Assembly (NCBI GenBank): GCA_036000965.1
Contig: DASYUT010000265.1
Coordinates: 24,555-88,554, forward strand
Length of the DNA stretch: 64,000 nucleotides
Source: Actinomycetes bacterium
Lineage (GTDB): Bacteria; Actinomycetota; CALGFH01
Reading direction: 5' to 3'
Shown: positions 1 to 64,000 of the stretch, in pieces
How the letters are laid out: each line of letters begins with the position of its first letter
How positions within the stretch are numbered: position 1 is the first letter of the stretch
Made by a program: the position numbers and the translations under genes
Notes under the pieces: generated by a model
The model's input: the letters and a program-made list of their open reading frames with translations, nothing else
Told to the model about the DNA's origin: nothing
Database searches by the model: none

Positions 1-1316
1 TGGCCGGGCGCCTGGGGCGCCCTGGCCGGTCGCAGGCGACCAGACAGCGGCCGCAGGCGGTCGGAGAGGGCCAGGCGGGGCGGGGCGGGGGCTCTCCCGG
101 CCGAGTGCAGCAGCCCCCAGGCCGACAGGGCGAGGCCGCCGAGGCAGATCCACGCGAGCGCCCACAGCCCGGGGGCCGGGCCGAACGGGACGGCGGTGGC
201 CACGGCCGCCGCCGCCACCCAGCAGAGCTGGAAGATCGTCTCGTAGCGGGCAAAGGTCCGGGCGCGCACGTGGTCGGGTGCCTCGTGCTGCACCAGGCTG
301 TCGAACGCCAGCCGGCCGGCACCCGCCGAGAAGCCGACCAGGGCGGCGACAACGCCGGCGCGCAGCAGCCCGAAGCCGAAGGCCGCCCACACGGCGGCCA
401 CCACGGTCAGGGCCAGCGAGGCGAGCAGCTGCACCGGCTCCCGCAGCACCGCCCGGAGTGCCGGCGCGGTCACCGAGCCGGCGAACCCTCCGGCCGCCGC
501 GGCGGCCACCGTGATCGCGAGCCCCTTGCCGCCCTGGCCGTCGGCCCGGAGCAGGAAGGCGAGCAGGAAGGTGGCGAAGCCGACCGCGGAGCGCAGCGTG
601 GCCATGGCGATGCCACCGGCCAGCAGGCGGGGCGTGAGCAGCTCCTGGTAGCGCCGGATCCGTTCCCGCGGCCTGGCCTCACCCTCGCCCTCGCCGTTCG
701 GCAGCCCGGTCGCGGCCAGCACGCCGGCAGCGAACACCACCGCGGCGGTCCACAGGGTGGCGCCCGTCCCCACCCAGTGGTTCAGCGCGAGCGCGGGGCC
801 GGACGCGGCGGCGCCGGCGCCGACCGAGATGACCGCCACCCGGCCGTTGGCCCACATCAGGGAGCGGTCCGGGGGCCTCGCCTCCGGCACCAGGGCGCAG
901 CGGCTCACGCCGTGCACGCGCGACAGCACGAGCAGGCCGAAGGCGAGCGGGTAGAGCGCGAGCTGCTGGACGCGGCTCGACAGCAGGACCGCGAGCACGA
1001 CCCGGCCGGCCATGGCCGCCACGATCGCGACCCGGTAGGAGCCGGCCCGGCGGTCCAGCCACGGCCCCACCAGCGGCGAGAGCACCGCGAAGGGCGCCAT
1101 CGTGAGGGCGAGGTACAGCGCGACCTTGGCCCGGGCCTCCCCCAGCGGCACCGAGAAGAACACCGTGTCGGCCAGGGCCACGGCCACCAGCACGTCGCCC
1201 GCGGCGTGGGCGGCCTGGGTCTCGAGCAGCCGCCGGAAGGCCCGCCAGCGCCAGCTCGCCGCCCTGGTCTGGCTACCGGGCGGTCGCGCCTCGGGCGTGC
1301 CGGCGGGCGGGGTCAT
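1..1316 (-). CDS. MFS transporter, partial (3' end runs off the window start)
   Basis: The minus-strand reading frame is open from the ATG at 1316 to position 1. Its translation (MTPPAGTPEARPPGSQTRAASWRWRAFRRLLETQAAHAAGDVLVAVALADTVFFSVPLGEARAKVALYLALTMAPFAVLSPLVGPWLDRRAG...) is hydrophobic, multi-TM and MFS-like. The track's 105..1406 + ORF is its antisense. Confidence 0.55.
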   Translation of the reverse strand, partial: MTPPAGTPEARPPGSQTRAASWRWRAFRRLLETQAAHAAGDVLVAVALADTVFFSVPLGEARAKVALYLALTMAPFAVLSPLVGPWLDRRAGSYRVAIVAAMAGRVVLAVLLSSRVQQLALYPLAFGLLVLSRVHGVSRCALVPEARPPDRSLMWANGRVAVISVGAGAAASGPALALNHWVGTGATLWTAAVVFAAGVLAATGLPNGEGEGEARPRERIRRYQELLTPRLLAGGIAMATLRSAVGFATFLLAFLLRADGQGGKGLAITVAAAAAGGFAGSVTAPALRAVLREPVQLLASLALTVVAAVWAAFGFGLLRAGVVAALVGFSAGAGRLAFDSLVQHEAPDHVRARTFARYETIFQLCWVAAAAVATAVPFGPAPGLWALAWICLGGLALSAWGLLHSAGRAPAPPRLALSDRLRPLSGRLRPARAPQAPG

Positions 1317-1546
1317 GACCCCAGTATGGGGCGGCCCGCCCGGGCGCGGAACCCTCGGTCGCCGGGTCATGCCAGGGTCACCGGGTCTCCGAGGATGCCC
1401 CGGTGACGTCCTGCTGGGACTGCACCAGCCGGCCCTCCCCGTGTGCCGCGGTCGATGCCCCTCCTGGTATTCTCCCCGACCCGGCCGACACCGCGCCCGC
1501 TGAGCAAGCCAGTCGAGTAGTGATGAAAGGGTGCCGGAGGGCGGAA

Positions 1547-2623
1547 AGTGACGATGTGGTGAGTCGAGGCACGTACCGGTCAAGAAGCTGGGCGAGGCGG
1601 GCAGCGGGCCGCTGGAGCGGCATGCTGGCGCGGCGCCACCCGGGCGTCCAGGCCCCCCGGCCGGAGCCGCCGGTCCGCATCCGGCCGGCTACCGTGCTGC
1701 TGCTGCTCGGCGGCCTGTTCGCCGTGCACCTGCTGCTGCCCCAAGTCGGGGAGCTGCGCCAGACGCTCGACGCGCTCGAGCACGCGCGCTGGCCCTGGCT
1801 GGTGGCCGCGCTGGCGGCGGCGGCGATGAGCTACCCTGCCGCCGGCCTGGCCCTGGTGGGCTCGGCCGGCCAGGAGCTGGCGCTCGGCCGCACCACCGCG
1901 GTGCAGCTCGCCGCGTCGTTCGCCAACCCGATGGCGCCCGCCGGTCTCGGCGGCGCCGGCCTCAACGCCCGCTACCTGGAACGCGCCGGGCTCAGCCGGG
2001 CCCAGGCCACCGCCGCGGTCGCGGTGAACCTCGCCGCCGGCGCGCTCATCCACGTCGCCGCCCTGCTGGCCGCGGCCATCCTGACCGGCCACGCCCGCAC
2101 CGGCGAGGTCCGCCTGCCGAGCCGCTGGCCGGTGCTCGTCGCCGTCGTCACGGTGCTCACCCTGGCCGGCGTGGTGGTGGTCTGGTCGCCGGCCCTGCGC
2201 CGGCGTGTGCTGCCGCGGGCGGTGCGGGCACGGGTGCTGTGGCCGGCATGGACGGGGGTGCGCAGCCTGGGCGCGACCCTTCGCCGTCCGGGCAAGGCGA
2301 CCCGGCTGCTCGGCGGGTCGGCCGGCGTGACCGCCTGCTACATCCTCGCGCTGTATGCCAGCCTGGAGGCGTTCGGCGCCCACCTCCCCCTGGCCAGGGT
2401 GGCCGTGGTCTTCCTGGGCGGCTGGGCGGTCGCCTCGCTCAGCCCAACCCCGGGTGGGCTGGGGGCGGTGGAGGCCGCGCTGGTGGCCGGGCTCACCGCG
2501 GTCGGCGCGCCCGCCGGGCCGGCGATCGCCGGTGTGCTGACGTTCCGGCTGCTGACGTTCTGGCTGCCCGTGCTACCGGGCTGGCTGGCCTTCCGCGCCC
2601 TGCGGGCCCGCGGCACCGTTTGA
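1547..2623 (+). CDS. YbhN/UPF0104 family membrane protein (lysylphosphatidylglycerol-synthase TM-region-like flippase-like domain)
   Basis: ORF 1403..2623. GGAGG at 1536-1540 lies 6 nt before an in-frame GTG at 1547. The protein is multi-TM with the C-terminal motif RLLTFWLPVLPGWLAFRAL typical of the family. Confidence 0.6.
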   Translation, partial: SDDVVSRGTYRSRSWARRAAGRWSGMLARRHPGVQAPRPEPPVRIRPATVLLLLGGLFAVHLLLPQVGELRQTLDALEHARWPWLVAALAAAAMSYPAAGLALVGSAGQELALGRTTAVQLAASFANPMAPAGLGGAGLNARYLERAGLSRAQATAAVAVNLAAGALIHVAALLAAAILTGHARTGEVRLPSRWPVLVAVVTVLTLAGVVVVWSPALRRRVLPRAVRARVLWPAWTGVRSLGATLRRPGKATRLLGGSAGVTACYILALYASLEAFGAHLPLARVAVVFLGGWAVASLSPTPGGLGAVEAALVAGLTAVGAPAGPAIAGVLTFRLLTFWLPVLPGWLAFRALRARGTV

Positions 2624-2652
2624 GGCTGAGAGCCTGCAGCTTGGTGCTGCAG
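2624..2652 (+). terminator. Possible stem-loops after the YbhN-like stop (no U-tract)
   Basis: ggct-gag-agcc and ctgcagc-ttggt-gctgcag inverted repeats directly follow the TGA at 2621-2623. No T-run follows, so the call is weak. Confidence 0.2.
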
Positions 2653-2754
2653 ATCCGGGACTTGCCCTCGCAGCGGACGGCATCGATGCGGGCACCGTCC
2701 TCCGCCACCACGCAAGGCAGCGGTCGTCACCGTCGCCACCTCAGGCGGCGCACT

Positions 2755-2852
2755 GGGGGTCCGGCAGCGGCGCGGGAAGGGCCTCACTCGCCTGCCGCTC
2801 CCGGTCCACGTCTCGGTCTCGGGGGTCCGGCAGCGGGGCGGAAAGGCCCTCA
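2755..2852. repeat. ~33-bp direct repeat x2 (period ~65 bp) in an intergenic region
   Basis: gggggtccggcagcggcgcgggaagggcctcac at 2755-2787 and gggggtccggcagcggggcggaaaggccctcac at 2820-2852. Confidence 0.6.
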
Positions 2853-3971
2853 CCCTCTGGGCGGCAGCAGCGCGGTCGCCCAGCCCGGCCACACTCCCTC
2901 GTCACCAGGAGGCAGCAGGGCGGCGAGCGCGCCGAGAAGCGCCGCCGCGGTCGGCGGCCGCCGGGTCGGGTCGGGGTCCAGCAGCCGCCACAGCAGGACG
3001 TCCAGCTCCACGGGCACCCCGCTGTGCACCTCGCGCGCCCGCGGGCGCCGCGCGGCCAGCTGCGCCGGGCGGCCATGTCCGGCCAGCTGCGCCGGCCGGA
3101 CATGGCCGTCCTCGGCCCGCCCCGCCTCGTAGGCCGGCTCGCCGGTGACCACCTCGTACAGCACGACGCCGAGGGCGAACAGGTCCATGCTCGCCGCGGT
3201 CGGCTCGCGGCGGCACTGCTCCGGCGCCATGTAGTCGACCGTTCCGCGCGCGCGGCCGTATGGGGCAGGGCGGCCGAGCTCCCGGCACAGCTCGAGGTCG
3301 ATGACGACGGGACGCCCCTCGCGCAGCACCACGTTGCCGGGCTTCAGGTCGAGGTGTGCCAGGCCACAGCCGTGCAGGTAGTGCAGCGCGCCGGCGATCT
3401 GCATTCCGACAAGCACCGTGTCGATCGGGCTGAGCGGTCCCGCGTCGTCGACGAGGTCGCCCAGGGTGGGGCCTTCGACGTACTCGAAGAGCAGGTGCGG
3501 GCGGGCGGCGTCGAGCCGCCGTGCCAGCGGTCGCTGGAGACCGGGGTGGGCCAGCCCGTCCAGGCGGTCGGCCTCGCGCCGCAGCGAGGCAACGGCCCGC
3601 GGGTGGCCGAGGAATGCCGGCTTGGGCAGCTTTGCCGTGACCGGGCTCCAGTGCGCGACCGACCAGGCCAGCCACGTCTCGCAGCGTCGCCCGTCGCCAA
3701 GGCGCGCCCAGGCGTGCAGCCCGGGCTCGATCTCCTCGCCCTCGGCGAACGCCCACGGCTCGGCTTCCTCCGTGGCGCCCACCGCCGCTGGAGACCCCGG
3801 GACGCTCACCACGCGGGCGTCCGGCGGCGCCGACGCAACGGCCGCGGAGCACCGGGACCTCGGGTCATCTCGGGTCATCGTCGTCAGTCGAGCACCCGGA
3901 CCGAGTTCGGCAGGCTCAGCAGGCGCCGCGGAGCGCCGAGAGCTCGGGTCATCGTTGTCAGGGACGTGCAC
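2850..3971 (-). CDS. Ser/Thr protein kinase with atypical catalytic motifs (HLDLKPGN, DLE in place of DFG)
   Basis: The kinase domain carries HLDLKPGNVVL, VVIDLELCRELG and VDYMAPE. GGAGG lies 6 nt upstream of the GTG at 3971 on the minus strand. The N-terminus is low-complexity with a short DNA repeat. Confidence 0.7.
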   Translation of the reverse strand: MHVPDNDDPSSRRSAAPAEPAELGPGARLTTMTRDDPRSRCSAAVASAPPDARVVSVPGSPAAVGATEEAEPWAFAEGEEIEPGLHAWARLGDGRRCETWLAWSVAHWSPVTAKLPKPAFLGHPRAVASLRREADRLDGLAHPGLQRPLARRLDAARPHLLFEYVEGPTLGDLVDDAGPLSPIDTVLVGMQIAGALHYLHGCGLAHLDLKPGNVVLREGRPVVIDLELCRELGRPAPYGRARGTVDYMAPEQCRREPTAASMDLFALGVVLYEVVTGEPAYEAGRAEDGHVRPAQLAGHGRPAQLAARRPRAREVHSGVPVELDVLLWRLLDPDPTRRPPTAAALLGALAALLPPGDEGVWPGWATALLPPRG

Positions 3972-4125
3972 CGTGCACCTCCGGGAGGACCGGGGCCGGC
4001 GACACGGGAGGCCGCCGGCCCCGGTTTGGACCGTCAGTCGCAGGACTGCGACCGGCTGCTGCAGGACCTGCTGGTCGTGCTGGTACGCCAGCCGCAGCCA
4101 GCCGCGTGCACCTGGGCGAGGCCCT

Positions 4126-5967
4126 TCACCCCGCCACTCCGGAAGGCAGACGACACCGAATCACCTCCTTCCCGGTCTGTTGGCCTGCGGGATGTGACCC
4201 GTCGCTCGGGACGGGGTGCCAGAGGGCCCAGAGGCGGGCGTACGCGCCGCCCTCGGCCAGCAGCTCGGCCGGCGGCCCCTGCTCGACCACCCGGCCCTGA
4301 TCGAGGACGACGACGCGGTCGGCGGCCGCGGCGAGGGACAGCCGGTGCGACACCATCAGCACGGTCCGGCCACGGGCGATGCGCGCGAGCGCCTCGACGA
4401 CGAGCGCCTCGGCGGCGGCGTCCAGCCCGCTGGTCGGCTCGTCAAGCAGGAGCAGGTCGGCGCGGCGCAGCACCGCCCGGGCGATCGCGATCCGGCGCCG
4501 CTGCCCGCCGGAGAGCAGGCCGCCCGCCTCCCCCACCGGCGTGTCGTAGCCGTGTCGCAGATGCCGCGCGAACTCGTCGACCAGCGCCTCCTTCGCCACG
4601 GCGAGCAGTTCCTCGTCGGTCACGTCCGGACGTCCGAAGGCGATGTTGTCCCGCACCGTGCCGTCCATCAGCCACGGCTCCTGCGGGACCAGGGCGACCC
4701 GGGCCCGCAGCGCGGCCGGCGCGCAGGCCGACAGGTCGACGCCGTCGACGAGGACAGCGCCGGAGTCCGGCTCGTAGAGGCGGAGCAGGACGTCGAGCAG
4801 GGTCGACTTGCCACTCCCGGACGGCCCGACGACGCAGACCGTCTCGCCCGTCCGGACGGTCAGCGACACCCGCTGCAGCACCGGCACCCCGGGCGTGTAG
4901 GCGAAGGAGACCCGGTCGAGCCGCAGCTCGCGGCGGAACGGTGGAACCGGCAGCGGGTGCGCCGGCTCGGCGACGGCCTCGTCGCTTCGCAGCACCTCGA
5001 GCAGCCGCTCGCCGCTCGCGGCTCCGCGCGCCACCGTGCTCGACATCCGGGTCAACGACCGGATCGGGCCGTAGAGGCTGGCCAGGTAGGACAGCACCAC
5101 GAGCAGGGTGCCGAGGGTGATCCGGCCGCTCTGCACGCGCTGCACACCAAGCCACAGCACCGCCCCGCTGCCGAACGCGAGCGCGAGGTCGGCCAGGGGG
5201 GAGAACCGGGCCTCCACCTTGAGCGCGTGCAGCGCCGCCCCGGTGCTCGCCACGTTGTGCCCGGCGAACCTGTCACGGGACAGCGCCTCCTGGCCGAACG
5301 CCTGCACCACCCGGACGTTGCGGAGAAGGTCTGCGGCGCTGGCCGACAGCCGCCCGCTCGCCGTCCGGGCCGCCCGCTGGGTCGCACGAACCCGGCGCCA
5401 GCGCACGACGGCGAGCCCAGCGAGCAGCGGGGTGACCACCAGGGCGGCGAAGGCGAGGACCGGGTCGACCCGCAGCAGCACGACCAGCATCCCGAGCAGC
5501 AGCAGCACCTCCGGGACCACGACCGTGAACCCCGCGACCAGGTAGTCCTCGACCCGGTTCACGTCGCCGACCAGCCGGGTCACCAGCTCGCCGCTGCGGT
5601 TGCGGTCGTGGAAACGGAGCCTGAGGCTCAGCAGCCGGTCCATCAGAGCCTGGCGCAGGTCGGCGCCGACACGCTCCGCCGCCGCCCCCGTCAGGATCCT
5701 GATGAGGTAGCCGACCAGGCCAGACACTCCCACCAGCAGCACGGAGCCGCCGGCGGCGGCACCGCTGAGCGCGGCAGGCGACAGGCCGGACAGAGGGGAC
5801 AGCCAGCCCGGGAGCGGATGGTCCCCGAGCGCGTTGTCGATCGCAAGCTTCAGCGGCCACGGCCTGGCCAGTTCGAGCAGGATCTCGGCCAGGGTCAGCC
5901 CGATCGCCACCGCGAGCGATGCGCGGTACGCCATCAAGTACGACCACAGGGACGCTGGGCCCCTCAT
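4126..5967 (-). CDS. ABC transporter, fused permease/ATP-binding protein (type I exporter, MsbA-like)
   Basis: N-terminal six-TM region, then Walker A GPSGSGKST, signature LSGGQRRRIAIARA and Walker B LLLLDE. Start ATG at 5967 (MRGPASLWSYL...) with GGAGGTGG 6 nt upstream. Confidence 0.8.
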   Translation of the reverse strand: MRGPASLWSYLMAYRASLAVAIGLTLAEILLELARPWPLKLAIDNALGDHPLPGWLSPLSGLSPAALSGAAAGGSVLLVGVSGLVGYLIRILTGAAAERVGADLRQALMDRLLSLRLRFHDRNRSGELVTRLVGDVNRVEDYLVAGFTVVVPEVLLLLGMLVVLLRVDPVLAFAALVVTPLLAGLAVVRWRRVRATQRAARTASGRLSASAADLLRNVRVVQAFGQEALSRDRFAGHNVASTGAALHALKVEARFSPLADLALAFGSGAVLWLGVQRVQSGRITLGTLLVVLSYLASLYGPIRSLTRMSSTVARGAASGERLLEVLRSDEAVAEPAHPLPVPPFRRELRLDRVSFAYTPGVPVLQRVSLTVRTGETVCVVGPSGSGKSTLLDVLLRLYEPDSGAVLVDGVDLSACAPAALRARVALVPQEPWLMDGTVRDNIAFGRPDVTDEELLAVAKEALVDEFARHLRHGYDTPVGEAGGLLSGGQRRRIAIARAVLRRADLLLLDEPTSGLDAAAEALVVEALARIARGRTVLMVSHRLSLAAAADRVVVLDQGRVVEQGPPAELLAEGGAYARLWALWHPVPSDGSHPAGQQTGKEVIRCRLPSGVAG

Positions 5968-6084
5968 CGGAACCACCTCCAGCAGCTGACACCCGGCCCG
6001 GCACTCGCTGATGTGCAACCCGGCGAGCCCGGCCAGGCCGGCGAAGGCCGCGGGATGGGGTCGCACCGAACCGACCCAGACCCT

Positions 6085-6217
6085 GAGCGTGAGAGCTCGT
6101 CACCAAGGCCATCGGTTCTTCCCGGCACGACCCTGAGGGCCCGCCACCACGGCCATCGGTTCTTCCCAGCCTGACCCTGAGGGCCCGCCACCACGGCGGC
6201 CGGTTCTCCCGGGCACG
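6085..6217. repeat. ~44-bp tandem repeat x~3 in a divergent promoter region
   Basis: gaccctgagggcccgccaccacggccatcggttcttcccagcct and gaccctgagggcccgccaccacggcggccggttctcccgggcac, preceded by a degenerate copy. Confidence 0.6.
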
Positions 6218-6364
6218 ACCACCGCCTGGGAGCTGGCTCCCGGTTCGGATGAGGCCGGGAGCCCTCGCGACCGCCCTCAGCGGGCCTCCTCAAGCGTGAC
6301 CAAAACGGTGTTTCATGGAGGCCGGTGGCGGCAGGGGCCGGCGTTCGGCGGAGGAGTTGCTGGC

Positions 6365-7351
6365 ATGAGAATGGAATCCTCGGTGGTGTCCGTCTCCTGG
6401 ATCCCGTGGGGCGCTGTCGAAGGGATGGTCAAGGTCCCTTTCGAGATGGGTGTCGCCCACTACGACATGCCGCCCCCGGACCGGCTCACCGACCTCCAGG
6501 CGCTGCTGGCCTCCAGCGCCGTCCGGTTCGCCAACGAGCTGCGGGCCTGGGTCGAGATGGACGGTGGCAAGGTCACCGGGTGCGGGCACGTCGGCAAGGG
6601 GCACATGGGGTCCACCAGCATGCGCGTGGCCGGCCTGGGCGTGACCTTCCCCGGGGTCAGCTTCCCCGACCTGCGCGGCGAGCCCGAGGTCCGGGAGGAC
6701 GCTGTGCGCTTCACCCAGACGGTCGGTGGACGGGCCGGCATGCCGGCGCCCCGCCGCGTCCGCCGCAGGCCGTTCGCGCAACTCGCCGCGCCGACCGTCT
6801 GGTCGACCCTCGCCCTGACCATCTACGCGGACGGGTCCTCGGACTTCGAGGTGGTGGGGGCGAGCCCGTTCCCCCGCCACTGGATCTACGACCACGACGG
6901 CCGGCTCGCGGCCAAGACCGGCTTCATCGACTTCGAGACCTGGTACCGGGAGTCGTTCGGCGACAAGAGCCCGTGGGGTGACGAGGAGTCGCCGGTGATC
7001 GTGACCGCGGTGGAGAGCGCCCTGGAACGGGAGCTCTCCCGCCTCATCATCGGGTCCGACCCGCCGTTTCGGCGGCTGTCGCCCGGGGAGGCGCTGGTCG
7101 AGCAGGGCGAACCGGGCGAGGAGCTGTTCCTGCTGTTCGACGGCATCCTGTCGCTCGAGCAGGACGGCCGGCCGGTCGTCGAGATCGGCCCTGGAGCGAT
7201 CCTCGGCGAGATGGCGCTGCTCGAAGGGGGCCGTCGCACGGCGACGCTGCGCGCCGTGACCCCGTGCCGGGTCGCGGTCGTGCACGGCGACCGTGTCAAC
7301 CGGGAGATGCTCACCGAGCTCGCTCGGCGGCGCCGCGGGGACGCGCCCTGA
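6365..7351 (+). CDS. Cyclic-nucleotide-binding (cNMP/CAP-effector) domain protein with an uncharacterised N-terminal domain
   Basis: The C-terminal segment GEELFLLFDGILSL...IGPGAILGEMALLEGGRRTATLRAVTPCRVAVV matches the cNMP-binding fold. GGAGGAG lies upstream of the ATG at 6365. Confidence 0.6.
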   Translation: MRMESSVVSVSWIPWGAVEGMVKVPFEMGVAHYDMPPPDRLTDLQALLASSAVRFANELRAWVEMDGGKVTGCGHVGKGHMGSTSMRVAGLGVTFPGVSFPDLRGEPEVREDAVRFTQTVGGRAGMPAPRRVRRRPFAQLAAPTVWSTLALTIYADGSSDFEVVGASPFPRHWIYDHDGRLAAKTGFIDFETWYRESFGDKSPWGDEESPVIVTAVESALERELSRLIIGSDPPFRRLSPGEALVEQGEPGEELFLLFDGILSLEQDGRPVVEIGPGAILGEMALLEGGRRTATLRAVTPCRVAVVHGDRVNREMLTELARRRRGDAP

Positions 7352-7409
7352 CCGCGGTGACAGCCTATCCTGGTGCTCCTCCGTCCAGCGACAGCCGTGG
7401 AGGGCGGGC

Positions 7410-10196
7410 GTGACCTGCGCGAACTGTGGAGAGGTCAACCCCGGTCAGGCGCGGTTCTGCCTCAACTGCGGTGCGCCGCTGGGTGCCGGCGGGCGGTGGC
7501 GCGGCGCCCGCAAGGTGGTGACCGTCGTCTTCAGCGACGTCACCGGCTCGACCGCGCTCGGCGAGCGGCTCGACACCGAGTCGCTCAGCCGGATCATGGC
7601 CCGCTACTTCGACGCGATGCGGACGCTGGTCGAGTGGCACCACGGCGTGGTGCAGAAGTTCGTCGGGGACGCGGTCGTCGCGGTGTTCGGCGTCCCGATC
7701 GTGCGCGAGGACGACGCACTACGGGCCGTCCGGGCCGCCGCAGCCATGCAGGACCACCTTGCGGAGCTGAATGCCGCCCTCGCCCGGGACTGGGGTGTCG
7801 GTCTGAGGATCCGCATCGGGGTCAGCACCGGGGAGGTGATGGTCGGCGACGCGCGCCTCGGCGGCGCGCTGGTGATCGGCGACACGGTCAACCTGGCCAC
7901 CCGGCTCGAGGCGGCGGCCAGGCCTGGGGAGATCCTGCTGGACCGGAGGACCTGGCACCTGGCCCGCGACGCAGTGGTGGTGGTCGAGGTGACGCCCGAG
8001 CAGCTCGCCGGCAGTGGCATCCCCGGCGCTGCCTACCGGCTCATCGACGTCTCGCCCGACGTCCCTGGCCACCTCCGCCGCCAGGACAGCCCGCTGGTCG
8101 GCCGTGACGACGAGCTCCGGCTCTTCGACTGGATCCGCCGACGGAGCACCAGGGAGTCCACCTGCCACCTGCTCACCGTGCTGGGCGCCGCCGGGGTGGG
8201 CAAGTCGCGCCTGGTCGCCGAGGCCGTCGGCGCTGCCGGCAGGCAGGCCACCGCCCTGGTCGGGCACTGCCCCCCCGACGCCGAGGGCAACACCTTCTGG
8301 CCGATCGCCGAGGTCGTCCGTGGGGCGGCCGAGGTCAAGAGCGCCGACTCGCCCGACGAGGCCCAGGGCAAGCTGACCGAGCTGCTCTCCGACGCCCCCG
8401 ACGGGCCACGGGTCGCGGGCCGCATCGGCCGGCTCATCGGCCTGGAGGCGACGCCGCTGCCGGCGGAGGAGACGGGCTGGGCCGTCCGGCGGTTCCTCGA
8501 GGTGCTGGCCAGCCGCAAGACCCTGGTGGCCCGCCTCGACCACCTCGACGGCTGGGAGCGGGCGGTGCTGGAGCGGGGCGCGGTCGTCGGCGAGGTGTTC
8601 GAGCGGGCGGCAGTGGTCGAGCTGTCACCGTCGGACGTCCGACCGGCCGTCCCGGACCACCTGCTCTCGCTCATCAGGAAGGAGCTGCTGCGCTCGGCCC
8701 GGTCCGGGCTGTCCGGCGGGGAGGCGTTCCGGTTCCGCCACCTGCTCGTCCGCGACGCCGCCTACGGCGCCATGCCCAAGCAGGCCAGGGCCGACCTGCA
8801 CGAGCGCTTCGCGGCCTGGCTGGAGCGAACCGTGGGCGAGCGGGTGCGCGAGTACGAGGAGATCATCGGCCACCACCTCGAGCAGGCCTACCGCTACCGC
8901 TCCGAGCTGGGACCGACCGACGCCGGGGCGCGAGCCGTCGCCGCCCGGGCCGCCGGGCAGCTGGCCGCAGCCGGGAACCACGCCTTCGCACGGGCGGACA
9001 TGCCGGCAGCGGCCAACCTTCTCGGCCGCGCCGCCGCGCTGCTCCCGGACACCGACGCGGGGCGCCTGGAGCTGCTTCCGAACCTCGCCCGGGCGCTCAC
9101 CGACAGCGGCAGGTTGTCCCTGGCGGAGGCGACGCTCACGCAGGCGACCGAGCTCGCCCGCGCCACCGGTGACCGCCGCGCCGAGGCCCACGCCGAGCTG
9201 GGGCGGTACTGGCTGCGGTACTACGCCGGGCGCGGAGGCTGGCTCGAGGACACCATGCGTGGCGCGGAGCAGCTCATCCCGGTCTTCGAGCGGCTCGGCG
9301 ACGACGCCGGCCTCGCCAAGACGTGGCGGCTGCTCTCCGAGGTGCACCTGACCCGCCTCCACATCGCCGCCAGCGAGGCGGCGGCGGCGCGCGCCGTCGA
9401 GCACGCCCGGCGGGCCGGAGACGAAAATGCGGAGGCGTCCGGCCTCGGCCACCTCGCCGTCGCCGGGGCATGGGGACGCAGGCCCGTGCCTGACGGCATC
9501 CGTCGCACCGAGGCCATCCTGGCAGAGGCCCGGGGCCGCCGGGACGTCGAGGCCGCCGCGTTGAAGGGGCTTGCCGGCCTGCGGGCGATGAGCGGCGACT
9601 TCGACGCGGCCAGGGAGCTCATGGCCCGCCACCGGGCGATCATCCAGGAGATCGGGCGCAAGCTGGTGCTCGGCGGGAGCGCGCAGATGGCCGCCTACGT
9701 GGAGATGCTGGCCGGCGACGCCCGCGGTGCCGAGCGGGAGCTGCGCCGTGGCTACGAGATCCTGGACTCGGCCAGCGACCGCGCCTACCTGCCGGCCGTG
9801 GCCGCCATGCTCGCCCACGCGCTCGAAGCCCAGGGCCGCTACCAGGAGGCCGAGCGGTATCTCGAGCGAGCCTGGGCCATGGCGGTCAGCAGGCGAACTG
9901 CCAGGCTGCCCACCGGTCGGCGAGCCGTGCGTAGACGGCCTCGTGCTGGCAGGCCGAGTCCTCCCAACGGAACCGGGTCGCCACCCGCCGCCCCGCCGCA
10001 CCGAGTCGCGCCCGCAGCTCGCTGTCGGTCGCCGTCGTGCGCATCGCGTCCGCCAGTGCGGCGACGTCGCCCGGGGCCACCAGGAGCGCGTCCCTCCCGC
10101 CGACCAGGTATTCGCGGAACACGGGAATGTCGGTGGCGATCACGGGGAGACGCGCGGCCATCGCTTCGAGCACCACCAGGCCCCAACCCTCCTTGA
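7410..10196 (+). CDS. Adenylate/guanylate cyclase (class III) with N-terminal zinc ribbon, central AAA/NB-ARC-like ATPase and C-terminal TPR region
   Basis: Zinc ribbon CANCGEVNPGQARFCLNCGAPL. Cyclase motifs VVTVVFSDVTGSTAL, FVGDAVVAVFG and IGDTVNLATRLE, then a P-loop GAAGVGKS and TPR-like repeats. GGAGGG lies 5 nt before the GTG at 7410. The last ~100 aa are low-complexity and overlap the convergent GT gene, so the true C-terminus is uncertain. Confidence 0.75.
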   Translation: MTCANCGEVNPGQARFCLNCGAPLGAGGRWRGARKVVTVVFSDVTGSTALGERLDTESLSRIMARYFDAMRTLVEWHHGVVQKFVGDAVVAVFGVPIVREDDALRAVRAAAAMQDHLAELNAALARDWGVGLRIRIGVSTGEVMVGDARLGGALVIGDTVNLATRLEAAARPGEILLDRRTWHLARDAVVVVEVTPEQLAGSGIPGAAYRLIDVSPDVPGHLRRQDSPLVGRDDELRLFDWIRRRSTRESTCHLLTVLGAAGVGKSRLVAEAVGAAGRQATALVGHCPPDAEGNTFWPIAEVVRGAAEVKSADSPDEAQGKLTELLSDAPDGPRVAGRIGRLIGLEATPLPAEETGWAVRRFLEVLASRKTLVARLDHLDGWERAVLERGAVVGEVFERAAVVELSPSDVRPAVPDHLLSLIRKELLRSARSGLSGGEAFRFRHLLVRDAAYGAMPKQARADLHERFAAWLERTVGERVREYEEIIGHHLEQAYRYRSELGPTDAGARAVAARAAGQLAAAGNHAFARADMPAAANLLGRAAALLPDTDAGRLELLPNLARALTDSGRLSLAEATLTQATELARATGDRRAEAHAELGRYWLRYYAGRGGWLEDTMRGAEQLIPVFERLGDDAGLAKTWRLLSEVHLTRLHIAASEAAAARAVEHARRAGDENAEASGLGHLAVAGAWGRRPVPDGIRRTEAILAEARGRRDVEAAALKGLAGLRAMSGDFDAARELMARHRAIIQEIGRKLVLGGSAQMAAYVEMLAGDARGAERELRRGYEILDSASDRAYLPAVAAMLAHALEAQGRYQEAERYLERAWAMAVSRRTARLPTGRRAVRRRPRAGRPSPPNGTGSPPAAPPHRVAPAARCRSPSCASRPPVRRRRPGPPGARPSRRPGIRGTRECRWRSRGDARPSLRAPPGPNPP

Positions 10197-11121
10197 GGGA
10201 GGGGAACACGAACGCGTCGGCTGCCTGGTACCAGCAGGGAAGCTCCTGGTCCGGGACCGTGCCGAGCAGGACGACGTCCCGGCCCAGCTCGAGTCCTGAC
10301 GCCCGAGCCCGGGTCAGGACGCGGTCGCGGTAGGCGGCGTAGTCCTGGAACGAGTGGCCGCCGACGACCGCGAGCACGGGCGAGGGCTGCAGGGTGCGCC
10401 GCAGCGCGGCCATTGCCTCGATGAGCTCGGCGGCGCCTTTGCGTGGCTCGATGCCGCCGACGGTGAGGAAGAGGAAGCGGCCCTCCGCGCCCACCCTGGC
10501 GCGGAACGGACCTGGGTCGAAGGCCGGCACCCGGGCGAAGCGCTCGGCGTCGACCCCGTTGCGCACGACCTCGGCCGCCACGCCGTACTCCTCCTCGAGC
10601 ACCCGCCGCCACCAGTGGCTCACCACGAGGACGTGGTCGGGCTCGAGGATGGCCCGGCGCTGGCACTCGACCAGCGCCTGCGTGGTGAAGTCGTCGACGT
10701 GGTGGACGGTCCGCACCACCAGCACCGGCGCGCCGAGGTCGCGGACGCGCGCGGCGGCCCGGGCCGAGATGCAGTCCTGGGCGTGGAGGATGCGGGAGGC
10801 GGGCTGCAGGGCGGCCAGCCCTTCGGCGAGGACGTCGACCGACCGGAACACCCGCTCCTCGAGGTCGGGTGCTGGCGGCGGCGTGGGGATGATGGTGTGC
10901 TGGACCGTCGTGGGCCGGAAGAAGCCGGCCTCCGGGTCGCCGAGCGCCACGACGCGCACGGGCATGCCGAGCCGGTGGAGCGCCTCGGCCAGCTGCAGCG
11001 TGTGCACCACACCGCCCCGGGGCCTGGTCGAGTACGTCACCAGGACGACGTCGGCGCTGACCGGGCGCTCCTCCTGCTCCCGACCGGGCCCCGGCCCGCC
11101 CGCCGACGTAACGGGGGCCAC
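9886..11121 (-). CDS. GT4 family glycosyltransferase (MshA/MSMEG_0565-like)
   Basis: The N-terminal domain (VVLVTYSTRPRGGVVHTLQLAEALHRLGMPVRVVAL) and the C-terminal EGWGLVVLEAMAARLPVIATD motif fit GT4. The stop TGA is at 9886. The start is ambiguous: GTG at 11121 or GTG at 11181 inside the tandem repeat. Confidence 0.7.
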   Translation of the reverse strand: MAPVTSAGGPGPGREQEERPVSADVVLVTYSTRPRGGVVHTLQLAEALHRLGMPVRVVALGDPEAGFFRPTTVQHTIIPTPPPAPDLEERVFRSVDVLAEGLAALQPASRILHAQDCISARAAARVRDLGAPVLVVRTVHHVDDFTTQALVECQRRAILEPDHVLVVSHWWRRVLEEEYGVAAEVVRNGVDAERFARVPAFDPGPFRARVGAEGRFLFLTVGGIEPRKGAAELIEAMAALRRTLQPSPVLAVVGGHSFQDYAAYRDRVLTRARASGLELGRDVVLLGTVPDQELPCWYQAADAFVFPSLKEGWGLVVLEAMAARLPVIATDIPVFREYLVGGRDALLVAPGDVAALADAMRTTATDSELRARLGAAGRRVATRFRWEDSACQHEAVYARLADRWAAWQFAC

Positions 11122-11127
11122 CCCCGC

Positions 11128-11274
11128 TGGCCTCACGGGAACCCGCCCGCCGGCGTCACGGGGCCCGCCCGCCGGCGTCACGGGACCCCGCCCGCCGGCG
11201 TCACGGGACCCCGCCCGCCGGCGTCACGGGGCCCCGCCCGCCGGCGTCACGGGGCCCCGCCCGCGGTCTCGGGG
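11128..11274. repeat. 22/23-bp tandem repeat x~6 (ccccgcccgccggcgtcacgggg)
   Basis: Units at 11142, 11164, 11186, 11209 and 11232, plus a partial copy at 11255. The unit is not a multiple of 3. The array spans the fdrA stop codon and the GT 5' region. Confidence 0.8.
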
Positions 11275-12809
11275 CGACGGGCGGCGACGGCGGCGGCCAC
11301 GACCGCGCCGCGGGCCGCCGTCGGCACCACGATGCAGCCGGCGTCCAGCAGCTTCCGGCACTGCTCCCAGCGGCCCTGCGGGTCGCGGTCGGTGCCGAGG
11401 ACGTAGGCGACCACCTGCGGCCCGCCGCGCTGGGCCATCACCTCGGCGCAGGCCGGGGCCAGCACGCCGGCCGGATCGGGATGGACGCCGTGACCGAGGA
11501 CCACGTCGACGAGCACCACTGCCGTGGACGGGTCGCGCCCCTCTCGGAGGATGGGCTCGGTGCGCGCGCCGGGGTCGAGCATCGGGTGTGGGCGGCCCCT
11601 GGTGAACTCCTCCTCGCCGACGTCGAGGCAGATGTGGCCGGCCGGCGGGGCCGGGAGGCCCCAGGCCGGCCGCAGCGGCGTGTTGGAGTGGACGGGCCCG
11701 AGCCGGGCCGACAGCACCACCATCGCCTCGTAGCAGAGGGTGCCGCCGGAGAACACGCCCCGCACCGCACGCCGGCCCGGCGCGAGCCGCGCGCAGGCAC
11801 GCCCGGCCGCCTCCGCGAGCCCGGCCCCGGGGTCGGGGCACGACCTGCCGAGCTTGGCGAGGACGTCGAGCACGCCCCGCTCGGCGGTGGCGGCCGCCGT
11901 CACCCCCCGCCGCTCCGGGATCGGCGCGTCGAGCCCGATCAGGACGGCCACCAGCGGCTTGGTGCCGGCCGTGTCGAGCACGGCCGCGGCCACGTCCTCG
12001 TCGGGCGGCTTGGACACCAGCAGGATCGCCTCGGTGGCCTCGTCGCGCTCGAGGGCCTCGATGGCGAGGCGGGCCATGCGCCCACCGACCTGGCGGGAGA
12101 GGTCGCGGCCGCCGACGCCGATCACGTGGGAGACGCCTGCGCCCCACCGGTCGAGCAGGCTCATGACCTCCTGGGCTCCCGTGCCCGCGGCAGCCACGAT
12201 CCCCACCGGGCCCCGGGCGACCGCGTTGGCAAACCCCAGCCCGATCCCGCCCAGCATGGCCGTGCCAGCGCCCGGGCCCATCACCAGGCGCCCGGCCGCC
12301 TGGGCCCGGGCCTTGAGCGCCGCCTCCTGCTCCACCGGCACGTTGTCGCTGAACAGCAGGACGTGCAGCCCGGCCGACAGCGCCTTGTGAGCCTCGAGCA
12401 CCGCGTAGGGGCCGGGCACGGAGACGACCGCCGTGTTGGCCCCCGGGAGCAGGGCGAGCCCCTCGTCGAGCGTCCTCGGCCGCGGCTCGCGTCCCGCCTG
12501 GCACCCGCGTCCCGCCTGGGGCTCGCGCCCGGGCTCGCCGAGGAGCGCCCGCTCGGCGGTTGCCAGCGCCGCCCCGGCGGCCTCGGCGGAGGCCGCCCGC
12601 ACAGCTAGCACGAGGTCGTTGGCACCGACCGTGGGCAGCTCCCCGGACCCGAAGCCCTCCGACTCGAGCATCTGGAGATTCGCCGGGGTGCCCATCAGCG
12701 CCCCCGCCCACGCCACCCCCGGCGTCTCGAGCATCGCCCGGGAGCCGGCCATCAGCCGGACCGAGTCGAGGTAGGTGGCCGGGTGGACACGGGTGCGCGC
12801 GACCGTCAC
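11247..12809 (-). CDS. fdrA: FdrA family protein (acyl-CoA-synthetase NDP-forming-like; oxamate carbamoyltransferase subunit AllF-like)
   Basis: Collinear similarity to E. coli FdrA throughout: an N-terminus ending YLDSVRLMAGS, then LVMGPGAGTAM, GVSHVIGVGGRDLS, LVSKPP and GRPHPMLDP. The GTG start at 12809 overlaps the upstream ORF's TGA (GTGA). Confidence 0.8.
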   Translation of the reverse strand: MTVARTRVHPATYLDSVRLMAGSRAMLETPGVAWAGALMGTPANLQMLESEGFGSGELPTVGANDLVLAVRAASAEAAGAALATAERALLGEPGREPQAGRGCQAGREPRPRTLDEGLALLPGANTAVVSVPGPYAVLEAHKALSAGLHVLLFSDNVPVEQEAALKARAQAAGRLVMGPGAGTAMLGGIGLGFANAVARGPVGIVAAAGTGAQEVMSLLDRWGAGVSHVIGVGGRDLSRQVGGRMARLAIEALERDEATEAILLVSKPPDEDVAAAVLDTAGTKPLVAVLIGLDAPIPERRGVTAAATAERGVLDVLAKLGRSCPDPGAGLAEAAGRACARLAPGRRAVRGVFSGGTLCYEAMVVLSARLGPVHSNTPLRPAWGLPAPPAGHICLDVGEEEFTRGRPHPMLDPGARTEPILREGRDPSTAVVLVDVVLGHGVHPDPAGVLAPACAEVMAQRGGPQVVAYVLGTDRDPQGRWEQCRKLLDAGCIVVPTAARGAVVAAAVAARRPETAGGAP

Positions 12810-12946
12810 GCGAACTGCCCGTCCCGCAGGTGGCCCTCGGCCTCGTCCGCGGTCATCGCGTTGGCCTGCTGCTCCTCGAACGTGCCAGCTTGATCGGCGC
12901 GGGTCAGGGCGTTGCCGCCCAAGGCCAGGACGACGGTCTGCTTCAT
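12806..12946 (-). CDS. 46-aa ORF resembling the N-terminus of carbamate kinase / amino-acid-kinase family; translationally coupled to fdrA (possible gene remnant)
   Basis: MKQTVVLALGGNALTRADQAGTFEEQQANAMTADEAEGHLRDGQFA* shows the AAK-family N-terminal motif (VV-ALGGNAL). GAGGA lies 10 nt upstream of the ATG at 12946. The stop overlaps the fdrA GTG. Confidence 0.35.
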   Translation of the reverse strand: MKQTVVLALGGNALTRADQAGTFEEQQANAMTADEAEGHLRDGQFA

Positions 12947-13094
12947 GCTGGGCACGTCCTCGTTCCCGCATGGAGGCGCGCACGGTCCGTGGCGACCAGG
13001 CCCGGCCTCTTGATCGACGATAGCGAACGCAGCGTTTAGGATAGTTCACGCAAGGAAGCTGGCACAACGGTTCCACGCCGCTGCTGGAGGCGCG

Positions 13095-13763
13095 ATGATC
13101 CCTGCCATGCCTCCCGACCCTGCGAGCCCCCAGGGCGAGGTCCCGGACGAGGTCGTGCGCCGCTGGCGTGCTGCCGAGGAGCAGCTCTACCCGGTCGTCA
13201 TGACCCGGCCCGACCTCTACGAGCGCAGCATCCAGCTCGTGCGGGCCGTGGCCGACGAGCTGCGGCCGCTCACCACCCCGGCGGCGCTGCTGGCGGCGTA
13301 CGCGGGCGCCGCCGAGCTCGTGGCCGTCGTGATCCAGCGACAGGACCTGGCCGTCGAGGGCCTGGACTTCGGGCTCGCGACCGACGCCGCGTTCAGCCTG
13401 CGCTACCGCGAGGTCCTTGGCGAGGTCGCCCGGGAGCAGGCCATGGAGCGGGTCCGGGCGGCCAGGGAGCGGGGCGACGAGTGGGTGCTCCTGCACGAGA
13501 GCGGCACGCTCGCCCACGCACCGGCGGTGCCCTACCGCCGACTCGAGATGCGCCTCCGGGACGGCGCCGGCCTGCACATGTTCGTCCAGCAGGACCCGGC
13601 CACGGCCGGGCCGCTGTACGGGGTCGAGGCGGTGCAGCTCGACCCCCACACCGGCGACTGGCTGACCGACGCGGCCCCCTGGGCGCGGTCCGAGACGTTC
13701 GGCCAGCCGGAGCCCTGGCGGCGGCTGGCCGAGGAGCTGCGCGGGCGCCGGCAGAACCCTTGA
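13095..13763 (+). CDS. Hypothetical protein
   Basis: Clean 222-aa ORF with GGAGG 5 nt before the ATG. The composition is not an antisense artefact. It is the first gene of the plus-strand cassette ahead of the amidohydrolase, rSAM-like and GNAT genes. Confidence 0.5.
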   Translation: MIPAMPPDPASPQGEVPDEVVRRWRAAEEQLYPVVMTRPDLYERSIQLVRAVADELRPLTTPAALLAAYAGAAELVAVVIQRQDLAVEGLDFGLATDAAFSLRYREVLGEVAREQAMERVRAARERGDEWVLLHESGTLAHAPAVPYRRLEMRLRDGAGLHMFVQQDPATAGPLYGVEAVQLDPHTGDWLTDAAPWARSETFGQPEPWRRLAEELRGRRQNP

Positions 13764-13860
13764 CACCCTCCGCACCAAGCCCCCGACACCCTCCGCACCA
13801 ACCCTTGACACACCTTCCGCACCGTGGAAGATTTCCTTTAGTAGATGCCACTCTTCCAAA
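13759..13860 (+). promoter_or_regulatory. Three ~22-bp direct repeats each carrying TTGACA/CCGACA, followed by an AT-richer stretch; candidate promoter for the amidohydrolase/rSAM/GNAT genes
   Basis: ccTTGACAccctccgcaccaagccc, ccgacaccctccgcaccaaccc and TTGACAcaccttccgcaccgtgg, then gaagatttcctttagtagatg. Confidence 0.4.
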
Positions 13861-13898
13861 AGTGATCGGCCCGGGCCGGTCAAGTGAGAGGTGGGCAC

Positions 13899-14759
13899 AT
13901 GGCCAGCGAGCGAGTCCCCCGGCGAGTGATCGACGGCCATAGCCACATCGGAGAGATGGCGGCGTGGCGCTTCTACGACCTGAAGGAGCCGGTCAAGCCC
14001 ACGGTCTACGAGTTCGCCACCACCGGGGACTACATGGCCCACCTGGACCGTCTCGGCGTCGAGCGGGCACTGGTGATCTCCAACTACGGGATCCCCCAGC
14101 AGGAGCAGCCGTTCTCCCTGAACCCGCTCGTGCTCGACTCGGTGCAGGCCTCTGACCGGCTCTGCGGTGCGCTCTGGGTCTCGTTCCTGCCGCAGAACAG
14201 GGAGCGGACCCTCGAGGCGCTGAAGCACGCCGGCGAGGCGCGCGTCGTCGCCCTCAAGACGACCTTCCTGCTCGGCGGCAACCCGAACCCGGAGACCTGG
14301 GACGAGGAGACGGCCGCGCTGGCCGAGGCCTGCTTCGCCGCCGCCGAAGAGCACGACCTGGTGTTCCACTTCCACACCAGCCCCGGCGGCGCCTCGGACA
14401 TCAGCAACTTCATCCCGCTGGTCGAGCGGTACGGCAGGCGGGTGAAGCTCTACCTCGTCCACTTCGGCGGCGGCGTCAGCGGGCACATCCGGCTGGTGCC
14501 GCGGTTCCTGGACTGGGTCGAGGAGGGGTACAAGGTCTACACCGACACCACGTGGTGCATCGGCTTCGGCCCCCGCTGGCTGCTCAGCGAGATCGAGCGC
14601 CGCGACGTCGGGCACGACCGGGTGATCTTCGCCTCCGACGAGCCGTGGAGCGACTTCTGGGGCGAGTACTGGAAGATCGCCGGCGCCCGCGCCAGCTCGG
14701 AGCTGAAGGAGCGGGTCTTCCACCAGAACTTCGAGGACCTGTATGGGCACCGGTGGTGA
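13899..14759 (+). CDS. Amidohydrolase family 2 (TIM-barrel metal-dependent hydrolase)
   Basis: VIDGHSHIG at the N-terminus, an HFH motif and a C-terminal acidic residue pattern. GAGAGGTGGG precedes the ATG at 13899. Confidence 0.75.
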   Translation: MASERVPRRVIDGHSHIGEMAAWRFYDLKEPVKPTVYEFATTGDYMAHLDRLGVERALVISNYGIPQQEQPFSLNPLVLDSVQASDRLCGALWVSFLPQNRERTLEALKHAGEARVVALKTTFLLGGNPNPETWDEETAALAEACFAAAEEHDLVFHFHTSPGGASDISNFIPLVERYGRRVKLYLVHFGGGVSGHIRLVPRFLDWVEEGYKVYTDTTWCIGFGPRWLLSEIERRDVGHDRVIFASDEPWSDFWGEYWKIAGARASSELKERVFHQNFEDLYGHRW

Positions 14760-15918
14760 CGCCCGGCCGGACCGCCTGGAGCGCGCGAGGCCCGTGGTGA
14801 CGCCGGAGCTCGGCCGCGTGATCACCGAGCTGCAGAGCGAGGGCTTGCGGATCGAGCAGCCGGTGGAGGCCCGGCGGGGCGGCGCCGGGCCCTCCGACGC
14901 CGGGATGATCTGGGTCGAGGGCATCCCGGTGACCGTCCCCGTGAGTGCCGACTACGTCGCCGGCTCCCCGTTCGTGCTGCGCCGGGAGGACCAGGGCTGG
15001 GGGATCTACCGCCGCGGGCAGCGGGTCGCCTCCGCCGACCCGCTCGAGCGGCCCCGCTTCTACGACCTCAGCACCGCCGACGGCATCCCGTACTGGAAGA
15101 TCGCACTGCTCCACCTCGACTCGCTGGCCAGCACCGTGCTGCAGACCTGCGCCTACTGGGGCACCGACGACCAGTGCCACTTCTGCGGCATCGAGCTGTC
15201 GCTCGAGGCCGGTCGGACGATCGCGGTGAAGCGCCCGGAGCAGCTCGCCGAGGTCGCCGTGGCCGCCAAGGCGCTCGACGGCGTGGTCGACGTGACCCTC
15301 ACGACCGGCAGCACCCACGGCCCCGACCGGGGCGCGCGGTACCTGGGCCGCTGTGCTCACGCGGTCAAGCAGGCGAGCGGGCTGCCCGTCGAGGGGCAGT
15401 TCGAGCCGCCCGCCGACCTCGGCGTCCTGGACGAGGTCCACGAAGCGGGCCTGGACTCGGTCGGCATGCACGTGGAGTCGTTCGACCCGCAGGTGCTGGC
15501 CCGGATCGCGCCGGCCAAGGCCCGCACCGGCATCGACGGGTACTTCCGGGCCTGGGAGCGGGCGGTCGAGGTGTTCGGCGCAGGCCAGGTCTCGACCTAC
15601 GTGATCCTCGGCATGGGCGAGGACCCCGGGGTGACCGTCGAGGGCTGCCGGCGGGCCATCGACATGGGCGTCTACCCGTTCGTCGTGCCGCTCCGGCCCG
15701 TGCCAGGCAGCCTCATGGAGCACTGCCGGCCCCCCACCGCCGACGACATGGACGCCGTGTACCGCCAGGTGGCCCCCTACCTGGTGGCCCGGGGGGTGGC
15801 GTCGTGGGACGTCCGCGCCGGCTGCGCCCGTTGCCAGGCGTGCTCGGCCATCTCCATCCTGGAGCGGGACCTTGCCAGCGACCAGCGCACCCATCTCCCC
15901 ATTCTCGACGTGCGCTGA
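14743..15918 (+). CDS. Putative radical-SAM-like protein with a non-canonical CX9CX2C cysteine motif (resembles the Nit1C/MSMEG_0568-cluster radical SAM)
   Basis: The cluster CAYWGTDDQCHFCG sits in a region consistent with a SAM-radical core. The ATG overlaps the amidohydrolase stop, with GAGGA 6 nt upstream. Confidence 0.5.
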   Translation: MGTGGDARPDRLERARPVVTPELGRVITELQSEGLRIEQPVEARRGGAGPSDAGMIWVEGIPVTVPVSADYVAGSPFVLRREDQGWGIYRRGQRVASADPLERPRFYDLSTADGIPYWKIALLHLDSLASTVLQTCAYWGTDDQCHFCGIELSLEAGRTIAVKRPEQLAEVAVAAKALDGVVDVTLTTGSTHGPDRGARYLGRCAHAVKQASGLPVEGQFEPPADLGVLDEVHEAGLDSVGMHVESFDPQVLARIAPAKARTGIDGYFRAWERAVEVFGAGQVSTYVILGMGEDPGVTVEGCRRAIDMGVYPFVVPLRPVPGSLMEHCRPPTADDMDAVYRQVAPYLVARGVASWDVRAGCARCQACSAISILERDLASDQRTHLPILDVR

Positions 15919-16399
15919 CCTCGAGGCGGCCGTCGGCGCGGACGCGACGGTCGGCTGCCGCCTGGTCGCCACGACCGCCGAGCGCGAGCTGCACCTGCGC
16001 ATCCGGGCGGAGGTCTTCGTCAACGAGCAAGGCCTGTTCGCCGTGACCGACCGGGACGCCCACGACGACGACCCGGGCACGCTGCACGTACTCGGGCTGT
16101 GCGGCCCCGTGGCCGCCGGCGCCGTGCGCCTGTACCCGCTGGACGAGCCGGGGCGCTGGAAGGGCGACCGCCTGGCCGTGCTGCCCGCGCTCCGCAAGCA
16201 CGGCCTCGGGGCGCCGCTGGTGCGGTTCGCGGTGCGCACGGCCGGCGAGCGGGGTGGCCGGGAGATGCTCGCCCACGTGCAGCTCCGCAACGTCGCCTTC
16301 TTCGAGCAGCTCGGCTGGCACCGGCTCGGCGAGCCGGCCGACTACTGCGGCCGGCCGCACCAGCGCATGCGCATCGGCCTGCGACCGCCCCGCACCTGA
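15872..16399 (+). CDS. GNAT family N-acetyltransferase
   Basis: The acetyl-CoA-binding region VRLYPLDEPGRWKGDRLAVLPALRKHGLGAPLV...NVAFFEQLGW fits GNAT. The probable TTG start at 15872 has GGAG upstream. Confidence 0.6.
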   Translation: MPATSAPISPFSTCADLEAAVGADATVGCRLVATTAERELHLRIRAEVFVNEQGLFAVTDRDAHDDDPGTLHVLGLCGPVAAGAVRLYPLDEPGRWKGDRLAVLPALRKHGLGAPLVRFAVRTAGERGGREMLAHVQLRNVAFFEQLGWHRLGEPADYCGRPHQRMRIGLRPPRT

Positions 16400-16442
16400 G
16401 CTGGAGGCGGCCCGGCCCGCACCTGAGCGGGAGGCGGCCCGG

Positions 16443-17417
16443 TCAGCGCGGCACCCGGGCCCGGGTTCCGAGGCCCGTCACCGTCTCGCGGTGCAGGTCC
16501 AGGACGAGTGCCTCCGCCCCGCCGAGGCGAGCCCGCAGCGCCCCCGAGCCGTCCAGGACGGCGACCGGCTCGCAGGCGAGGCCACGGTCGAGGAACGGCG
16601 CCCGGCAGGCGTCCACCTTGCCGGGCGGCGCGCAGAGCAGGAACGCGAAGGCTGGGAAGGCGACGAGCCAGCGGGCCAGGGACACCCCGGCCGGGCGGGG
16701 CAGGGCGTCCAGGTCGACGGTGGCGCCCAGCCTGCCGTACTCGAGCAGCATCGCAAGCGAGCCGAGCAGCCCCGCCATGCTGACGTCCTTGGCCGCCACG
16801 CAGGCACCCGACTCGGCCACGCGGGGCAGCAGGCGGACGTCGTCGGCGACGGCGGCGCCGCGCTGCGGCAGCGACGCGAAGAACGGGAAGTCCTCCCGCA
16901 TCGTCCCGTCCAGGCAGCAGGCGACCAGCAGGGTCTGGCCGGGGGCGGCCGCGCGCACCGACAGCACGCGTGCCGCCCGGCCGAGGCCGAACGCCGAGAT
17001 CCCCGGCGGGCCGTCCCGGATCGTGAGGTGGCCCCCCACCACGGGCACCCGGTACAGCTCGGACGCGTGCCGCATGCCCTCCAGGGCGCGCCGGGCGAGC
17101 GGCTCGGAGGCGACCACGGTGTCCACGATCGCCAGCGGCCAGGCCCCCATGGCGGCCAGGTCGTTCACGTTGGTGAGCACCGCGGCGACGCCGGCGGCGA
17201 ACGGGTCGGCCTCCACGAAGCGGGTCAGGAGCGCCTCGCCTCCGACCACCAGCGAGCAGGCTCCGTCGCTGACGACGGCCCCGTCGTCACCCGGCCCGCT
17301 GCGCCAGTCCGTGGGCCCGAGCACCTCGGTCACCAGCCCCAGCGGGGACTTGCCGCGCAGGCCGGCGTGCGCGCGGACCCCGTTCACGACCTCCTCGAGC
17401 AGCGCCGCCGCTCCCAT
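16443..17417 (-). CDS. AIR synthase-related (PurM-like superfamily) protein
   Basis: PurM-like motifs DDGAVV, NVNDLAAMGAWPL and VVGGHLT. ATG at 17417 with GGGGAGGAG 6 nt upstream. Confidence 0.7.
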   Translation of the reverse strand: MGAAALLEEVVNGVRAHAGLRGKSPLGLVTEVLGPTDWRSGPGDDGAVVSDGACSLVVGGEALLTRFVEADPFAAGVAAVLTNVNDLAAMGAWPLAIVDTVVASEPLARRALEGMRHASELYRVPVVGGHLTIRDGPPGISAFGLGRAARVLSVRAAAPGQTLLVACCLDGTMREDFPFFASLPQRGAAVADDVRLLPRVAESGACVAAKDVSMAGLLGSLAMLLEYGRLGATVDLDALPRPAGVSLARWLVAFPAFAFLLCAPPGKVDACRAPFLDRGLACEPVAVLDGSGALRARLGGAEALVLDLHRETVTGLGTRARVPR

Positions 17418-17418
17418 C

Positions 17419-17506
17419 CCTGCTCCTCCCCGGCGTGCGCGCACGCCTCTTGAGGAAGATCCCATGACCGTCTTGAGGAAGATCACATGCCCGTTTACTA
17501 TACGAA
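17419..17506. promoter_or_regulatory. Divergent promoter region with a 16-bp perfect palindrome and a 23-bp direct repeat
   Basis: GGCGTGCGCGCACGCC at 17428-17443. cttgaggaagatcccatgaccgt and cttgaggaagatcacatgcccgt at 17447-17492. The AT-richer stretch tttactatacgaaatg precedes the ComA start. Confidence 0.5.
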
Positions 17507-18301
17507 ATGATGGCCAGCACCGGCTTCCTCGACCTCCCGCCCCGCAGTTCCAAGCCTCGACAGGCGGGGGTCACCCACGTGCTCGACAAGGGCCTCCCCC
17601 TGGCCGAGATGGAGCCGCTCCTGGCCATCCTCGCCGACCACGTCGACCTGTGGAAGCTGGGCTGGGGGACCGCGTACCTCGACCCGACCGTCGGTGACAA
17701 GGTCGCCCTGCTGGCCCGGCACGACGTGCGCGCCTGCGTCGGCGGGACCCTCCTCGAGGTCGCCTGGGCCCAGGGCAAGGCCGAGGCCTGCCTGGCCTGG
17801 GCCTCCGGGCTCGACTTCCCCTGCGTGGAGGTGTCCAACGGCGCGGTCGGCATGCCGCTGGCCGAGAAGCGACGGCTGATCGCCGAGGCCGCCGAGGGCT
17901 TCACGGTCCTGGCCGAGGTCGGCGCGAAGGACCCGAGCGTCCCGGTCTCGCCCTCCGGCTGGGCCGCGGAGATGCTCGGCGACCTCGAGGCCGGGGCGTC
18001 CTGGGCGGTGGCCGAGGGGCGCGAGAGCGGCACCGTCGGCCTGTACCGGCCGGACGGCTCGGTACGGGAGGACGTGGTCGACGCCGTGGTGGGCGCCGTC
18101 GGCCTGCGCCCGCTGCTCTTCGAGGCCCCGGCAAAGCACCAGCAGGCCTGGCTCATCCGCCGCTTCGGCTCCGACGTGAGCCTCGGCAACGTGCCGGCCC
18201 CGGAGGTGCTCGGCCTGGAGACGCTCCGCCTCGGGCTGCGGGCCGACACGATCGAGCTGGCGCGCTCGCGCGGCACGGCCATGAGCGCGGCGGGGCCGTG
18301 A
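17507..18301 (+). CDS. comA: Phosphosulfolactate synthase (ComA) family protein
   Basis: GVTHVLDKG...HVDLWKLGWGTAYL is the ComA family pattern (GWGTS/A). First gene of a tightly coupled operon. Confidence 0.75.
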   Translation: MMASTGFLDLPPRSSKPRQAGVTHVLDKGLPLAEMEPLLAILADHVDLWKLGWGTAYLDPTVGDKVALLARHDVRACVGGTLLEVAWAQGKAEACLAWASGLDFPCVEVSNGAVGMPLAEKRRLIAEAAEGFTVLAEVGAKDPSVPVSPSGWAAEMLGDLEAGASWAVAEGRESGTVGLYRPDGSVREDVVDAVVGAVGLRPLLFEAPAKHQQAWLIRRFGSDVSLGNVPAPEVLGLETLRLGLRADTIELARSRGTAMSAAGP

Positions 18302-19182
18302 GGAACCTCGTCCCCGGCCGCTACCGCGACGTGTCGGTCGCCAGCGTCGACGGCAGCCTCAGCGCCGAGAGCCTCGGGCGCCACTTCCTCGGCCGCGAGG
18401 CCTACCGCCGCACCCGCTACGTGATCGCCCGCCGGGGCCCCGAGGCGGCCCTGGTCCAGGTGACCAAGGCGTCCGAGGTACCGCTGCTCTCGCCGATCGT
18501 CGGCGTCCGGGTGCTCGCCCCACCCGGCGAGTGCGCCGTGGTCGACGCCCCCGAGGTCGACACCGGCGTCCCCTCCCAGCTCGCGCGGGCCGCCCGCGAG
18601 CTGGCCCCCGGCGCCCGCTGCGTGGTCGTGCAGGGGCGCTACCGCCACGTCAGCTTCATCCTCGACCCCGACCCGATCCGGGTCCGCGTGGTCGAGGTCG
18701 TCCCACCGGAGCCGCCGAAGCTGCTGGACCAGGCGCGCCGGGTGCTGGAGATGGCCGAGGACCTCCCCCCGATCGAGCTGCTCCCGGTCCTCACCGACCT
18801 CACCGAGCTGGCCGGGCGGCGGCCCGCCCGGCGCTACCTGCTCCCGTGCCGGGGCTCGGGCATCCGCATCGACGGCGCCGAGACCAGGTTCCTGGACGAG
18901 CGGCCCGCCAGGGAGGAGTGGGTGCTCCTCGGCTGCACCCGCTCCCGCGAGCTGCACGGATGGTTCTACGGAGAGGAGGCCGAGGTGGTGGACATGTGCC
19001 CCCGCCGGCTGGCCGGACCGGCCGGGACCACCCCCGTGCTCACCAAGTGCTGCCTGCTCGAGGAGCACGTCGAGCGCGACGGCGCCCGCGTGACCGTCCC
19101 CTGGGGCGCCTCGCTCGACCTCGTGCGCGAGGGGCTGGCCCGCATCGCGGCCATGGCGGAGCCGGCATGGTCGCCCGCCTGA
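18298..19182 (+). CDS. Hypothetical protein
   Basis: 294-aa ORF whose GTG start overlaps the comA stop (GTGA). No recognisable family. Confidence 0.45.
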   Translation: MRNLVPGRYRDVSVASVDGSLSAESLGRHFLGREAYRRTRYVIARRGPEAALVQVTKASEVPLLSPIVGVRVLAPPGECAVVDAPEVDTGVPSQLARAARELAPGARCVVVQGRYRHVSFILDPDPIRVRVVEVVPPEPPKLLDQARRVLEMAEDLPPIELLPVLTDLTELAGRRPARRYLLPCRGSGIRIDGAETRFLDERPAREEWVLLGCTRSRELHGWFYGEEAEVVDMCPRRLAGPAGTTPVLTKCCLLEEHVERDGARVTVPWGASLDLVREGLARIAAMAEPAWSPA

Positions 19183-20543
19183 GCGACTCCGAGCTGTACG
19201 CCCACCTGTGGGGGACCGGCGAGCTGCGCGCGGTGTTCGAGGAGCGCGCCCGCCTGCAGTCCTGGCTCGACATCCTGGCCGCCCTGGCCCAGGCCCAGGC
19301 CGAGCTTGGCATCATCCCGGCCGAGGCCGCCGCGGCCGTCGCCAGGTCGGCGTCGGTGGACCGGCTCGACCTGGCGTTCGTGGCCGCCGAGACCCGGCGG
19401 ACCTCGCACTCCACGCTCGGGATCATCCGCGGCCTGGAGCGCGTGCTGCCACCCGAGGCGCACGAGTACGTCTACTACGGCGCGACCGTCCAGGACGTCA
19501 CCGACACCTGGACGGCGCTCGCGGTACGCAGGGTCGGCGCGGTCGCCTGGCGCGACCTGCGCCGGATCCGGGCCCACCTGGTCGACCTGGCGGAGCGGCA
19601 CCGCGACACGGTCATGGCCGGGCGCACGCACGGGCAGCCGGGCGCCGCGGTCACGTTCGGGTTCAAGGCCGCCTCCTGGGCCGACGAGGTCCACCGGCAC
19701 GTCGCCCGCCTGCGCGAGGGCGCGTCCCGCTGGCTGGTCGGCCAGCTCGCCGGCGCGGTGGGGACGGTGGCGTTCTTCGGCGACCAGGGGCTCGCCCTGC
19801 GGGCCCGCTTCTGCGCCCGCCTGGGGCTCGCCGACCCGGGCATCTCCTGGCTCACCTCCCGCGACCGCCTGGCCGAGTTCGGCCACCTCCTGGCCATGGT
19901 CACGGCCACCCTGGCCCGGATCGGGACCGAGGTGTACGAGCTGCAGCGGCCCGAGATCGGCGAGCTGCGCGAGCCGGCCGGGCACGAGGCGGTCGGGAGC
20001 ATCACCATGCCCCACAAGCGCAACCCGGAAGGCGCCGAGCACCTGGCCACCCTCGCCCGCCTGGTCAGGGCCCAGTCCGGCGTCCTGACCGAGAGCATGG
20101 TGGCCGAGCACGAGCGCGACGGGCGGGCCTGGAAGGCGGAGTGGCTGGCGTTCCCCGAGGCCTGCCTGCTCGCGGGCGCCGCCCTCGAGCAGGCCGAGCG
20201 GCTGCTGGCCGGGCTCGAGGTGAACACCAGGGCGATGGCGGCCAACCTGGCCGCCGGGCGTGGCTACCTCGCTTCCGAGCAGGTCCTGGCCATGCTGGCG
20301 CCCACGGTCGGCAAGCACCGGGCCCAGGCCCTGCTCCAGGAGGCGCTGCGGGCGGGGTCGGCCCTGGGCCAGCCGCTCGGGGACGCCCTGCTGGCGAGCG
20401 CGGCGCTGCGGCCGCACCTCGACCCCGACGCCCTGCGGCCGCTCCTGGCCGCCCCCGACGCCGGCTCCGCCGCCGCCATGGCCGACGAGGTCGTCCGGCG
20501 GATCCGCGCCGACGGGCAGCGCGAGGCGGGCGGGTGGCCGTGA
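19167..20543 (+). CDS. Aspartase/fumarase-superfamily lyase, adenylosuccinate-lyase-like
   Basis: Signature GSITMPHKRNPEGAEH (GSSxMPxKxNP). The N-terminal region fits the lyase_1 fold. The ATG at 19167 overlaps the upstream gene by 16 nt. Confidence 0.8.
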   Translation: MVARLSDSELYAHLWGTGELRAVFEERARLQSWLDILAALAQAQAELGIIPAEAAAAVARSASVDRLDLAFVAAETRRTSHSTLGIIRGLERVLPPEAHEYVYYGATVQDVTDTWTALAVRRVGAVAWRDLRRIRAHLVDLAERHRDTVMAGRTHGQPGAAVTFGFKAASWADEVHRHVARLREGASRWLVGQLAGAVGTVAFFGDQGLALRARFCARLGLADPGISWLTSRDRLAEFGHLLAMVTATLARIGTEVYELQRPEIGELREPAGHEAVGSITMPHKRNPEGAEHLATLARLVRAQSGVLTESMVAEHERDGRAWKAEWLAFPEACLLAGAALEQAERLLAGLEVNTRAMAANLAAGRGYLASEQVLAMLAPTVGKHRAQALLQEALRAGSALGQPLGDALLASAALRPHLDPDALRPLLAAPDAGSAAAMADEVVRRIRADGQREAGGWP

Positions 20544-21523
20544 ACCCGTCCGGCCGCTTCCGGCTCGCCACGCTCCCGACGCCGCTGGCCCGCGCGGCAC
20601 GGCTCGAGCGGGCGCTGGGCGCCCCGCCGCTGTATGTCAAGCGCGACGACCTCACCGGGTTCGCGCTCGCCGGCAACAAGGCCCGCCAGCTCGAGCTGCT
20701 CGTCGGTGACGCGGTCGGCCGCGGCTGCGACGCGCTCGTCACCGGGGCCGGCCCCGGCTCGAACTTCTGCCAGGCGGCGGCGCTGGCGGCCCGGGTCGCC
20801 GGCCTCGGCTGCGTCCTGGTCATGTACGGCGCCGAGCCGGCCTCGCCCCATCCCAACCTCGCGCTCGCCCGCGCCTCCGGGGCCGAGATCCGCTTCACCG
20901 GCCGCCCGGAGCGCGAGTCCGTCGACCCGGTCCTGGACGAGGCGGCGGCCGAGCTCGAGGCCGAGGGACGCCGGCCGTACCTGGTCCCCCGCGGCGGGTC
21001 CAGCGGTGTCGGCGCGGCCGGCTACGCCCTGGCCGCCACCGAGCTCGCCGCCCAGCTCGACGCCGAGCGGGTCGCGCCAGAGCTGGTCCTGGTCGCCGCC
21101 GGCTCCGGCAGCACCCAGGCCGGCCTGGTCGCCGGCACGGTGGCCGGGGGCCACCCCTGGCGGGTGGCGGGCGCGTCGGTCAGCCGCCCGGTGGCCGAGT
21201 GCGCCGACCAGGTGCTGCGGCTCGCCCGCGCCGCCGCGGCACTCCTCGGCCAGCCGGCCGCGGAGGCCCGGCACGTCGAGGTGTGGGACGCCCGCGGTCC
21301 CGGCTACGGGATCCCCTCCCCGGAAGGCGAGCGGGCCGCCCGGGTGGCCGCCGACACCGAAGGCCTCCTGCTGGACCCGGTGTTCACGGCCAAGGCGCTC
21401 GCCCTCCTGCCCCGTCTCGTGCACGACGGCGTCCGCGGTCCGGTCGTCTTCTGGCACACCGGCGGGACTCCCGGTGCGCTCGCGCACCTGACACGAGGAG
21501 GTGGGCGGTGCGGCAACCGGTGA
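20540..21523 (+). CDS. PLP-dependent enzyme of the ACC deaminase / D-cysteine desulfhydrase family
   Basis: LYVKRDDLTGFALAGNKARQLELL matches the KRDDL...GGNKxRKLE motif. Glycine-rich PLP loop. The GTG start overlaps the upstream stop (GTGA). Confidence 0.8.
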   Translation: MNPSGRFRLATLPTPLARAARLERALGAPPLYVKRDDLTGFALAGNKARQLELLVGDAVGRGCDALVTGAGPGSNFCQAAALAARVAGLGCVLVMYGAEPASPHPNLALARASGAEIRFTGRPERESVDPVLDEAAAELEAEGRRPYLVPRGGSSGVGAAGYALAATELAAQLDAERVAPELVLVAAGSGSTQAGLVAGTVAGGHPWRVAGASVSRPVAECADQVLRLARAAAALLGQPAAEARHVEVWDARGPGYGIPSPEGERAARVAADTEGLLLDPVFTAKALALLPRLVHDGVRGPVVFWHTGGTPGALAHLTRGGGRCGNR

Positions 21524-23007
21524 GCAGGGGGCTGGGGCCGGCGGCGGAGGCGCCCGCCCCGGAGCTGGTCGAGGCCGGCTTCGCCCTCGAGGTGGCCGAC
21601 GCGCCGCTGCTCCACCACGGGCTGAACCTGGCCGACATGGCGCACGTCCTGGACCTGCGCGCCCGCCGGGTGATGCCGGAGGAGCCGGCCCGCCGGCTGC
21701 TCCGGCTCCTGCTCGTCGCCCACCAGACGCCGGCCGCCGAGTTCCCCTACGACCCGGTCCACGGCGAGGTCTACAACTGCCGCGAGCGGTTCTTCGTCGA
21801 GCGGCTCGGCGACGACGCCGGCTGGCTGCACGCCGGGCGGCCCCGGCGCGAGGCCGGCCGGGTGGCGCTCCGGCTGCTCCTGCGGGTCCTCGTGGCCGAG
21901 CTGGTGTCGGACACGGCCGCGTTCGCCCGCGCGGTGGCCGGGCAGGCCGGCGAGCACGCCGAGACCCTCATGCCCGACCAGACCTACCTGCAGCAGGCGC
22001 AGCCGTCCACGTTCGGCCACTACGTGCTCGCCTTCGCCTACCCCGCCCTGCGCGACGCCGAGCGCCTGCTGCAGGGACTCGACTGGGTCGACCGCAGCCC
22101 GGCCGGCGCGGGCTGCGTCAACGGCAGCCGGCTGCTGGCCGACCGGACCCGGCCGGCCGACCTGCTCGGCTTCCCCGCCGTCATCGAGCACACCCGCGAC
22201 GCGATGTGGCAGACCGACGGCCTCGTCGACTTCCTGGCCACGTCGGCCAGCCTCGTCACCAACCAGAGCAAGCTGGCCGAGGACCTCGAGATCTGGGACA
22301 GCCAGGAGTTCGACTTCGTCGACCTGGCCGGCCCCTACACCCGGGCCAGCGTGCTCATGCCGCAGAAGCGCAACCCGTACGCGCTGTCCATCGTCCGGGG
22401 CGCGGCCGGGATCCTCATCGGGCGCCTCTCCGGGTTCCTGGCTGTGGTCAAGACGCCGTCGGCACGCAGCGACAACCTGATCTTCGCCTACGGGGAGGTG
22501 CCGCGCTCCCTCGAGCTGGCCGGCAGGATCACCCGCCTGACGACCGGCGTGGTGGCGAGCCTCACCGTGAACCGCGAGCGGATGCGGGAGGTGCTCCTGT
22601 CCGGCTTCTGCCAGGCCACCGACCTGGCCGAGTTCGTCATGCAGGCGTGCGGGGTCGACTACCGCACAGCCTACCTGGTGGTCGGCAGGGCGGTCCGCCA
22701 GGCCAGCCGGCAGGGGCTGCGCGGGATCGACCTGACCGGCGAGCTGCTCGACGCGGCGGCGCGCGAGCAGATCGGCCGGCCGCTCGGGCTCACCGGTCGG
22801 GACCTCGCCGAGGTCCTCGACCCGCGGGCGATCGTGCTGACCCGGCTGGCCCCCGGCGGCGCCGCACCGGAGGTCGTGCGGGGCATGGCCCGCTCCTGCA
22901 CCGAGGCCGCCGACCGGCTCCTCGCCGTGGCCGCCGGGCACGCCGAGCGCTTCCGCCTGGCCGAGGAAGCCCTGCTCAACCAGGCGCGGGAGGTGGCTCG
23001 TGGCTAG
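21508..23007 (+). CDS. Aspartase/fumarase-superfamily lyase, argininosuccinate-lyase-like
   Basis: SVLMPQKRNPYALSIVRG is the ArgH-type signature. GAGGAGG lies 6 nt before the GTG at 21508. Confidence 0.8.
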   Translation: MRQPVSRGLGPAAEAPAPELVEAGFALEVADAPLLHHGLNLADMAHVLDLRARRVMPEEPARRLLRLLLVAHQTPAAEFPYDPVHGEVYNCRERFFVERLGDDAGWLHAGRPRREAGRVALRLLLRVLVAELVSDTAAFARAVAGQAGEHAETLMPDQTYLQQAQPSTFGHYVLAFAYPALRDAERLLQGLDWVDRSPAGAGCVNGSRLLADRTRPADLLGFPAVIEHTRDAMWQTDGLVDFLATSASLVTNQSKLAEDLEIWDSQEFDFVDLAGPYTRASVLMPQKRNPYALSIVRGAAGILIGRLSGFLAVVKTPSARSDNLIFAYGEVPRSLELAGRITRLTTGVVASLTVNRERMREVLLSGFCQATDLAEFVMQACGVDYRTAYLVVGRAVRQASRQGLRGIDLTGELLDAAAREQIGRPLGLTGRDLAEVLDPRAIVLTRLAPGGAAPEVVRGMARSCTEAADRLLAVAAGHAERFRLAEEALLNQAREVARG

Positions 23008-23090
23008 GCGGGTCCGCCACGACGAACTCGAGCTCCGGCTGCCCGCGCAGCCGGTACGCCCCTTCCCAGCGGGCCGTCACCTCCATCACC

Positions 23091-24527
23091 GTGAACGCTA
23101 ACCCCCCGCCCCGGCGCGATCCAGTCCTGCTCCCCGGCGAGGTGCGGGTCGTCAACCTCGGCCTGCCGGTGTTCGGCGACGCGGTCCGGGCCCAGGGGGC
23201 GGCCGCGGTCGACGTCGACTGGCGCATCCCCGCCGGCGGCCACCCGGAGCTGGTCGCCGCCCTGGAGCGGCTCTGCGGGCCCCTCTCGGGCCGGGTGGAG
23301 ACGGCCAACCGCGAGGTGGTCCGCCGGCTCGACGAGGGGACGCCGGCCCTGACCGGGATCGCCCCGGCCGCCGAGGTGGTCCCGGGGGTGGACGCCCGGA
23401 CCGTCCTGCACTGCGGCCCTCCCCTGGACTGGGAGGACTTCTGCGACCCGCTGCGCCGCTCGGTCCGGGCCTCGGTGCTGGCCGAGGGATGGGCGTCCTC
23501 GCCGGAGGATGCCGAGCGGCTGGTGGCCACGGGACGCGTGCGGCTCGAGCCGGCCAACCATCACGCCGCGGTCGTGCCGATGGCGACCACCCTCGGCCCC
23601 TCCGCTCCCGTGTTCGTGGTCGAGAACCACCAGGGCGGGAACCGCGCGTTCTCCGGGCTCAACCAGGGGCCGGGCGCGACGGCCTGGTTCGGGATGGACG
23701 CTCCAGCGGCGGTCGAGCGGCTGGTCTGGCTGCGCGACGTCGCCGCCCCGGTGCTGGGCGCCACGATCGCCGGGACCGGGCCGGTCGAGCTGTTCCCGCT
23801 GGTCGCCCAGGGCCTACAGATGGGCGACGACGTCCACATGCGGACGCAGGCGACCACGAACCTGCTCCTGCGCCACCTGCTCCCGCAGCTCGTGGCGGTC
23901 GACTCCCCGCTCCTGGTCGAGGTGGCCCGGTTCCTGTCAGGCAACCACCTGTTCTTCCTGAACCTGGCCATGGCCGCGGCCAAGGCGGTCGCCGACTGGG
24001 CCGGCCAGGTCGCGGACTCGAGCGTGGTGGTGGGGATGGCCCGCAACGGCACCACGTTCGGCATCCGGCTGGCCGGCACCGACGGCGACGCCTGGTTCGT
24101 CGCCCCCGCCCCGCCGGTCGGCCGGGCGCTCTACTACCCGGGGTTCGGCCCGGAGGTGAGCGCGCCCGACATCGGCGACAGCGCGGTCCTCGAGCTGGTC
24201 GGGCTGGGCGGGCCGGCGGCGGCCGCGTCCCCGGCGGTGGCCGCCTTCCTGGGCGGGACGATGGCCGACGCGGCGGCGGCCACCGAGGCTGCGGACCATG
24301 TCTGCGCCGGCCGGAGCAGCCGCTTCAAGCTCCCGCTGCTCGACTTCCGTGGCGCCCCGATCGGCGTGGACGTGCGCAAGGCGGTGGAGCTCGAGATCAC
24401 CCCGTCGATCAACACCGGCATCCTCCACGCCACCGCAGGGACCGGCCAGGTCGGCGCCGGGATCGCGGAGGCGCCGATCGAGTGCTTCCGCCGGGCGCTG
24501 CTCGCCCTCGACGAGCGGCTGCGGTGA
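23091..24527 (+). CDS. ylbE: YlbE family protein (DUF1116; oxamate carbamoyltransferase subunit AllG-like)
   Basis: Strong collinear similarity to E. coli YlbE, including VFVVENHQGGNRAFSGLNQG and FFLNLAMAAAKA. The start is uncertain (GTG at 23091 or at 23142). Confidence 0.75.
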   Translation: MNANPPPRRDPVLLPGEVRVVNLGLPVFGDAVRAQGAAAVDVDWRIPAGGHPELVAALERLCGPLSGRVETANREVVRRLDEGTPALTGIAPAAEVVPGVDARTVLHCGPPLDWEDFCDPLRRSVRASVLAEGWASSPEDAERLVATGRVRLEPANHHAAVVPMATTLGPSAPVFVVENHQGGNRAFSGLNQGPGATAWFGMDAPAAVERLVWLRDVAAPVLGATIAGTGPVELFPLVAQGLQMGDDVHMRTQATTNLLLRHLLPQLVAVDSPLLVEVARFLSGNHLFFLNLAMAAAKAVADWAGQVADSSVVVGMARNGTTFGIRLAGTDGDAWFVAPAPPVGRALYYPGFGPEVSAPDIGDSAVLELVGLGGPAAAASPAVAAFLGGTMADAAAATEAADHVCAGRSSRFKLPLLDFRGAPIGVDVRKAVELEITPSINTGILHATAGTGQVGAGIAEAPIECFRRALLALDERLR

Positions 24528-24535
24528 CCAGGGCG

Positions 24536-24675
24536 GGCGCACCGGGAGCCCTGGCCCGGCTGGTGGGCGCGCCAGGCCGCACCGCAGGCGCACCGGGAGC
24601 CGCACCTGGGAGGGAGGTGCGCCGCTGCGCAGGCTGGGCGTACCAGGAGCCGCACGTGGGGAGGCGGGTGCGCCG
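24536..24675. repeat. Direct repeats (gcgcaccgggagcc...gggaggNggtgcgccg) x3 between ylbE and ylbF
   Basis: Copies at 24536, 24589 and 24638, each containing a GGGAGG-like element. Confidence 0.5.
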
Positions 24676-25446
24676 GTGAGGGCCCTCCTGGCCGGCGCGG
24701 CGGCGGCCCGCGCCCTGGCTCCCCGGGGGGACGGGGTGGTCGTGGCCTGGTTCCCGAAGGCGACCTACGTCCGGATGCCGGGAGGGCTCCTGGCCCTGAC
24801 CGCCCCGGCCGTGCCCCCAGGACCGCTGCACATGGTCCTCGACGCGCCGCTGGCGGCACGGCCGGGAGCGCCGGTGACCCGGTCGGGGAACCGGCTCCTG
24901 GTGGGCCCGGCCTGCGTCGAGCTGCACGGCGTCCGGACGTGGGCCGGGCCGCTGCCAAGCCCCGTTGAGGTGCGCCGCAGCGCCGGGCTGGTGATCGAGG
25001 CGGCGTCGGGGACGGCGGCCGGTTCGGCCCTGCTCGCCCACCCGTACCGGGAGCCGGCCCTGCACGCGCTCGAGCGCCTGCGCGCGGAAGACCTGGCCGG
25101 GGCGGTCGGGCTGCTTGCCGGCCTCGGGCCCGGGCTCACCCCGGCGGGCGACGACGCCCTGGCCGGCATGCTGCTGGCCCGGCGGGCGCTCGACGGCCCT
25201 GGCGCCGAGGCCCGGCTCCGGTCGGCGCTCAGGGCCGCCAGGACCAGCGCGTTGAGCCTGGCGTTCCTTGGCTGCGCCGCCGCCGGGCAGTCCATCGACC
25301 CGGTGCACCAGCTCCTCGGGGCCGCCGCGCGGCGGGACCCCGGGACGGCGGTGACGGCGGCCAGGGCCCTCGCAGAAGTCGGCGCCTCGTCGGGCGCCGA
25401 CTTCTGCTTCGGGCTGCTGGCCGTCCTGCCGGCCGGCGCTGGGTAG
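24676..25446 (+). CDS. ylbF: YlbF family protein (DUF2877; AllH-like)
   Basis: GLGPGLTPAGDDALAGMLLA matches the DUF2877 GxGxGLTPxGDD motif. GTG at 24676. Confidence 0.6.
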   Translation: MRALLAGAAAARALAPRGDGVVVAWFPKATYVRMPGGLLALTAPAVPPGPLHMVLDAPLAARPGAPVTRSGNRLLVGPACVELHGVRTWAGPLPSPVEVRRSAGLVIEAASGTAAGSALLAHPYREPALHALERLRAEDLAGAVGLLAGLGPGLTPAGDDALAGMLLARRALDGPGAEARLRSALRAARTSALSLAFLGCAAAGQSIDPVHQLLGAAARRDPGTAVTAARALAEVGASSGADFCFGLLAVLPAGAG

Positions 25447-25448
25447 GC

Positions 25449-25937
25449 TCAGACCGTCCAGGTGTTGAGCTGGAAGGCCCCGGCCCGCCAGGCGGCCAGC
25501 GCCGAGTCCAGCACGTCGAGCGGGTTGAACGCCTTCACCCCTTCGATCAGGTCGTCCTCCCGGAACCCGTACAGGGCTCCCATGGCGAAGCGGCAGGCGT
25601 AGACGTGGGCGCCCTCCTTGAGGAGGGTCTTGATCTGGTTGTTGATGGCCAGGTTGCCGGGGAAGCCTTCCTTGCCCACCGACGGGTAGCCACGGGTGGC
25701 CGACGCCATCAGGACGCCCGGCCCGTAGAGGACGACGTGGACGTCGAAGCCCTTGCGGACCAGGCGGGTGGCGGTGAGGAGGTTCACCAGGCCGACCGAG
25801 CCCTCGTAGGGAACGGTGTGCATGAACACGAAGGCCTTCTCGCCCGGGTTCGCCTGGATGTCCTCGAACACCTTCTCCTCGGTGTTGTAGAGGTAGGCCC
25901 CCTCCTCGGCCCGTGGCGTGTCGACGGTCTTTGGCAT
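25449..25937 (-). CDS. DsrE/DsrF-like (sulfur-relay fold) family protein
   Basis: 163-aa protein (AFVFMHTVPYEGSVGLVNLLTATRLVRKGFDVHVVLYGPG) with a conserved Cys. GGAGGAG lies 10 nt upstream of the ATG at 25937. Family assignment is tentative. Confidence 0.5.
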   Translation of the reverse strand: MPKTVDTPRAEEGAYLYNTEEKVFEDIQANPGEKAFVFMHTVPYEGSVGLVNLLTATRLVRKGFDVHVVLYGPGVLMASATRGYPSVGKEGFPGNLAINNQIKTLLKEGAHVYACRFAMGALYGFREDDLIEGVKAFNPLDVLDSALAAWRAGAFQLNTWTV

Positions 25938-25975
25938 GGTGTCCGCTCCTCCTGCTCGGGGTCGGGATGCTCTGG

Positions 25976-26263
25976 CTAGGCGGTGGGCTGGCGGCGGACC
26001 GGCCGCCGGGCCACCCCGCCTGAAGCGCGCGAGGCCTGCCAGCGGCGACGATGGCTGCCGGGGAGTACCTGGATGACGGACCGCCGCAGCCCCCATGGAA
26101 GGCGCCGGTAGACGGGTACGAACACGCGCCGCCAGAAGAAGGGGCCCAGACCCGCTTCCTGCACCGGCCCCGGGCGGTCCAGGTACCGCCGGGCCAGGTC
26201 GGCCTGCGCGCGCTCGAGCAGGTAGCGCTCGGCGTTGGCGCGCAGCCACTGCGAGAAGCTCAC
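25976..26263 (-). CDS. Small hypothetical protein (95 aa)
   Basis: The GTG start has AGGAGG 6 nt upstream, overlapping the stop of the upstream oxidoreductase gene. Confidence 0.35.
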   Translation of the reverse strand: MSFSQWLRANAERYLLERAQADLARRYLDRPGPVQEAGLGPFFWRRVFVPVYRRLPWGLRRSVIQVLPGSHRRRWQASRASGGVARRPVRRQPTA

Positions 26264-26266
26264 CCA

Positions 26267-27601
26267 TCACCTCCTGATTGACGCCAGGCCGTTCTGGGCG
26301 GCCAGGGCGATCGGCTCGTTCAGCGCCCCGATGGGCGGCGAGTAGACGTTCTCCATCCAGGCCAGGTCCTCGAGGGTCACCCCGGTCTTGATGGCCATGG
26401 CCAGGAAGTCGGCCCGCTCCTTGATCCCCTCCTGGCCGACCAGCTGGGCGCCGATCAGCCGCAGGCTGCCCGGCGAGGCCAGCAGCTTCACCCGGAGCTT
26501 CTTCACCCCCGGGTAGTAGCGGGCCCGGGAGATGCCCTCGGCCACGCCCATGACGAACGGGATGCCGAGCGCGGTCGCGGTCGTCTCCCCGAACGAGGCG
26601 CCGCCGATCATCCACTTGCCGGCCACCATCCCCCAGGGCACGTAGACCGGCTGGTAGGTCCGGGTCCCACCGGCGGCGCCGGACCCGGCCACCTTGCCCT
26701 GGGCGTACGCGTGGCTGCCGGACAGCCCCTGGATCGGGATGTTGGTGATCCCGTGGGGCAGCTCCACGCAGTCGCCGGCCGCGAACACGCCCTCCACCGA
26801 CGTGGCCATGCGCTCGTCGACCACGACCCCACCGGTGGAGCCGATCTGGACGCCGGCCCGGCGGGCGAGGGTGTTGTTGGGCTGCTTGTGGGTGCACACC
26901 ACCACGACCTCGGCTGGCAGCTCGCCCTCGGAGGTGGCCACCGCGCGCACCCTCCGGTCGCCCACGAACGCCGTCACCCGGGTGTTGAAGTGCGTCTTCG
27001 CGCCGAGCTCGGCCCACGACTCCTCGACCGGCCGCATGATGTCGGGGTCGGCCGCCTCGGCCAGCGGCCACGGACGCGGGTCGACCAGGTGGGTCTCGAT
27101 GCCGCGATGGGCCAGAGCGGTGACCATCTCGAGGCCGAGCGGCGACGCCTCGACCACGACCGCGACCCGCACGTCGTCGAGGACCCGGTCCCATTCCATG
27201 GCCTGGCGGATGTTCTTGACGTAGTACAGGCCCTCGAGGTCCGACCCTGGGACGCCCGGGTCGGCGTAGTCGAAGCCGGTGGCCAGCACCAGGCGATCGA
27301 AGGGGACGTCGCCCTCGCCCTCGACGGCGACCCGTCTCTGCTCGAGGGCGAGGGCGGTCACCCGGGTCTCGTAGTGGATGTCGATGCCGGCCCGCTCGTA
27401 GGCCTCCTTGCCCTGCAGGAACAGGGACTCGAAGTCGGCGATCTCGCGGCCGTGGACGTAGGGGATGCCGCAGGGGCTGTAGGCGGCGTCCTCGTACTCG
27501 GTGTAGACGGTCACCCGCGCATCCGGGTCGACCTGCTTGGCGCTGCCGGCAGCTCCGATGCCCGCGGCGCCACCCCCCACGATGACGATCTGCGGCGCCA
27601 T
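26267..27601 (-). CDS. FAD-dependent pyridine nucleotide-disulfide oxidoreductase, CoA-disulfide reductase / NADH oxidase family (single-Cys type)
   Basis: N-terminal IVIVGGGAAG, redox Cys in YSPCGIPY, a second dinucleotide fold and a C-terminal dimerisation domain. Confidence 0.8.
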   Translation of the reverse strand: MAPQIVIVGGGAAGIGAAGSAKQVDPDARVTVYTEYEDAAYSPCGIPYVHGREIADFESLFLQGKEAYERAGIDIHYETRVTALALEQRRVAVEGEGDVPFDRLVLATGFDYADPGVPGSDLEGLYYVKNIRQAMEWDRVLDDVRVAVVVEASPLGLEMVTALAHRGIETHLVDPRPWPLAEAADPDIMRPVEESWAELGAKTHFNTRVTAFVGDRRVRAVATSEGELPAEVVVVCTHKQPNNTLARRAGVQIGSTGGVVVDERMATSVEGVFAAGDCVELPHGITNIPIQGLSGSHAYAQGKVAGSGAAGGTRTYQPVYVPWGMVAGKWMIGGASFGETTATALGIPFVMGVAEGISRARYYPGVKKLRVKLLASPGSLRLIGAQLVGQEGIKERADFLAMAIKTGVTLEDLAWMENVYSPPIGALNEPIALAAQNGLASIRR

Positions 27602-27625
27602 CCTCGCCCCCAGGGGTCACCATTT

Positions 27626-27690
27626 CGGCAGCTGGTACATTCGACAGTTGGTACATGTGCGACAGTTGGCACACGTGCGACAGCTAATTC
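27626..27690. promoter_or_regulatory. 18-bp tandem repeats (cgacagttggtacatgtg x~3.5) in the divergent promoter between the oxidoreductase operon and the XRE regulator: candidate operator
   Basis: ggcagctggtacattcga, cagttggtacatgtgcga, cagttggcacacgtgcga, cagctaattcacc. Each carries an ACATGT/ACACGT palindromic core. The region is locally AT-richer. Confidence 0.55.
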
Positions 27691-27693
27691 ACC

Positions 27694-28449
27694 ATGATGA
27701 ACGCAGCATCGCCTATACTACTCGGTGCATCCAGAGCGTCAAGGAGCGAGGTAGCCTTGGGTGGAGAAGACGTGCGGGTGAGCGCCGACGGAGCAGCCGC
27801 CTCGCCGAAGCCGGGCCGGGCCCGTGGAGCCGCGCGGGCCGCCGTCAGGGCGCGCAGGTCGGCGTCGGCCGGGCGGGACGACCAGCTCGGCCAGATCATC
27901 GAGTCGATCGGGCCGAAGGTCCGCCATCTCCGCCAGCTCAAGGGCCTGTCGCTCCAGCAGCTCGGCGAGCGGTCCGACATCTCCGCCGCCGCCATCCACA
28001 AGATCGAGCGCAACGGGATGGTCCCGACCATCACGACGCTCATGAAGCTCGCCGTCGCCCTCAACCGGCCCCTGTCGTACTTCGTGGAGGAGGACACGAC
28101 CGCCGACGGCCCGGTGGTCTTCATTCCCGCCGGCGAGCGCAAGCCGGTCTTCACCTCCAAGGCAGGGCTCGAGCTGCGCAGCATCACCGGCCCGTACGGC
28201 CGGTTCTTCATGGCCGGGGCCGCGGCCAGGGTCCAGCCCCTGGCCGACAGCGGCGAGAAGCCGATGGAGCACCCCGGCGAGGAGCTCGTCTTCCTGCTCG
28301 AGGGTGCGCTCGAGCTCGAGGTCGACGGCGAGACCTACCGGCTCTCCGCGGGCGACTCCCTGCACTTTCGCACCGACCGCCCGCACCGCTGGCGCAACCC
28401 GCGGCAGCAGGAGGCCCGCGCCGTCTGGATGGCGCTGCGCCCCATGTAG
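27694..28449 (+). CDS. XRE-family HTH + cupin-domain transcriptional regulator
   Basis: HTH region IGPKVRHLRQLKGLSLQQLGERSDISAAAIHKIERN. C-terminal cupin region GEELVFLLEGALELEVDGETYRLSAGDSLHF. The start is uncertain because the N-terminal 70 aa are low-complexity. Confidence 0.7.
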   Translation: MMNAASPILLGASRASRSEVALGGEDVRVSADGAAASPKPGRARGAARAAVRARRSASAGRDDQLGQIIESIGPKVRHLRQLKGLSLQQLGERSDISAAAIHKIERNGMVPTITTLMKLAVALNRPLSYFVEEDTTADGPVVFIPAGERKPVFTSKAGLELRSITGPYGRFFMAGAAARVQPLADSGEKPMEHPGEELVFLLEGALELEVDGETYRLSAGDSLHFRTDRPHRWRNPRQQEARAVWMALRPM

Positions 28450-28577
28450 CCACGGCGGTGAGACGGCGCCCGCCAGACCATGACCGCCCACTCGTGGCGG
28501 CCCGCCCGGCTCCCTTGTCGCACATGACGCCTGATGCGATGGTAAGCGCGCGATGAGCCACCACCTCGACGTATCGC

Positions 28578-28690
28578 TCAGGGAGCTGATCGAGGCCGAG
28601 GCATGCGACGGGAACGACGCCAAGTCGTCAGGGAGCTGATCGAGGCCGAGGCATGCAACGGGAACGAGGCGCGTCAACGGGAACGAGGCC
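28578..28690. repeat. ~43-bp direct repeat x2 (period 50 bp) upstream of the GT39 gene
   Basis: tcagggagctgatcgaggccgaggcatgcgacgggaacgacgc and tcagggagctgatcgaggccgaggcatgcaacgggaacgaggc, then gcgtcaacgggaacgaggcc. Confidence 0.7.
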
Positions 28691-28719
28691 AGGTCGTCTT
28701 GGAGTTGCCGACCAGGGAA

Positions 28720-30474
28720 ATGACCCCCGAGCATGACAAGGGAACGGCCGGGGGGACGTGGGCTCCCGATCGCATCGCGCTGCGGTCGCCCATCGCGGCG
28801 ACCGCCATCGTCGTCTTCCTGCTCGGCCAGATGGCGGTTGCCATGTCGCTGTCCAGCCGGGGCGACACGGCGACCTATGACGAGCCTGCGGGCCTCGCGG
28901 CCGGTATCGCGTACACGAACCAGCACGACCTGCGGCTGAACTACGAGCATCCGCCCCTGGCCAAGATCCTCGCCGCCCTGCCGGTCGCCCACAGCGGCGT
29001 GAGGCTGCCGTCGACCGCGGAGTTCGGCGCCGGGGACCAGTGGGAGCTCGGGCGGCGGATCCTGTTCGACAACGGCGCCGGCCCCGGCGGGGTGCTATGG
29101 CTCGCGCGCCTGCCCATGATGCTGCTCACGCTCGCCTTCGCGCTGGTGGTGTACGCGTTCGCACGCGACCTGTTTGGCGCGTGGGCGGCGCTGGTCCCGT
29201 TGGCGGTGGTGACACTCGACCCCAACCTGGTGGCCCACGGGCGGCTGGTGACGACCGACGTCCCGGTCGCCGGCTTCCTGCTCCTCACCCTTTGGCTCTT
29301 GGCGAGGGCCTCGCGAGCGCCGTCGCCGTGGGGGCTGCTGGTGGCGGGCGGCGCAGCCTACGGCCTGGCGCTCGCGTCCAAGTACTCGGCGCTGGTGCTC
29401 GCGCCGGTCGTGGTGCTGCTCGCTTTCCTCGTCGGCACCCGCGCATCGCGGCCCTGGCTACGGCGGCTGGCGCGTGGTGCGCTCGCGGCCGCCCTTGTGG
29501 TCGCGGCTGGCCTCGCGATCGTCTGGGGCGTGTACCTGGCCGTGGACCCGGGCCTGCGCTTCTCCGTCGAGCAGCCGCAGGCCCCCGGGGTCCTGGCGTC
29601 CACCGCCCGGCTGCTCCCCGTCCCCAAGCCGTACCGGGCGGGCGTCGAGTTCCAGATCATCGCCGACAAGAGCAGGCGCCCCGCGTTCCTGTTCGGCCGG
29701 CACTACGACGGCGGGCTGCCCGTCTACTACCCCGCGCTCCTCGCAGTCAAGAACCCGCTCGGTACGATCGCGCTCTGGGCGCTCAGCGCACTCGTGGCGC
29801 TACGCTCGCCCCGGCGCCGGGACCTGGTGCTGTTCGTGCTCCTCCCAGCCGCGTGGGTCCTGGGGGTCGGCATGCAGTCGAACACCAACATCGGCTACCG
29901 CCACATCCTGCTCGTCCCGCTGGTCCTCGCGGTCGCGACGGGGACGGTGGCGGCCACCGGACGCAGGGCCTGGACGATGGCCGTGCTCGTGCTCCTGCTC
30001 GCCACAGCCGTGAGCACCTGGCGTGCCCACCCGTTCTACCTGTCCTATGTCAACGAGGTGTTCGGGGGACCGGCGCACGCCCACGCCCTGTTGAGCGACT
30101 CGAACGTCGACTGGGGCCAGGACGCCGCGCGGCTGGGCCGCTACCTGCGGGAGCACCACCTGGACGGCCGGGTCTCGCTGCTCTGGTCCAGCAGCGTCCC
30201 ACCCGCCGAGTACGGCATCCGGGCGCGTGACCTGTGCACGATCCCACCGGGCGAAGTCCGCGGGGTGGTGGTCGCGTCGGTCACGGCGCTGAACAGCATC
30301 TACGGGGCGAAGTTCGACTTCCTCCGGCTCGGCTACCGGCCCGTCGCCGAGGTCGGGCGCTCGATCCTCGTCTACGACGTCGACGGGTCTGGCCCGCCGC
30401 GCGGCGACCTCGCCCCGCCGAGATGCCCCGTCCACGACCTCATGTGGCCGGCCCACCAGGGGCGGCGGCCGTGA
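28720..30474 (+). CDS. GT39 / ArnT-like (GT-C) membrane glycosyltransferase (protein-O-mannosyltransferase-like)
   Basis: About 12 TM segments. N-terminal loop TYDEPAGLAAGIAY...HPPLAKIL fits the Pmt/GT39 DE-motif loop. Large C-terminal periplasmic domain. Start taken at the ATG at 28720. Confidence 0.65.
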   Translation: MTPEHDKGTAGGTWAPDRIALRSPIAATAIVVFLLGQMAVAMSLSSRGDTATYDEPAGLAAGIAYTNQHDLRLNYEHPPLAKILAALPVAHSGVRLPSTAEFGAGDQWELGRRILFDNGAGPGGVLWLARLPMMLLTLAFALVVYAFARDLFGAWAALVPLAVVTLDPNLVAHGRLVTTDVPVAGFLLLTLWLLARASRAPSPWGLLVAGGAAYGLALASKYSALVLAPVVVLLAFLVGTRASRPWLRRLARGALAAALVVAAGLAIVWGVYLAVDPGLRFSVEQPQAPGVLASTARLLPVPKPYRAGVEFQIIADKSRRPAFLFGRHYDGGLPVYYPALLAVKNPLGTIALWALSALVALRSPRRRDLVLFVLLPAAWVLGVGMQSNTNIGYRHILLVPLVLAVATGTVAATGRRAWTMAVLVLLLATAVSTWRAHPFYLSYVNEVFGGPAHAHALLSDSNVDWGQDAARLGRYLREHHLDGRVSLLWSSSVPPAEYGIRARDLCTIPPGEVRGVVVASVTALNSIYGAKFDFLRLGYRPVAEVGRSILVYDVDGSGPPRGDLAPPRCPVHDLMWPAHQGRRP

Positions 30475-32705
30475 CCGCCGCGTCGCCACGGCCCGGCGAC
30501 CCTTCGCGGGTCGGCCCGTACGTCGTGCTCGAACGGCTCGGCCACGGCACGAAGGGCACCGTCTACCTTGGCCAGGCGGAGGACGGTAGGCTCGTCGCCC
30601 TCAGGACGATCCGCCCCGACTGGGCGCGGGACGACGAGTTTCGCGCCTGGTTGCGCCTTGCGGCCCACGCCGCCCGCCAGGTGGGGCGGCTCTGTACCGC
30701 CCCGGTCCTGGAGATCCAGCTCGACGCCGACCCTCCCTACCTTGTCACCGAGTACGTGGACGGCCCCAGCCTGCAGGCCTTCGTCGACGAGAACGGGCCG
30801 CTCGCCACCACGGCCCTCGACGGGCTCGCGGTTGCCACAGCCGCGGCGCTGATGGCGATGCACGCCGCTGACGTGGTGCACCACGACCTCAAGCCTACGA
30901 ACGTGCTGCTCTCCCCGCAGGGTCCCTGGGTTGTCGACGTCGCGATCGCCAAGGCGTTCCAGTCCGCAGTCGCCCTCGGCCGCACCGAGCTGGCCGCCAC
31001 GCCCGGCTTCCTCGCCCCTGAGCAGGTGCTTGGGAGGCAGGTGACGGCCGCCGCCGACGTCTTCGCCTGGGGCGGGGTCATCGCCTTCGCCGCGACGGGA
31101 CGGCCGCCCTTCGGCTCAGGCCCGCTGGGGGACGTGTCGCACCGGGTCGTCCACGAGGAGCCCCGGCTCGACAGCATGCCCGGCCCCCTGCGCGAGCTGG
31201 TCGCGGCCGCGATGCGGAAGGAGCCGAAGGCCCGCCCGGTGGCCCGGGACCTGTTCGAAGCCCTGACCGGCGGTACCGCCGCTGGCGACCCGCGCGCGGT
31301 CGTCCGGCAGGTGCTGGAGCACACCTGGAGCGAGGTCGGTCGCAGTGCCGCCGCGACGGCCAGCCCGAGCGCGGCACCGCAGCGGCCGGCTCCGCGCACG
31401 CCTGTCGGCCCCCCGCCCGCACCCGCCGCGGCCGACCCCGTGCACGCGCCCGCCGCACCCGCGTCCGCCGCGGCCGACCCCGCGCACGCGCCCGCCGCAC
31501 CCGCGTCCTCCGCGGCCAGCCCCGCGCGCGCACCCGCAGCGCCCGCGGCCAGCGCGGCCGACCCCGCGCGCGCACCCGCAGCGGCCGGGTCCGCGCCCGC
31601 GGCCGGCGACGCGGCGAACCAGGCGACCCCCCCGGCTGCGACTGCCGCCCCGGCCGGCGCGGACCGGGAGCGGGGCGCGGACCGGGAGCGGGTGGAGTGG
31701 ACCCAGCCACAATGGACGCCGCGCCTGGGGCGAAGACACCGTGGGTGGCCGCGGAGGCTGCTCGCGTTCGTCGCCGGCCTCGCGGTGGTCCTGGCGGCGC
31801 TCGTCGTCCCGGGCTGGCGAGACATCGTGGGCAGGGTGACGGCACCCCGGTGGCACCGGCTCGCCGACTTGCCCATCCCCGTGGCGGCCGCCGGGGTCAC
31901 CGCCTTCCAGGGGCGGCTGTGGGTCGCCGGCGGCATCACCACGCGCGACAACCAGCCGCAACCGGTACGTGACGTGCAGGTGTACGACCCGAAGGCCAGG
32001 CGCTGGAGCGCCGGCCCCAGCCTGCCGCGGCCGACGAGCTTCGCCCCGCTCGTGTCCACCGGGACGGCGCTGCTCCTGGTCGGTGGCCTGGTGTCGGACG
32101 GCTCCACCGCGACAGTCCTCCGCCTCGACGCGGCTGGCGGCAGGTGGGTCGAGGACACGCCGTTGCCCTCGCCGCGAGGCGCTGGCGCCGCTGCCTGGGA
32201 CGGGTCCCAGCTCGTGTTCGGGGGCGGCGTGCGGCGTGACCACAAGGCCGCTGACGACGTGTGGGCCATGAGGGAAGGGACCTGGAGGCCGATCGGCAGG
32301 CTGCAACGGCCTCGCGAGCAGCTCGCTGCCGGCACAGACGGCCGCGGCAACGTCTGGTTCCTGGCTGGCCGCGACCCCAGCCTTGCCGGCCACCAGAACC
32401 TTGGCACGGTCGACGTCGTGAAGAGCGGCCGCGTGCACCCGGCCCCGCAGCAGGTGACCCCCGTGCATGGCCCGAGCGCCGTGTGGTGGCCGGGCACGGG
32501 CGTCTGCCTTCTCGGTGGACAGCTCGCGAGCGGGTACTCCGGGCGGGTGGAATGCCTCGGCCGGCAGGATCGCGAAGGGCAGCTGCCGCCGTTGCCGGCG
32601 CCCCGGGCTGGGCTCGGCGCCGCCGTGATCGGCGACGTGGTCTACGTGGTCGGGGGCTACGGACTCGGCTTCTGGGGCAGCCCGCGGACCGAGTCGTTCC
32701 GGTGA
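30471..32705 (+). CDS. Ser/Thr kinase-like (probable pseudokinase: VALR, HHD, DVA variants) with Pro/Ala-rich repeat linker, TM segment and C-terminal Kelch/beta-propeller domain
   Basis: Kinase fold LERLGHGTKGTVY, HHDLKPTNVLL and GFLAPEQ. The beta3 Lys is replaced by Arg and DFG reads DVA. Kelch-like repeats from ~aa 520. The GTG at 30471 overlaps the upstream TGA. Confidence 0.7.
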   Translation: MTAASPRPGDPSRVGPYVVLERLGHGTKGTVYLGQAEDGRLVALRTIRPDWARDDEFRAWLRLAAHAARQVGRLCTAPVLEIQLDADPPYLVTEYVDGPSLQAFVDENGPLATTALDGLAVATAAALMAMHAADVVHHDLKPTNVLLSPQGPWVVDVAIAKAFQSAVALGRTELAATPGFLAPEQVLGRQVTAAADVFAWGGVIAFAATGRPPFGSGPLGDVSHRVVHEEPRLDSMPGPLRELVAAAMRKEPKARPVARDLFEALTGGTAAGDPRAVVRQVLEHTWSEVGRSAAATASPSAAPQRPAPRTPVGPPPAPAAADPVHAPAAPASAAADPAHAPAAPASSAASPARAPAAPAASAADPARAPAAAGSAPAAGDAANQATPPAATAAPAGADRERGADRERVEWTQPQWTPRLGRRHRGWPRRLLAFVAGLAVVLAALVVPGWRDIVGRVTAPRWHRLADLPIPVAAAGVTAFQGRLWVAGGITTRDNQPQPVRDVQVYDPKARRWSAGPSLPRPTSFAPLVSTGTALLLVGGLVSDGSTATVLRLDAAGGRWVEDTPLPSPRGAGAAAWDGSQLVFGGGVRRDHKAADDVWAMREGTWRPIGRLQRPREQLAAGTDGRGNVWFLAGRDPSLAGHQNLGTVDVVKSGRVHPAPQQVTPVHGPSAVWWPGTGVCLLGGQLASGYSGRVECLGRQDREGQLPPLPAPRAGLGAAVIGDVVYVVGGYGLGFWGSPRTESFR
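31431..31598 (+). repeat. 42-bp in-frame tandem repeat x4 encoding (ADPxHAPAAPASxA)n in the kinase linker
   Basis: gccgaccccgtgcacgcgcccgccgcacccgcgtccgccgcg and three near copies. Confidence 0.7.
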
Positions 32706-32774
32706 CCGCCCACCGGGAGGTCCTGATGGGCATTGACACCCCCGTCAGCTCACCGTCAACAGCGGCGATACCAT

Positions 32775-32926
32775 CGGCGTGAGGACGGAAAGCCCGCGGC
32801 GTGAGGAACGGAGAGCCCGTCGAGATCCGGGTCCCGGCGGTGGTGGCGCACTGGCCTCACGAGCGCAACGACCGGGGGTGGCGGACTGGCCTCACGAGAG
32901 CAACGACCGGGTGGTGGCGCACTGAC
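32775..32926. repeat. Two sets of direct repeats (22-bp x2; ~37-bp x2.4) upstream of the beta-PGM/GH65 gene
   Basis: ggcgtgaggacggaaagcccgc / ggcgtgaggaacggagagcccg, then ggtggtggcgcactggcctcacgagcgcaacgaccggg / ggtggcggactggcctcacgagagcaacgaccggg / tggtggcgcactgacc. Confidence 0.65.
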
Positions 32927-32948
32927 CCCCTACGGGAGGAACGACCAG

Positions 32949-35900
32949 GTGGTGACGGTCATGGCGTACCAAGGTGCGATCTTCGACGTGGACGGCGTCC
33001 TGGTCGACTCGCCACACGAGCTGGCCTGGCGCGAGGCGCTCAGGCAGCTGATGGACGGCGACTGGCGCGACATCCGCGACCAGACGGCCTACACCCCTGA
33101 ACGCTTCACCCCCACGGTGTACCAGCAGGTGATGGCCGGCATGCCCCGGATGGCCGGCGCCCGCGCCGCCCTGGAGTACTTCGGGGTGCCCGACGTCGAC
33201 CGCCGGGCCGAGCAGTACGCGGCCGGCAAGCAGGAGCGCGTGGTCGAGCTGATCGAGGCAGGCGAGTTCGTGGCGTTCGCCGACGCGCTCCGGTTCATCC
33301 TGGCCGTCAAGGACCTCGGAATCGCGACCGCAGCCGCGTCGTCGTCCAAGAACGCCAACCTGTTCCTGCAAAGGATCCGCCTGGACACCTTCGCCGCCGA
33401 GCAGCGGCTGGACTACCAGTTCATCCGGCCCGGGCTCACCCTGCTCGACCTGTTCGACGCCGACATCTCCGGACGCGACTTCCCGCGCGGCAAGCCGGAC
33501 CCGACGATCTTCTTGACCGCGGCCGAGGAGCTGGGCGTCCGCCCGAGCACCTGTTTCGTGGTCGAGGATGCATCCAGCGGGATCCAGGCGGCCAAGGCGG
33601 CCACGATGGCGGCCCTCGGCGTGGCCCGCCTCGGCGACGAGGAGCTGCTGGCCAAGGCCGGCGCGGACCTGGTCGTGACCACGCTCGACGACGTCTCCCT
33701 GGACGCCCTGGCCGAAGGCCGGCTCGAGGAGCGGCGGGCGGCCGGGGAGCGCCGGCGGCGGCATACCGAGCGGCCGCCGAGCGTCTGGTCCCTCGTCTAC
33801 GACGGCTTCGACCCGGAGTGTCAGGGGCTGCGCGAGACGCTGTGCGCCCTGGGCAACGGATTCTTCGTGACCCGCGGCGCCCTGCCCGAGGCCCAAGCGG
33901 ACGGGGTCAACTATCCGGGCACCTACGTGGCCGGCCTGTACAACCGGCTCAAGACCAAGATCGCCGGCCGCACGGTCGAGAACGAGGACCTCGTCAACGT
34001 CCCGAACTGGCTGCCTCTCAGGTTCCGGGCCGCCGACGGGCCGTGGTTCGACGTCCGCAGCGCCGACGTCCTGGACCACAGCCTCGAGCTCGACCTGCGC
34101 GAGGGGACGCTCACCAGGCACCTGCGCTGGCAGGACCCGGATGGCCGCCGCACGGGCATGGTGCAGCGCCGGCTCGTCAGCATGAAGGACGAGCACCTGG
34201 CCGGCCTGGAGACCACCTTCACGGCCGAGAACTGGTCGGGGACGCTGGAGGTCCTCTCGGGACTGGACGGCCGGGTCGTGAACGCCGGGGTGAAGCGCTA
34301 CCGCGACCTGAACGGCCGCCACCTGGACGTGCTCCACGCGGGCGAGGTGGACCCCGACACGGTCGAGCTGCAGGTGGAGACCAACCAGTCCCACATCCGG
34401 GTGGCGCTCACGGCCCGCACCAGGCTCCTGCTGGACGGCCGGCGCGCAGCCGACCGGCGCCTGGTCGCCGAGCCCGGGTTCGTCGGCCACGCGCTCACGC
34501 TCAACCTGGAGCAGGGCCGGCCAGCCACGGTCGAGAAGGTGGTCGCCCTCTACACCTCCCGAGACCGCGCGATCTCCGAGAGCCTGCTGGACGCGCGCGA
34601 GGCGGCGCGGCGCGCGCCCGACTTCGACGAGCTCCTGGCCCGGCACAGGGGTGCCTGGAGCCTCCTGTGGAACCGCTTCGACCTCCAGCTGGACAGCGCC
34701 AACGAGTGGATCGAGACGGTCCTGCACCTCCACATCTTCCACCTGCTGCAGACCGTGTCGCCGTACGCGACCCACCTCGACGTCGGCGTCCCGGCGCGTG
34801 GCTGGCACGGGGAGGCGTACCGGGGCCACATCTTCTGGGACGAGCTGTTCATCTTCCCGTTCCTGAACTTCCAGCGACCGATCCTGGCGGGCGCGCTGCT
34901 CAACTACCGCCACGCCCGCATCGGTGCGGCCCGCGCGGCGGCCCGGGAGGCCGGGTACCGTGGGGCGATGTTCCCGTGGCAGAGCGGCAGCAACGGGCGC
35001 GAGGAGACCCAGGAGCTGCACCTGAACCCGCGCTCCGGTCGCTGGCTGCCCGACCACTCCCACCTGCAGCGCCACGTCAACATCGCGATCGCGTACAACG
35101 TCTGGCAGCACTTCATGGTGACCGGGAGCATCCAGTTCCTCCGCTTCACCGGCGCCGAGCTGCTGCTCGAGATCGCGCGGTTCTGGTCCAGCATCGCCAC
35201 CTACGACCCGGAGCTGGACCGCTACGAGATCCTCGGCGTGATGGGACCGGACGAGTACCACGACGCCTACCCTGACAGCGACCGGCCCGGCGTGAGCAAC
35301 AACACCTACACCAACGTCGGGGCGGTCTGGGTGCTGCTCCGGGCCCTTGAGACCCTCGAGGTGCTGCCGCCGCACTACCGGCAGGAGGTGACCGAGGAGC
35401 TGCGGCTCGGTGAGGACGAGCTCGACCGCTGGCGCGCCATCACCCGCAAGATGCGGGTCGTCTTCCACGCCGACGGCGTGCTCAGCCAGTTCGAGGGCTA
35501 CGAGCAGCTGCAGGAGTTCGACTGGGAGGGCTACCGGGCCAAGTACGGCGACATCCAGCGGCTCGACCGGGTGCTCGAGGCCGAAGGCGACAGCCCCAAC
35601 CGGTACAAGGTCTCCAAGCAGGCCGACGTCCTGATGCTGCTGTACCTGCTGTCCCGCGACGAGCTGCGGGAGCTGCTGCGCAACCTCGGCTACGAGGTGA
35701 CGCAGGACCAGCTCGCCCGGACCGTCACCTATTATCTCGAGCGCACCTCGCACGGGTCCACGCTCAGCGGCGTGGTGCACGCCTGGGTGCTCGCGCGCAT
35801 GGACCCGGAGCAGGCGTGGCAGTTCCTGCTCCGGGCGCTGGAGAGCGACATCGCCGACGTCCAGGGCGGGACCACCGCCGAGGGCATCCACTTGGGGGCG

Positions 35901-36179
35901 ATGGCCGGCACGGTGGACGTCGTGCAGCGCTGCCTGACCGGCATGCGGGCGCAGGGGGAGGTGCTCCGCTTCGACCCGGCGCTGCCCCCGCAGGTGAAGC
36001 AGCTCGACTTCAGCGTCCACTACCGGGGGCACCGGATCGAGGTCATGCTGGCCGAGGACCGCATGCGGGTCAGCCCGCGCCCCTCCGCAGCCCCGCCCAT
36101 CAAGCTCCGCATCCGCGGCAGGGCTGTCGGGCTCGAGCCCGGCCGGCAGGCGGACTTCCAGCTGGAGCCCAGGCCGTGA
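32949..36179 (+). CDS. Fusion protein: beta-phosphoglucomutase (HAD) + glycoside hydrolase family 65 disaccharide phosphorylase
   Basis: N-terminus AIFDVDGVLVDS...GKPDP (HAD beta-PGM). Central and C-terminal GH65 regions (HIFWDELFIFPFL, catalytic acid region). GGGAGGA lies 8 nt before the GTG at 32949. Confidence 0.8.
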   Translation: MVTVMAYQGAIFDVDGVLVDSPHELAWREALRQLMDGDWRDIRDQTAYTPERFTPTVYQQVMAGMPRMAGARAALEYFGVPDVDRRAEQYAAGKQERVVELIEAGEFVAFADALRFILAVKDLGIATAAASSSKNANLFLQRIRLDTFAAEQRLDYQFIRPGLTLLDLFDADISGRDFPRGKPDPTIFLTAAEELGVRPSTCFVVEDASSGIQAAKAATMAALGVARLGDEELLAKAGADLVVTTLDDVSLDALAEGRLEERRAAGERRRRHTERPPSVWSLVYDGFDPECQGLRETLCALGNGFFVTRGALPEAQADGVNYPGTYVAGLYNRLKTKIAGRTVENEDLVNVPNWLPLRFRAADGPWFDVRSADVLDHSLELDLREGTLTRHLRWQDPDGRRTGMVQRRLVSMKDEHLAGLETTFTAENWSGTLEVLSGLDGRVVNAGVKRYRDLNGRHLDVLHAGEVDPDTVELQVETNQSHIRVALTARTRLLLDGRRAADRRLVAEPGFVGHALTLNLEQGRPATVEKVVALYTSRDRAISESLLDAREAARRAPDFDELLARHRGAWSLLWNRFDLQLDSANEWIETVLHLHIFHLLQTVSPYATHLDVGVPARGWHGEAYRGHIFWDELFIFPFLNFQRPILAGALLNYRHARIGAARAAAREAGYRGAMFPWQSGSNGREETQELHLNPRSGRWLPDHSHLQRHVNIAIAYNVWQHFMVTGSIQFLRFTGAELLLEIARFWSSIATYDPELDRYEILGVMGPDEYHDAYPDSDRPGVSNNTYTNVGAVWVLLRALETLEVLPPHYRQEVTEELRLGEDELDRWRAITRKMRVVFHADGVLSQFEGYEQLQEFDWEGYRAKYGDIQRLDRVLEAEGDSPNRYKVSKQADVLMLLYLLSRDELRELLRNLGYEVTQDQLARTVTYYLERTSHGSTLSGVVHAWVLARMDPEQAWQFLLRALESDIADVQGGTTAEGIHLGAMAGTVDVVQRCLTGMRAQGEVLRFDPALPPQVKQLDFSVHYRGHRIEVMLAEDRMRVSPRPSAAPPIKLRIRGRAVGLEPGRQADFQLEPRP

Positions 36180-36200
36180 CCGCATCAGACATGCCTTCGG

Positions 36201-37262
36201 TCAATAGCTCAGCGCGATCTTGACGGCCGCTTGCGGGTGCTGGTCGATCCACTGGTAGGCCGCCGGCGCGTCCTCGAACGTGAACGCTCGGCCGAGCAGG
36301 CCGTCGACTGAGACCTGGTCGGTGTACAGCAGCCGCGTGGCGGTGCCCATGACCCGGCGCCGGTGCCACAGCGGCGCATGCCGGTCGGGCGCACCCCAGG
36401 CGCCGATGGACGCGATCAGCGACAGCCGGTTGTGGTGGAACTCCTCACCGAGCCGCACGTTGGCCGCGCCGCCCTGGTAGAAGCCGGCCGCGACCACCGT
36501 GCCACCCAGCCCGGCCGCGGCCAGCGCGCCCTGCAGCCCCCGGTCCGACCCCGACACCTCGATGGCGACGTCGACGCCGGCGCCGCCGTTGAGCTCCCGG
36601 ACCCGCAGGCCGACCGGAGGGTCGGCGGTCGGGTCGAGCACCCGCGTCGCGCCCAAGTCCATGGCCAGCTGCCGCCGGTGGGGGTCGGGGTCGACCGCGA
36701 AGACGTTCTGGATGCCCTCCAGCGTGCACATCTGCACCGCCAGCAGGCCGATCGCGCCCAGCCCGTGGACGCTGACCGCGTCGCCGAGCTTGATCTCGGC
36801 GTCGTGGACGGCCTGCAGCGCCACCGCGGCCAGGCTGATGAACAGCGCCCGCTCGGGACGCTCGGCCGTGGGCAGCCGCACCAGCGGGTAGGTGGCCGCC
36901 AGCGATGCCGCCACGTCCAGGACCGTCTCCTCCTGATGGGGGGTGCCGGTGTGGACCAGGTCACCGACCCGCACCTCGGTGACGTCCGGGGCGGCCTCGA
37001 CGACCTCGGCGAGCATCTCGTAGCCGAGCGTCACCGGGTAGGTGGCCACGGTGCCGGCGGGCGGGGCGACGAAGGCGCGCAGGCCCCGGTCGAAGACCTT
37101 GTCGGTGAACGCCGACGTGCCGCGGTAGAGGCTCAGCTCGGTGCCGTGGCTGATGGCGCTGAGGCGGGCGCGCAGCCGGATCTCGCCGGGCCGCAACGGA
37201 CGGGAAGCCTGCTCGGACAGCCGCAGCTGGCGTGGGCCGTCGAGGACGAGCGTGCGGGGCAT
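36201..37262 (-). CDS. Medium-chain dehydrogenase/reductase (zinc-independent ADH-like, sorbitol/threonine DH fold)
   Basis: MDR fold with GLGAIGLLAVQ in the Rossmann region and SHGTE in place of the Cys zinc ligand. GGAAGGAG upstream of the ATG at 37262. Confidence 0.7.
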   Translation of the reverse strand: MPRTLVLDGPRQLRLSEQASRPLRPGEIRLRARLSAISHGTELSLYRGTSAFTDKVFDRGLRAFVAPPAGTVATYPVTLGYEMLAEVVEAAPDVTEVRVGDLVHTGTPHQEETVLDVAASLAATYPLVRLPTAERPERALFISLAAVALQAVHDAEIKLGDAVSVHGLGAIGLLAVQMCTLEGIQNVFAVDPDPHRRQLAMDLGATRVLDPTADPPVGLRVRELNGGAGVDVAIEVSGSDRGLQGALAAAGLGGTVVAAGFYQGGAANVRLGEEFHHNRLSLIASIGAWGAPDRHAPLWHRRRVMGTATRLLYTDQVSVDGLLGRAFTFEDAPAAYQWIDQHPQAAVKIALSY

Positions 37263-37367
37263 CGGGTGTGTGCTCCTTCCGAGGAACTATGCTCAGCGTA
37301 CGACGCGAGCGGGCTCGGCAGCCGCCAACCACAGCCCAGCGTCCGCCCCGGGGAGGGTCTGGTGAGC

Positions 37368-38174
37368 ATGAAGCTTTCGTGCCAGGAGCAGCTGCTGCCA
37401 GGCACCAGCCTGGAGGCCAAGTTCGACTTCGCGCGCCGGGCCGGGTTCGCCGGCATCGAGCTGCGCGCCCGTGGTGACGGCCAGTTCGCTGCGCGCCTGC
37501 CCGAGTTCCGCGCCGCCGCGCGCGCCGGCGTGGTCATGGCGACGGTGTGCCCGGAGACCGACCATTTCATCGGCGACTTCGACGCCGACAAGCGGCGCGA
37601 CGCGGTCGCGCAACTCCGCTCGCAGCTCAGCGTCATCGCCGAGCTCGGCGGCGAGGGGGTCCTCACCCCGGCCAGCTGGGGGATGTTCAGCCTGCGGCTG
37701 CCGCCGTTCGTACCACCCCGCGCGCAGCGCGAGGACCGCAAGGTGCTGCTGGACGCGCTGGCGGTGCTGGGCGAGCACGCCGCGCGCGAAGGCGTCTGGC
37801 TGGCCCTCGAACCGCTCAACCGCTTCGAGGACTACATGGTCAACCGGCTCGACCAGGCCGTCAGTCTCGCCGAGGAGGTCGAGCGGGAGCTCGGGCTGGA
37901 CTCGGTGCGGGTGTGCGCGGACCTGTTCCACATGAACATCGAGGAGGACGACCTTGCCAAGGCCATCGTCGACACCGGCCCGCGGCTCGCCCACGTCCAC
38001 GTCGACGACTCCAACCGGCTCCAACCCGGCACGGGCCACCTGGACTTCGCCGCGGTGCTCGATGCGCTGCGCACCGTCGGCTACGACGGCTGGCTGACCC
38101 TCGAATGCCGCCTCCGCGGCGACCCGGAGGAGGCACTGCCGGCCACCTCCCAGTTTCTGGCGCGCTACCTGTAG
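37368..38174 (+). CDS. Sugar phosphate isomerase/epimerase (xylose-isomerase-like TIM barrel)
   Basis: LALEPLNRFE...LFHMNIEE...HVHVDD are AP-endonuclease-2/TIM-barrel family motifs. GGGGAGGG upstream of the ATG at 37368. Confidence 0.75.
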   Translation: MKLSCQEQLLPGTSLEAKFDFARRAGFAGIELRARGDGQFAARLPEFRAAARAGVVMATVCPETDHFIGDFDADKRRDAVAQLRSQLSVIAELGGEGVLTPASWGMFSLRLPPFVPPRAQREDRKVLLDALAVLGEHAAREGVWLALEPLNRFEDYMVNRLDQAVSLAEEVERELGLDSVRVCADLFHMNIEEDDLAKAIVDTGPRLAHVHVDDSNRLQPGTGHLDFAAVLDALRTVGYDGWLTLECRLRGDPEEALPATSQFLARYL

Positions 38175-38415
38175 GGGCGGGCTTCACGGCTGGCCAGCGC
38201 CGCGCACGGAGGCCGCATGCCGGTTCAGCCGGTGTGCGGCCCGCCTCGAGCATCTCGTTCGCCCGCCTCGTCGCAGCGTTCCCCTTGCGGAGCCCCCGCT
38301 CGAGCTCCCCCTGCTCGTCGAGCTCCCCCTGCTCGGCCGGGTGGGCCGGTCGATTCGGCGGCCCTGGTCGGCTTCAGCCTGACGCCAGCCGACCTGGGTG
38401 GGTCGGGGAACCTGG

Positions 38416-39237
38416 TCAGCGGGCCACCTTGCCGCCCTGGACGCTGTCGGACCCGGCCAGCCGCTGCGCGAGGTAGACGGGGACGACGGACAACAGGATC
38501 GCGATCACGCCGACCGCGTTGACGATGGGTCCCTGGTTCGGCCGCGAGTAGTTGCGCAGGATCCAGATGGGCAGCGTGGGGTCGTCGCCCACCGTGAACG
38601 TGGTCACGATGACCTCGTCGAAGCTGAGAGCGAAGGCCAGCAGCGCGCCGGCCAGCAGCGCGGTCCGAACGGCTGGGAAGGTCACGAAGCGGAAGGTCTG
38701 CCAGGGGTCCGCACCAAGATCGAGCGACGCCTCCTCCAGGTTGCGGGCGGTGCGGCGCAGGCGGGCGACCACGTTGTTGAACACGATCACGATGCAGAAC
38801 GTCGCGTGGCCAACGATGATCGTGAAGGTGCCGAACGGCAGGCCGCCCAGCAGCGGCGCCTCCGAGAACGTCGCGTTGAGGGCCATGCCGGTCACGATCC
38901 CGGGCAGCGCGATGGGGATCACCACCAGGAACGAGACGGTGTCCCGGCCGAAGAACCGGTAGCGCTGCACCGCGAAGGCGGCCAGGGTGCCGAGGACCAG
39001 GGCGATGAGCGTCGCCCCCAGCCCGACCCTCACCGAGGTGAGCAGCGCGGCGCGGGCGCCCGCGTTGGTCAGCGCCCGGCCGAACCACTCCAGGGAGAGT
39101 CCGTCGATCGGCCAGCGCTGCACCCGCGAGCGGTTGAACGCGTACACGGTGAGCACGACGATCGGCGCGTACAGGAAGGCGAGCGTGAACGCGCTGCCGG
39201 CCCGCAGGGCGACCCTGGCCAGGCGCGACTGGATCAT
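38416..39237 (-). CDS. ABC transporter permease (PotC/PotI-like, spermidine/putrescine type)
   Basis: Six-TM permease with the EAA-like loop region. The ATG at 39237 overlaps the stop of the upstream permease (ATGA). Confidence 0.75.
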   Translation of the reverse strand: MIQSRLARVALRAGSAFTLAFLYAPIVVLTVYAFNRSRVQRWPIDGLSLEWFGRALTNAGARAALLTSVRVGLGATLIALVLGTLAAFAVQRYRFFGRDTVSFLVVIPIALPGIVTGMALNATFSEAPLLGGLPFGTFTIIVGHATFCIVIVFNNVVARLRRTARNLEEASLDLGADPWQTFRFVTFPAVRTALLAGALLAFALSFDEVIVTTFTVGDDPTLPIWILRNYSRPNQGPIVNAVGVIAILLSVVPVYLAQRLAGSDSVQGGKVAR

Positions 39238-40142
39238 CACAGGCTCTCGAACGCTCCCAGCCTGCGGGCGATCAGCAGGTAGACGATCATGATGAGGATG
39301 GGCACGGTCGCGAAGGCCGCCGCGAGCGGCAGGTTGCCCGCCACGCCCACGTTGGCATACACGACGTTGCCGATGAACTGGGTGCTGGAGACGAGCTGGG
39401 GCGTGATGTAGTCGCCCAGCGTCAGCGAGAACGTGAAGATCGACCCGGCCGCCACAGCGGGGAGCGCCAGTGGCAGGATCACCCGCCGGAAGGTGGTCGT
39501 CGTCGGAGCGCCGAGGTCGCCCGACGCCTCCAGCAGGGAGTCCGGGATCCTCTCCAGGCCGGCGTAGATCGGCAGGATCATGTACGGCAGCCACAGGTAG
39601 CTGAACACCAGCCAGGTGGCGACGTTGCCGAAGCCCGGGCCCCGGAGCCCCAGCGGCTCCAGCACCCAGTTCACCACGCCGTCCTCGGACAGCATGATCC
39701 GCCAGGCGTACACCTTGACCAGATAGCTGGCCCACAGGGGCATGAGCACGGCGACCACCAGCAGCCGGCGCGCGCGCGGCGTGGCCACCTTGGCCATGGT
39801 GAAGGCGACCGGGAACGCCAGCACGGCGGTGGTCAGCGTCACTGCGGCGGCGATCGCGGCCGTCCGCAGCGTGATCGACCGGTAGACCGGCTCCTGGACG
39901 AGCTGCCGGAAGTTGCCGAGGCCGAACTCCTTGACGAGGTTGCCGAAGTCGCCCAGCCGCCAGAACGCGGCTGCCAGCAGGACCGCGAGCGCGCCGAAGT
40001 AGGCGATCACCAGCCAGCCGACCGGGCCGGCGAGCAGCAGACCGAGCTGGAGCCGGCGGCGGCCGCGGAGCAGCCTCGCCACGCGCCGCACGAGCCCCGG
40101 TGAGGCACGCCCGGCAGGCGCGGTGGTGGCCGTGGTCACCAC
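39237..40142 (-). CDS. ABC transporter permease (PotB/PotH-like)
   Basis: TM permease, second of the pair. GTG start assigned at 40142, downstream of the SBP stop. Confidence 0.7.
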   Translation of the reverse strand: MVTTATTAPAGRASPGLVRRVARLLRGRRRLQLGLLLAGPVGWLVIAYFGALAVLLAAAFWRLGDFGNLVKEFGLGNFRQLVQEPVYRSITLRTAAIAAAVTLTTAVLAFPVAFTMAKVATPRARRLLVVAVLMPLWASYLVKVYAWRIMLSEDGVVNWVLEPLGLRGPGFGNVATWLVFSYLWLPYMILPIYAGLERIPDSLLEASGDLGAPTTTTFRRVILPLALPAVAAGSIFTFSLTLGDYITPQLVSSTQFIGNVVYANVGVAGNLPLAAAFATVPILIMIVYLLIARRLGAFESL

Positions 40143-40176
40143 CGCGCCCCAGGCGCCGGCAGCCCGGAGGGGGCTG

Positions 40177-41379
40177 TCAGCCCTTGATCTCCGTCCATGC
40201 CCGGACCCACTCGGAGTAGTCCTTGCACACGCTGCCGCGGTCGTCGCCACACTTCTTCACCGGCGTGGTCCAGTACGCCACGCGGCTGAAGTAGGCCTCG
40301 TCGTCGGCGTGAAACGTCTTGCAGTGGTTCTTGTCGGCCGTCTCCTGGCACGACAACCGGTTGGCCGGCGCCTCGCCGAAGAACTCGGCAACCTGTGCGT
40401 TGGCCTTGGGGGACACGATCCAGTCCATCCACAGGTACATGCAGTTGGGGTGCTTGGCCTTGGACGAGATCATCCAGGTGTCGGACCAGCCCGTGGCGCC
40501 CTCCTTGGGCAGGGTGACCCCGACCGGCACCTTCTCGGCCTCCAGCAGGTTGGCGATCACCTGCCAGGTCGTGCCGACCACCGAGTTGCGGTTGGTGAAC
40601 GCGGCGACCTCCTTGGTGTAGTCCGACCAGTACTCGCCGATGACGGACCGCTGCCCCTTGAGCAGGTCGACGGAGGCTTGGAGCTGCCGGTCGTCCAGCT
40701 CGTACGGGTTGGTGATGCCGAGCTCGGGCTTGGTCGCCTTCAGGTACAGCGCGGCGTCGGCGATGTAGATCGGACTGTCGTAGGCCGTGACCTTGCCCTT
40801 GTAGGGGGAGTTCGGGTCGAACACCACGCCCCAGCTGTCCGGCGCCTGCTTGACCACGTCCGAGCGCCACATGAGCAGATTCGCGCCGCGGCCGTGGGGG
40901 ATGCCGTAGTTGACGCCGTCCACGGTGTTGTGCGGCTTGTCCTTGAGCCCGTCGAACACCTCCTTGTAGCTGGGGACAAGGTCGACGTTGACAGGGCTCA
41001 CCTCACCCGTGGCGATCAGCCGCAGGGTCGCGTCGCCGGAGGCGGAGACGCCGTCGTACTTGCCGCTCTTCATCAGCGTGACCATCTCGTCGGAGGTGTT
41101 GCCAACGGTGACGTTGACGTTGCAGCCGGTCTTCTTCTCGAAGGGCGTCACCCAGTCCACCTTCGGGTCGGTCGAGCCGTCCTCCACGTAGCCGGCCCAC
41201 GCGACCAGGTCGACCCGGCCCTCACCCTGGCCGAGCTGGGCGAGGGCCGTGGGCTTGGACGCCCCGGTGTCCCCTCCACCCCCGCCCCCGCTGCCGCCGC
41301 CATCGCCCCCGCAGGCGGCAAGCAGCAGGAGCAGTCCGATGACGAGGATGGCTGTCCGTCGACGTACCACGGTCCCCAC
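40177..41379 (-). CDS. ABC transporter substrate-binding lipoprotein (PotD/PotF-like polyamine-binding)
   Basis: Signal peptide with lipobox LLLAACGG. Periplasmic-binding-protein fold similar to spermidine/putrescine SBPs. Confidence 0.8.
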   Translation of the reverse strand: MGTVVRRRTAILVIGLLLLLAACGGDGGGSGGGGGGDTGASKPTALAQLGQGEGRVDLVAWAGYVEDGSTDPKVDWVTPFEKKTGCNVNVTVGNTSDEMVTLMKSGKYDGVSASGDATLRLIATGEVSPVNVDLVPSYKEVFDGLKDKPHNTVDGVNYGIPHGRGANLLMWRSDVVKQAPDSWGVVFDPNSPYKGKVTAYDSPIYIADAALYLKATKPELGITNPYELDDRQLQASVDLLKGQRSVIGEYWSDYTKEVAAFTNRNSVVGTTWQVIANLLEAEKVPVGVTLPKEGATGWSDTWMISSKAKHPNCMYLWMDWIVSPKANAQVAEFFGEAPANRLSCQETADKNHCKTFHADDEAYFSRVAYWTTPVKKCGDDRGSVCKDYSEWVRAWTEIKG

Positions 41380-41395
41380 CTTTCTGTCGCGGCCG

Positions 41396-42637
41396 TCACT
41401 CCGGCAGCAGCAGGTTGTGCTGCCGGTCCCACACCAGCCGGACCGGCCGCCCCTTGGCGGCCAGCACCTCCATCGACGAGGTGGCGAGGTTCTGCTGGGT
41501 CACGACCAGCTCGCCGCCCACGTCCAGGCGCACCACGAAGCGCGTCTGCGAGCCGAGGTAGGCGACGTCGGCGACGACTCCGGTGGCGGTGCTCTCGCCG
41601 GCGCCTGGCGTCCCGTCCAGCTCGGTGATCCGGATCTTCTCGGGCCGGACGGTGAAGGTGCCGTCCCGGCCGGTGACCGCCCGCGCGGCCTCGCCCCCGA
41701 GGAGGTTCGACGTGCCCACAAAGCCGGCCACGAACGCGCTGCCCGGTCGCTCGTACAGCTCGGCCGGCGTGGCGATCTGCTCGATCCGGCCTTGGCTGAA
41801 GACGGCGATGCGGTCGCTCATCGTGAGAGCCTCGTCCTGGTCGTGGGTGACGAACACGAACGTGATCCCCACCTCGTGCTGGATCGCCTTCAGCTCGCGC
41901 TGCATCTCCTCGCGCAGCTTGCGGTCCAGGGCGCCGAGGGGCTCGTCGAGCAGCAGCACACTCGGCCGGTTGACCAGCGCCCTGGCCAGCGCCACGCGCT
42001 GGCGCTGCCCGCCGGACAGCTGGGAAGGCCGCCGGCCGCCGAAGCCCTCCAGCCGGACCAGACGCAGTGCGTCGGCCACGCGCGCGGTGCGCTCCGCCTT
42101 GGCCACCTTCTTCACCAGCAGCCCGTAGGCCACGTTGCCGGCGACGCTCATGTGCGGGAAGAGGGCGTAGTCCTGGAACACGGTATTGACGTCGCGCTCG
42201 TAGGGCGGGCGGTCGGTGACGTCCTCACCGTGGAGCAGGACCCGGCCCGCAGTCGGCGTCTCGAAGCCGGCGATCAGCCGCAGGCAGGTGGTCTTGCCGG
42301 AGCCGGAGGGGCCGAGCAGCGAGAAGAACTCGCCAGCGCGGACCTCCAGATCGACCCCGGCCACGGCCTCGACGTCGCCGAACCGCTTGACCACCCCGGC
42401 GAGGCGGACGGCCGCCTGGCCAGGTGACGCGGCTGGGGCCCGCCCGTCGACGCCGGGCTGGTCCGCGCCCGGCCGCCTGGCCCGCCCGAGGGTGTCCAGC
42501 GCCCAGGCGCCCCCACCCTGGCCGGATGCAGGCTGGCCGGATCCAGGCTGGCCGGATCCAGGCTGGCCGGATCCAAGCTGGCCGGATCCAAGCTGGCCGG
42601 ATCCAAGTTGGGAGGGAGCCTCGTCAGGACCTGTCAT
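41396..42637 (-). CDS. ABC transporter ATP-binding protein (PotA/PotG-like) with N-terminal (L/PGSGQ)6 repeat extension
   Basis: Walker A GPSGSGKTT, signature LSGGQRQRVALARAL, Walker B VLLLDEPLGALD and a C-terminal TOBE-like domain. ATG at 42637 with GAGGAGGGG immediately upstream. Confidence 0.8.
   Translation of the reverse strand: MTGPDEAPSQLGSGQLGSGQLGSGQPGSGQPGSGQPASGQGGGAWALDTLGRARRPGADQPGVDGRAPAASPGQAAVRLAGVVKRFGDVEAVAGVDLEVRAGEFFSLLGPSGSGKTTCLRLIAGFETPTAGRVLLHGEDVTDRPPYERDVNTVFQDYALFPHMSVAGNVAYGLLVKKVAKAERTARVADALRLVRLEGFGGRRPSQLSGGQRQRVALARALVNRPSVLLLDEPLGALDRKLREEMQRELKAIQHEVGITFVFVTHDQDEALTMSDRIAVFSQGRIEQIATPAELYERPGSAFVAGFVGTSNLLGGEAARAVTGRDGTFTVRPEKIRITELDGTPGAGESTATGVVADVAYLGSQTRFVVRLDVGGELVVTQQNLATSSMEVLAAKGRPVRLVWDRQHNLLLPE
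42518..42607 (-). repeat. 15-bp in-frame tandem repeat x6 (ctggccggatccagg) encoding (L/P)GSGQ repeats
   Basis: Six consecutive 15-bp units. The translation is LGSGQLGSGQLGSGQPGSGQPGSGQPASGQ. Confidence 0.75.
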
Positions 42638-42732
42638 CCCCCTCCTCTTCCGCAGGCCAGACAGCGGCCTTCCACCGAGGCCGAGCCGCTGAGGCCAAAG
42701 CATGACGGGAGAGCAAGCACCCAGCAAGAGCA

Positions 42733-45210
42733 TCACTCCGCCCAGGTTCGAGCGAGCGACTGCAGGGCCTCGACAGCCGGGCCGACATCGATCTGCTGCT
42801 CACCCTCCTGCCCGGCCGGGACGAGGGGGAGGAGCATCTGATGGGCGGGGCGGAGCGCCGTTCCGAGGTCGGCGGGGGTCAGGCCGCGGCGTGCCACCGC
42901 CCAGGATGCCACCAACGCCTCGATCCCGACGACCACCCATGCACTCTGGAGCAGCCGCTCCGCCTCGGCCAGCGCATGGGGCGCGAGACCGGCGACATCC
43001 TCCACCCCTTCCGCGAGCTGCCCGTGGTAGTGGGGGGTGACCGGCATCGCCGCGATCGACGAGGTTGCGACGTGGGCGGCGACGATGTAGCTGAGGTTGA
43101 GGAACTGGGCTCCGCCCGAGGCGCCCGCCTCGGCGGCCAGTCCCATGGGAAGGCCGCTGAAGCTCGACCAGTGCAGCTTGTGGGTTCGTTCCGCGCTCGC
43201 CCGAAGCGCCTTGGCCAGCGCCAGCCTGAGCGCGTCCATGGTGATGGCGAGCAGCGTCGTCTCCGGGTTGCCGTGAGACACCAGCTCGCCGGTTGCCAAG
43301 TCGACCAGGGGGTTGTCGACCGTCGCGTTGAGCTCCCGCTCCCAGGTCTGCCAGGTCCAGGCGAGGGTCTCCCGGCCCGCGCCGCTCACCTGGGGGACGC
43401 AGCGGAAGCTGAGCGGGTCCTGGAGGAACCGCGGTTCGCCGGGTCGCCACAGGCGACTGCCCGCAAGCAGCCGGCGGAGCCGTTCCCCCGCCCACCGGTG
43501 GCCGGGCTGGGGGTGGGCCTGGTCGACGACGGCGCTCCATGCCTGCGGGTTGCCGCGGAAGCCCTCCAGCGCCAGCGCCGCGGCGATGTCCATGGCGATG
43601 AGGAGCCTGCGCGCCTCTGCCAGGACGAGCGCGCCGCGACCGAGGGTGAGGCTGTTGTTGTTGACGAGGGCCAGCGCCTCCTTCGGTGCGGGGGAAGCGG
43701 GCGCGGCCGGCGGCTGCTCCGGCCCGCGCCCGTCGCCCGCGAGCAGCGTGCCGCCACCGACCAGGGGCAGCGCCAGCTGCGCGAGCGCCACGAGGTCCGA
43801 GGCGCCCACCGAGCTGCCGAGGTCGACTGCTGGCAAGCGGTCGTCGCGCAGGTTGGCCAGCAACCATTCGACCAGCGCGGGCCGGACCCCGGAGCGCCCG
43901 CTGGCAAAGAGGTTCACCTGGATCGCCATGCAGGCGCGCACGAGCTCCGCCGGCGCCACGGGCCCGGGCGAGCGCGTGGCGTGTGCGTAGAGCAGCTGCC
44001 GGTTGAACTCCTGCAGCCGCTCCGTCTCGATCATGTAGTCCTTCTGGGAGCCCACCCCTGTCGTGGTGCCGTACGCCCGCACGCGCTGGTCCACGAGCTG
44101 CTCGACCACGGCTCGCCCCCGGGCGATCCGCTGCCACGCCGCTTGCGGGACCTCGACTGTGGCCGTGCCGCTGGCGATGCGTTCCACGTCGTCGATCCGA
44201 AGGCTCTCGCCGTCGAGCAGCACGGGAGCCGTGCTGGGACCGGCCTCGTCCAGGACGCCCTGCCGCGTCGGCATGGGGACCCTCCGCTTGGCCGCGTGCA
44301 TGAGGTGGAGCAGTAGCCGGATCACCGTGTCGGACGTCGTCTGGCCGACGTCCAGCGAGGGGAGGAGGCCGACGACGCAGACGCCGACGACCCTGCCGCG
44401 CGCCGAGAGGCCGCGCAGCAGGGCGGCTGCCTCGTGGAAGAGCAGGCCGCCCTGGCGTGGGCGGCTCGTCCCTGGCGCGATCGACGGGTCGAGGCCGTCC
44501 ACGTCCAGGGTGACGAGGAACCGCCCGCCTTCCGGAAGCCGGCCCAGCAGCCAGTCCACGCCGTGCATCCGCACGTCGACGGCGTCGACCAGCAGCGTGC
44601 CGGCGTCCCGGGCGTCCCGGGCGTCCCGGGCGTCCCGATGCGCCTCGATCTGGACGACATGGGGTGGCCCCGAGCCCTCGTAGGCTTGGAGCACGCACTG
44701 TGGGATGGAGCCGTCGCCGCCGAGCACGATCGGCACGACGTCGCGTTCGACGAGCGCATGGACCACCCGGGTCGTGCCTTCCCGCTGGAGGGCCGGGTCA
44801 CGCGGGTCGGCAGGGACGTCGCCGCAGTCCACGAGCGACACGGGGCCGCCGTCGAGGACGTCGCCGGCGTCGTGCGAGAGCAACCCCGCGAACCGCTGCG
44901 AGCGTCGTCGGAGCACCGCTGGGGCGTCGCAGGCGTCGGACCCGGCCCCGTGAGCGTCCGACCCGGCCACGTGTGCGTCCGACCCGGCCCCGTGAGCGTC
45001 CGATGCAGCCCCGTGTGCGTCAGACCTGGCCACGTGTGCATCCGATGCAGCCCCGTGTGCGTCGGACCTGGTCCCGTGCGCGTCGGACGGTGCTCCGCAG
45101 GGCGCTCCGACCACCGCGAAGCCGGTGGCCACGGTAGACGGGTCGTGGTGCGCCGGAGCATCGAGGAAGGTGCCCGCCTCCCGGCCAGGTGGCAGCAGGG
45201 TGATGGCCAT
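42733..45210 (-). CDS. Fusion ORF: arginase/formiminoglutamase-family ureohydrolase domain (N-terminal) + histidine/aromatic ammonia-lyase-family domain (C-terminal) with degenerate MIO motif
   Basis: N-terminal domain VPIVLGGDGSI...LVTLDVDGLDP (ureohydrolase). C-terminal domain with a HAL-like N-terminus (LLDGESLRIDDV...AYGTTTGVGSQKD), but SVGAS-D replaces the Ala-Ser-Gly MIO triad. No stop separates the domains. ATG at 45210 with GGAGGAAGG upstream. Confidence 0.55.
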   Translation of the reverse strand: MAITLLPPGREAGTFLDAPAHHDPSTVATGFAVVGAPCGAPSDAHGTRSDAHGAASDAHVARSDAHGAASDAHGAGSDAHVAGSDAHGAGSDACDAPAVLRRRSQRFAGLLSHDAGDVLDGGPVSLVDCGDVPADPRDPALQREGTTRVVHALVERDVVPIVLGGDGSIPQCVLQAYEGSGPPHVVQIEAHRDARDARDARDAGTLLVDAVDVRMHGVDWLLGRLPEGGRFLVTLDVDGLDPSIAPGTSRPRQGGLLFHEAAALLRGLSARGRVVGVCVVGLLPSLDVGQTTSDTVIRLLLHLMHAAKRRVPMPTRQGVLDEAGPSTAPVLLDGESLRIDDVERIASGTATVEVPQAAWQRIARGRAVVEQLVDQRVRAYGTTTGVGSQKDYMIETERLQEFNRQLLYAHATRSPGPVAPAELVRACMAIQVNLFASGRSGVRPALVEWLLANLRDDRLPAVDLGSSVGASDLVALAQLALPLVGGGTLLAGDGRGPEQPPAAPASPAPKEALALVNNNSLTLGRGALVLAEARRLLIAMDIAAALALEGFRGNPQAWSAVVDQAHPQPGHRWAGERLRRLLAGSRLWRPGEPRFLQDPLSFRCVPQVSGAGRETLAWTWQTWERELNATVDNPLVDLATGELVSHGNPETTLLAITMDALRLALAKALRASAERTHKLHWSSFSGLPMGLAAEAGASGGAQFLNLSYIVAAHVATSSIAAMPVTPHYHGQLAEGVEDVAGLAPHALAEAERLLQSAWVVVGIEALVASWAVARRGLTPADLGTALRPAHQMLLPLVPAGQEGEQQIDVGPAVEALQSLARTWAE
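44932..45085 (-). repeat. 21-bp in-frame tandem repeat x7 encoding (SDAHGAx)n inside the arginase-like N-terminal region
   Basis: gcgtccgacccggccccgtga and its variants are repeated consecutively. Confidence 0.75.
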
Positions 45211-45388
45211 CCTTCCTCCGTGCTGTCGAGGGTCAGGGAACGGGGACGTCGCCACCGTGCCAGATATTCTTGCGCCTCGGGGCCTCCGCCGAGCCGTGCC
45301 GGACCCCTCGAGGCTGCGCCGAGCGTGCCGGACGCCTCCGGGCCTCCCCGAGGCGTGCCCGACCACGCCGATGCCGGCGGACCGCCGG

Positions 45389-45886
45389 TCAGGCCGCCGG
45401 GTCGAGCGGCCGCAGCTCCTCGGCGTAGCTGACCGAGACGCGGCGCATGACGCCGTCGGCGCCGAACGCGTACTGCCCGAGCCGCCAGAGCGGTGGCGAG
45501 TAGGCGTGGATGGTCACGCCGCCCTCGCGCTCGCCGCTCATCCGGTGGATGTGGTCGGGCCCGAAGCAGAACGACTGCCCCTCGGGCACCACGGTGACCA
45601 CGTGCTCGCTGCCGAGCCGTGGGTTGCACTCGATGACGGCGCCTCGCACGACGCGGACCGCCCCCGAGGAGATGTCGTGGTCGTGCCACCCGGTATCACT
45701 GGTCCAGGTCCAGCAGAGCAGCCACACGTCCACGTGCTCGTCACGGTGCAGGGAGACGTAGTGGCGCTTCTCGTCGGAGAACGCGACGTGCTCGCTCCAA
45801 AGCTCAGGGCGAGCCGCCAGGTCGTCGACGAGCGCTCGGAGCTCGTGCTTGTCGAGGACTCGGGCGGGCAGTGTCTCCCAGGTCAT
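45389..45886 (-). CDS. Cysteine dioxygenase type I-like cupin (thiol dioxygenase family)
   Basis: 165-aa cupin with a His-rich metal site (HVDVWLLCWTWTSDTGWHDHDISSG...HIHRM). AAGGAG lies 8 nt upstream of the ATG at 45886. Confidence 0.6.
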   Translation of the reverse strand: MTWETLPARVLDKHELRALVDDLAARPELWSEHVAFSDEKRHYVSLHRDEHVDVWLLCWTWTSDTGWHDHDISSGAVRVVRGAVIECNPRLGSEHVVTVVPEGQSFCFGPDHIHRMSGEREGGVTIHAYSPPLWRLGQYAFGADGVMRRVSVSYAEELRPLDPAA

Positions 45887-46782
45887 CCCATGGCTCCTTG
45901 GAGGTCGAGAAACCGGGTCGGATTCGTGGTGCGGATGGCGTGCGCGGCCGCCGCGCCAAGGCCGGGGTCGCTGGGGAGCGCGTACGGCCGGTCCGAGCCG
46001 AGCACGACGGCGTCGACGCCGAGGACGCGGACCATGGCATCGACCGCACGCGTGCCATAGGAGGAGCTCTCGACGAAGACCTCCGGGTCCACCGTGCCCC
46101 GGTCGCCGCCGCGCGCCCGCAGGCGCTCGCCATGCAGGGGAGCGAGGCCGGCGAGCATCGCGAAGCAGACCCGCAGCCGCGGATGGCGTGGCCGACCGAA
46201 GGCCCGGAAGGCGAACCAGGCGGCATGCATCTGCTGCACGTACGGCACCAGCGCGGGCCACCAGGCTGGGGCTCGGCGCGCTGCCAGCGGGGCGGCGCCC
46301 GGGTGGACGAAGAGCGGGCGGCCGTGGGTCTCGAGCAGGTCGAGCAGCGAGGCGCACCGCTCGTACCCCTGCGCGTCGAGCACCGCGGTCGCGGGGAGCT
46401 GCAGCCCGACGCAGCCGCGGCCCAGTTCCTTGCCGGCCTGGGCGGGGTCGATCTCGCTCAGGCACACCGAAGCCCAGGACAGGAACGGCGTGGGCAGCGC
46501 GAGCACGCCGTCGTGGTAGGTGTCCAGCAGCGGCAGCGCCTCCTCTGGCGGAAGCCATTCGATGCCGAGCGGGCTGGACAGGGATACGAGGACGAGGTCG
46601 AGCCCGTCCTCGCTCGCCTGGGCCTGGCGGCAGGCGACGTCATGGTCGGCAGGATCGACGGCGAAGTCTGGCTGGCCGTCCAGGACGAGGGTCCAGCCGA
46701 CCATCCTCGGCGCGTGCCGACGGCTCCGCAACGCGTCGACGAGCGCGTCGGGCCAGAGGTGCTGATGGACGTCGACGCGCAT
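45883..46782 (-). CDS. Amidohydrolase family 2 protein
   Basis: N-terminal VDVHQHLWP, typical of amidohydrolase_2 (ACMSD-like). GAGGCGG upstream of the ATG at 46782. The stop overlaps the downstream start (ATGA). Confidence 0.75.
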   Translation of the reverse strand: MRVDVHQHLWPDALVDALRSRRHAPRMVGWTLVLDGQPDFAVDPADHDVACRQAQASEDGLDLVLVSLSSPLGIEWLPPEEALPLLDTYHDGVLALPTPFLSWASVCLSEIDPAQAGKELGRGCVGLQLPATAVLDAQGYERCASLLDLLETHGRPLFVHPGAAPLAARRAPAWWPALVPYVQQMHAAWFAFRAFGRPRHPRLRVCFAMLAGLAPLHGERLRARGGDRGTVDPEVFVESSSYGTRAVDAMVRVLGVDAVVLGSDRPYALPSDPGLGAAAAHAIRTTNPTRFLDLQGAMG

Positions 46783-46810
46783 GCGACCGCCTCGAGGTTG
46801 AGCGATGCAG

Positions 46811-46856
46811 TGAGGTTAAGCGATTCAGTGAATCGATTAAGTGAAGCGCTTAACCA
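46811..46856. promoter_or_regulatory. Cluster of LacI-type operator-like palindromes (AAGCGCTT, AATCGATT) in a divergent promoter
   Basis: gttaagcgattcagtgaatcgattaagtgaagcgcttaac lies in a locally AT-richer stretch between the amidohydrolase/CDO operon and the lacI-family gene. Confidence 0.45.
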
Positions 46857-46896
46857 CGGCGGCGTCAAGCCGCCGGAGGCCGGCTGGCGGCTCGCG

Positions 46897-47014
46897 GCAG
46901 GTGGGCCCCTGGCCGGACCACGCCGCAGCGGGGACAGGTGGCCTCCGGCCAGACCGGGCCGCAGCGGGGACAGGTGGCCTCCGGCCGGACCGGACCGCAG
47001 CGGGACAGGAATCC
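46897..47014. repeat. 36-bp tandem repeat x~3 (ccgcagcggggacaggtggcctccggccNgaccggN)
   Basis: Copies at 46923 and 46959, with partial copies at 46897 and 46995. Confidence 0.7.
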
Positions 47015-47053
47015 TTCCGGGTCGCGACCGGTCGTCTCAGGTAGCCTGTGTCC

Positions 47054-48082
47054 ATGTCGCGGCCACGCAAGCGAGTCACGATCCAGCAGGTCGCCGAGGC
47101 CGTCGGGTTGTCGGCCGCGGCTGTCTCCTACGCCCTGCGCGGAAGCCACGTCTCCAAGGAGACCGAGGAGCGTGTCCGGCGGGTGGCCACCGAGCTGGGC
47201 TACGAGGCACACCCGATCGCCCGCGCGCTGGCGAGCGGCCGCACGAGCATGGTGGGGGTGATCTCGGGCTCGCTGGAGGACCTGTGGCAGCAGCAGGTGA
47301 GCGTCGGCATCGGGCGCGAACTGCTGGCCCGCGACCTGTACGCGCTCATCGTGGACGCGGGGGGCGACCCGGAGCGCGAGCAGGCCCTGGCGCTGCAACT
47401 GCGCGACCAGAGCGTCGACGGTCTCATCCTGTCCCCGCTGGACCCCTCCGCGCCGCTCTGGGCGGACCTCGCCGAGACCCTGCCCGTGGTGGCCATCGGG
47501 GACTCCCTGCAGGGCGCGCGACCGACCGGCGAGGTGCTGTTCGACAACCGGGCGGGCGTGACGCTGGCGCTGGAGCACCTGCACCAGCTCGGGCACCGGC
47601 GCATCGCGGTGCTGACCTCGACCCAGCCCAGCACCCCGGACCGCCCGGCAGACACCTACGTGCTGGCCGAGGCGCGGCGGCTCGGTCTCGACGTCGCCGT
47701 GCGGACCGCGCCCCACTCCCTCGCCGAGGCCACCAAGGTGGCCAGGAAGGTGCTCTCCGCAAACAGCCGGCCCACCGCGCTGTTCTGCTTCTCCGACTCG
47801 ATCGCCTACGGCGGGTATGCGGCAGCCCGGGACCTCTCCCTGCGGATCCCCGCCGACCTGTCGATCACCGGGTACGACAACCACCCGGTGTCGTGCCTGC
47901 TGTCCCCGCCCCTGACGACCTTCGACTGGGACCGCGAGGGGATCATCCGCACGGCGGTCCAGCTCGTGGTCGCCGCCATCAACGGCAGGCCGCGCCGGCG
48001 CCGGGTCGTCAAGACACCCGTGCTGCACCTGCGAGGGTCCACCGGCGCGCCCCCTCGACCCGGACCACGCCGCCGCTCCTGA
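47054..48082 (+). CDS. LacI family transcriptional regulator
   Basis: N-terminal HTH VTIQQVAEAVGLSAAAVSYALRG and a periplasmic-binding-protein-like effector domain. Alternative GTG start at 47048. Confidence 0.8.
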   Translation: MSRPRKRVTIQQVAEAVGLSAAAVSYALRGSHVSKETEERVRRVATELGYEAHPIARALASGRTSMVGVISGSLEDLWQQQVSVGIGRELLARDLYALIVDAGGDPEREQALALQLRDQSVDGLILSPLDPSAPLWADLAETLPVVAIGDSLQGARPTGEVLFDNRAGVTLALEHLHQLGHRRIAVLTSTQPSTPDRPADTYVLAEARRLGLDVAVRTAPHSLAEATKVARKVLSANSRPTALFCFSDSIAYGGYAAARDLSLRIPADLSITGYDNHPVSCLLSPPLTTFDWDREGIIRTAVQLVVAAINGRPRRRRVVKTPVLHLRGSTGAPPRPGPRRRS

Positions 48083-48300
48083 CCAGCTGTCGTTCCTGAC
48101 CGGCCGCCGCTCCCGGCGGCCGCTCCTGACCAGCCGCCGCACCCGACCAGCCGCCGCACCCGACCAGCCGCCGCACCGGACTGGCCGCCGCACCCGACCA
48201 GCCGCCGCACCCGACCAGCCGCCGCACCGGACTGGCCGCCGCACCGGACTGGCCGTCGCACCCGACCAGCCGTCGCACCCGACCCGCCGCGGTTCCCGAC
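48077..48300. repeat. 17-bp tandem repeat array x~12 (gaccagccgccgcaccc) filling the convergent intergenic region
   Basis: Consecutive 17-bp units run from the lacI stop codon to just before the ADH stop. The unit is not a multiple of 3. Confidence 0.85.
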
Positions 48301-48316
48301 CGGGGACGAGACCAGG

Positions 48317-49474
48317 TCACGACGCGGGCACCGCGCCGGCGAGCACCGGATCGAGGATCGCGACCGTGCGCGCCGCCCCGTCGCCCCGGCGGAGGCGGTC
48401 GAACGCCGCCTCGAGGCCGTCGAGGTCGGTGAGGTCGGAGACCCCCGTGGCGAGGTCGAGCAGCCCGTCGGCCGCCAGGCGCGCGAGCTCGGCGACGTCC
48501 GCGGCCGGATCCCCGGACCCGTAGTAGGAGCCCTTGAGGCCCTTCTCGGCGAGCAGCTCGATCCCCGGGACCGCCACCTCCACCCCCTTGGGCACGATCC
48601 CCACCACCACCGCGGTGGCGCCAGGTCGGAGCAGGTCCCAGGCCAGCCGGACCGTTTCGGGCTGCCCGACCACCTCGAACGCGTGGTCGACGCCGACGCT
48701 CGTGAGCCCGAGCGTCGCCGCGACCGGGTCGTCGCGCACCGAGTCCAGCACGTGCGTCGCCCCGGCCGCCAGCGCACGCTCGAGCTTGGCGGGGTCGCGG
48801 TCGACGGCGACAATGGGGTCGGCCCGGGCCAGGCGCGCGCCCGCGACGACCTGCAGGCCGACGCCCCCGCAGCCCACCACCGCCACGCTCTCGCCGGGCT
48901 CCACGCGCGCGGCGTGACGCACCGCGCCGACGCCGGTCACCACACCGCAGCCGATCACGGCCGCCTGCCACAGCGGCAGGACCGGCGGGATCGGGACGGC
49001 CGAACCAGCCGGGACCACGCTGCGCTCGGCGAAGCACGAGACGAAGTTGAAGTGCTTGAGTGGCCGGCCGTCAAGGAGCGACAGGCGCGAGGTCCCGTCG
49101 AGCAGGGTCCCCGCCCAGGACCGGCCGGCCGCCGTCCGGCACAAGTTGCGCCGTCCCGCCAGGCACTCAGGGCAGGTGCCGCAGCTCGGCACGAAGCAGA
49201 ACGCCACCGGGTCACCGGGCGCCACATGACCGACTCCCGCGCCCACCTCCTCGACCACGCCCGAGCCCTCGTGGCCGAGCACGGTCGGCCAGCGCCCATC
49301 CCCGAGGTGCCCCTCGGCGAGGTGCAGGTCGGAGTGGCAGACCCCGGCCGCCGCGACGCGCACGAGCACCTCGCCGGCGCGCGGCGGTTCCAGCCGGACC
49401 TCCTCGACCACGAGGGGCCTCCGGGCCTCGTGCAGCACCGCTGCCCGCACCGTGCGGGTCTCGTGCGCCACCAC
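48317..49474 (-). CDS. Zinc-dependent alcohol dehydrogenase (class III / formaldehyde-dehydrogenase-like)
   Basis: GVCHSDLH, GHEGSG and the structural-zinc Cys cluster CGTCPEC, with Rossmann GCGGVG. The GTG start has GAGG upstream. Confidence 0.8.
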   Translation of the reverse strand: MVAHETRTVRAAVLHEARRPLVVEEVRLEPPRAGEVLVRVAAAGVCHSDLHLAEGHLGDGRWPTVLGHEGSGVVEEVGAGVGHVAPGDPVAFCFVPSCGTCPECLAGRRNLCRTAAGRSWAGTLLDGTSRLSLLDGRPLKHFNFVSCFAERSVVPAGSAVPIPPVLPLWQAAVIGCGVVTGVGAVRHAARVEPGESVAVVGCGGVGLQVVAGARLARADPIVAVDRDPAKLERALAAGATHVLDSVRDDPVAATLGLTSVGVDHAFEVVGQPETVRLAWDLLRPGATAVVVGIVPKGVEVAVPGIELLAEKGLKGSYYGSGDPAADVAELARLAADGLLDLATGVSDLTDLDGLEAAFDRLRRGDGAARTVAILDPVLAGAVPAS

Positions 49475-49480
49475 CGGACC

Positions 49481-50587
49481 TCAGCCGACCCGGTAGGGCT
49501 CGAGGGCCTCGAGGTCGGGGGTGACGCCGAGGCCGGCACCGGGCGGGGGCGCGATCGTGCCGTCGGCGGCGACCTCGACCGGCTCGGGCAGCAGCCAGTC
49601 GCGGCGCTCCGCGGACCACAGCGGTGGGTCGAGCGGCACCTCGACGTACGGGCAGGTCGAGACCGCGAGCGCAAGGTGGAGGTTGGCCACCAGCCCGAGA
49701 CCGTTGCTCCAGGTGTGCGGCGAGAACATCCTGCCGCACAGGCTCGCCAGGGCGGCGATCCGCCGGCACCCGGCGATCCCGCCGGCGAGCACGGCGTCGG
49801 GCTGGACGACGTCGACCCCGCCGCGCAGCACGAGGTCGCGCGCCTCGTGGAGGTGCCGGACCATCTCGCCGGCCGCGAGCCGCATCGACGTGCGGTGTCG
49901 CAGCGCCCTGTAGCCGTCGACGTCGTCGGTCCGCAGCGGCTCCTCGAGCCAGTAGACGCCCAGCCGCTCGAGCTGGGCCGCGCACTGCGCGGCCGTCGGC
50001 ACGTCCCACCGGGGCGTGACGTCGCCGGCCATGCGCCATCCCTGGTTGGCGTCGACCATCAGCTCCACCTGGGAGCCGAGCGCGTCGCGCACCGCCTCCA
50101 CCACCTCGAGGTCGCGCCGCCAGTCGTGGTGGAAGCGCAGCTTCACCGCGCGGATGCCTCGCTGCTGCAGCTCCTTGACCCGACGCACCCGCTCCTCGGG
50201 CTCCACCAGCTCGCCGGTGGACGCATAGGCCACCAGCCGCTCCGAGCGCCCCCCGAGCAGCTGCCACAGCGGCAGGCCGAGCGCCCGCCCGACCAGGTCC
50301 CAGACGGCCACCTCAACGGTCCACGGGCGACCGCCGTGGAAGTCCACGGTCTCGCACAGCTCGAGGACGCGCTCGGTCCGCCGCGGGTCCACGCCGACCA
50401 GCAGCGCCTCGAGCTGGCGGGCGTCGGGCAGGTGGCCGCCGCTCGCGTAGCCGGCGAGCCCGTCGTCGGCGCGCACCACCACGATGGTGGCGTCGAGCGC
50501 CGCGCGGGGCGCCGGGTCCCAGGCGGCCCGGAACGCCGGCTCGAGCCGCGCGCGGTAGCGGCGGGTCTCGACGGCCGCGATGCGCAC
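49481..50587 (-). CDS. Enolase-superfamily enzyme (mandelate racemase / muconate lactonizing enzyme family)
   Basis: The MR/MLE N-terminal and C-terminal barrel domains carry conserved metal ligands (KLRFHHDW...VDANQGW...EEP...). GTG at 50587. Confidence 0.75.
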   Translation of the reverse strand: MRIAAVETRRYRARLEPAFRAAWDPAPRAALDATIVVVRADDGLAGYASGGHLPDARQLEALLVGVDPRRTERVLELCETVDFHGGRPWTVEVAVWDLVGRALGLPLWQLLGGRSERLVAYASTGELVEPEERVRRVKELQQRGIRAVKLRFHHDWRRDLEVVEAVRDALGSQVELMVDANQGWRMAGDVTPRWDVPTAAQCAAQLERLGVYWLEEPLRTDDVDGYRALRHRTSMRLAAGEMVRHLHEARDLVLRGGVDVVQPDAVLAGGIAGCRRIAALASLCGRMFSPHTWSNGLGLVANLHLALAVSTCPYVEVPLDPPLWSAERRDWLLPEPVEVAADGTIAPPPGAGLGVTPDLEALEPYRVG

Positions 50588-50605
50588 CCTCAGTCACCCC
50601 CACCC

Positions 50606-51127
50606 TCAGTCGCCCCCGTAGAAGGGCGTGCTCGCGGCCTCGCGGCGCGCCGCCAGCGCGGTGACCTCCTCTGCAGAGGGAGGCCGCAGCGCGTCGGCGA
50701 GCGCGCGGAAGGTGGCGCTGCGGCTGGCCTTGCGGACCGCGGTCTCGTCGTGGGCGGCGGGGTCGATCCAGACCGCGACGAGCAGCAGCAGCTCGGCCGC
50801 GTCACCAGGGTCGACCATCCCCTCGGCGACCGCGTCGAGCACGCCCTGGGCGATTCCGAGCTGGGCCGCGCCCCAGACGAGCCGGGACTGGGCCTGGTCC
50901 TCGAGCGGCGCCTTGTTCACGACCACGGTGGTGGGGCGCACCATCGCCCCACGCTCGAGGCAGGCGATGAACGGCAGGTGCCCGGGGCGCGGCGAAGCGA
51001 GCGCGGCCGCCACCGCGGCGCCCGTGGCCGAGCCGCGACGGGCCGCGACGACGTTGACGTGGCTGCCGTTGGGGTCCTCGCCGGCCCAGCCCTCGCCGAT
51101 GCGCCCGTCCACGGGGTCGGTGCCCAT
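50606..51127 (-). CDS. Formaldehyde-activating enzyme (Fae) family protein
   Basis: Collinear similarity to Fae: GEGWAGEDPNGSHVNVV...RGS, LDAVAEG and a C-terminal TPFY. The ATG is preceded by GGAGG, created by a 19-bp duplication of the upstream gene's end. Confidence 0.6.
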   Translation of the reverse strand: MGTDPVDGRIGEGWAGEDPNGSHVNVVAARRGSATGAAVAAALASPRPGHLPFIACLERGAMVRPTTVVVNKAPLEDQAQSRLVWGAAQLGIAQGVLDAVAEGMVDPGDAAELLLLVAVWIDPAAHDETAVRKASRSATFRALADALRPPSAEEVTALAARREAASTPFYGGD

Positions 51128-51146
51128 CACGCCTCCTTCACCGGGG

Positions 51147-52319
51147 TCATGCCTCCTTCACCGGAGTGCCTGCGCCGCCGGCCGGCCGCCGCCGCCGGCG
51201 TCGCTGCCGCCGCCGGGGCTCGAGCAGGACCCGGCGCGCCCCGCCCGAGCGTAGCAGCGCGAACGCTGCCTCGACCTCCTCGAGCGGCAAGCGGTGTGAG
51301 ATCAGGCGGTCGAGCGGGAGGCGCCCCGAGCGGTACAGCCCGAGGATCGTGGGGAAGTCCCGCGCCGGCTGCGTCGAGCCGTACGCGCTGCCGAGCACCC
51401 GGCGTTCCATCCGGGGGACCGAGAGCGCGGGCAGGCGCAGCTCGGCGTCGGCGCGCGGGATCCCCACCAGGACCGCGGCGCCGCGCGCGCGCGTCGACAG
51501 GAACGCCGCCTCGGCCACCTCGGGCCGGCCGCTGGCCTCGACCGCGTAGTCCACCCCGCCGCCGCTCGCCGCGCGCACCGCCTCGGCGGTCGCCTCAGGG
51601 TCGCCGGCCCAGCGCACGGCGTCGGTCGCGCCCAGCGCCAGGGCCGCCTCGAGCTTCTCGGGCGAGACGTCGACGGCCAGCACCGGTGCGGCGCCGGCCG
51701 CGACCGCGCCGAGGATGGCGGACAGCCCCACTCCGCCGCAGCCGAGCACGGCGACGCGCTCGCCCGGGCGCACGCCCGCGGTGTTCCAGACCGCCCCGAC
51801 GCCGGTCGCGACCGCGCACCCGACGAGCGCCGCCACCTCCAGCGGTACGTCCGCGTCGACCGGCACGCACGAGCGCTCGGCCACTACCGCGCGCTCGGCG
51901 AAAGTCGACAGCAGCGAGTAGTGGTAGACGGGCTCGCCCTGGCGCGACAGGCGCGGCGTGCCGTCGAGCAGGCCGCCGTGGCCCATGGCCCCCCAGGCCG
52001 TGCGGCACAGGTGGGCGAGGCCCCGCAGGCACTCCTCGCAGCGCCCGCACCACGGGATCCAGGAGAGCGCCACCGGCTGGCCGGGACGGAGCGCCACGCC
52101 CGGCCCCGCCTGCTCCACCACCCCGGCGCCCTCATGCCCCAGCACGACAGGGCAGCGTGTGGGCGCGGTGCCGTCGATGGCGTTGAGGTCGGAGTGGCAC
52201 ACGCCGCTGGCGTGGAGCCGCACGAGCACCTCGCCCGGCCCGGGCGGGGCGAGCTCGACCTCGGTCACTTCGAGCCTGGCGCCGGTCTCGGGCAGCACGA
52301 CGGCGAGGACCGTCGTCAC
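51147..52319 (-). CDS. Zinc-dependent alcohol dehydrogenase (second copy)
   Basis: GVCHSDLN, GHEGAG, CGRCEEC and GCGGVG. The GTG at 52319 overlaps the ATPase stop (GTGA). Confidence 0.75.
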   Translation of the reverse strand: MTTVLAVVLPETGARLEVTEVELAPPGPGEVLVRLHASGVCHSDLNAIDGTAPTRCPVVLGHEGAGVVEQAGPGVALRPGQPVALSWIPWCGRCEECLRGLAHLCRTAWGAMGHGGLLDGTPRLSRQGEPVYHYSLLSTFAERAVVAERSCVPVDADVPLEVAALVGCAVATGVGAVWNTAGVRPGERVAVLGCGGVGLSAILGAVAAGAAPVLAVDVSPEKLEAALALGATDAVRWAGDPEATAEAVRAASGGGVDYAVEASGRPEVAEAAFLSTRARGAAVLVGIPRADAELRLPALSVPRMERRVLGSAYGSTQPARDFPTILGLYRSGRLPLDRLISHRLPLEEVEAAFALLRSGGARRVLLEPRRRQRRRRRRPAGGAGTPVKEA

Positions 52320-54514
52320 GGCCCGGGCTCGGCCGTCACGCTCCCTGTCGCGCCCAGCTGCAGGCGCCGCAGCTCCTCGATGGGGATGTGGCAGCGTATG
52401 AGGTGGCCGGGCTCGACCTCGGCCAGCAGGGGCTCGCTCTGCTCGCAGATCGGGCCCAGCTTGCGGGGGCAGCGCGTGTGGAACACGCAGCCCGAGGGCG
52501 GGGAGGCGGCGCTCGGGATCTCGCCGGAGAGCCGGATGCGCTCGCGAGTCCCGCCGCGGCCCTGCTCCTGGCCGTGGCCGGTGGCCAGGATCGGCGCCGC
52601 CGACAAGAGCGCCTCGGTGTAGGGGTGGTGGGGCCCCCGGAACACGACGTCGGCCGGGCCCACCTCCATCAGGCGCCCGAGGTACAGCACCGCGATCCGG
52701 TCGGCGACGAAGCGCACCACGCCCAGGTCGTGGGAGATGAACAGGTAGGTGACGCCCTCGTCGCGCTGCAGGTCCACCAGCAGGTTGAGGATCGCGGCCT
52801 GCACCGAGACGTCGAGCGCGGAGGTGGGCTCGTCGCACACCACCACACGGGGCTCCCCGGCGAACGCACGGGCGATGGCCACACGCTGCTTGAGGCCCCC
52901 CGAGAGCTGTGCCGGCTTGGCGTCGAGCGCGGGCCGGTCGAGCCGGACCGAGCGCGTCAGCTCCATGATGCGCCGCTCGCGCTCGTCGCCGCGCAGCCCC
53001 AGGAGCTTGGCCAGCGCCCGGCCGATGATCCGGTGCACCGAGTGCCGGCGGTTGAGCGAGGAGTCGGGGTTCTGGAACACGATCTGGATCTCGCGCACCT
53101 GCTCCGGCGAGCGGTGCACGATCCTGGGATCCAGCGGCGCGTCGTCCAGCTCGACGACCGAGCCCTTGTCGGGTCCGGTGAGCCCGAGCAGCGACCGTGC
53201 CAGGGTGGTCTTGCCGCTGCCCGACTCGCCCACGAGGCCGAGCACCTCCCCGCGCCGGATCGCGAGCGAGATGTCGGTGAGCGCCTGCACCTCGCGCCCC
53301 TCCTGGTGGAACGTCTTGGACAGGTGGTCCAGCCGCACGACCGGCCCTGCCGCAGCCGGTGCCCCGGCGTCCGGCCGACCGTCCCCGCCCGGGCCCCGCG
53401 CGCCGGCGGGGGCCTCCCGCGCCGCCGAGGGCGGACCATCGCCGCCAGGGCCCCGCGCGCCGGCGGGCACCTCCCGCTCGACCGAGACCGGGAGCTCCTG
53501 GGCTCGCTCGTGGAAGAAGCAGCGGCTCTGGTGGCCGGCGCCCGTCTCGTAGAGGGCCGGCTCCTCCTGGCGGCAGCGCTCCTCGGCCAGCCCGCAGCGG
53601 TCGGCGAACACACACCCCGGGATCACCGCCCCGATGGGCGGGGGGAACCCGGGGATGGTGTCGAGCACGCCCCGGTCCTTGCTGTCGCCCCACTTGGGGA
53701 CGGCTCGCAGCAGGCCCACGGTGTAGGGGTGGCGCGGGTCGCCGAGCAGCGTGCTGGTCGCACCCTCCTCCACCAGCCGTCCGGCGTACAGGACCCCGAT
53801 GCGGTCGCACATGCGCGCGATCACGCCGAGGTTGTGGCTGATGAACAGCACGCTCGTCTGGTACTCGCGCCGCAGCGCCGCCACCAGGTCGAGCACCTCC
53901 GCCTCCACCGTCGCGTCGAGCCCGGTGGTGGGCTCGTCGAGGATCAGCAGCGAGGGGTTGGCCGCCAGCGCCATCGCGATGACCACCCGCTGCTGCATGC
54001 CGCCGGAGAGCTGGTGGGGGTAGCGGCGCATCACGCCAACGGGGTCGGAGATCTGGACCTTCTGGAGCATCGCGCGGGCACGCTGGTGCGTCTCGTCCTT
54101 GGCCGTGCCCAGGACCCGGAAGGACTCGGCCACCTGGTCGCCAACCCGGATCGAGGGGTTCAGGGCGGTCCCGGGGTTCTGGTAGACCATCGAGACGGTA
54201 TGGGAGCGCAGCCGCCTGAGCCCCTCCTCGTCCATGCGGAACAGGTCGGCGCCGTCGATGCGGATCTCGCCCGACGTCACCCGCGCGTTGCGGGGCAGGT
54301 AGCGCATGGCGGCGAAGGCGACCGTGGACTTGCCGCAGCCGGACTCGCCGACCAGCCCGTAGGACTCGCCGCGGGCCACCTCGAAGCTGACGCCGCGGAC
54401 AGCCTCCCGGTCCCTGCCCCGCACGCGGTAGGCGAGCCTGAAGTCCGACACCTCGAGGGCCGGGACGGCCGCGGGCACGGTGGCACCGGGCTCGAGCGGC
54501 GCAGCGGCGCTCAC
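52316..54514 (-). CDS. ABC transporter ATP-binding protein, fused duplicated ATPase (DppD-DppF / OppD-OppF type)
   Basis: Two complete NBDs (GESGCGKST...LSGGMQQRVVIAMAL...LILDEPTTGLD and GESGSGKTT...LSGGLKQRVAIARAF...VVCDEPTSALD), each with a C-terminal oligopeptide-type extension. The GTG overlaps the permease stop. Confidence 0.85.
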   Translation of the reverse strand: MSAAAPLEPGATVPAAVPALEVSDFRLAYRVRGRDREAVRGVSFEVARGESYGLVGESGCGKSTVAFAAMRYLPRNARVTSGEIRIDGADLFRMDEEGLRRLRSHTVSMVYQNPGTALNPSIRVGDQVAESFRVLGTAKDETHQRARAMLQKVQISDPVGVMRRYPHQLSGGMQQRVVIAMALAANPSLLILDEPTTGLDATVEAEVLDLVAALRREYQTSVLFISHNLGVIARMCDRIGVLYAGRLVEEGATSTLLGDPRHPYTVGLLRAVPKWGDSKDRGVLDTIPGFPPPIGAVIPGCVFADRCGLAEERCRQEEPALYETGAGHQSRCFFHERAQELPVSVEREVPAGARGPGGDGPPSAAREAPAGARGPGGDGRPDAGAPAAAGPVVRLDHLSKTFHQEGREVQALTDISLAIRRGEVLGLVGESGSGKTTLARSLLGLTGPDKGSVVELDDAPLDPRIVHRSPEQVREIQIVFQNPDSSLNRRHSVHRIIGRALAKLLGLRGDERERRIMELTRSVRLDRPALDAKPAQLSGGLKQRVAIARAFAGEPRVVVCDEPTSALDVSVQAAILNLLVDLQRDEGVTYLFISHDLGVVRFVADRIAVLYLGRLMEVGPADVVFRGPHHPYTEALLSAAPILATGHGQEQGRGGTRERIRLSGEIPSAASPPSGCVFHTRCPRKLGPICEQSEPLLAEVEPGHLIRCHIPIEELRRLQLGATGSVTAEPGP

Positions 54515-55401
54515 CGTTCGAACACCTGGGTGAGCGCGTCGGAGACGAGGTTCACGCCGACGACCAGGCTGGCGATGGCGATGGCCGGGAACAGCGTCGG
54601 CCACCAGATGCCGCCCGGGAGGAACCCGTAGTCGTTGAAGATCGTGACCCCCCAGTCCGGCGCGGGCGGCTGGATGCCGAACCCCAGGAACGACAGCGTG
54701 GCGATCAGAAAGATCGCATAGCCGAGCCGCACCGTGAACTCCACCAGGATCGGCGCGGTCACGTTGGGCAGGATCTCCACGAACATGACGTAGGGCGCGC
54801 GCTCGTTGCGGAGCTTGGCCGCCTGCACGTACTCGAGCTCGCGTTCGGCGAGCACCGCGGCCCGCACGGTGCGGGCGATGATCGGGGTGAACACGAGCCC
54901 GATCACCACGATCACCGTGACGTTCGACGGGCCGAGCGCCACCAGCGCGAGCAGCCCGACGACCACCGCCGGCAGCGCGAGGACGGCGTCGACCACGCGC
55001 ATGAGGATGTCGTCGACTGCGCCGCGGTAGTAGCCCGTCACGAGCCCGATGGCGGTCCCGGCGACCGTGCCGATCGCGGTCGCGAGCGGGGCGACGACGA
55101 GGATGCCCCGCGCGCCCGCGATGACCCGCGAGAACACGTCCCGGCCGAGCTCGTCGGTCCCGAACCAGTTGCTCGACGACGGCCGGGCGAGCCGGTGGAG
55201 CACGTTGACCGCGAAGGGGTCGTGCGTCTCGATCAGGCTGCCGAAGACCGCGCACACGACCCAGAACCCGACGACCACCGCCCCCACCAGGAAGGTGGGC
55301 GAGCGGCGCAGCACGCGCCAGCGCTCCCCGCGGACGGCCCGCCGCCCCTGCCTGCCGCGGACGCTGTCGAGCTCGGCCGAGACCTGTTCGCCGACGCTCA
55401 T
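54511..55401 (-). CDS. ABC transporter permease (DppC/OppC-like)
   Basis: TM permease with the BPD_transp_1 signature region. Confidence 0.8.
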   Translation of the reverse strand: MSVGEQVSAELDSVRGRQGRRAVRGERWRVLRRSPTFLVGAVVVGFWVVCAVFGSLIETHDPFAVNVLHRLARPSSSNWFGTDELGRDVFSRVIAGARGILVVAPLATAIGTVAGTAIGLVTGYYRGAVDDILMRVVDAVLALPAVVVGLLALVALGPSNVTVIVVIGLVFTPIIARTVRAAVLAERELEYVQAAKLRNERAPYVMFVEILPNVTAPILVEFTVRLGYAIFLIATLSFLGFGIQPPAPDWGVTIFNDYGFLPGGIWWPTLFPAIAIASLVVGVNLVSDALTQVFER

Positions 55402-55420
55402 TCCACACCCCTATGGACGC

Positions 55421-56374
55421 TCATTCCGTGCCCCCGTAGCGGATGCGCGGGTTGAGCAGCGAGTAGCCGATGTCGGCGAGCAGCGTGGTCAGCAGGTACA
55501 CGATCCCCATCACCATCACCGTGCCCTGCAGCAGGGGGAAGTCCTTCTTCGTGGCGGCCAGGAAGGTCAGCTGTCCGATCCCCTGGTAGTTGAAGATGAC
55601 CTCGATCACCACCAGCCCGCCGATGAGGTAGCCGGTCTGGGTGGCGACCACCGCGATCGTCGGCAGCAGCGCGTTGCGGAGCACGTGGCGGAAGATCACG
55701 GTCCGCTGCGAGATCCCCTTGAGCACCGCGGTGCGGGTGTAGTCGGCGTCCAGCGCCTCGATCATGCCCGCACGGGTGATCCGGGCGATGTAGCCGAACA
55801 GCACGAACACCAACGGGATCGCGGGCAGGAGGAGGTAGCGCAGCTGCGTGCCGGGCCCGCTTCCCCTGGGGGCCTGGGCGGTGACCGGGAGCCACTGCAG
55901 CTGCACGGCGAACACCAGGATGACCACGATGCTCCAGACGAACTCGGGCACCACGGTGGCGGACAGGCCGCCCACCGTCACGACGCGGTCCACCGCCCGG
56001 CCGTGGGAGAGCCCGGCCGCGATCCCGCCGAGGATGCCGAGCGGCACCACCAGCACGAACGCCACGAGCGCGAGCTTGAGCGAGTTGAGCAGCGCCGACC
56101 CGAGCAGCGAGGACACGGGGACCTGGAAAGAGAGCGACTCGCCCAGGTCACCACGCACCGCGCCGGACAGCCAGTCCCAGTACTGCACCGCGATGGGCCG
56201 GTCCGTCCCCAGCCGCTGGTTCAGAGCGGCGACGGCCTCGGGTGCGGCGAAGGGCCCCAGGATGCGGCGGCCGACGTCACCGGGGAGCACCTGCATCCCG
56301 ACGAAGACGATGGTCGCGAGCAGCCAGAGCGTCAGCACCGCAAGCCCGACGCGCCGGAGGACGAACCGGCCCAT
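55421..56374 (-). CDS. ABC transporter permease (DppB/OppB-like)
   Basis: TM permease with the EAA motif region. Upstream partner of the DppC-like gene. Confidence 0.8.
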   Translation of the reverse strand: MGRFVLRRVGLAVLTLWLLATIVFVGMQVLPGDVGRRILGPFAAPEAVAALNQRLGTDRPIAVQYWDWLSGAVRGDLGESLSFQVPVSSLLGSALLNSLKLALVAFVLVVPLGILGGIAAGLSHGRAVDRVVTVGGLSATVVPEFVWSIVVILVFAVQLQWLPVTAQAPRGSGPGTQLRYLLLPAIPLVFVLFGYIARITRAGMIEALDADYTRTAVLKGISQRTVIFRHVLRNALLPTIAVVATQTGYLIGGLVVIEVIFNYQGIGQLTFLAATKKDFPLLQGTVMVMGIVYLLTTLLADIGYSLLNPRIRYGGTE

Positions 56375-56526
56375 GCCTTACCTCACTCGTTCCTGTCTGA
56401 TGGCTGTCGCTGGGAACTCATCTACCGGTAGTCCTCGTTCGATGTGGGGGGAGCTCGCTCCCCCCACGGCCCCCCAAGAGCGCCTGTGCCATGGTCGGGG
56501 TACTCGGCGAATCCATCGGACAGGCC

Positions 56527-58212
56527 CTAGGCCAGTTGCCCTGCCTTGGTGAGCCGGATGTGGCCCATGGCCGTTGGCTCCACCCCGGCGATGTTGGTCT
56601 GCGTCGCGCTCATGTGGAAGTGGAAGTACGGGAAGAGGACCGGCGACTCATCCAGCAGCAGCTGCTCGATCTTTGCCGCAGCGGCCTTCTGCGCCTGCAC
56701 CTCGACCGCGGCCACGTACTGCTTGACCAGCGCGTCGTAGTCCTTGTTGTGGAAGTGCGCCGAGTTCCACGGGCCGCTCGAGGTGAGCGGGGCGCTGAGG
56801 AACACGTTGGGCACGCCGCGGTGGCCGTAGTCGGTGATCCCCATGGTCGAGTCGAGCCAGGGCGACTTCCCGAACACCGCCGACCCGTAGTAGGTGCTCG
56901 GGTTGGTCACGCTGAGGTTGATCGTGCCGCCGACCTGCTGCACCGCCTGCTTGATCGTCTGCGCGAGCAGCGGGATCTCGTAGCCGTTCCAGGTCGCGAG
57001 CGTCACCGTGAAGCTGGACTTCCCCGCGTCGGCGAGCAGCTGCTTGGCCTTGTCGACGTCCTTCGCGCGCTGCGCGACGGACGTGTCGGTCGAGGGGAAG
57101 ACAGGGGCGAACGGCGAGTCGTTGCCCATGTCGCCCTTGCCGCTCAGCAACCCCTGGACCAGCGCCGGGCGGTCCAGCAGCAGGGCGATGGCCTGCCGCA
57201 CCCGCTTGTCGGTGAAGGGCTCCTTGTCGGTGCGCATGTGCACCTGCCGGTGCGCGGCCGAGCGCAGCTCCAGGACCTTGACGTTGGGGTTGTTGAACAG
57301 GGGCTGGCCGGTGGAGGCGGAGAACTGGCTCACCACGTCGAGCTGCTTGCTCTGCAGTGCGAGCACGCGCGGCTGCTCGTCGGCGTAGAACTTGAGCGTG
57401 ACGGTGTCCAGGATGGGCGACCCCGCCTGCCAGTAGCTGGGGTTCTTCGCGTAGGCCACCTCCGACCCGGTCTTGAAGCTCGTCATCTTCCAGGGGCCCG
57501 TCCCGACGAACGAGGTCTCGTACTTGCCGCCGTAGTCGTAGTTGGCCGGCAGGATGATCGTGTTGTAGTTGTCCGAGCTCACCAGGTAGGGGAAGTTCCC
57601 GTTCGGGGCGTCGAGGTGGAAGGCCACCGTCTGGTCGTCGACCACCTGGACCCCGGCCGGCTTCAGCACCCCGGCGAACGCCGAGAGCGCGCTCGAGCCC
57701 CCCTTGGGGTCGGAGTGGGTCTTGAAGGTCTTTGCAACGTCCTCGGCCTTCAGCGGCTGGCCGTTGTTGAAGGTCACGCCCTGGCGGATCTTGAAGGTCC
57801 ACACCGAGCCGTCGGCGTTGGGCGACCAGCTCTCCGCGAGGACGGGCTGCAGGTTGAGCTTCTCGTCCGACCAGGTGAGGTACTCGCCGGCCTGCCCGAG
57901 CACGGCCAGCCCCCCCTCGTCGGCCACCGTGAGGGGGTTGACGGCCGCCGAGGGGGCGATGATCCCGACGGTCATCGTGCCGCCCTTCTTGACGGCCCCG
58001 GTGGCGCTGCTCCCGGTGGTCCCAGGCGTCGACGACCCCCCGCAGGCCGCAGCCAGGAAGCCGAGCACTCCCATCGACATCCCGAGCACCGTCCCACGCC
58101 GGATGAACTCCCGCCGCGAGATCCTGCCGGCGACCAGCTCGTCGATCAGGTGGTTGTCGAGCTCGGTCCGGCGGGCCCGAACCTCGTCGACCCGGCGCTG
58201 CAACTCCTCCAT
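56527..58212 (-). CDS. ABC transporter substrate-binding protein, family 5 (DppA/OppA/NikA-like), Tat/lipoprotein signal
   Basis: Tat-like SRREFIRRG, then the lipobox LAAACGG. SBP_bac_5 fold. GGAGGTG lies 6 nt upstream of the ATG at 58212. Confidence 0.8.
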   Translation of the reverse strand: MEELQRRVDEVRARRTELDNHLIDELVAGRISRREFIRRGTVLGMSMGVLGFLAAACGGSSTPGTTGSSATGAVKKGGTMTVGIIAPSAAVNPLTVADEGGLAVLGQAGEYLTWSDEKLNLQPVLAESWSPNADGSVWTFKIRQGVTFNNGQPLKAEDVAKTFKTHSDPKGGSSALSAFAGVLKPAGVQVVDDQTVAFHLDAPNGNFPYLVSSDNYNTIILPANYDYGGKYETSFVGTGPWKMTSFKTGSEVAYAKNPSYWQAGSPILDTVTLKFYADEQPRVLALQSKQLDVVSQFSASTGQPLFNNPNVKVLELRSAAHRQVHMRTDKEPFTDKRVRQAIALLLDRPALVQGLLSGKGDMGNDSPFAPVFPSTDTSVAQRAKDVDKAKQLLADAGKSSFTVTLATWNGYEIPLLAQTIKQAVQQVGGTINLSVTNPSTYYGSAVFGKSPWLDSTMGITDYGHRGVPNVFLSAPLTSSGPWNSAHFHNKDYDALVKQYVAAVEVQAQKAAAAKIEQLLLDESPVLFPYFHFHMSATQTNIAGVEPTAMGHIRLTKAGQLA

Positions 58213-58586
58213 CGCACACCTCCGGACCCGGAGCCGCACGACGGCTCCGCTCCTCGGTCGCTCGGCCGCGGGCAGGCTCTGCGTGCCTGCTTCCTGCGGA
58301 GCTTTCCTGCCAGGGAGAGCCCCTCTCTCTCCTTGAGACGCCGTCCTCGCGGAACGGGATCTTCCTCGTGCCTGGGGAGACTCGCCCTGCCGACGCATAG
58401 GATGCCCCTTTCCAGGATGCAGGGGAAGCCCGTCAGCCCCCTGGCGCGTCGCTCATGGAGCCGGCGCCGCACGCAGCGCCGGACCCTGCAGACAGCCCTG
58501 GACCTTGCGCGCCGCCCGGGGCCACGCAATCACCCCGAAACGGGATGCTTGACCGACGCTCCAGGTCATCGAGGCGCCCGCTCGAG

Positions 58587-59471
58587 TCAGGCCGATGCCG
58601 CGGTGGCGTCCGACCCGACCACGTCGGCGAGCCGATCCACCTGGTCGACATCGGCGACGGTGGGGTCGAAGACCAGCTCGTCCACGCCGAGCTCCTCGAA
58701 GGCCGCGGCCCGCTCCCGGACCGCGGCCGGTGTGCGGGGTGCGCCCATGGCGATCCCCTCCGCCCACTCACCGGCGAACCCGTAGTAGGTGCGCAGGTTG
58801 CGGACCGACTCCTCGGTGTGCTCCTCACCCAGCGAGAAATAGGACAGGACGACGATCCGCGGCTGCCCGTCGCCGCCGGCCTGCTCCCACGCGGCCCGAA
58901 AGGCCCCGATCACGCCGGCGGCCATCTCCGGCGAGGCCCCCCCGATGGTGTAGCCCGCGCGCCACCGGACCGCTCGTGGCGCCGCCAGATCCGGCCGCCC
59001 GCCGATCAGCAGCGGGATGCGGCCCCTCGTGGTCGGCGGGGCGACCGGGAACTGGCTCCCGGGGACCGGCTCGCCCGCCCAGGCCCGGTGGAGCAGTTCC
59101 AGGTCGGCATCGAACCGCTTGCCGCGGTCGGAGAACGACCGGCCGGTCAGCTGGAAGTCGTCGGCCCGCGCTCCCACCCCCAGCCCGAGGGTGAAGCGGC
59201 CGCCTGAGATCTGGTCGACGCTCGCCGTCACCTTGGCCAGCAGCACCGGGCTGTAGGCGGGTTCGAGGAGGATGTTGGTCAGCAGGCCGATCCGGTCGCT
59301 CACCGCCGCCGCCGCGGCCAGGGCCGTGAGCGAGTCGTAGCTGGGATAGGCGACCCGGTCGATCGTCGCGAGCGTGGAGAACCCGCGGTCCTGAGCGCGC
59401 CTGGCCCAGGTGAGCAGCAGCTCTCCAGGGACGTCGAGGACGGTGTTCGGGAGGCCGATGCCAATCTGCAT
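58587..59471 (-). CDS. LLM-class (luciferase-like) flavin/F420-dependent oxidoreductase
   Basis: N-terminal MQIGIGLPN and the TIM-barrel LLM pattern. GGAGGAA lies 8 nt upstream of the ATG at 59471. Confidence 0.7.
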   Translation of the reverse strand: MQIGIGLPNTVLDVPGELLLTWARRAQDRGFSTLATIDRVAYPSYDSLTALAAAAAVSDRIGLLTNILLEPAYSPVLLAKVTASVDQISGGRFTLGLGVGARADDFQLTGRSFSDRGKRFDADLELLHRAWAGEPVPGSQFPVAPPTTRGRIPLLIGGRPDLAAPRAVRWRAGYTIGGASPEMAAGVIGAFRAAWEQAGGDGQPRIVVLSYFSLGEEHTEESVRNLRTYYGFAGEWAEGIAMGAPRTPAAVRERAAAFEELGVDELVFDPTVADVDQVDRLADVVGSDATAASA

Positions 59472-59620
59472 GTCCAGTTCCTCCTCTGGCTCCCAGTGGT
59501 GACGAGGCCGGCAGGCGGCATTGTCGTCGAAGCGGGACGTCGGGCGGGCCCTCCTGCCTAGCCGGCCCAGCCGCTCATCGGTCGCCCGCTGGCCGTCGAG
59601 CTCCGCGGGCGGGCTCGAGG

Positions 59621-60079
59621 CTAGCCCTCGCCGATGTCCTCGTTCCAGATCTCGGGATGCTCGTGGATGAACCGTTCCATGAGATCCCCGCATTCAGGCG
59701 AGTCGACCACGGTGATCTCGACGCCTGACGCCCGGAGCCAATCGACCCCGCCGCGGAAGTGGCGGTCCTCTCCGACGACGACCCGGGGGATGCGGAACTG
59801 CCGGATCAGGCCGCTGCAGTACCAGCAGGGGGCCAGGGTTGTCACCATGGTGGTGCCGCGATAGCTCTGCTGCCGGCCAGCCTTCCGGAAGGCGTCGGTC
59901 TCACCGTGGATCGAGGGGTCGTCTTCCTGCACTCTCCGGTTGCGCCCCCGCCCCAGGAGCCGACCGTCCGCTGCGAACAGGGCGCCGCCCACCGGCACGC
60001 CGCCCTCGCTCAGCCCGATCCTGGCTTCCTCGATGGCGACTGCCAGCATGCGGTCGACTGCTCCCGTTTCGCCCGCCAT
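59621..60079 (-). CDS. Cytidine/deoxycytidylate deaminase-fold protein (nucleoside/nucleobase deaminase, TadA/GuaD-like)
   Basis: Zinc ligands HGETDA and PCWYCSG. Confidence 0.75.
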   Translation of the reverse strand: MAGETGAVDRMLAVAIEEARIGLSEGGVPVGGALFAADGRLLGRGRNRRVQEDDPSIHGETDAFRKAGRQQSYRGTTMVTTLAPCWYCSGLIRQFRIPRVVVGEDRHFRGGVDWLRASGVEITVVDSPECGDLMERFIHEHPEIWNEDIGEG

Positions 60080-60112
60080 CAGCGGCCTCCTTGGTGACGC
60101 CGTGCGTCGGGG

Positions 60113-60228
60113 TGGTGGCCCGTCGGGATGGTGGCCCGTCGGGATGGTGGCCCGACGGGGTGGTGGCCCGACGGGGTGGTGGCCCGACGGGGTGGTGGCC
60201 CGTCGGGGTGGTGGCCCGACGGAGCCTA
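60113..60228. repeat. 16-bp tandem repeat x7 (ggtggcccgNcgggNt) upstream of the deaminase gene
   Basis: Seven consecutive units lie between the amidohydrolase stop and the deaminase start. Confidence 0.8.
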
Positions 60229-60247
60229 CCCGGTTGGCTCGCGAGCC

Positions 60248-61198
60248 TCAGACCGGCAGGTCGAGCAGGCCGGCGGCGTTCGCTCCCAGGATCCGCTCCT
60301 TCTCGCCTGTCGAGAGCAGCGGCAGTTCCATGACCAGCCCGACCGTCCGATCCAAGTCGTACCAAGGGAAGTCGGTGCCGAACATGACCCGCTCGGTGCC
60401 GATCTCCTTGATCATGTGGGCCAGGTCCTCGTCCGTCGGAGCCTTCGGCGCTCCGGTCCACTCGACGATCTCGCAGAGGTCGAATGCCACCTTCGGGAAT
60501 GCCCGGGCCAGGCCGAGCGTCTGGCGCCAGCTCCCCCCGCCGAGATGGGCCAGGACCACGGTGAGGCGGGGGTGATGTTCGAGCACGCTGGCGAACGCCT
60601 GGGGCTCGGCGAACGGTTCCCCGCCCTTGGCGGACCCGGTGTGGGACAGCACCACCAGGCCCAGCTCCTCGCAGACGTCGTAGACAGGGCGCATGCGCGG
60701 GTCGTTCGGCTCGAACCGCTGCGCCACCGGGTGCAGCTTGATGCCGTGGGCCCCCCGGTTCGCCATGTCTCGCAGATGCTCGACGTTCTCGTCGGGTGAC
60801 AAGGCCCAGGGGTCCACCCCGACGTACGGGGTGAGCTGGGGAACCGGGGCAAGGGCGTCGACCAGCCACCGGTTGGCGGCGCGGAACCGCTCGGCCATGG
60901 TCGTTTCGATCTCGGCCACGGCCGCGGCCCGGTCCTCGCCTTGGAGGTCCTCCGGCAGCATCGCCACCGCCTCTTCCCGGAAGAGGTCCACACTCAACAG
61001 GTTCACGGCGATGCCGTGGCTGAACCCGGCCTCATCCATGGCCACGAGCGCGTCGCCGACCGTCCCGCTGGAACGGCTGAACGTGACCCCCTGCTTCTCT
61101 CCGTACTCCCAGATCTCGTAGCCGGCCTTCCACCAGTCTCCCGACTCCGCGGACGGATACAGGTGCATGTGGACGTCGACTCTGAGGGGGTCCGCCAT
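60248..61198 (-). CDS. Amidohydrolase family 2 protein
   Basis: N-terminal VDVHMHLYP, a HTGS motif and a C-terminal FGTDFP. Confidence 0.75.
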   Translation of the reverse strand: MADPLRVDVHMHLYPSAESGDWWKAGYEIWEYGEKQGVTFSRSSGTVGDALVAMDEAGFSHGIAVNLLSVDLFREEAVAMLPEDLQGEDRAAAVAEIETTMAERFRAANRWLVDALAPVPQLTPYVGVDPWALSPDENVEHLRDMANRGAHGIKLHPVAQRFEPNDPRMRPVYDVCEELGLVVLSHTGSAKGGEPFAEPQAFASVLEHHPRLTVVLAHLGGGSWRQTLGLARAFPKVAFDLCEIVEWTGAPKAPTDEDLAHMIKEIGTERVMFGTDFPWYDLDRTVGLVMELPLLSTGEKERILGANAAGLLDLPV

Positions 61199-61207
61199 CT
61201 CGCCTCC

Positions 61208-62224
61208 TCACGCGCCGCCGACGGCCCTGGCCGCGGCACGCCGTTCGGCCCGGGCGTCCCGCCACCGGGGCTGGTCGCAGATCCGGCCGAGGGACTCCAC
61301 AACGACGTGGGCGGCCAGGTACGAGGTCAGTCCCGTGCGGACGTCGAGCAAGGGGTTGACCTCGACGAGGTCGAGGCCGATCACCTCGGTCCGCTCGGCC
61401 ACGGCGAACATGGCGTCCCGCAGCTCGGCGTAGCTCATGCCATTCGGCTCCGCCGAGACGCAGCCCGGGATGAGGGACATGTCGAGGACGTCGATGTCGA
61501 CGCTGACATAGCACCGAGCCCCCTGGGGGATCCCGTCCAGCACCGAGTCGACGGGGCGATCCCGGAACTCCTCCATGGTCACGACCCGGTTGCCGTCGTG
61601 GAGCGAGTCCTCGTGCATCGTCTCCGTGTTGCGGATGCTCCGGATCCCTACCTGGTTGATGGACCGCACGTTCGGCATCAGGCGGATGTGCCGGAACGCG
61701 TGCTGGTTGGTGAACTCCAGCCCGTGGATGAACGGCATGTAGTCGATGTGCGCGTCGAAGTGGACGACGTGGAAGGGCTCCTTTCCCTCGAACGCCCGGA
61801 CCACCGGGAACGTGATCGCGTGGTCACCGCCCAGGGCCACAGGCATGGCCCCGCGCTCGATCACCTTGCGGGTGAGCCCGGTGATGTTGGCGAAGGTGTC
61901 CACCACGTTGGTGGGGAGCACGTCAGCGTCGCCCACGTCCACGATCCGCTGCTCCGCCATCTCCCGCTCGAGGAACCGCCGGCGGGCCTGGGGGTCGTAG
62001 TAGCCGCGGCCGTCGGTGACGAACCGGAGCGAGTGCTCCCGGATCGAGCGGGCACCGAACCGGGACCCCGGCATGAAGGGCGAGCCTTCGTCGGTCGGTA
62101 CGCCAAGGACCGCGATGTCGGCGTCGAGGCTGTCCAGGTCGGTGCAGACGGCCGACCCGAGGAACGAGGGGATCCCGGCGAACGGGAAGCTCGCCCGGCC
62201 GCCGTCGCCGTCAGCCAGTTCCAT
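61208..62224 (-). CDS. Agmatinase/arginase-family ureohydrolase
   Basis: GGDHAIT, DAHIDY and DIDVLD manganese-ligand motifs. Confidence 0.8.
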   Translation of the reverse strand: MELADGDGGRASFPFAGIPSFLGSAVCTDLDSLDADIAVLGVPTDEGSPFMPGSRFGARSIREHSLRFVTDGRGYYDPQARRRFLEREMAEQRIVDVGDADVLPTNVVDTFANITGLTRKVIERGAMPVALGGDHAITFPVVRAFEGKEPFHVVHFDAHIDYMPFIHGLEFTNQHAFRHIRLMPNVRSINQVGIRSIRNTETMHEDSLHDGNRVVTMEEFRDRPVDSVLDGIPQGARCYVSVDIDVLDMSLIPGCVSAEPNGMSYAELRDAMFAVAERTEVIGLDLVEVNPLLDVRTGLTSYLAAHVVVESLGRICDQPRWRDARAERRAAARAVGGA

Positions 62225-62298
62225 CCTGTGACCTCCTTGCCGAACGTGGACGCGCTGTGGACTATGCTGCCGTGACGCCGCCGCTGGCCGGGGAGCCC

Positions 62299-62919
62299 AT
62301 GAGGAACGAGTTCGTCCTGGTACCGGCCGGCGAGGCCCGGGTGGTCCACGTGGCCTCCGGCGGGCGGTTCCGCGTGGTCGACGTCGAGGGCGGACAGGTC
62401 GTGGACCTGTTCGCGTTCGCCGCCGACGACGTCGGGGAGTACGCCAGCGCCGAGCACACCAGGGTCTCGGTGAACCGGCTGTTCCCGCGGGTGGGCGAGG
62501 CGTTCGTCACGAACCGGCGCCGCCCGGTCCTCTGGTTCGAGGAGGACGACTCCCCCGGGGTGCACGACATGCTGTGCGCGGCCTGCGATCCTGTCCGGTA
62601 CCGGCTCCTCGGCGTGGACGGGTGGCATCCGTCCTGCCAGGAGAACCTCCAGCGGGTGATGGCCGGGCTCGGCCACGACCGGATCGAGGTGCCCCAGCCG
62701 ATCAACTTGTTCATGGCCGTGCGGGTCGAGCCGGACGGCTCCTTCACCTGGAGCTCGGCGCCCACCAAGGCCGGGGACGGTGTCGTCCTGCGCGCCGCGC
62801 TCGACTGCGTCGTCGTGGCGTCCGCGTGCCCGCAGGACCGCAACGAGATCAACCACTACCGGCCAACGCCCATCGGCATCGAGCTCCTCCAGCGGCTCCC
62901 GACTCCGGGAAGCTCGTAG
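62299..62919 (+). CDS. DUF1989 family protein (urea-carboxylase-associated family)
   Basis: Motifs VPAGEARVV...VVDVEGGQVVDL, TNRRRPVLWFEEDDSPGVHDML and LRAALDCVVVASACPQD match this family. Alternative GTG start at 62257. Confidence 0.6.
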   Translation: MRNEFVLVPAGEARVVHVASGGRFRVVDVEGGQVVDLFAFAADDVGEYASAEHTRVSVNRLFPRVGEAFVTNRRRPVLWFEEDDSPGVHDMLCAACDPVRYRLLGVDGWHPSCQENLQRVMAGLGHDRIEVPQPINLFMAVRVEPDGSFTWSSAPTKAGDGVVLRAALDCVVVASACPQDRNEINHYRPTPIGIELLQRLPTPGSS

Positions 62920-62984
62920 TCTCGAGCCTGCCCGGGGCGGTGAGCACCGCCGCGCGGATCATGCCCCGGTGAGCCGGTCGCCGC

Positions 62985-64000
62985 CTACGAGCCGGCCACC
63001 GTCGGGGGCGCCGCCATCTCCTGTACAGGGGCCACCACCCGGCCCCGCATCCCGACCAGGTAGACGGCGCCGCCGACCGCCATGCCGACCAGCCAGGACA
63101 GGTCGGCGCCGGAGAGGACGTTCTTCGAGATGAAGCCTTGGAGCGGCGTCACCAGGCCGAACTCGAACAGCCAGCCGGCGAGCAGCCCGAGGATGAAGGC
63201 CCCGATCCCGACCCAGTTCACGTCCCCGTAGGCGCTCCGGCCGGGCTCCGCGTAGAGCTGGTCCACGTCGATTCGCTGCTTCCTGAGCAGGTAGAAGTCG
63301 GCCAGGACCACCCCTGCCCACGGCGACATCCACAGGACCAGCCCGACCATCCAGTTGTCGAAGCTCTGGGCGAACGAGGGTGCGCGCAGGAAGTAGAGGG
63401 TCACCGCGTAGCCGACGACCCCGGCCAGGAGCCCCAGCGCGAACCGCGAGGCGCGGATGCCGGCACTGACCGCGGCCAGGGCCGAGGAGTAGACGTTGAG
63501 GATGTTCGTGGCCACCGGCCCGTGCAGCACCATCAGCATGACCAGCACGGCCACGACGCCCCCGAACACCGACGTCACGAGCTTCGACGGGTCGGTGGAC
63601 TGGCTGACGCTGGCGATGGTGGCGCCCAGGACCGCCAGCCACACCGTGGGGATGAACATCCCGATGTAGCTGTACCAGAACACCGATCTCGAGGGGATCC
63701 GCCTGGGCACGAAGCGCGAGTAGTCGGACGCCCAGGTCACCCAGGAGATCCCCCAGCCAACGCCGATGGCCGTGATGAGTCCCGTGATGGCCGAGAAGTG
63801 CGCCCCCCCGGTCAGCTTGGTCGTCAGGCTCCAGTTGACGACCCCCGGCCGGGACCAGGCCAGGACGCTCATGAGCAGCATGATCGCCGCTGTCACCGGG
63901 ACGGTGTACTTCTCGAAGGTCCGGATCAGGTAGAAGCCGTACACCCCGATCCCGACCTGGATGACCATGATGACGGTCACGACGATGAACTTGACCGCAA
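62985..64000 (-). CDS. NCS1 family (purine-cytosine/allantoin/uracil) permease, partial (5' end beyond the window)
   Basis: Multi-TM C-terminal portion typical of NCS1 transporters. The ORF is open to the window end. Confidence 0.6.
   Translation of the reverse strand, partial: AVKFIVVTVIMVIQVGIGVYGFYLIRTFEKYTVPVTAAIMLLMSVLAWSRPGVVNWSLTTKLTGGAHFSAITGLITAIGVGWGISWVTWASDYSRFVPRRIPSRSVFWYSYIGMFIPTVWLAVLGATIASVSQSTDPSKLVTSVFGGVVAVLVMLMVLHGPVATNILNVYSSALAAVSAGIRASRFALGLLAGVVGYAVTLYFLRAPSFAQSFDNWMVGLVLWMSPWAGVVLADFYLLRKQRIDVDQLYAEPGRSAYGDVNWVGIGAFILGLLAGWLFEFGLVTPLQGFISKNVLSGADLSWLVGMAVGGAVYLVGMRGRVVAPVQEMAAPPTVAGS

Follow-up and report, generated by a model that had tools for sequence, protein, structure and literature searches.

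The genes flagged at 13095-17417 in this soil actinomycete very probably form the centre of one co-inherited functional unit, a variant of the Nit1C/gpr cluster that lacks the nitrilase. They are enclosed by a supercluster of ~18.6 kb (9886-28449; ~19 genes), which contains, beyond the Nit1C core, the full set of five bacterial enzymes for coenzyme M (CoM), an AllF/G/H-like carbamoyl-transfer trio, a flavoprotein resembling CoA-disulfide reductase (CoADR) and an HTH-cupin regulator. The genes flanking it in the window (the whole stretch of 64,000 nucleotides that was analysed) are unrelated housekeeping genes. Third-position GC backs every gene named in an earlier note on this DNA; these genes are real and correctly placed. 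No description of a nitrilase-less Nit1C variant with CoM genes was found in the searched literature. The joining of a conserved Nit1C core to a complete CoM pathway suggests a role for CoM in common soil bacteria beyond methane and alkene metabolism. The features of the cluster are as follows.

9886-11181, minus strand: GT4 glycosyltransferase, MSMEG_0565 family, start uncertain (~11058-11181); TIGR04047, 379.6 bits (cut-off 259.85)
11247-12809, minus strand: FdrA/AllF-like protein, SucD-like CoA-binding and CoA-ligase domains; NF004760 FdrA, 387 bits (cut-off 433)
12806-12946, minus strand: carbamate kinase remnant, 46 codons; positions 2-34 of the models, E 4e-5
13095-13763, plus strand: hyp222, cluster-specific protein, in 51 of 84 loci
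13757-13830, plus strand: hyp222/Amhy2 spacer repeats; three ~23-nt direct repeats with TTGACAC-like boxes, terminator-like hairpin
13899-14759, plus strand: Amidohydro_2 TIM-barrel metal hydrolase (Amhy2); PF04909, 66 bits (cut-off 26.4)
14743-15918, plus strand: radical-SAM (rSAM) protein, MSMEG_0568 family; TIGR04043, 412.8 bits (cut-off 303.7)
15872-16399, plus strand: GNAT, MSMEG_0567/Sll0786 family; TIGR04045, 106.2 bits (cut-off 68.45)
16443-17417, minus strand: AIR-synthase-like (AIRS-like) protein, PurM superfamily, nearest family sll0787; TIGR04049 best match, 245.2 bits (cut-off 321.3)
17418-17506, no strand: divergent AIRS/comA control region, 89 bp; palindrome, direct repeat, promoter-like arrangement
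17507-18301, plus strand: phosphosulfolactate synthase ComA/XcbB; Pfam ComA, 261 bits
18298-19182, plus strand: XcbA (DUF7714); NF052538, 348.8 bits (cut-off 150)
19167-20543, plus strand: XcbD, 3-sulfopropionyl-cysteine synthase; NF052536, 623.1 bits (cut-off 600)
20534-21523, plus strand: XcbE-like PLP enzyme; NF052537 best match, 309.7 bits (cut-off 450)
21508-23007, plus strand: XcbC-like phosphosulfolactate phosphate-lyase, aspartase/fumarase superfamily; NF052535 best match, 434.7 bits (cut-off 575)
23091-24527, plus strand: AllG-like subunit; PF06545, 243 bits, full-length match
24676-25446, plus strand: AllH-like subunit; PF11392, 76.7 bits
25449-25937, minus strand: DsrE-like protein, MSMEG_0572/Sll0783; TIGR04044, 207.7 bits (cut-off 109.85)
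25976-26263, minus strand: orf95, small conserved protein; invariant PGSHR motif in the alignment
26267-27601, minus strand: single-Cys flavoprotein disulfide reductase, CoADR/Nox/Npx group (Cys44); family scores, nearest structures
27602-27756, no strand: CoADR/regulator control region; sigma-70-like promoter, direct repeats
27757-28449, plus strand: XRE-HTH and cupin regulator, PuuR-like, start ~27757-27778; in 55 of 84 loci

Family membership was assigned by the curated NCBIfam cut-offs of NCBI. The variant keeps five canonical Nit1C genes, those for the Sll0783 DsrE-like protein, the MSMEG_0568 rSAM protein, the GNAT, the AIRS-like protein and the GT4 glycosyltransferase. The earlier note had placed all of these in Nit1C families, and the rSAM, GNAT, GT4 and DsrE-like proteins indeed exceed their cut-offs, whereas the AIRS-like protein falls below its own, although sll0787 is its best match. 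The latter matches the Pfam AIRS and AIRS_C domains, a Shine-Dalgarno sequence (GGAGGAG) backs its ATG start at 17417, and its gene is inverted, as had been noticed. Its relatives in the PDB are PurL, SelD, ThiL and HypE, and no Cys is common to its variant and canonical sequences. The rSAM protein carries C136-X8-C145-X2-C148 and a C-terminal CX2CX2C (C361, C364, C367). Thus, the motif previously read as CX9CX2C is spaced CX8CX2C here, CX9 being the spacing of three canonical Nit1C rSAM proteins. Its three Cys, as well as the C-terminal motif, are unchanged in every one of 62 variant and 3 canonical sequences. Cys115 of Sll0783 is likewise invariant (60 variant and 3 canonical sequences).

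The canonical clusters, associated with nitrogen starvation, are nitBCDEFGH of Pseudomonas, sll0783-0787 of Synechocystis and gpr/MSMEG_0565-0572 of M. smegmatis. The shared families are 55% (Sll0783/MSMEG_0572), 47% (rSAM), 39% (GNAT), 35% (AIRS-like) and 38% (GT4) identical to their canonical counterparts, and both rSAM Cys motifs and Cys115 of Sll0783 are conserved between the two types. The canonical order is Sll0783-nitrilase-rSAM-GNAT-AIRS-GT4-0570-0569, and both types share Sll0783-[hydrolase]-rSAM-GNAT as their local order; in the variant, the AIRS-like gene lies on the opposite strand. The Nit6803-type nitrilase, the MSMEG_0569 flavoprotein and MSMEG_0570 are missing from the variant, which has instead hyp222 and Amhy2, the CoADR-like flavoprotein and orf95, the CoM pathway, AllFGH with or without carbamate kinase, and the HTH-cupin regulator; canonical clusters lack AllFGH, carbamate kinase and CoM genes. 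No homologue of the three missing genes was found in the window, and the 84 related loci gave no match to MSMEG_0569 or MSMEG_0570 and a single weak (31%) nitrilase match, in locus L043. In M. smegmatis, the canonical cluster confers GlnR-dependent peroxide resistance and a higher NADPH/NADP ratio (PMC6039565), and canonical clusters have been linked to the assimilation of cyanide (PMC7815647, PMC11049912).

The hydrolase position is occupied by Amhy2, which carries a DGHSHIG motif; because its homologues are 286 aa long, its true start is 13899 and not 13884. No other protein of the cluster is as well conserved as Amhy2 (71-84% identity across phyla), which forms a tight, isolated family with 255 matches among 1.84 billion representatives and no match among PDB sequences. 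Its invariant residues H14, H16, K120, H157, H159, H188 and D247 lie at the ends of strands 1, 4, 5, 6 and 8 predicted by the AF2 model, a putative ligand set of the binuclear, carboxy-lysine amidohydrolase type. The top Foldseek matches were PF04909 decarboxylases, a lactonase and a hydratase (TM 0.52-0.68), and, going by these modelled folds, Amhy2 could be a decarboxylase instead of a C-N hydrolase. PF04909 decarboxylases are mononuclear and lack the strand-4 Lys characteristic of binuclear hydrolases. Amhy2 resembles both the PF04909 group (LigI, LigW, ACMSD, IDCase, LigJ) and the cyclic amidohydrolases (dihydroorotase, isoaspartyl dipeptidase) in its TIM barrel, strand-1 HxH and strand-8 Asp, but it is only 12-17% identical to the solved structures and has its invariant Lys on predicted strand 4. 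Replacement of the nitrilase by an amidohydrolase-2, as proposed earlier, holds for gene position only, and any equivalence of reaction is putative; PF04909 enzymes are unrelated to nitrilases. The neighbouring hyp222 had no Pfam or NCBIfam match, and its AF2 model (pLDDT 92) matched no fold in the PDB.

The sulfonate pathway reported to be fused to this module is a complete bacterial CoM pathway of five enzymes, and carriers of the cluster probably make CoM, as far as these homologies indicate. All five proteins of xcbABCDE, known from X. autotrophicus Py2 and from plasmid pNOCA01 of Nocardioides JS614, are present at full length and in the JS614 order, comA-xcbA-xcbD-xcbE-xcbC. They are 48-55% identical to those of JS614 (ComA 51%, XcbD 55%, XcbE-like 50%, XcbC-like 49%) and 40-44% (ComA 40%) to the biochemically characterised Py2 enzymes (PMC9457059). 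The XcbE-like and XcbC-like proteins score under their curated cut-offs. Five Cys of XcbA, which in Py2 is a [2Fe-2S] thioaldehyde reductase (PMC9457059), are invariant, Py2 and JS614 included. Unlike Py2 and JS614, the window has no epoxyalkane:CoM transferase (EaCoMT), alkene monooxygenase or alkene-pathway SDR/CoA-transferase genes; for the most part, its carriers belong to soil lineages that are uncultured, not to alkene degraders, and the xcb genes sit inside a Nit1C-like cluster.

JS614 likewise has a CoADR-type flavoprotein near comA, an FAD oxidoreductase 32% identical to the flavoprotein of the window. The latter had been attributed to a Nit1C-associated family; we found instead that it belongs to the CoADR/Nox/Npx group and has no similarity to an MSMEG_0569 protein. 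The solved structures closest to it are those of CoADR, Nox and CoA-persulfide reductase, and its Cys44 is conserved in 98% of sequences. The adjacent orf95, invariably flanked by the CoADR-like gene and Sll0783, was considered as a relative of MSMEG_0570 and rejected (hhalign probability 0.1%).

In E. coli, AllFGH and carbamate kinase yield carbamoyl phosphate, followed by ammonia (PMC11326118, PMC9843812). Each AllFGH subunit of the allFGH-allK system (oxamic transcarbamylase and catabolic carbamate kinase) has a homologue here (AllF 387, AllG 243, AllH 77 bits), but their genes are split over two operons and other allantoin-pathway genes are absent. The AllF-like reading frame was settled by third-position GC, and the protein, though under its curated cut-off, matches Pfam Ligase_CoA and CoA_binding. 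The kinase is reduced in the window to a remnant, whose stop overlaps the GTG start of AllF and which is 36% identical to a full-length kinase at the same position in locus L004; 35 related loci keep a full-length carbamate kinase, which scores at the arcC cut-off and above that of a second carbamate-kinase model.

The union of the Nit1C-type Sll0783/rSAM/GNAT/AIRS/GT4 set with a sulfonate pathway, described earlier from this DNA alone, proved to be a conserved architecture that recurs across loci. The same gene set, with its order shuffled, was found in dozens of genomes from Actinomycetota, Acidimicrobiia and Ca. Dormibacterota. Of the 49 non-redundant loci that span 15 kb or more, 44 contain five or more of the 10 cluster genes counted outside the CoM pathway, and xcb genes lie within 10 kb in 30. 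Since 16 loci of at least 15 kb have cluster genes with no xcb gene within reach, at least two of which (L057 and L032) carry several kb of unrelated DNA at the expected xcb position, the CoM linkage is frequent but not proven to be universal. The order CoADR-orf95-Sll0783-hyp-Amhy2-rSAM-GNAT is the commonest, occurring in most variant loci. Sll0783 follows CoADR-orf95 in 60 of 60 loci, GNAT follows the rSAM gene in 59 of 59, and Amhy2 is immediately 5' of the rSAM gene in 48 of 63 (the two overlap by 17 nt in the window); in three long loci, Amhy2 stands alone in unrelated surroundings. The AllFGH trio is split, with GT4 directly downstream of AllF (44/44 loci) and AllG after XcbC (22/23 loci).

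How such a unit would work can be outlined with roughly even confidence: a Nit1C core joined to a CoM thiol/reductase module and to an amidohydrolase/carbamoyl module for C-N cleavage, the chemistry of which we infer. ComA, XcbC, XcbD, XcbE and XcbA would convert phosphoenolpyruvate, sulfite and cysteine to CoM, and the CoADR-like flavoprotein and orf95, with NAD(P)H, would keep CoM reduced or cleave a CoM disulfide or thioether. Cys115 of Sll0783 may serve as a sulfur carrier, while the rSAM, GNAT, AIRS and GT4 proteins would perform the core Nit1C chemistry on a small molecule. Amhy2 and the AllF/G/H-like carbamoyl-transfer complex, with carbamate kinase where intact, would cleave C-N bonds and release ammonia, as the canonical nitrilase does, and the HTH-cupin protein would be a dedicated regulator. 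We propose only tentatively that the canonical accessory genes are functionally replaced module for module, in which case unrelated modules would stand in for all three (nitrilase, MSMEG_0569 and MSMEG_0570), with the CoADR-like protein and orf95 supplying the redox function of MSMEG_0569/0570.

An alternative, which we consider unlikely, borrows the logic of mycothiol and bacillithiol synthesis: the product of the cluster would be a low-molecular-weight thiol or cofactor derived from CoM. GT4 would add a sugar (as MshA/BshA), Amhy2 deacylate (MshB/BshB), GNAT acetylate (MshD) and the AIRS-like protein perform an ATP-dependent ligation, with the CoADR-like protein as dedicated disulfide reductase and OsmC as a peroxidase using the thiol. 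The complete CoM pathway, the CoADR-type reductase, the OsmC/Ohr-like protein found in the cluster at 26 loci (the window has no OsmC gene) and the peroxide resistance conferred by the canonical cluster (PMC6039565) are consistent with this. GT4 also matches MshA (93.7 bits) and BshA (71.8 bits), but far under their cut-offs, as expected of generic GT4 similarity. Moreover, these GT4, GNAT and AIRS-like genes also occur in canonical Nit1C, which has no CoM genes, so that their enzymes cannot require CoM as a substrate; nor would the rSAM enzyme or AllFGH/carbamate kinase have a role.

It is distinctly improbable that a thiol or amine is carbamoylated with carbamoyl phosphate supplied by carbamate kinase and AllFGH, and that the AIRS-like protein then dehydrates the carbamoyl group to a cyano group with ATP, as HypE does, leaving a nitrile or amide to the nitrilase (canonical) or Amhy2 (variant). 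The carbamoyl-phosphate module of the cluster, the presence of HypE among the solved AIRS-like relatives, and the true nitrilase and cyanide link of canonical clusters (PMC7815647, PMC11049912) all point this way. However, AllFGH and carbamate kinase are missing from canonical clusters, and the weak HypE match (E 1e-5) does not surpass those to PurL, SelD and ThiL. The carrier residue of HypE is a C-terminal Cys, and the AIRS-like proteins share none.

Very improbable, in our view, is a peptide-derived cofactor of the PQQ or mycofactocin kind (the latter family is described in PMC3023750), in which the rSAM protein would modify orf95 as precursor (MSMEG_0570 in canonical clusters), Amhy2 or the nitrilase excise the modified part, and the flavoprotein, GT4 and GNAT tailor it. 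A protein of ~76-95 aa always adjoins the flavoprotein, and the mixture of rSAM, hydrolase, flavoprotein and glycosyltransferase genes is mycofactocin-like. Against this, orf95 is unrelated to MSMEG_0570, and it has no conserved C-terminal core, because its conserved residues are scattered over the sequence and the C-terminal tail is of variable length. The rSAM tail is CX2CX2C, which presumably differs from the SPASM domain typical of peptide-modifying enzymes.

That xcb-derived CoM merely serves alkene/epoxide metabolism encoded elsewhere, beside independent Nit1C-like and ureide-catabolic operons, is also highly improbable: bacterial CoM use in the searched literature is confined to alkene/epoxide pathways (PMC9457059, PMC11507031) and some related loci have no xcb gene within 10 kb, but the association persists through repeated shuffling of gene order in three phyla, the modules are mixed within operons (AllF/GT4, AllG/XcbC, Sll0783/CoADR, Amhy2/rSAM), neither the 84 loci nor the 64-kb window contains an EaCoMT homologue, and the window flanks are housekeeping genes.

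The spacer shared by the AIRS-like and comA genes contains the palindrome that had been noticed there, a perfect one of 16 bp (GGCGTGCGCGCACGCC, 17432-17447), followed by two copies of a 23-nt direct repeat (17448-17493) and a TTGAGG-17 nt-TACTAT arrangement 5 nt upstream of the comA ATG. Between the CoADR and regulator genes, a sigma-70-like promoter (TTGACG-16 nt-TAGTAT) lies on the minus strand at 27742-27715, and three 18-nt direct repeats occupy 27626-27677.

The G+C content of the window was ~74%, and genes were therefore called by third-position GC. By this measure, all five genes that had been claimed in 13095-17417 were real, and the AIRS-like gene was indeed inverted:

13095-13763 (+), hyp222, a 222-aa protein with no Pfam or NCBIfam match
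13899 (start, +), Amhy2, an amidohydrolase (Amidohydro_2, PF04909, 66 bits against a gathering threshold of 26.4)
14743-15918 (+), rSAM, a radical-SAM protein whose gene overlaps the end of Amhy2 at its 5' end
15872-16399 (+), GNAT (TIGR04045)
16443-17417 (-), AIRS-like protein with TIGR04049 as top match

The start of Amhy2 was set at 13899 because its homologues are 286 aa long.

The earlier note had likened this module to Nit1C, the nitrilase (gpr) cluster that has been known since 2005 and has also been tied to polyhydroxybutyrate (PHB) accumulation. In Nit1C a function has been assigned to the nitrilase only, and a 2024 review still counts NitB and NitG among the unknowns (PMC11049912). 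HMM searches bore out the likeness for four proteins: rSAM scored 412.8 bits with TIGR04043 (cut-off 303.7), GNAT 106.2 bits with TIGR04045 of the MSMEG_0567/Sll0786 family (cut-off 68.45), the GT4 glycosyltransferase (9886-11181, -) 379.6 bits with TIGR04047 of the MSMEG_0565 family (cut-off 259.85), and the DsrE-like protein (25449-25937), in which Cys115 is invariant, 207.7 bits with TIGR04044 of the MSMEG_0572/Sll0783 family (cut-off 109.85). For the AIRS-like protein, TIGR04049 (sll0787) was the best match at 245.2 bits, under its cut-off of 321.3; its gene adjoins that of GNAT, as it does in canonical Nit1C. As canonical references, we used three Nit1C clusters from plasmids of Acetobacter, Agrobacterium and Methylorubrum, in which the order is Sll0783-nitrilase-rSAM-GNAT-AIRS-GT4-MSMEG_0570-MSMEG_0569. 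Identities between the window and Acetobacter proteins were 55% for Sll0783, 47% for rSAM, 39% for GNAT, 35% for AIRS (over the full length) and 38% for GT4.

The remaining canonical genes were not found. No cluster ORF scanned matched TIGR04048, the Nit6803/sll0784-type nitrilase, the canonical nitrilase retrieved nothing from the window by tblastn, and among 84 related loci it gave a single weak match (31%), in a locus without the cluster. Searches with canonical MSMEG_0569 and MSMEG_0570 likewise yielded nothing in the window (tblastn and blastp) or across the 84 loci (tblastn). The flavoprotein at 26267-27601 (-), which had been counted among the Nit1C families, is not MSMEG_0569 (TIGR04046); it is a single-Cys protein whose nearest solved relatives are CoA-disulfide reductases, NADH oxidases and a CoA-persulfide reductase (CoADR-like). 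Its small conserved neighbor of 95 aa, orf95 (25976-26263, -), had no NCBIfam match, TIGR04042 included, and hhalign (probability 0.1%) ruled it out as an MSMEG_0570 homologue. Seeming fusions of orf95 (257-545 aa) arose as artefacts from ORF extension and have stop codons in their products. The regulators differ as well: an HTH-cupin gene follows the flavoprotein gene in the variant, whereas canonical Nit1C has, just upstream of Sll0783 in all three references (L085, L086, L089), a divergently oriented gene whose ~467-476-aa product is labelled 'PLP-dependent aminotransferase family' and resembles a MocR-type regulator.

Amhy2 was more conserved than any other cluster protein and belongs to an isolated family, with only 255 of 1.84 billion representatives matching (E <= 1e-3). 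Neither the Amhy2 profile nor rSAM had a sequence match in the PDB. The AF2 model of Amhy2 was a TIM barrel (pLDDT 78), and the top Foldseek matches were LigI lactonase, four kinds of decarboxylase (LigW, IDCase, ACMSD and resorcylate) and LigJ hydratase, all of PF04909 and 12-17% identical to Amhy2; dihydroorotase and isoaspartyl dipeptidase ranked lower. None of the top matches performs nitrile or amide hydrolysis. The claim that the amidohydrolase replaces the nitrilase is borne out for gene position only. Invariant H14, H16, K120, H157/H159, H188 and D247 lie where predicted strands 1, 4, 5, 6 and 8 end. Such a His/Lys/Asp pattern marks binuclear carboxy-lysine hydrolases (dihydroorotase, hydantoinase, allantoinase) and is not known from the mononuclear decarboxylases of the superfamily. 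From the model, Amhy2 would appear to have the residue pattern of a binuclear carboxy-lysine hydrolase.

In rSAM, the Cys triad and a C-terminal CX2CX2C were invariant in 62 variant and three canonical sequences, in agreement with the expectation that the three Cys are conserved. The motif itself had been read one residue too long: the window, 119/120 database homologues and 66/66 related loci have CX8CX2C, whereas canonical proteins have CX9CX2C. The CX8 spacing can serve as a marker for the variant. Additional Cys were restricted to the variant clade, namely C204 of rSAM (100%) and C262 and C271 of the AIRS-like protein (96%), and were absent from the three canonical proteins.

The proposed join to a sulfonate pathway was confirmed and extended, in that the 'comA operon' encodes, as judged by sequence, all five enzymes of bacterial coenzyme M (CoM) biosynthesis (XcbB/ComA, XcbC, XcbD, XcbE and XcbA). 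ComA scored 261 bits with Pfam, XcbA 348.8 bits (cut-off 150) and XcbD 623.1 bits (cut-off 600), and XcbE and XcbC were top matches at 309.7 and 434.7 bits, under 'exception'-type cut-offs of 450 and 575, respectively. The genes are arranged as in Nocardioides JS614, an ethene degrader, with 48-55% identity over the full length of all five proteins, and the window proteins are 40-44% identical to their X. autotrophicus Py2 counterparts, which have been characterised (PMC9457059). Five Cys of XcbA are invariant, Py2 and JS614 included. A 2024 paper gives methanogens and alkene-utilising bacteria as the only known carriers of CoM biosynthesis genes (PMC11507031). We found no homologue of epoxyalkane:CoM transferase in the window or in the 84 related loci, and the genes flanking the cluster in the window are unrelated. 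In a collection of 72,556 plasmids, only six had an XcbA (DUF7714) homologue; Methylocystis accounts for two of these, and known alkene degraders (Xanthobacter Py2, Nocardioides JS614, M. chubuense NBB4) account for the other four. In soil MAG loci, by contrast, XcbA was frequent.

The xcb operon runs on into AllG-like and AllH-like genes (243 and 77 bits), followed by the Sll0783 gene, orf95 and the flavoprotein gene. A putative third subunit gene lies beside GT4, preceded by the remnant of a kinase gene:

11247-12809 (-), FdrA/AllF homologue (387 bits; cut-off 433)
12806-12946 (-), carbamate kinase remnant of 46 codons (MKQTVVLALGGNAL...), whose stop codon (TGA) overlaps the start codon (GTG) of the FdrA/AllF gene

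The frame of the FdrA/AllF gene was assigned by third-position GC, which also rejected an out-of-frame ORF at 11224-12711 (-) with an Arg/Gly/Pro-rich product. A full-length carbamate kinase gene occupied the position of the remnant in 35 related loci, indicating that this genome lost the kinase. The E. coli AllFGH enzyme is an oxamic transcarbamylase, whose carbamoyl phosphate is turned by the kinase into ATP, CO2 and ammonia (PMC11326118, PMC9843812).

Genes outside 9886 and 28449 (kinases, ABC transporter, GH65, PMT_2) were unrelated and not conserved with the cluster. They included a Ser/Thr kinase that carries Kelch repeats at its C terminus (30231-32705, +) and a 1124-aa protein in which a HAD hydrolase is fused to a GH65 glycoside phosphorylase (32805-36179, +). 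At the other boundary, an adenylate-cyclase/AAA/TPR ORF (7293-10196, +) converges on GT4 (9886-11181, -) with an overlap of ~310 nt (9886-10196), which is either a genuine long overlap of the 3' ends or the result of a frameshift or assembly error in the MAG.

Amhy2 homologues populated >120 database clusters at >=77% identity, and when one genome per species was scanned, 310 genomes proved to have a relative. The 80 best loci (71-84% identity to Amhy2) came from Actinomycetota, Acidimicrobiia, Ca. Dormibacterota MAGs and one bin labelled Acidobacteria, and included Asanoa and Pseudonocardia isolates. We scored gene content by tblastn with the window proteins on 84 loci with flanks of <=10 kb. 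The loci shared the same gene content in repeatedly shuffled order. Some pairs or groups were always adjacent (rSAM-GNAT, 59/59; orf95-Sll0783, 60/60; AllF-GT4, 44/44; xcbA-D-E-C, 20/20) or nearly so (CoADR-orf95, 57/58; XcbC-AllG, 22/23), and Amhy2 lay directly 5' of the rSAM gene in 48/63 loci. Among 49 non-redundant loci of >=15 kb, 44 had five or more of the ten non-CoM cluster genes counted and 30 had xcb genes within the 10-kb flanks; in L057 and L032, for example, unrelated DNA of several kb took up the place expected for xcb. In 26 loci the cluster includes an OsmC/Ohr-like peroxiredoxin gene, which is absent from the window and in most cases is located between xcb and allG (e.g., L004, 14391-14801, -; L001, 1076-1495, -). 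Amhy2 stood alone in three long loci, and its neighbors in two loci with a lone copy, L020 and L071, were unrelated (GntR, LuxR, SDR, ribonucleotide reductase and the glycine-cleavage T-protein domain GCV_T).

An unlikely alternative is that these genes are unrelated neighbors that form no functional unit. The modules are interleaved at the operon level, the genes for a putative three-subunit AllFGH being split between the GT4 and xcb operons, and this arrangement argues strongly that the cluster would act as one functional unit. The best supported reading is that it is a modular Nit1C variant, in which the five genes taken to be shared form the indispensable Nit1C core. The canonical accessory genes would have been displaced by unrelated modules: a thiol redox module (CoM pathway, CoADR-like reductase and orf95) and a module for C-N cleavage and ammonia release (Amhy2, hyp222 and AllFGH, with or without carbamate kinase), functions that we infer for these modules. 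This reading fits what has been reported for canonical clusters, which are induced by nitrogen starvation, are tied by the nitrilase to cyanide assimilation and, in M. smegmatis, are needed both to resist peroxide and to keep the NADPH/NADP ratio high (PMC6039565, PMC11049912, PMC7815647). Less likely rival readings are that the cluster makes a CoM-derived thiol cofactor, that it carries out HypE-like carbamoyl-to-nitrile chemistry, or that it is a peptide-derived cofactor pathway.

As a modular variant, the cluster amounts to a natural swap of nitrilase, flavoprotein and small protein that would reveal the indispensable parts of Nit1C, and it points to thiol and carbamoyl chemistry. It also places a CoM pathway that is complete by homology, with no alkene genes, inside a cluster of many soil lineages. 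We tentatively propose, as a possibility rather than an expectation, that hundreds of soil species of Actinomycetota, Acidimicrobiia and Dormibacterota make CoM for use as thiol partner in a Nit1C-type stress pathway that has a CoADR-like reductase of its own. If so, CoM would not be confined to methanogens and alkene oxidisers, and Nit1C would at heart be sulfur/thiol redox chemistry coupled to C-N cleavage. Some carriers (Asanoa, Pseudonocardia) are culturable, so this idea is directly testable, as are Nit1C function and a wider role of CoM. The single families are already named in NCBI annotation; the literature searched (Nit1C, xcb, CoM in Actinobacteria, phosphosulfolactate with radical SAM) held no description of the combined cluster.

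Finally, we inspected the control regions. Rfam searches of the whole window, and of 12700-14000 at a permissive threshold, retrieved no family, and thus no known riboswitch gave a clue to a ligand. The 89-bp spacer shared by the AIRS-like and comA genes contains, as had been noted, a palindrome, which is perfect (GGCGTGCGCGCACGCC). It also carries TTGAGG-17 nt-TACTAT, ending 5 nt 5' of the comA ATG, a spacing that would suit a leaderless transcript. TTGACG-16 nt-TAGTAT at the CoADR promoter was the sole consensus match in its region and is kept in orthologous loci. Tandem direct repeats with sequence-unrelated units occur in three spacers: hyp222/Amhy2 (13757-13823, three of ~23 nt, with a terminator-like hairpin), AIRS/comA (17448-17493, two of 23 nt) and 27626-27677 (three of 18 nt). 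The exact 14-mer TCTTGAGGAAGATC has only two copies, both in 17448-17484, and a single operator common to the window promoters was rejected, only TAGTA-type -10-like boxes being shared. In loci where Amhy2 stands apart from rSAM (L038, L045, L047, L053, L056, L068, L073, L076 and others), a long conserved palindrome, GTCTACTATCCGATGCATATACATCGCATAGTAGAC, lies ~20-60 nt 5' of Amhy2 and is likely an operator.

Follow-up and report, generated by a model that had tools for sequence, protein, structure and literature searches.

What would an operon of coenzyme M (CoM)-type genes do when it runs on into homologues of E. coli carbamoyltransferase subunits? We addressed this question in a 64,000-nucleotide stretch of actinobacterial DNA (the window), in which third-position GC frame analysis resolved seven co-directional plus-strand genes at 17507-25446. 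These genes, and a repeat in front of them, are as follows.

17448..17484, divergent promoter region: TCTTGAGGAAGATC repeated exactly, the two copies 23 nt apart; candidate operator
17507..18301, plus strand: xcbB (ComA), phosphosulfolactate synthase; Pfam ComA, 1e-77, 261 bits
18298..19182, plus strand: xcbA, [2Fe-2S] reductase catalysing the final step of CoM synthesis; NCBIfam XcbA family, 349 bits (cutoff 150); Pfam DUF7714
19167..20543, plus strand: xcbD, adenylosuccinate-lyase-like 3-sulfopropionylcysteine synthase; NCBIfam NF052536, Lyase_1
20534..21523, plus strand: xcbE, PLP enzyme of the D-cysteine desulfhydrase/ACC deaminase family; PALP, NCBIfam XcbE
21520..23007, plus strand: xcbC, argininosuccinate-lyase-like phosphosulfolactate phosphate-eliminating lyase; Lyase_1 and ASL_C2, NCBIfam XcbC
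23091..24527, plus strand: allG-like gene (YlbE, DUF1116); Pfam AllG, 3e-72, 243 bits
24676..25446, plus strand: allH-like gene (YlbF, DUF2877); Pfam AllH, 5.5e-21, 76 bits

As the earlier note had described, the CoM-pathway genes are chained by stop/start overlaps (4, 16, 10 and 4 nt among the first five), and the Pfam matches uphold its extension of the chain by ylbE and ylbF, with gaps of 83 nt between xcbC and allG and 148 nt between allG and allH. The allH start was set at 24676 by alignment to the homologue in a related locus (L003), and an ATG at 24298 was rejected as the start. Two matches to TCTTGAGGAAGATC were reached in none of 100 shuffles, and the repeat was not found in the other loci searched.

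Assignment of the five xcb genes

By homology, the first five genes, arranged xcbB-A-D-E-C, make up the complete bacterial CoM pathway already described in 2022 (PMC9457059). The earlier term "CoM-like" was correct as to bacterial-type CoM genes and understated them, and the supposedly hypothetical gene between comA and the first lyase is xcbA, whose product is the terminal [2Fe-2S] reductase of this pathway (PMC9457059) and here keeps five invariant Cys. Against the biochemically characterised Xanthobacter enzymes, XcbA-E exhibited 39-43% identity; against their counterparts in Nocardioides JS614 and M. chubuense NBB4, two CoM-dependent alkene degraders whose xcb operons share the B-A-D-E-C order, identity was 47-55%.

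XcbB is 40% identical to Xanthobacter XcbB and matches the PSL synthase of PDB 1U83 (E=3e-48). XcbD scored 623 bits against NF052536 (cutoff 600) vs 287 against PurB, and has the GSITMPHKRNPE motif common to Xanthobacter and JS614. The top NCBIfam match of XcbE was XcbE at 309 bits, under the cutoff of 450, as were the enzymes of JS614 (315) and NBB4 (328); its PLP lysine motif GNK is kept. XcbC likewise matched XcbC best (435 bits, under the cutoff of 575, vs 268 for ArgH), with JS614 and NBB4 at 378 and 396 bits under the same cutoff, and retains the RASxxMPQKRNPY motif. These scores, far above those for PurB and ArgH, bear out the earlier view that the lyases are not housekeeping enzymes, and the conserved family motifs are in place.

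We confidently infer from this homology that the operon would direct CoM synthesis. By orthology to the characterised enzymes, XcbB would convert PEP and sulfite to phosphosulfolactate, from which XcbC would eliminate phosphate to give sulfoacrylate; XcbD would add cysteine to form 3-sulfopropionyl-cysteine, the PLP enzyme XcbE would release sulfoethanethioaldehyde, and XcbA, through its [2Fe-2S] centre, would reduce this to CoM.

A surrounding Nit1C-like cluster

Judged by its gene families, the operon is one unit of an approximately 18.5-kb cluster (9886-28449), comprising five or more transcription units and built from Nit1C/"gpr" nitrogen-starvation-family genes. The earlier note identified the operon genes correctly and missed this context, including fdrA in the same cluster, although it had placed FdrA correctly about 10 kb away. 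The other members of the cluster are listed below.

9886..11121, minus strand: GT4 glycosyltransferase, MSMEG_0565 (Nit1C/gpr) family; NCBIfam TIGR04047, 380 bits against a cutoff of 260; Pfam Glycos_transf_1
11247..12809, minus strand: FdrA/AllF-like subunit, CoA_binding and Ligase_CoA; NCBIfam NF004760, 387 bits against a cutoff of 433
12806..12946, minus strand: carbamate kinase (AllK-like) remnant of 46 codons with an in-frame internal deletion; stop overlaps the fdrA start
13095..13763, plus strand: 222-aa conserved hypothetical protein; the Methylocystis cluster and several loci encode homologues
13926..14759, plus strand: Amidohydro_2 metal hydrolase/decarboxylase; Pfam PF04909, 5e-18
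14794..15918, plus strand: radical SAM protein, MSMEG_0568/NitD family; NCBIfam TIGR04043, 413 bits against a cutoff of 304
15872..16399 (start uncertain), plus strand: GNAT N-acetyltransferase, MSMEG_0567/Sll0786 (NitE) family; NCBIfam TIGR04045, 106 bits against a cutoff of 68
16443..17417, minus strand: AIR-synthase-like protein (PurM superfamily), nearest the sll0787/NitF family; NCBIfam TIGR04049, 246 bits, under the cutoff of 321
23007..23090, minus strand: OsmC-family gene remnant, about 309 nt deleted relative to locus L001
25449..25937, minus strand: NitB, DsrE-like protein of the nitrogen starvation response (MSMEG_0572/Sll0783 family); NCBIfam TIGR04044, 208 bits against a cutoff of 110
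25976..26263, minus strand: conserved small protein of 95 aa, encoded in every case between the flavoprotein and NitB
26267..27601, minus strand: pyridine nucleotide-disulfide oxidoreductase, CoA-disulfide reductase/NADH oxidase/peroxidase class; Pfam
27772..28449, plus strand: HTH_3 and cupin regulator (PuuR-like); Pfam; NCBIfam PuuR, 80 bits, under cutoff

Nit1C has been linked to cyanide assimilation (PMC7815647). The canonical cluster of M. smegmatis (gpr) is GlnR-induced, more than 100-fold upon nitrogen starvation, confers peroxide resistance and raises NADPH/NADP (PMC6039565). No GlnR-type box was found in the 9886-28449 cluster. The Amidohydro_2 gene, also present in four related loci (L006, L013, L015 and L061), fills the position that nitrilase holds in canonical Nit1C, and the radical SAM protein has a variant Cys motif, C-x9-C-x2-C. 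The second NCBIfam match of the AIR-synthase-like protein was methanogenesis marker 2; its gene, divergent from xcbB, adjoins xcbB in 40/62 loci. The flavoprotein has a single redox Cys (motif SPCGIPY), matched CoADR best in NCBIfam (246 bits, under cutoff), and aligned with PDB NoxA-3, CoADR and CoA-persulfide reductase at 1e-46 to 6e-58. The regulator gene, divergent from the flavoprotein operon, is present in 25/62 loci. Pfam and NCBIfam searches gave zero matches for the 222-aa and 95-aa proteins; the N-terminal part of the former matches ORFs of 115-118 aa that precede the radical SAM gene in L009 and L011, and the latter has tblastn matches at the same position in 25 other loci.

FdrA is the partner of the AllG and AllH homologues, whose E. 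coli counterparts form with it the oxamate carbamoyltransferase AllFGH (PMC11326118). Identities to the E. coli proteins were 38% for FdrA (AllF, residues 6-492), 40% for the AllG-like protein (YlbE; PDB 3CLQ, 2e-80), and 35% for the AllH-like protein over the C-terminal 100 aa (YlbF). Unlike E. coli FdrA, the window FdrA has no C-terminal tail; the N-terminal approximately 55 aa of AllG are homologous to that tail (residues 8-61 match FdrA 502-554). By this alignment, the tail has moved from FdrA to the AllG N-terminus in a domain swap between partners. Carbamate kinase belongs to the allFGHK operon in E. coli and stands beside fdrA in relatives of the window, an intact gene (39% identical to AllK) adjoining fdrA in 17 loci. 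This pairing lends indirect support to the earlier note's reasonable guess that the metabolite may be further carbamoylated or ligated. Only residues 1-45 and 241-272 of the L007 enzyme match the window remnant (tblastn). Similarly, blastn collinearity with L001, the nearest relative and itself without allH, breaks inside the OsmC remnant at window 23050/23051 (L001 6379/6689), and OsmC is found here or close by in 44 loci, with DJ-1/PfpI in 9.

Conservation of the association

A genome scan seeded with peptides of the window XcbA, and so biased to its relatives, yielded 62 loci; JS614, NBB4 and Xanthobacter were not among them. One or more Nit1C or All genes occurred in 53/62 loci, with both kinds in 39/62. 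AllG directly follows xcbC in 28 of the 42 evaluable loci and lies anywhere in the locus in 32. Wherever it occurs in related loci, the GT4 gene is paired with fdrA, adjoining it in 16. The association occurs in Actinomycetota, Dormibacterota, Alpha- and Deltaproteobacteria and in both xcb clades, and persists despite shuffled gene order; the arrangement is kept in dozens of genomes, which excludes chance, and its conservation as a unit in related genomes agrees with the earlier proposal. Among the cultured strains that carry the cluster are Streptomyces chiangmaiensis JCM 16577, Planosporangium flavigriseum, Asanoa hainanensis, Actinomycetospora cinnamomea and Methylocystis iwaonis.

Fuller versions of the cluster add carbamate kinase, OsmC and either nitrilase or nitrile hydratase. 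On a Methylocystis plasmid, a full Nit1C, nitrilase included, lies divergent from xcbBADEC together with genes for FdrA, DUF1116 and the flavoprotein, and at least 14 actinobacterial loci have nitrile hydratase after NitB. An identification of this nitrile hydratase as thiocyanate hydrolase was rejected, the enzyme being of the ordinary Co-type. Neither nitrilase nor nitrile hydratase was found throughout the 64-kb window.

Proposed role and alternatives

On balance, we lean towards the seven-gene operon joining a set of genes that supplies CoM to those of two AllFGH-type subunits, within a CoM-linked Nit1C/gpr variant whose neighbours may consume CoM. Judging only by gene association, these consumers would not belong to alkene/epoxide metabolism. 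FdrA, AllG and AllH would form a complex resembling the E. coli oxamate carbamoyltransferase, shuttling carbamoyl from phosphate to a small anionic acceptor and back, the acceptor here being CoM (S-carbamoyl-CoM + Pi <-> CoM + carbamoyl phosphate, S-carbamoyl-CoM being a hypothetical metabolite). Our favoured, speculative reading is that CoM acts as the thiol carrier of a carbamoyl (C1-N) unit. In fuller relatives, nitrilase or nitrile hydratase would provide this unit, carbamate kinase would convert carbamoyl phosphate to NH3, CO2 and ATP, and OsmC would handle peroxides; the CoADR-like flavoprotein with NitB would keep CoM balanced between its thiol and disulfide forms. As a whole, the cluster would scavenge nitrogen and provide redox protection when nitrogen is limited. 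Since the carbamate kinase and OsmC genes carry internal deletions, both nitrile enzymes are absent from the 64 kb and the nearest relative has no allH, the full pathway cannot run as written in the window organism. XcbC, XcbE, FdrA and the AIR-synthase-like protein all scored under their NCBIfam cutoffs.

It is possible, though we consider it unlikely, that CoM serves as a nitrogen-free redox buffer made under nitrogen limitation to replace or supplement mycothiol, with the flavoprotein as CoM-disulfide reductase, OsmC as CoM-dependent peroxidase, and the All and nitrile enzymes as a separate, co-regulated nitrogen-scavenging module. CoM contains no nitrogen, XcbE returns that of cysteine (PMC9457059), and the redox Cys motif of the flavoprotein, the frequency of OsmC and DJ-1/PfpI, and the gpr phenotype of M. 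smegmatis all fit; however, canonical gpr yields that phenotype without xcb genes, OsmC is deleted in the window, a nitrogen regulator site was not found, and both the allG/allH fusion to the xcb operon and the FdrA domain swap are left unexplained. Less probable still is a larger sulfonated metabolite, in which GT4, GNAT, the ATP-dependent AIR-synthase-like enzyme and radical SAM elaborate CoM or an Xcb intermediate, as in mycothiol/bacillithiol assembly, and the All complex carbamoylates it, in line with the carbamoylated product suggested in the earlier note. GT4 is distantly related to MshA (94 bits) and BshA (72 bits), although far under cutoff; GNAT and the ATP-utilising PurM-like enzyme resemble the roles of MshD and MshC, and RefSeq labels Nit1C genes 'biosynthetic process'. 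Against this, transporter, NRPS and tailoring genes are lacking, nitrilase/nitrile hydratase and carbamate kinase look catabolic, and E. coli AllFGH works catabolically.

That xcb makes CoM for another purpose, with allGH/fdrA as ordinary oxalurate (ureide) catabolic genes nearby by chance, seems very improbable: the 35-40% identity to E. coli AllFGH and the nearby carbamate kinase, as in allFGHK, are outweighed by an association kept across phyla and through rearrangements, by allG directly downstream of xcbC in most evaluable loci, and by a neighbourhood without allantoin-pathway genes. We give the least credence to the classical role, in which CoM would feed alkene/epoxide or other known CoM-dependent pathways whose genes lie outside this region of the genome. 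The same B-A-D-E-C operon does serve ethene and vinyl chloride degraders; nevertheless, xcb operons elsewhere adjoin their CoM consumers (epoxide genes, or corrinoid/URO-D methyltransferases in Anaerolineales), whereas no EaCoMT or 2-KPCC homologue was found in the window or within ±10 kb of any Nit1C-linked locus, and no URO-D homologue in the window.

A literature search found no paper describing the xcb, All and Nit1C-like combination, consistent with the earlier note, which knew of no such system. The super-cluster has no alkene/epoxide genes. A CoM operon inside a Nit1C-like cluster of soil actinobacteria points to an undescribed use of CoM outside methanogenesis and alkene oxidation.

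Results

Gene content of the seven-gene operon

Because the window has a G+C content of about 74%, its ORF lists are crowded with spurious frames, and genes were called by third-position GC profiling. Profiling resolved seven plus-strand genes between 17507 and 25446, reproducing the span that an earlier note had given the operon. The first five genes overlap at their junctions (by 4, 16, 10 and 4 nt), 83 nt separate xcbC from allG, and allH begins at GTG 24676, 148 nt past allG; ATG 24298 was rejected as the allH start, since the first ~125 codons of that frame overlap allG, carry no coding signal and are missing from homologues. The allG-allH spacer (24528-24675) is not present in the related locus L003, and holds imperfect ~50-nt copies that duplicate the ribosome-binding and start region of allH. 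The interval between the AIR-synthase-like gene and xcbB contains an exact 14-nt direct repeat, TCTTGAGGAAGATC (17448-17461 and 17471-17484, 23-nt period), which is a candidate operator; no copy was found in related loci. Scanning the window for sigma-70 promoters and terminators was uninformative at 74% G+C.

Xcb proteins of the operon, with family matches
First gene, plus strand: ComA/phosphosulfolactate synthase (XcbB), 261 bits (Pfam, NCBIfam)
Second gene, plus strand: XcbA (DUF7714), 349 bits, cutoff 150
Third gene, plus strand: XcbD, 623 bits, cutoff 600; PurB only 287
Fourth gene, plus strand: PLP enzyme, best match XcbE, 309 bits, cutoff 450
Fifth gene, plus strand: lyase, best match XcbC, 435 bits, cutoff 575; ArgH 268

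These five genes are contiguous at 17507-23007, and the top match of every protein was its own Xcb family. The gene that the earlier note had placed between comA and the first lyase but left as hypothetical is XcbA. Housekeeping PurB and ArgH identities for the two lyases were ruled out by the family scores (XcbD 623 vs PurB 287; XcbC 435 vs ArgH 268, the latter under ArgH's own cutoff of 279.5), in line with the earlier placing of both among CoM-like sulfonate genes. XcbC and XcbE of the window scored under the NCBIfam curated cutoffs, as did the corresponding proteins of two CoM-dependent ethene/vinyl chloride degraders, Nocardioides sp. JS614 and Mycolicibacterium chubuense NBB4 (XcbC 378 and 396; XcbE 315 and 328). 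Since these CoM users fall below them too, the two cutoffs define a Xanthobacter-type clade only, and sub-threshold scores are no argument against function.

Alignment of the window, Xanthobacter, JS614, NBB4 and Methylocystis XcbA proteins revealed five invariant cysteines, which are candidate [2Fe-2S] ligands. Lineage-specific loop motifs are common to the window and Xanthobacter proteins (RASxxMPQKRNPY in XcbC, GSITMPHKRNPE in XcbD), and the PLP lysine motif is kept in the window XcbE. The XcbA family is rare (314 of 1.84 billion representatives at E ≤ 1e-10), which argues for a specialised rather than a housekeeping system. A protein identical to the window XcbA was present on metagenome contigs only; the nearest genome relative in the XcbA scan was a MAG with 78% amino-acid identity.

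The five-gene bacterial CoM pathway was worked out in Xanthobacter: XcbB forms phosphosulfolactate, which XcbC turns into sulfoacrylate by phosphate elimination; cysteine is then added by XcbD, after which XcbE releases sulfoethanethioaldehyde, and XcbA, a [2Fe-2S] protein, reduces the latter to CoM (PMC9457059). Judged by sequence, the five xcb genes of the window are the complete set for this pathway, and their orthology makes it likely that XcbBADEC produce CoM.

Comparison with known CoM operons

The xcbABCDE genes of Xanthobacter autotrophicus Py2 are reportedly responsible for bacterial CoM biosynthesis, in work ascribed to Partovi (2018) and Wu (2022). The window operon shares with them the five families, conserved motifs, 39-43% identity and a single contiguous arrangement, but differs in gene order (B-A-D-E-C vs A-B-C-D-E) and in clade, lacks alkene monooxygenase and epoxide carboxylase genes next to it, is extended by allG and allH, and is set among Nit1C-like genes. 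The plasmid-borne xcb operons of JS614 and NBB4 have the window's gene order and belong to its clade, where JS614 is basal, with 47-55% identity; unlike the window operon, they adjoin EaCoMT, 2-KPCC-like, SDR and CoA-transferase genes, and are without AllG/H, FdrA and Nit1C genes. Searching with the Xanthobacter EaCoMT and 2-KPCC proteins (tblastn) gave zero matches in the window or the Nit1C-linked loci, matches being restricted to loci L052, L063, L065 and L066. URO-D and MtrH were likewise sought in the window, with no match.

Four Anaerolineales genomes (L054, 1511-12862; also L046, L048 and L050) hold xcb genes inside a corrinoid methyltransferase system, comprising three URO-D/MtaA-family proteins, a RACo-type reductive activator, a B12-binding protein and a cobalamin adenosyltransferase, with an MtrH-like protein between xcbB and xcbC. 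This arrangement is a possible CoM-dependent methyl-transfer pathway in Chloroflexota.

AllG, AllH and FdrA

Subunit families of oxamate carbamoyltransferase in the cluster
Sixth gene of the operon, plus strand: AllG/DUF1116, 243 bits (Pfam), 40% identity to E. coli YlbE
Seventh gene of the operon, plus strand: AllH/DUF2877, 76 bits (Pfam), 35% identity to E. coli YlbF
11247-12809, minus strand: FdrA-like, 387 bits, cutoff 433, 38% identity to E. coli FdrA

In E. coli, FdrA, YlbE and YlbF together were shown in 2024 to be the oxamate carbamoyltransferase (PMC11326118). All three subunit families (FdrA, DUF1116, DUF2877) occur in the cluster, FdrA with a score under its cutoff; the FdrA-like gene had been placed at the same position before, and the family matches bore this out. 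Homology to the C-terminal tail of E. coli FdrA was seen in the first ~55 residues of the window AllG; the FdrA of the window has no such tail. This exchange of a segment between partners supports the distant fdrA working with allG. FdrA was considered as a phosphohistidine SCS-alpha protein and rejected on a reading of its sequence by eye, in which SGGTL appears to stand where the GHAGA motif is expected.

Compared with the E. coli allFGH-allK genes (fdrA-ylbE-ylbF-ybcF), the window has the three subunits at 35-40% identity, and in its relatives a carbamate kinase gene adjoins fdrA; in the window, however, the genes are split over two operons 10 kb apart, the FdrA tail is on AllG and the kinase is deleted. 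No allantoin-pathway (all) genes were found among the cluster neighbours. As an allFGHK operon, the window set fails on both organisation and context.

Nit1C-type neighbours

Nit1C-type genes around the operon
9886-11121, minus strand: GT4 glycosyltransferase, MSMEG_0565 family (TIGR04047), above curated NCBIfam cutoff
14794-15918, plus strand: radical SAM protein (NitD, TIGR04043), MSMEG_0568 family, above curated cutoff
15872-16399, plus strand: GNAT protein (NitE, TIGR04045), MSMEG_0567/Sll0786 family, above curated cutoff
16443-17417, minus strand: AIR-synthase-like protein, best match sll0787/NitF (TIGR04049), 246 bits, cutoff 321
25449-25937, minus strand: DsrE-like protein (NitB, TIGR04044), MSMEG_0572/Sll0783 family, above curated cutoff

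The cluster neighbours are not random, but are signature families of Nit1C. Nit1C has been genetically tied to cyanide assimilation in pseudomonads (PMC7815647), and the gpr genes of M. smegmatis, which are the same cluster as Nit1C, are GlnR-induced and confer peroxide resistance (PMC6039565). A canonical Nit1C on an Acetobacter plasmid reads NitB-nitrilase-radical SAM-GNAT-AIRS-GT-MSMEG_0570-MSMEG_0569. Against Nit1C (nitBCDEFGH; Sll0783-0787) and gpr (MSMEG_0565-0572), the window has NitB, NitD, NitE and the MSMEG_0565 glycosyltransferase in common, and an AIR-synthase-like protein that resembles NitF at a score below the cutoff; the nitrilase NitC, NitG (Pnap_2097), the MSMEG_0569 flavoprotein and MSMEG_0570 are missing. 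Its extra genes are a CoADR-like flavoprotein, a conserved 95-aa protein, Amidohydro_2, a conserved hypothetical, xcbBADEC and FdrA/AllG/AllH, to which its relatives add carbamate kinase, OsmC and nitrile hydratase.

The Nit6803-type nitrilase NitC, after which the Nit1C cluster is named, was found neither in the 64-kb window nor in the actinobacterial loci, and only in L045, L047, L049 and L064. As Nit1C, the window cluster thus fails on the defining nitrilase. Searching with the Acetobacter MSMEG_0569 (NitH) and MSMEG_0570 proteins (tblastn) gave nothing except in L067. Their place is taken by a flavoprotein of the CoADR/NADH oxidase class with the redox cysteine motif SPCGIPY, and a PuuR-like HTH-cupin regulator gene is divergent from the flavoprotein operon. 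Between the two, at ~27620-27690, lie about four CGACAG(T/C)TGG(T/C)ACA-like copies, a candidate autoregulatory site. Family and tblastn comparison ruled out the 95-aa ORF as an MSMEG_0570-family protein. The AIR-synthase-like protein has no C-terminal cysteine, which makes HypE-like self-carbamoylation unlikely.

The radical SAM protein has C-x9-C-x2-C (CAYWGTDDQCHFC) in place of the canonical CxxxCxxC, which fits its match to the NCBIfam "variant rSAM" domain, and has weak similarity to the lipoyl synthase LipS2 (8e-8). A strict GlnR box (GTnAC-n6-GnAAC) was found nowhere in the cluster; the one match, far off, is within chance expectation, and the result is weak evidence on induction by nitrogen starvation or cyanide. 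At the left edge, an adenylate cyclase-AAA-TPR ORF (7515-10196, plus strand) overlaps the convergent GT4 gene by 310 nt (9886-10196). The coding signal shifts to the GT4 frame at ~9860, which makes the tail of this ORF suspect; it is probably untranslated, or hides a sequencing error.

Genes lost or decayed in the window

Recurrent extra genes came to light when all ORFs of the loci were clustered. Carbamate kinase, 39% identical to E. coli AllK, adjoins fdrA in 17 loci; OsmC occurs in 44 loci and DJ-1/PfpI in 9. A Co-type nitrile hydratase beta/alpha pair lies directly past NitB in at least 14 (beta) and at least 11 (alpha) actinobacterial loci (for example L018, 12872-13926, and L011, 19379-20643, with 12 other loci), where it replaces the nitrilase of canonical Nit1C. 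Many actinobacterial versions thus hold nitrile hydratase and the alphaproteobacterial ones nitrilase, so the nitrile-hydrolysing enzyme differs by version. Thiocyanate hydrolase was rejected as the identity of the cluster-linked enzyme, which is a typical Co-type nitrile hydratase.

Nitrilase, nitrile hydratase, intact carbamate kinase and OsmC were all sought in the 64-kb window and none was found. A carbamate kinase remnant of 46 codons (MKQTVVLALGGNALTRADQAGTFEEQQANAMTADEAEGHLRDGQFA*) persists at 12806-12946 (minus strand), with an in-frame internal deletion of ~280 codons; the stop codon of the remnant keeps its GTGA overlap with the start of fdrA. At 23007-23090, both ends of an OsmC gene remain while ~309 nt of L001 (6379-6689) are missing, so the 83-nt "spacer" between xcbC and allG is a deletion scar. 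L001, the closest relative (80% nucleotide identity), lost allH instead. With carbamate kinase and OsmC decayed and no nitrile enzyme found in 64 kb, the window represents a reduced version of the cluster; its xcb genes, allG, allH, fdrA and Nit1C-like genes are intact, with strong coding signal.

Two further features lie outside the cluster. A Fae-like (formaldehyde-activating-enzyme) protein, unusual for an actinomycete, is encoded at 50606-51130 (minus strand; 101.5 bits, cutoff 118). Its flanking genes encode two class III/mycothiol-type Zn alcohol dehydrogenases and an enolase-superfamily dehydratase. A histidine ammonia-lyase ORF (42733-44883, minus strand) has an N-terminal extension matching the C-terminal ~75 residues of agmatinase/formimidoylglutamase, and could reflect a gene fusion, a read-through or a frame-shifted gene pair.

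Conservation of the cluster

A genome scan seeded with peptides of the window's XcbA recovered 62 loci, mostly from Actinomycetota, with Dormibacterota, Anaerolineales and a few Proteobacteria; it missed JS614, NBB4 and Xanthobacter. Isolates among the hosts include Streptomyces chiangmaiensis, Streptosporangium, Pseudonocardia, Planosporangium, Actinomycetospora and Asanoa. We inspected ±10 kb per locus, mapping gene presence by tblastn. AllG directly follows xcbC in 28 of the 42 loci with enough flank, and is found anywhere in the locus in 32 of the 42; at least one Nit1C-type or All gene was present in 53/62 loci, and both kinds in 39/62. Gene order is shuffled in L013, L014, L022, L027, L045, L049, L055 and L056, with the genes still together.

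A simple neighbour-joining tree of concatenated XcbA, XcbB, XcbC and XcbD separated two clades. The window falls in clade I (order B-A-D-E-C) together with every Nit1C-linked locus from actinobacteria and alphaproteobacteria, and JS614 is basal in this clade. Clade II (order A-B-C-D-E) contains Xanthobacter, Rhodocyclaceae and Anaerolineales. Since clade II also holds the deltaproteobacterial locus L056, with AllG, FdrA, GNAT, AIR-synthase-like protein and carbamate kinase, the association of xcb with All and Nit1C genes occurs in both.

The Methylocystis iwaonis plasmid pSS37A-Re-1 has xcbBADEC, FdrA, DUF1116, the MSMEG_0565 glycosyltransferase, radical SAM, GNAT, AIR-synthase-like protein, NitB, the small protein, the flavoprotein, a ~220-aa hypothetical and a cupin in common with the window. 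It differs in keeping a Nit6803-type nitrilase, NitG and OsmC, in having no detected AllH, and in carrying a full Nit1C divergent from xcbBADEC rather than fused to it. This locus is annotated gene by gene in RefSeq, and we found no published description of it.

Discussion

As a predicted CoM biosynthetic operon, the xcb genes belong to an already known type; what appears to be new is their combination with Nit1C-like and All genes. Full-text searches, with subscription journals mostly outside their reach, turned up no paper in which CoM, xcb or phosphosulfolactate is linked to Nit1C, nitrilase, nitrile hydratase or DUF1116. The gene association suggests that CoM may be consumed by the neighbouring enzymes, and this is strengthened by two other contexts in which xcb adjoins CoM consumers: epoxide metabolism genes in Xanthobacter, L052, JS614 and NBB4, and the corrinoid/URO-D (MtaA-family) methyltransferase system in four Anaerolineales genomes.

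The mechanism we favour is speculative, and we give it a rather low chance of being right. Carbamoyl phosphate and S-carbamoyl-CoM would be converted into each other by the FdrA/AllG/AllH complex, and the small anionic leaving group would be CoM instead of oxamate. A nitrilase or nitrile hydratase would provide the input to the pathway and carbamate kinase its outlet, and the flavoprotein would keep the redox state of CoM. The main alternatives are that CoM serves as a nitrogen-free redox buffer, or as the building block of a larger glycosylated thiol. Taken further, the carbamoyl-CoM mechanism would make CoM the carrier thiol of a new C1-N assimilation pathway, which we consider doubtful: cyanide or cyanate would be captured as S-cyano-CoM or S-carbamoyl-CoM, the cyano form would be handled by nitrilase or nitrile hydratase, the SCS-like FdrA/AllG/AllH would phosphorolyse S-carbamoyl-CoM to carbamoyl phosphate, and carbamate kinase would turn this into NH3, CO2 and ATP. 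If true, such a pathway would provide a function for the 20-year-old Nit1C puzzle and add a third role of CoM in biology; it would also account for the missing link to alkene oxidation in most of the bacterial xcb operons recovered here.

To our knowledge, CoM has been known in bacteria only from a handful of strains, where it serves as cofactor in the metabolism of alkenes and epoxides. Most xcb operons recovered here sit in a Nit1C-like cluster and not beside epoxide genes, a proportion biased towards relatives of the window because the scan used its own XcbA peptides; the hosts of the Nit1C-linked operons are soil Actinomycetota, Dormibacterota and some Proteobacteria. Three leads follow: cultured actinomycetes that do not oxidise alkenes would be expected to make CoM; a small thiol may have a part in Nit1C/gpr function, which has been tied to nitrogen starvation, cyanide assimilation and peroxide resistance; and AllFGH-type enzymes may use substrates other than oxalurate.

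Follow-up and report, generated by a model that had tools for sequence, protein, structure and literature searches.

The question raised by this locus is what a single reading frame of 825 codons, in which an arginase-like domain is followed by a domain resembling histidine ammonia-lyase (HAL), contributes to the cell. The frame lies in a window of 64,000 nucleotides (GC content 73%), the whole stretch of DNA that was analysed. The answer that we favour, with a probability of about 0.6, is that the protein is an MIO-free trimethylammonia-lyase, encoded in an operon for the breakdown of ergothioneine and acting there on histidine betaine, and that its arginase-like front is the decaying relic of a HutG-type gene. 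The frame is divided as follows.

42733 to 45210, minus strand: fused ORF of 825 aa, comprising arginase-like remnant, linker and MIO-less lyase.
44287 to 45210, minus strand: arginase-fold remnant, aa 1–308, apparently from a HutG-type ureohydrolase (Pfam PF00491).
44224 to 44286, minus strand: inter-domain linker, aa 309–329, predicted to be disordered.
42736 to 44223, minus strand: HAL-fold lyase domain, aa 330–825, retaining Y380, H410, N517, Q597, R603, N633 and E737.

The frame runs without a stop from an ATG at 45210 to a TGA ending at 42733; a strong ribosome-binding site (RBS), GGAGGAAGG, lies at 45211–45219, directly 5' of this ATG, and the start MAITLLPPGR was common to all aligned homologs of the fused protein. 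Arginase (PF00491, E 3.8e-30) was matched in two separate stretches and Lyase_aromatic (PF00221, E 7.4e-102) at aa 337–776, over profile positions 1–448 of 466. A sequence-only reading of the locus had placed the domain junction at 43900–44100, which was found to be displaced from the actual position at about 44224–44286, where part of the linker, DEAGPS, forms the deletion junction of a lyase-only lineage (L001). The frameshift or stop that this reading considered between the domains is excluded as far as the nucleotides can tell, since five other contigs, from four further and independent metagenome assemblies, carry the same continuous fusion (Logan SRR11742962; NCBI GCA_009772815.1 and GCA_009772795.1; ENA ERZ27253163; JGI 3300018078). 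The fusion is indeed unusual, as had been claimed, occurring in one representative among the best 150 matches from 1.84 billion cluster representatives, and none was found in the scan of genome contigs; a working bifunctional HutG-HutH enzyme is, however, unsupported. Separate translation of the lyase from an internal start was rejected, because L001 re-uses the RBS and ATG of the fusion itself and no Met stands near the beginning of the lyase domain in the aligned L004 and L007 proteins, an inspection that covered Met codons as distinct from GTG/TTG starts or an RBS.

Two sites in the lyase domain bear on its chemistry.

43792 to 43818, minus strand: MIO site GSSVGAS-DL, aa 465–473, in which the Gly of Ala-Ser-Gly is missing.
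43087 to 43116, minus strand: GGAQFLNLSY segment, aligned to the Lys384 region of ergothionase and containing no Lys or Arg.

The domain belongs to the aromatic amino acid lyase fold (PF00221), with TM scores of 0.8–0.88 to HAL, TAM and PAL structures, and falls outside HutH, scoring 243.6 bits against TIGR01225 with a cut-off of 539. With one residue fewer than the SVGASGDL of HAL, its MIO loop reads A470-S471-D472, without the Ala-Ser-Gly triad from which MIO would form. The Gly is missing from every relative of the clade, and SVGAS-D is common to about 50 relatives, whereas the true HALs from the same scan had SVGASGD together with QDAYSLRC; the triad position varies among relatives (AS, AA, MS, QA, VS and others). 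The best PDB sequence match was ergothionase (6s7j, E 4.5e-41), which was also the best fold match (TM 0.87–0.88) and shares an identical QDPLSFRC, at an overall identity of only about 25–29%. The degenerate MIO motif and the non-MIO lyase of the sequence-only reading were therefore borne out, the nearest solved structure being itself MIO-free. Its other suggestion, a mere binding domain, is unlikely because the substrate-binding and catalytic residues are kept: Y380, Q597, R603, N633, H410 and E737 are invariant or nearly so in the clade alignment, a set which, on a HAL fold lacking the MIO triad, agrees with the MIO-independent trimethylammonia-lyases. The roles of these residues (Tyr as base, Gln/Arg/Asn as carboxylate ligands and His/Glu as imidazole ligands) are taken from bioRxiv 10.1101/2025.08.13.670108.

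The thiolate-binding Lys of ergothionase proper (Lys384 in Treponema denticola) has no counterpart here, as no basic residue was found in aa 696–712. N705 may be its equivalent, with a register of ±2 positions from sequence alone; this Asn is nearly invariant in the clade, three members having Lys instead, at loci with housekeeping neighbours only. Published lyases of the histidine-betaine type carry Asn or Gln at the Lys384 position. Additionally, relatives at 41–56% identity adjoin urocanase in 12 of 50 loci, and in several of these (e.g., L037) the relative occupies the HutH position of a hutI-hutC-hutU-lyase operon.

The meaning of the locus became clear through its neighbours, because the cupin next to the lyase could be identified as an ortholog of ergothioneine dioxygenase (ETDO).

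45389 to 45886, minus strand: ETDO ortholog, 165 aa.
45883 to 46782, minus strand: amidohydrolase-2-like protein, 299 aa, a conserved ETDO partner that may be the ergothioneine-sulfinate desulfinase.
46795 to 46855, no strand assigned: LacI-type operator half-palindrome array (TTAAGCGATTCA/TGAATCGATTAA and similar), just 5' of the first gene of the operon.
47048 to 48082, plus strand: divergent LacI-family regulator.
41396 to 42736, minus strand: PotA-like ABC ATPase; its GTGATG start and the stop codon of the lyase overlap.
40177 to 41379, minus strand: YdcS/PotD-like solute-binding protein, of the same transporter as the PotA-like ATPase.

The cupin, amidohydrolase, LacI regulator and palindromes had all been recognised from sequence, but as lying downstream; in the direction of transcription they are upstream of the lyase, and the label of a cysteine dioxygenase-like cupin, correct in kind, missed the orthology to ETDO. 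This orthology was shown by phmmer (E 4e-74 to 8QFL–8QFR) and Foldseek (70% identity, rmsd 1.3 Å to 'Ergothioneine dioxygenase from Thermocatellispora tengchongensis'), the identity being read from PDB entry titles reached via the predicted model. WHDHD, IHR and HAYSPPLW are invariant, and the three-His site and the Tyr/His of the crystal variants are present. The amidohydrolase-like gene overlaps that of ETDO by 4 nt (ATGA); its product has weak similarity to ACMSD with aligned HxH, His and Asp motifs, and is 74% and 68% identical to the protein encoded ahead of ETDO in Carbonactinospora and in Streptomyces, respectively. From this synteny, the partner is a candidate for the ergothioneine sulfinate desulfinase. 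No NCBIfam model covers the ETDO-like or the amidohydrolase-like protein.

The LacI/amidohydrolase-like/ETDO module is conserved in Carbonactinospora and Streptomyces, and it is linked to MIO-less lyases from three separate clades: lyase, amidohydrolase and ETDO stand in a row in 16 MAG loci of Gaiellaceae, Thermoleophilia and Actinomycetes, and in Carbonactinospora an MIO-less lyase lies about 3.5 kb from the module. In L001 the operon consists of ETDO and lyase, the amidohydrolase-like gene being absent. Equivalent TGAAGCGGTTCA arrays were found at the corresponding position in L001 and L004, and the divergent LacI arrangement in L001, L004, L094 and L095. The two presumed permease ORFs (37296–38039 and 38228–39088) gave no Pfam match, and tblastn for urocanase, HutI, HutC, ProW and MttB gave none in the 64-kb window, which has no other hut gene. 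A 15-bp coding repeat (5.9 copies, 42518–42605) is present in the PotA-like ATPase gene.

From these elements a pathway can be proposed, in which the lyase would be cytoplasmic and encoded by the final gene of an operon that LacI controls and that serves the O2-dependent breakdown of ergothioneine. ETDO would convert ergothioneine to its sulfinic acid, and the amidohydrolase-like partner would free SO2/sulfite to leave histidine betaine (hercynine), the probable substrate of the lyase. Tyr380 would then take the beta-proton and trimethylamine would be expelled, so that the most likely reaction is histidine betaine to urocanate and trimethylamine. Gln597, Arg603 and Asn633 would grip the carboxylate, and His410 and Glu737 the imidazole; MIO would not be needed because trimethylamine is a good enough leaving group.

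The N-terminal part of about 310 residues would be the vestige of a HutG-type formiminoglutamase-like gene, fused in frame, and was found to carry the following marks.

44941 to 45087, minus strand: seven imperfect 21-bp coding units (SDAHGTR SDAHGAA SDAHVAR SDAHGAA SDAHGAG SDAHVAG SDAHGAG).
44920 to 44940, minus strand: degenerate eighth or progenitor copy, SDACDAP.
44707 to 44721, minus strand: GGDGS, aa 164–168, which is GGDDS in 7 of 7 aligned intact relatives and GGDHS in canonical ureohydrolases.
44602 to 44649, minus strand: IEAHRD, a degenerate DAHxD, followed by a 9-bp repeat of four copies, (DAR)n, at the site of a 40-aa deletion.

The HutG-like character claimed for this part was upheld, as the three intact relatives examined all lie directly 3' of urocanase in hut-like clusters; the closest intact relatives are 45–56% identical. 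It aligned to residues 33–153 and 194–293 of agmatinase 1WOG, and the roughly 40 residues missing in between (1WOG 154–193) correspond to the SSPMRRA...HVGLRG substrate loop of close relatives, which follows DAHxD in the complete fold. PF00491 is matched, though in two stretches, and the full binuclear-metal ligand set of an active ureohydrolase (GGD[HD]S, DAHxD, DxD) is absent. Across three fused lineages GGDDS has become GGDGS, GGDRS (L004) and GGDGS, DAH has become EAH, GAH and DAQ, and DVD has become GVD in one, with 40, 45 and 55 residues missing, including the SSPMRRA loop. The repeat had been described as perfect tandem units of (SDAHGAx)7; seven units are present, but they encode SDAH(G/V)xx with pairwise identities of 67–100% (mean 80%), and TRF scored 77% matches for a period of 21 and 85% for one of 42. 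P0002 and P0003 have no such array, and that of P0001/L008 is one unit shorter; AF2 gave pLDDT <50 for aa 42–89. The remaining arginase core was modelled with confidence (pLDDT about 78–96), although it is the intact homologs in the alignment that drive this prediction.

By the Nei-Gojobori method on three lineages, the genome being GC-rich with strong codon bias, dN/dS was 0.75–1.09 for the N-terminal part, compared with 0.25–0.40 for the lyase and 0.16–0.27 for neighbouring genes. Similarly, at least six indels were counted in the N-terminal part, all in frame, versus one in the lyase. In the sister lineage L001 the N-terminal part has been cleanly deleted, the same RBS and ATG being joined directly to the linker codons GACGAGGCCGGTCCCAGC, and the lyase remains under purifying selection. 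The N-terminal domain is thus probably no longer catalytic. With a metal-site residue and a loop segment of 40–55 aa lost, near-neutral evolution and outright deletion in L001, a reading of the fusion as a working bifunctional HutG-HutH enzyme is not supported. Substitutions, deletions that keep the frame and growing tandem repeats would build up in the vestige, whose frame would stay open only because a shift in it would cost the lyase as well.

Three other explanations were weighed against this one. Decay of the entire gene into a pseudogene is barely credible, as is an assembly error or a frameshift that makes two genes look like one: spurious long ORFs are common at 73% GC, unstable tandem repeats abound at the locus and the dN/dS of the lyase is at the upper end of its neighbours' range, but that value is still clearly below 1, all catalytic and binding residues are kept, the fusion start has a strong RBS, the inspected Met codons of L004 and L007 (GTG/TTG starts and RBS lying outside that inspection) offer no second start, and the identical continuous frame came from independent assemblies of different samples. 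It is quite unlikely that the arginase-like domain is functional, either as a divergent formiminoglutamase of a compact histidine-betaine pathway or as a pseudoenzyme that modulates the lyase by binding a ligand or organising the oligomer. In the histidine pathway, joining an enzyme of the first-step type to one of the last-step type would make metabolic sense; three lineages keep the frame, the C-terminal half (DVDGLDPSIAPGT...HEAAALLRGL) remains near intact relatives and the remaining core is confidently modelled. Nevertheless, the downstream lyase accounts for the frame conservation, residues invariant in intact relatives differ among the three fused lineages, deletions of differing length removed the substrate loop, repeats expanded inside the fold, dN/dS is about 1, and L001 excised the domain cleanly with its lyase still under purifying selection. 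More specifically, a HutG pseudoenzyme whose (SDAHGxx)n tract binds metal or end product and tunes the lyase is very doubtful; if it existed, copy-number changes of the tract would produce strain-level variation in ergothioneine turnover.

The remaining explanation, which we consider rather unlikely, is that the lyase is of the ergothionase type and acts on ergothioneine, or on its ETDO-made sulfinic or sulfonic acid, to give a 2-substituted urocanate. Ergothionase is the closest solved relative and, by its deposited title and reportedly in Maurer et al. 2019, accepts ergothioneine sulfonic acid as well; the operon of L001, with ETDO and lyase and no amidohydrolase-like gene, suggests that the lyase might accept the sulfinate directly, and the three members with Lys at position 705 suggest that the clade can host either lyase type. 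However, the protein of the window has Asn705 and no basic residue around it, and replacement of Lys384 is published to abolish ergothionase activity, Asn and Gln variants failing to turn over ergothioneine. In addition, clade relatives are linked to ordinary urocanase, and the sulfinate product of ETDO also desulfinates slowly without an enzyme, which would explain an operon lacking a desulfinase. A clade acting directly on ergothioneine sulfinate is, as a separate proposal, also very doubtful; it would represent a substrate class so far undescribed for the lyase fold.

We therefore regard the protein as a variant lyase of a known kind with a vestigial fused domain. If the assignment to histidine betaine is true, a cytoplasmic lyase would join the recently discovered oxidative ergothioneine pathway (dioxygenase and desulfinase, to hercynine) to central histidine catabolism, soil Actinomycetota would own a full route by which ergothioneine yields urocanate, trimethylamine and sulfite, and histidine-betaine lyases would be known from outside Shewanella, whose enzymes are periplasmic and respiratory. 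That MIO-less lyases of three clades associate with the ETDO module is a prediction open to direct testing. The N-terminal part would be a clear natural case of a dead domain trapped in frame ahead of a needed enzyme, with sequence drift, and with repeat growth and deletions that always come in multiples of three, up to its precise removal in one lineage. Annotation pipelines can be expected to label the protein a bifunctional arginase/histidine ammonia-lyase, and on our reading both labels would be wrong.

Compared with the HutG-type proteins beside urocanase (P0019, P0025 and P0029; 45–56% identity), the copy in the window has the same motif order, but 40 residues, the SSPMRRA loop among them, are missing from it; the Asp conserved in GGDDS is Gly here, and 49 aa of repeat have been inserted. 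Compared with HutH (TIGR01225; Pseudomonas putida 1B8F), the fold is alike (TM 0.87–0.88), the positions of Tyr53, His83, Asn195, Gln277, Arg283, Asn313 and Glu414 are matched, and relatives of the lyase take the place of HutH in hut operons; nevertheless, Ala-Ser-Gly is absent, Leu replaces Tyr280 and the score falls short of half the family cut-off. With the ergothionase of T. denticola (PDB 6S7J) the lyase shares a HAL fold without MIO, QDPLSFRC, the catalytic Tyr, the substrate ligands Gln, Arg, Asn, His and Glu, and a MIO loop with one residue fewer than in HAL. It differs in lacking a counterpart of the thiolate-binding Lys384, in belonging to an oxidative ETDO operon instead of the thiourocanate pathway, and in its N-terminal remnant of 320 aa.

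Swoo_3913 of Shewanella woodyi is a histidine betaine trimethylammonia-lyase yielding urocanate and trimethylamine (bioRxiv 10.1101/2025.08.13.670108 and 10.64898/2026.04.22.720169), the reaction proposed here. By their published description, Swoo_3913 and SO_3299 of S. oneidensis resemble the window lyase in being MIO-less and in having a neutral Asn/Gln for Lys384, whereas they work in the periplasm, coupled with flavocytochrome urocanate reductases in anaerobic respiration. The window lyase has no signal peptide, and its operon, from an Actinomycetota lineage, is catabolic and O2-dependent. Actinobacteria reportedly possess a pair of ETDO and ergothioneine sulfinate desulfinase (PDB 8QFL–8QFR; Nalivaiko, Vasseur & Seebeck 2024), to whose ETDO the window ortholog is 70% identical, and the LacI/amidohydrolase-like/ETDO module is syntenic with those of Carbonactinospora and Streptomyces. 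In the window, as in Gaiellales, an MIO-less lyase is added to the module and would take the ETDO pathway from hercynine on to urocanate.

The fused gene was found to be a single minus-strand ORF of 825 aa, running from an ATG at 45210 to a TGA at 42733, in a window with a G+C content of 73.4%. The longest possible ORF starts at a GTG (45366); the ATG was taken because all homologs begin with MAITLLPPGR in the alignment and GGAGGAAGG lies immediately 5' of it. Pfam matches were obtained to Arginase (PF00491, two stretches, E = 3.8e-30) and Lyase_aromatic (PF00221, aa 337–776, E = 7.4e-102). The sequence-only reading had placed an arginase-like and a HAL-like domain in one uninterrupted frame, and the same unbroken fusion was recovered from a Logan assembly (P0001/L008, 99% identity), from NCBI and ENA assemblies (P0002/L004–L006, 78%) and from a JGI metagenome (P0003/L007, 76%). 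The fusion is thus no artefact of the window's assembly. It is also rare: of the best 150 matches among 1.84 billion cluster representatives, P0002 was the sole cluster to match both halves, and none of the more than 556 relatives found in a scan of 185,579 species genomes was fused.

The arginase-like part carries a 21-bp coding repeat, previously described as seven perfect units. Seven units do exist (44941–45087, with a degenerate eighth), but their identity ranges from 67 to 100% (mean 80%). P0002 and P0003 lack the encoded SDAHGxx array; in L008, otherwise identical to the window, the number of units differs by one. AF2 predicts disorder for the array and for the linker (aa 309–329). The 64-kb window holds about 20 tandem arrays, and several of those near the operon are absent from relatives; the coding repeat is thus one case of a lineage-wide tendency, tolerated where constraint is absent, and the arrays around the operon look like a lineage-specific expansion. 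Further repeats were as follows.

11095–11264, G+C-rich array, 23 bp x7.4
42518–42605, coding repeat, 15 bp x5.9, 97% matches; gives (GSGQL/P)n in the extended N terminus of the PotA-like ABC ATPase after the lyase
45275–45364, G+C-rich array, 30 bp x3, in the gap separating ETDO from the fusion; L004 and L007 lack it, L001 matches it in part
46898–47009, G+C-rich intergenic array, 36 bp x3.1; corresponding region much shorter in L004 (~97 bp)
48058–48301, G+C-rich array, 17 bp x14.5
60108–60222, G+C-rich array, 16 bp x7.2

The closest intact relatives of the arginase-like part (aa 1–308) are proteins of 310–337 aa (45–56% identity) that follow urocanase in all three loci examined, where IclR and a HutI-like gene, the latter divergent, are also present, and the earlier label of HutG-like is therefore reasonable. 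When compared with these relatives and agmatinase 1WOG, the fused copies were found to lack the Asp of GGDDS (replaced by G in the window and in L007, by R in L004) and 40, 45 and 55 residues directly after DAH, including the conserved SSPMRRA loop; DAH itself is altered differently in each fused lineage. The dN/dS values (Nei–Gojobori) were 0.75–1.09 for this part, 0.25–0.40 for the lyase and 0.16–0.27 for five neighbouring genes. Between fused lineages, at least six indel events, all in frame, were counted in the N-terminal part and one in the larger lyase part. A lyase-only relative (P0004/L001; 90% identical, on eight contigs) keeps the fusion's own RBS and ATG (ACGGAGGAAGGATG), followed directly by GACGAGGCCGGTCCCAGC, the window's linker codons. 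L001 and the window have in common a linker insertion that neither L004 nor L007 has, which places L001 within the fused lineages: it has lost residues 2 to ~322 by a precise deletion. Taken together, the motif losses, dN/dS values, in-frame indels, variable array and clean deletion argue that the domain is dead and that the lyase downstream safeguards its frame but leaves its sequence free to drift; a probability of about 75% is given to its being vestigial.

Two genes of the operon lie upstream of the fusion.

45389–45886, ETDO (ergothioneine dioxygenase) ortholog, upstream of the fused ORF (PDB 8QFL–8QFR match, E = 4e-74)
45883–46782, amidohydrolase-like gene preceding ETDO, with an ATGA overlap

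The modelled ETDO product lies at 1.3 A from, and is 70% identical to, the entries titled 'Ergothioneine dioxygenase from Thermocatellispora tengchongensis'. The amidohydrolase-like product shows weak similarity to ACMSD-type amidohydrolase-2 decarboxylases and is 74% and 68% identical to the product of the gene preceding ETDO in Carbonactinospora and Streptomyces, respectively, where a divergent LacI gene accompanies the pair. Nalivaiko, Vasseur and Seebeck reportedly described in 2024 a metal-dependent desulfinase as the partner of ETDO, yielding N-alpha-trimethylhistidine and SO2. The existence of ETDO has been confirmed in a preprint, and its sulfinate desulfinates slowly without enzyme. 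In the window, L001 and L004 alike, LacI-type operators (TGAAGCGGTTCA-like, two or three in tandem) sit at an equivalent position 5' of the operon's first gene. A PotA/YdcS-type ABC transporter lies 3' of the lyase, its start overlapping the lyase stop. Beside the operon (48317–51157 and ~51150–52400), a formaldehyde-activating enzyme (Fae), Zn alcohol dehydrogenases of the class III/mycothiol type and a dehydratase-like protein of the enolase superfamily are encoded; this cluster, kept in L001 (5354–8134), might process formaldehyde released when methylamine is oxidised.

MIO-less lyases are repeatedly linked to the amidohydrolase-like/ETDO module, namely in the window, in 16 MAG loci (Gaiellaceae, Thermoleophilia, Actinomycetes) where lyase, amidohydrolase-like gene and ETDO stand side by side in this order, and in Carbonactinospora, ~3.5 kb from the module. 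The MAG loci (L062–L088, ~6001–10500 each) carry lyases of 35–39% identity, and in 7 of the 16 an MttB-family methyltransferase comes next, a hint that a quaternary amine or trimethylamine is demethylated. Among cultured actinomycetes, the LacI/amidohydrolase-like/ETDO module was located in Carbonactinospora thermoautotrophica (L094, 152–1600 and 3905–6507), near an ergothionase-like SIGTGD lyase, and in Streptomyces (L095, 1088–6570), near an OpuAC betaine-binding protein; these strains are usable for experiments.

The sequence-only reading also held that the HAL-like domain lacks the MIO-forming Ala-Ser-Gly triad, and this stands: the window reads SVGAS-DL, and true HALs from the same scan read SVGASGD and QDAYSLRC. 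The Gly is absent from every member of the clade, which includes ~50 loci at 41–56% identity, mainly Alphaproteobacteria and some Acidimicrobiales, and the residues there vary; its absence is a clade trait and no private lesion. A second MIO-less HAL-like type (L078–L090; Labrys, Azospirillum, Nitrospirillum and others) reads GSVGY---LSHMAH, three residues shorter than HAL at this site, and QDPLSLRA. Among other long related lyases (P0009, P0285, P0303, P0307, P0315 and P0312), one (861 aa) has the C-terminal portion of a molybdopterin oxidoreductase ahead of it, several are extended at the N terminus by ~175 aa and one measures 1121 aa; these could be genuine architectures or additional cases of read-through fusion.

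Urocanase adjoins the clade lyases in 12 of the 50 loci, and several fill the HutH position in hutI-hutC-hutU-lyase operons; urocanate is therefore most likely the product of the window lyase. Hercynine (histidine betaine), which would be split into urocanate and trimethylamine, is the best-supported candidate substrate and is somewhat favoured. In MIO-free lyases, a Tyr acts as base, Gln/Arg/Asn bind the carboxylate, His/Glu the imidazole and, in ergothionase, Lys384 the thiolate, the Lys being replaced by Asn or Gln in lyases for sulfur-free histidine betaines (bioRxiv 10.1101/2025.08.13.670108; 10.64898/2026.04.22.720169). In the alignment of the window lyase with its relatives, Y380, Q597, R603, N633, H410 and E737 are invariant or nearly so, and the segment aligned to Lys384, GGAQFLNLSY, holds no basic residue. 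Three clade members have Lys exactly at the position of Asn705, a pattern that would fit a Lys/Asn specificity switch. These lyases, from Acetobacteraceae MAGs (L018, L033 and L040), read GGVQFLKLGH, are flanked by housekeeping genes and may represent the ergothionase type within this clade.

The best solved match to the window lyase, both by sequence (E = 4.5e-41) and by fold (TM 0.87–0.88), is the ergothionase of Treponema denticola, which removes trimethylamine from ergothioneine without MIO. The assignment of the window lyase to the MIO-free trimethylammonia-lyases is firm, and it is a new, uncharacterised member of that family, set in an unusual context and bearing a vestigial fused domain.
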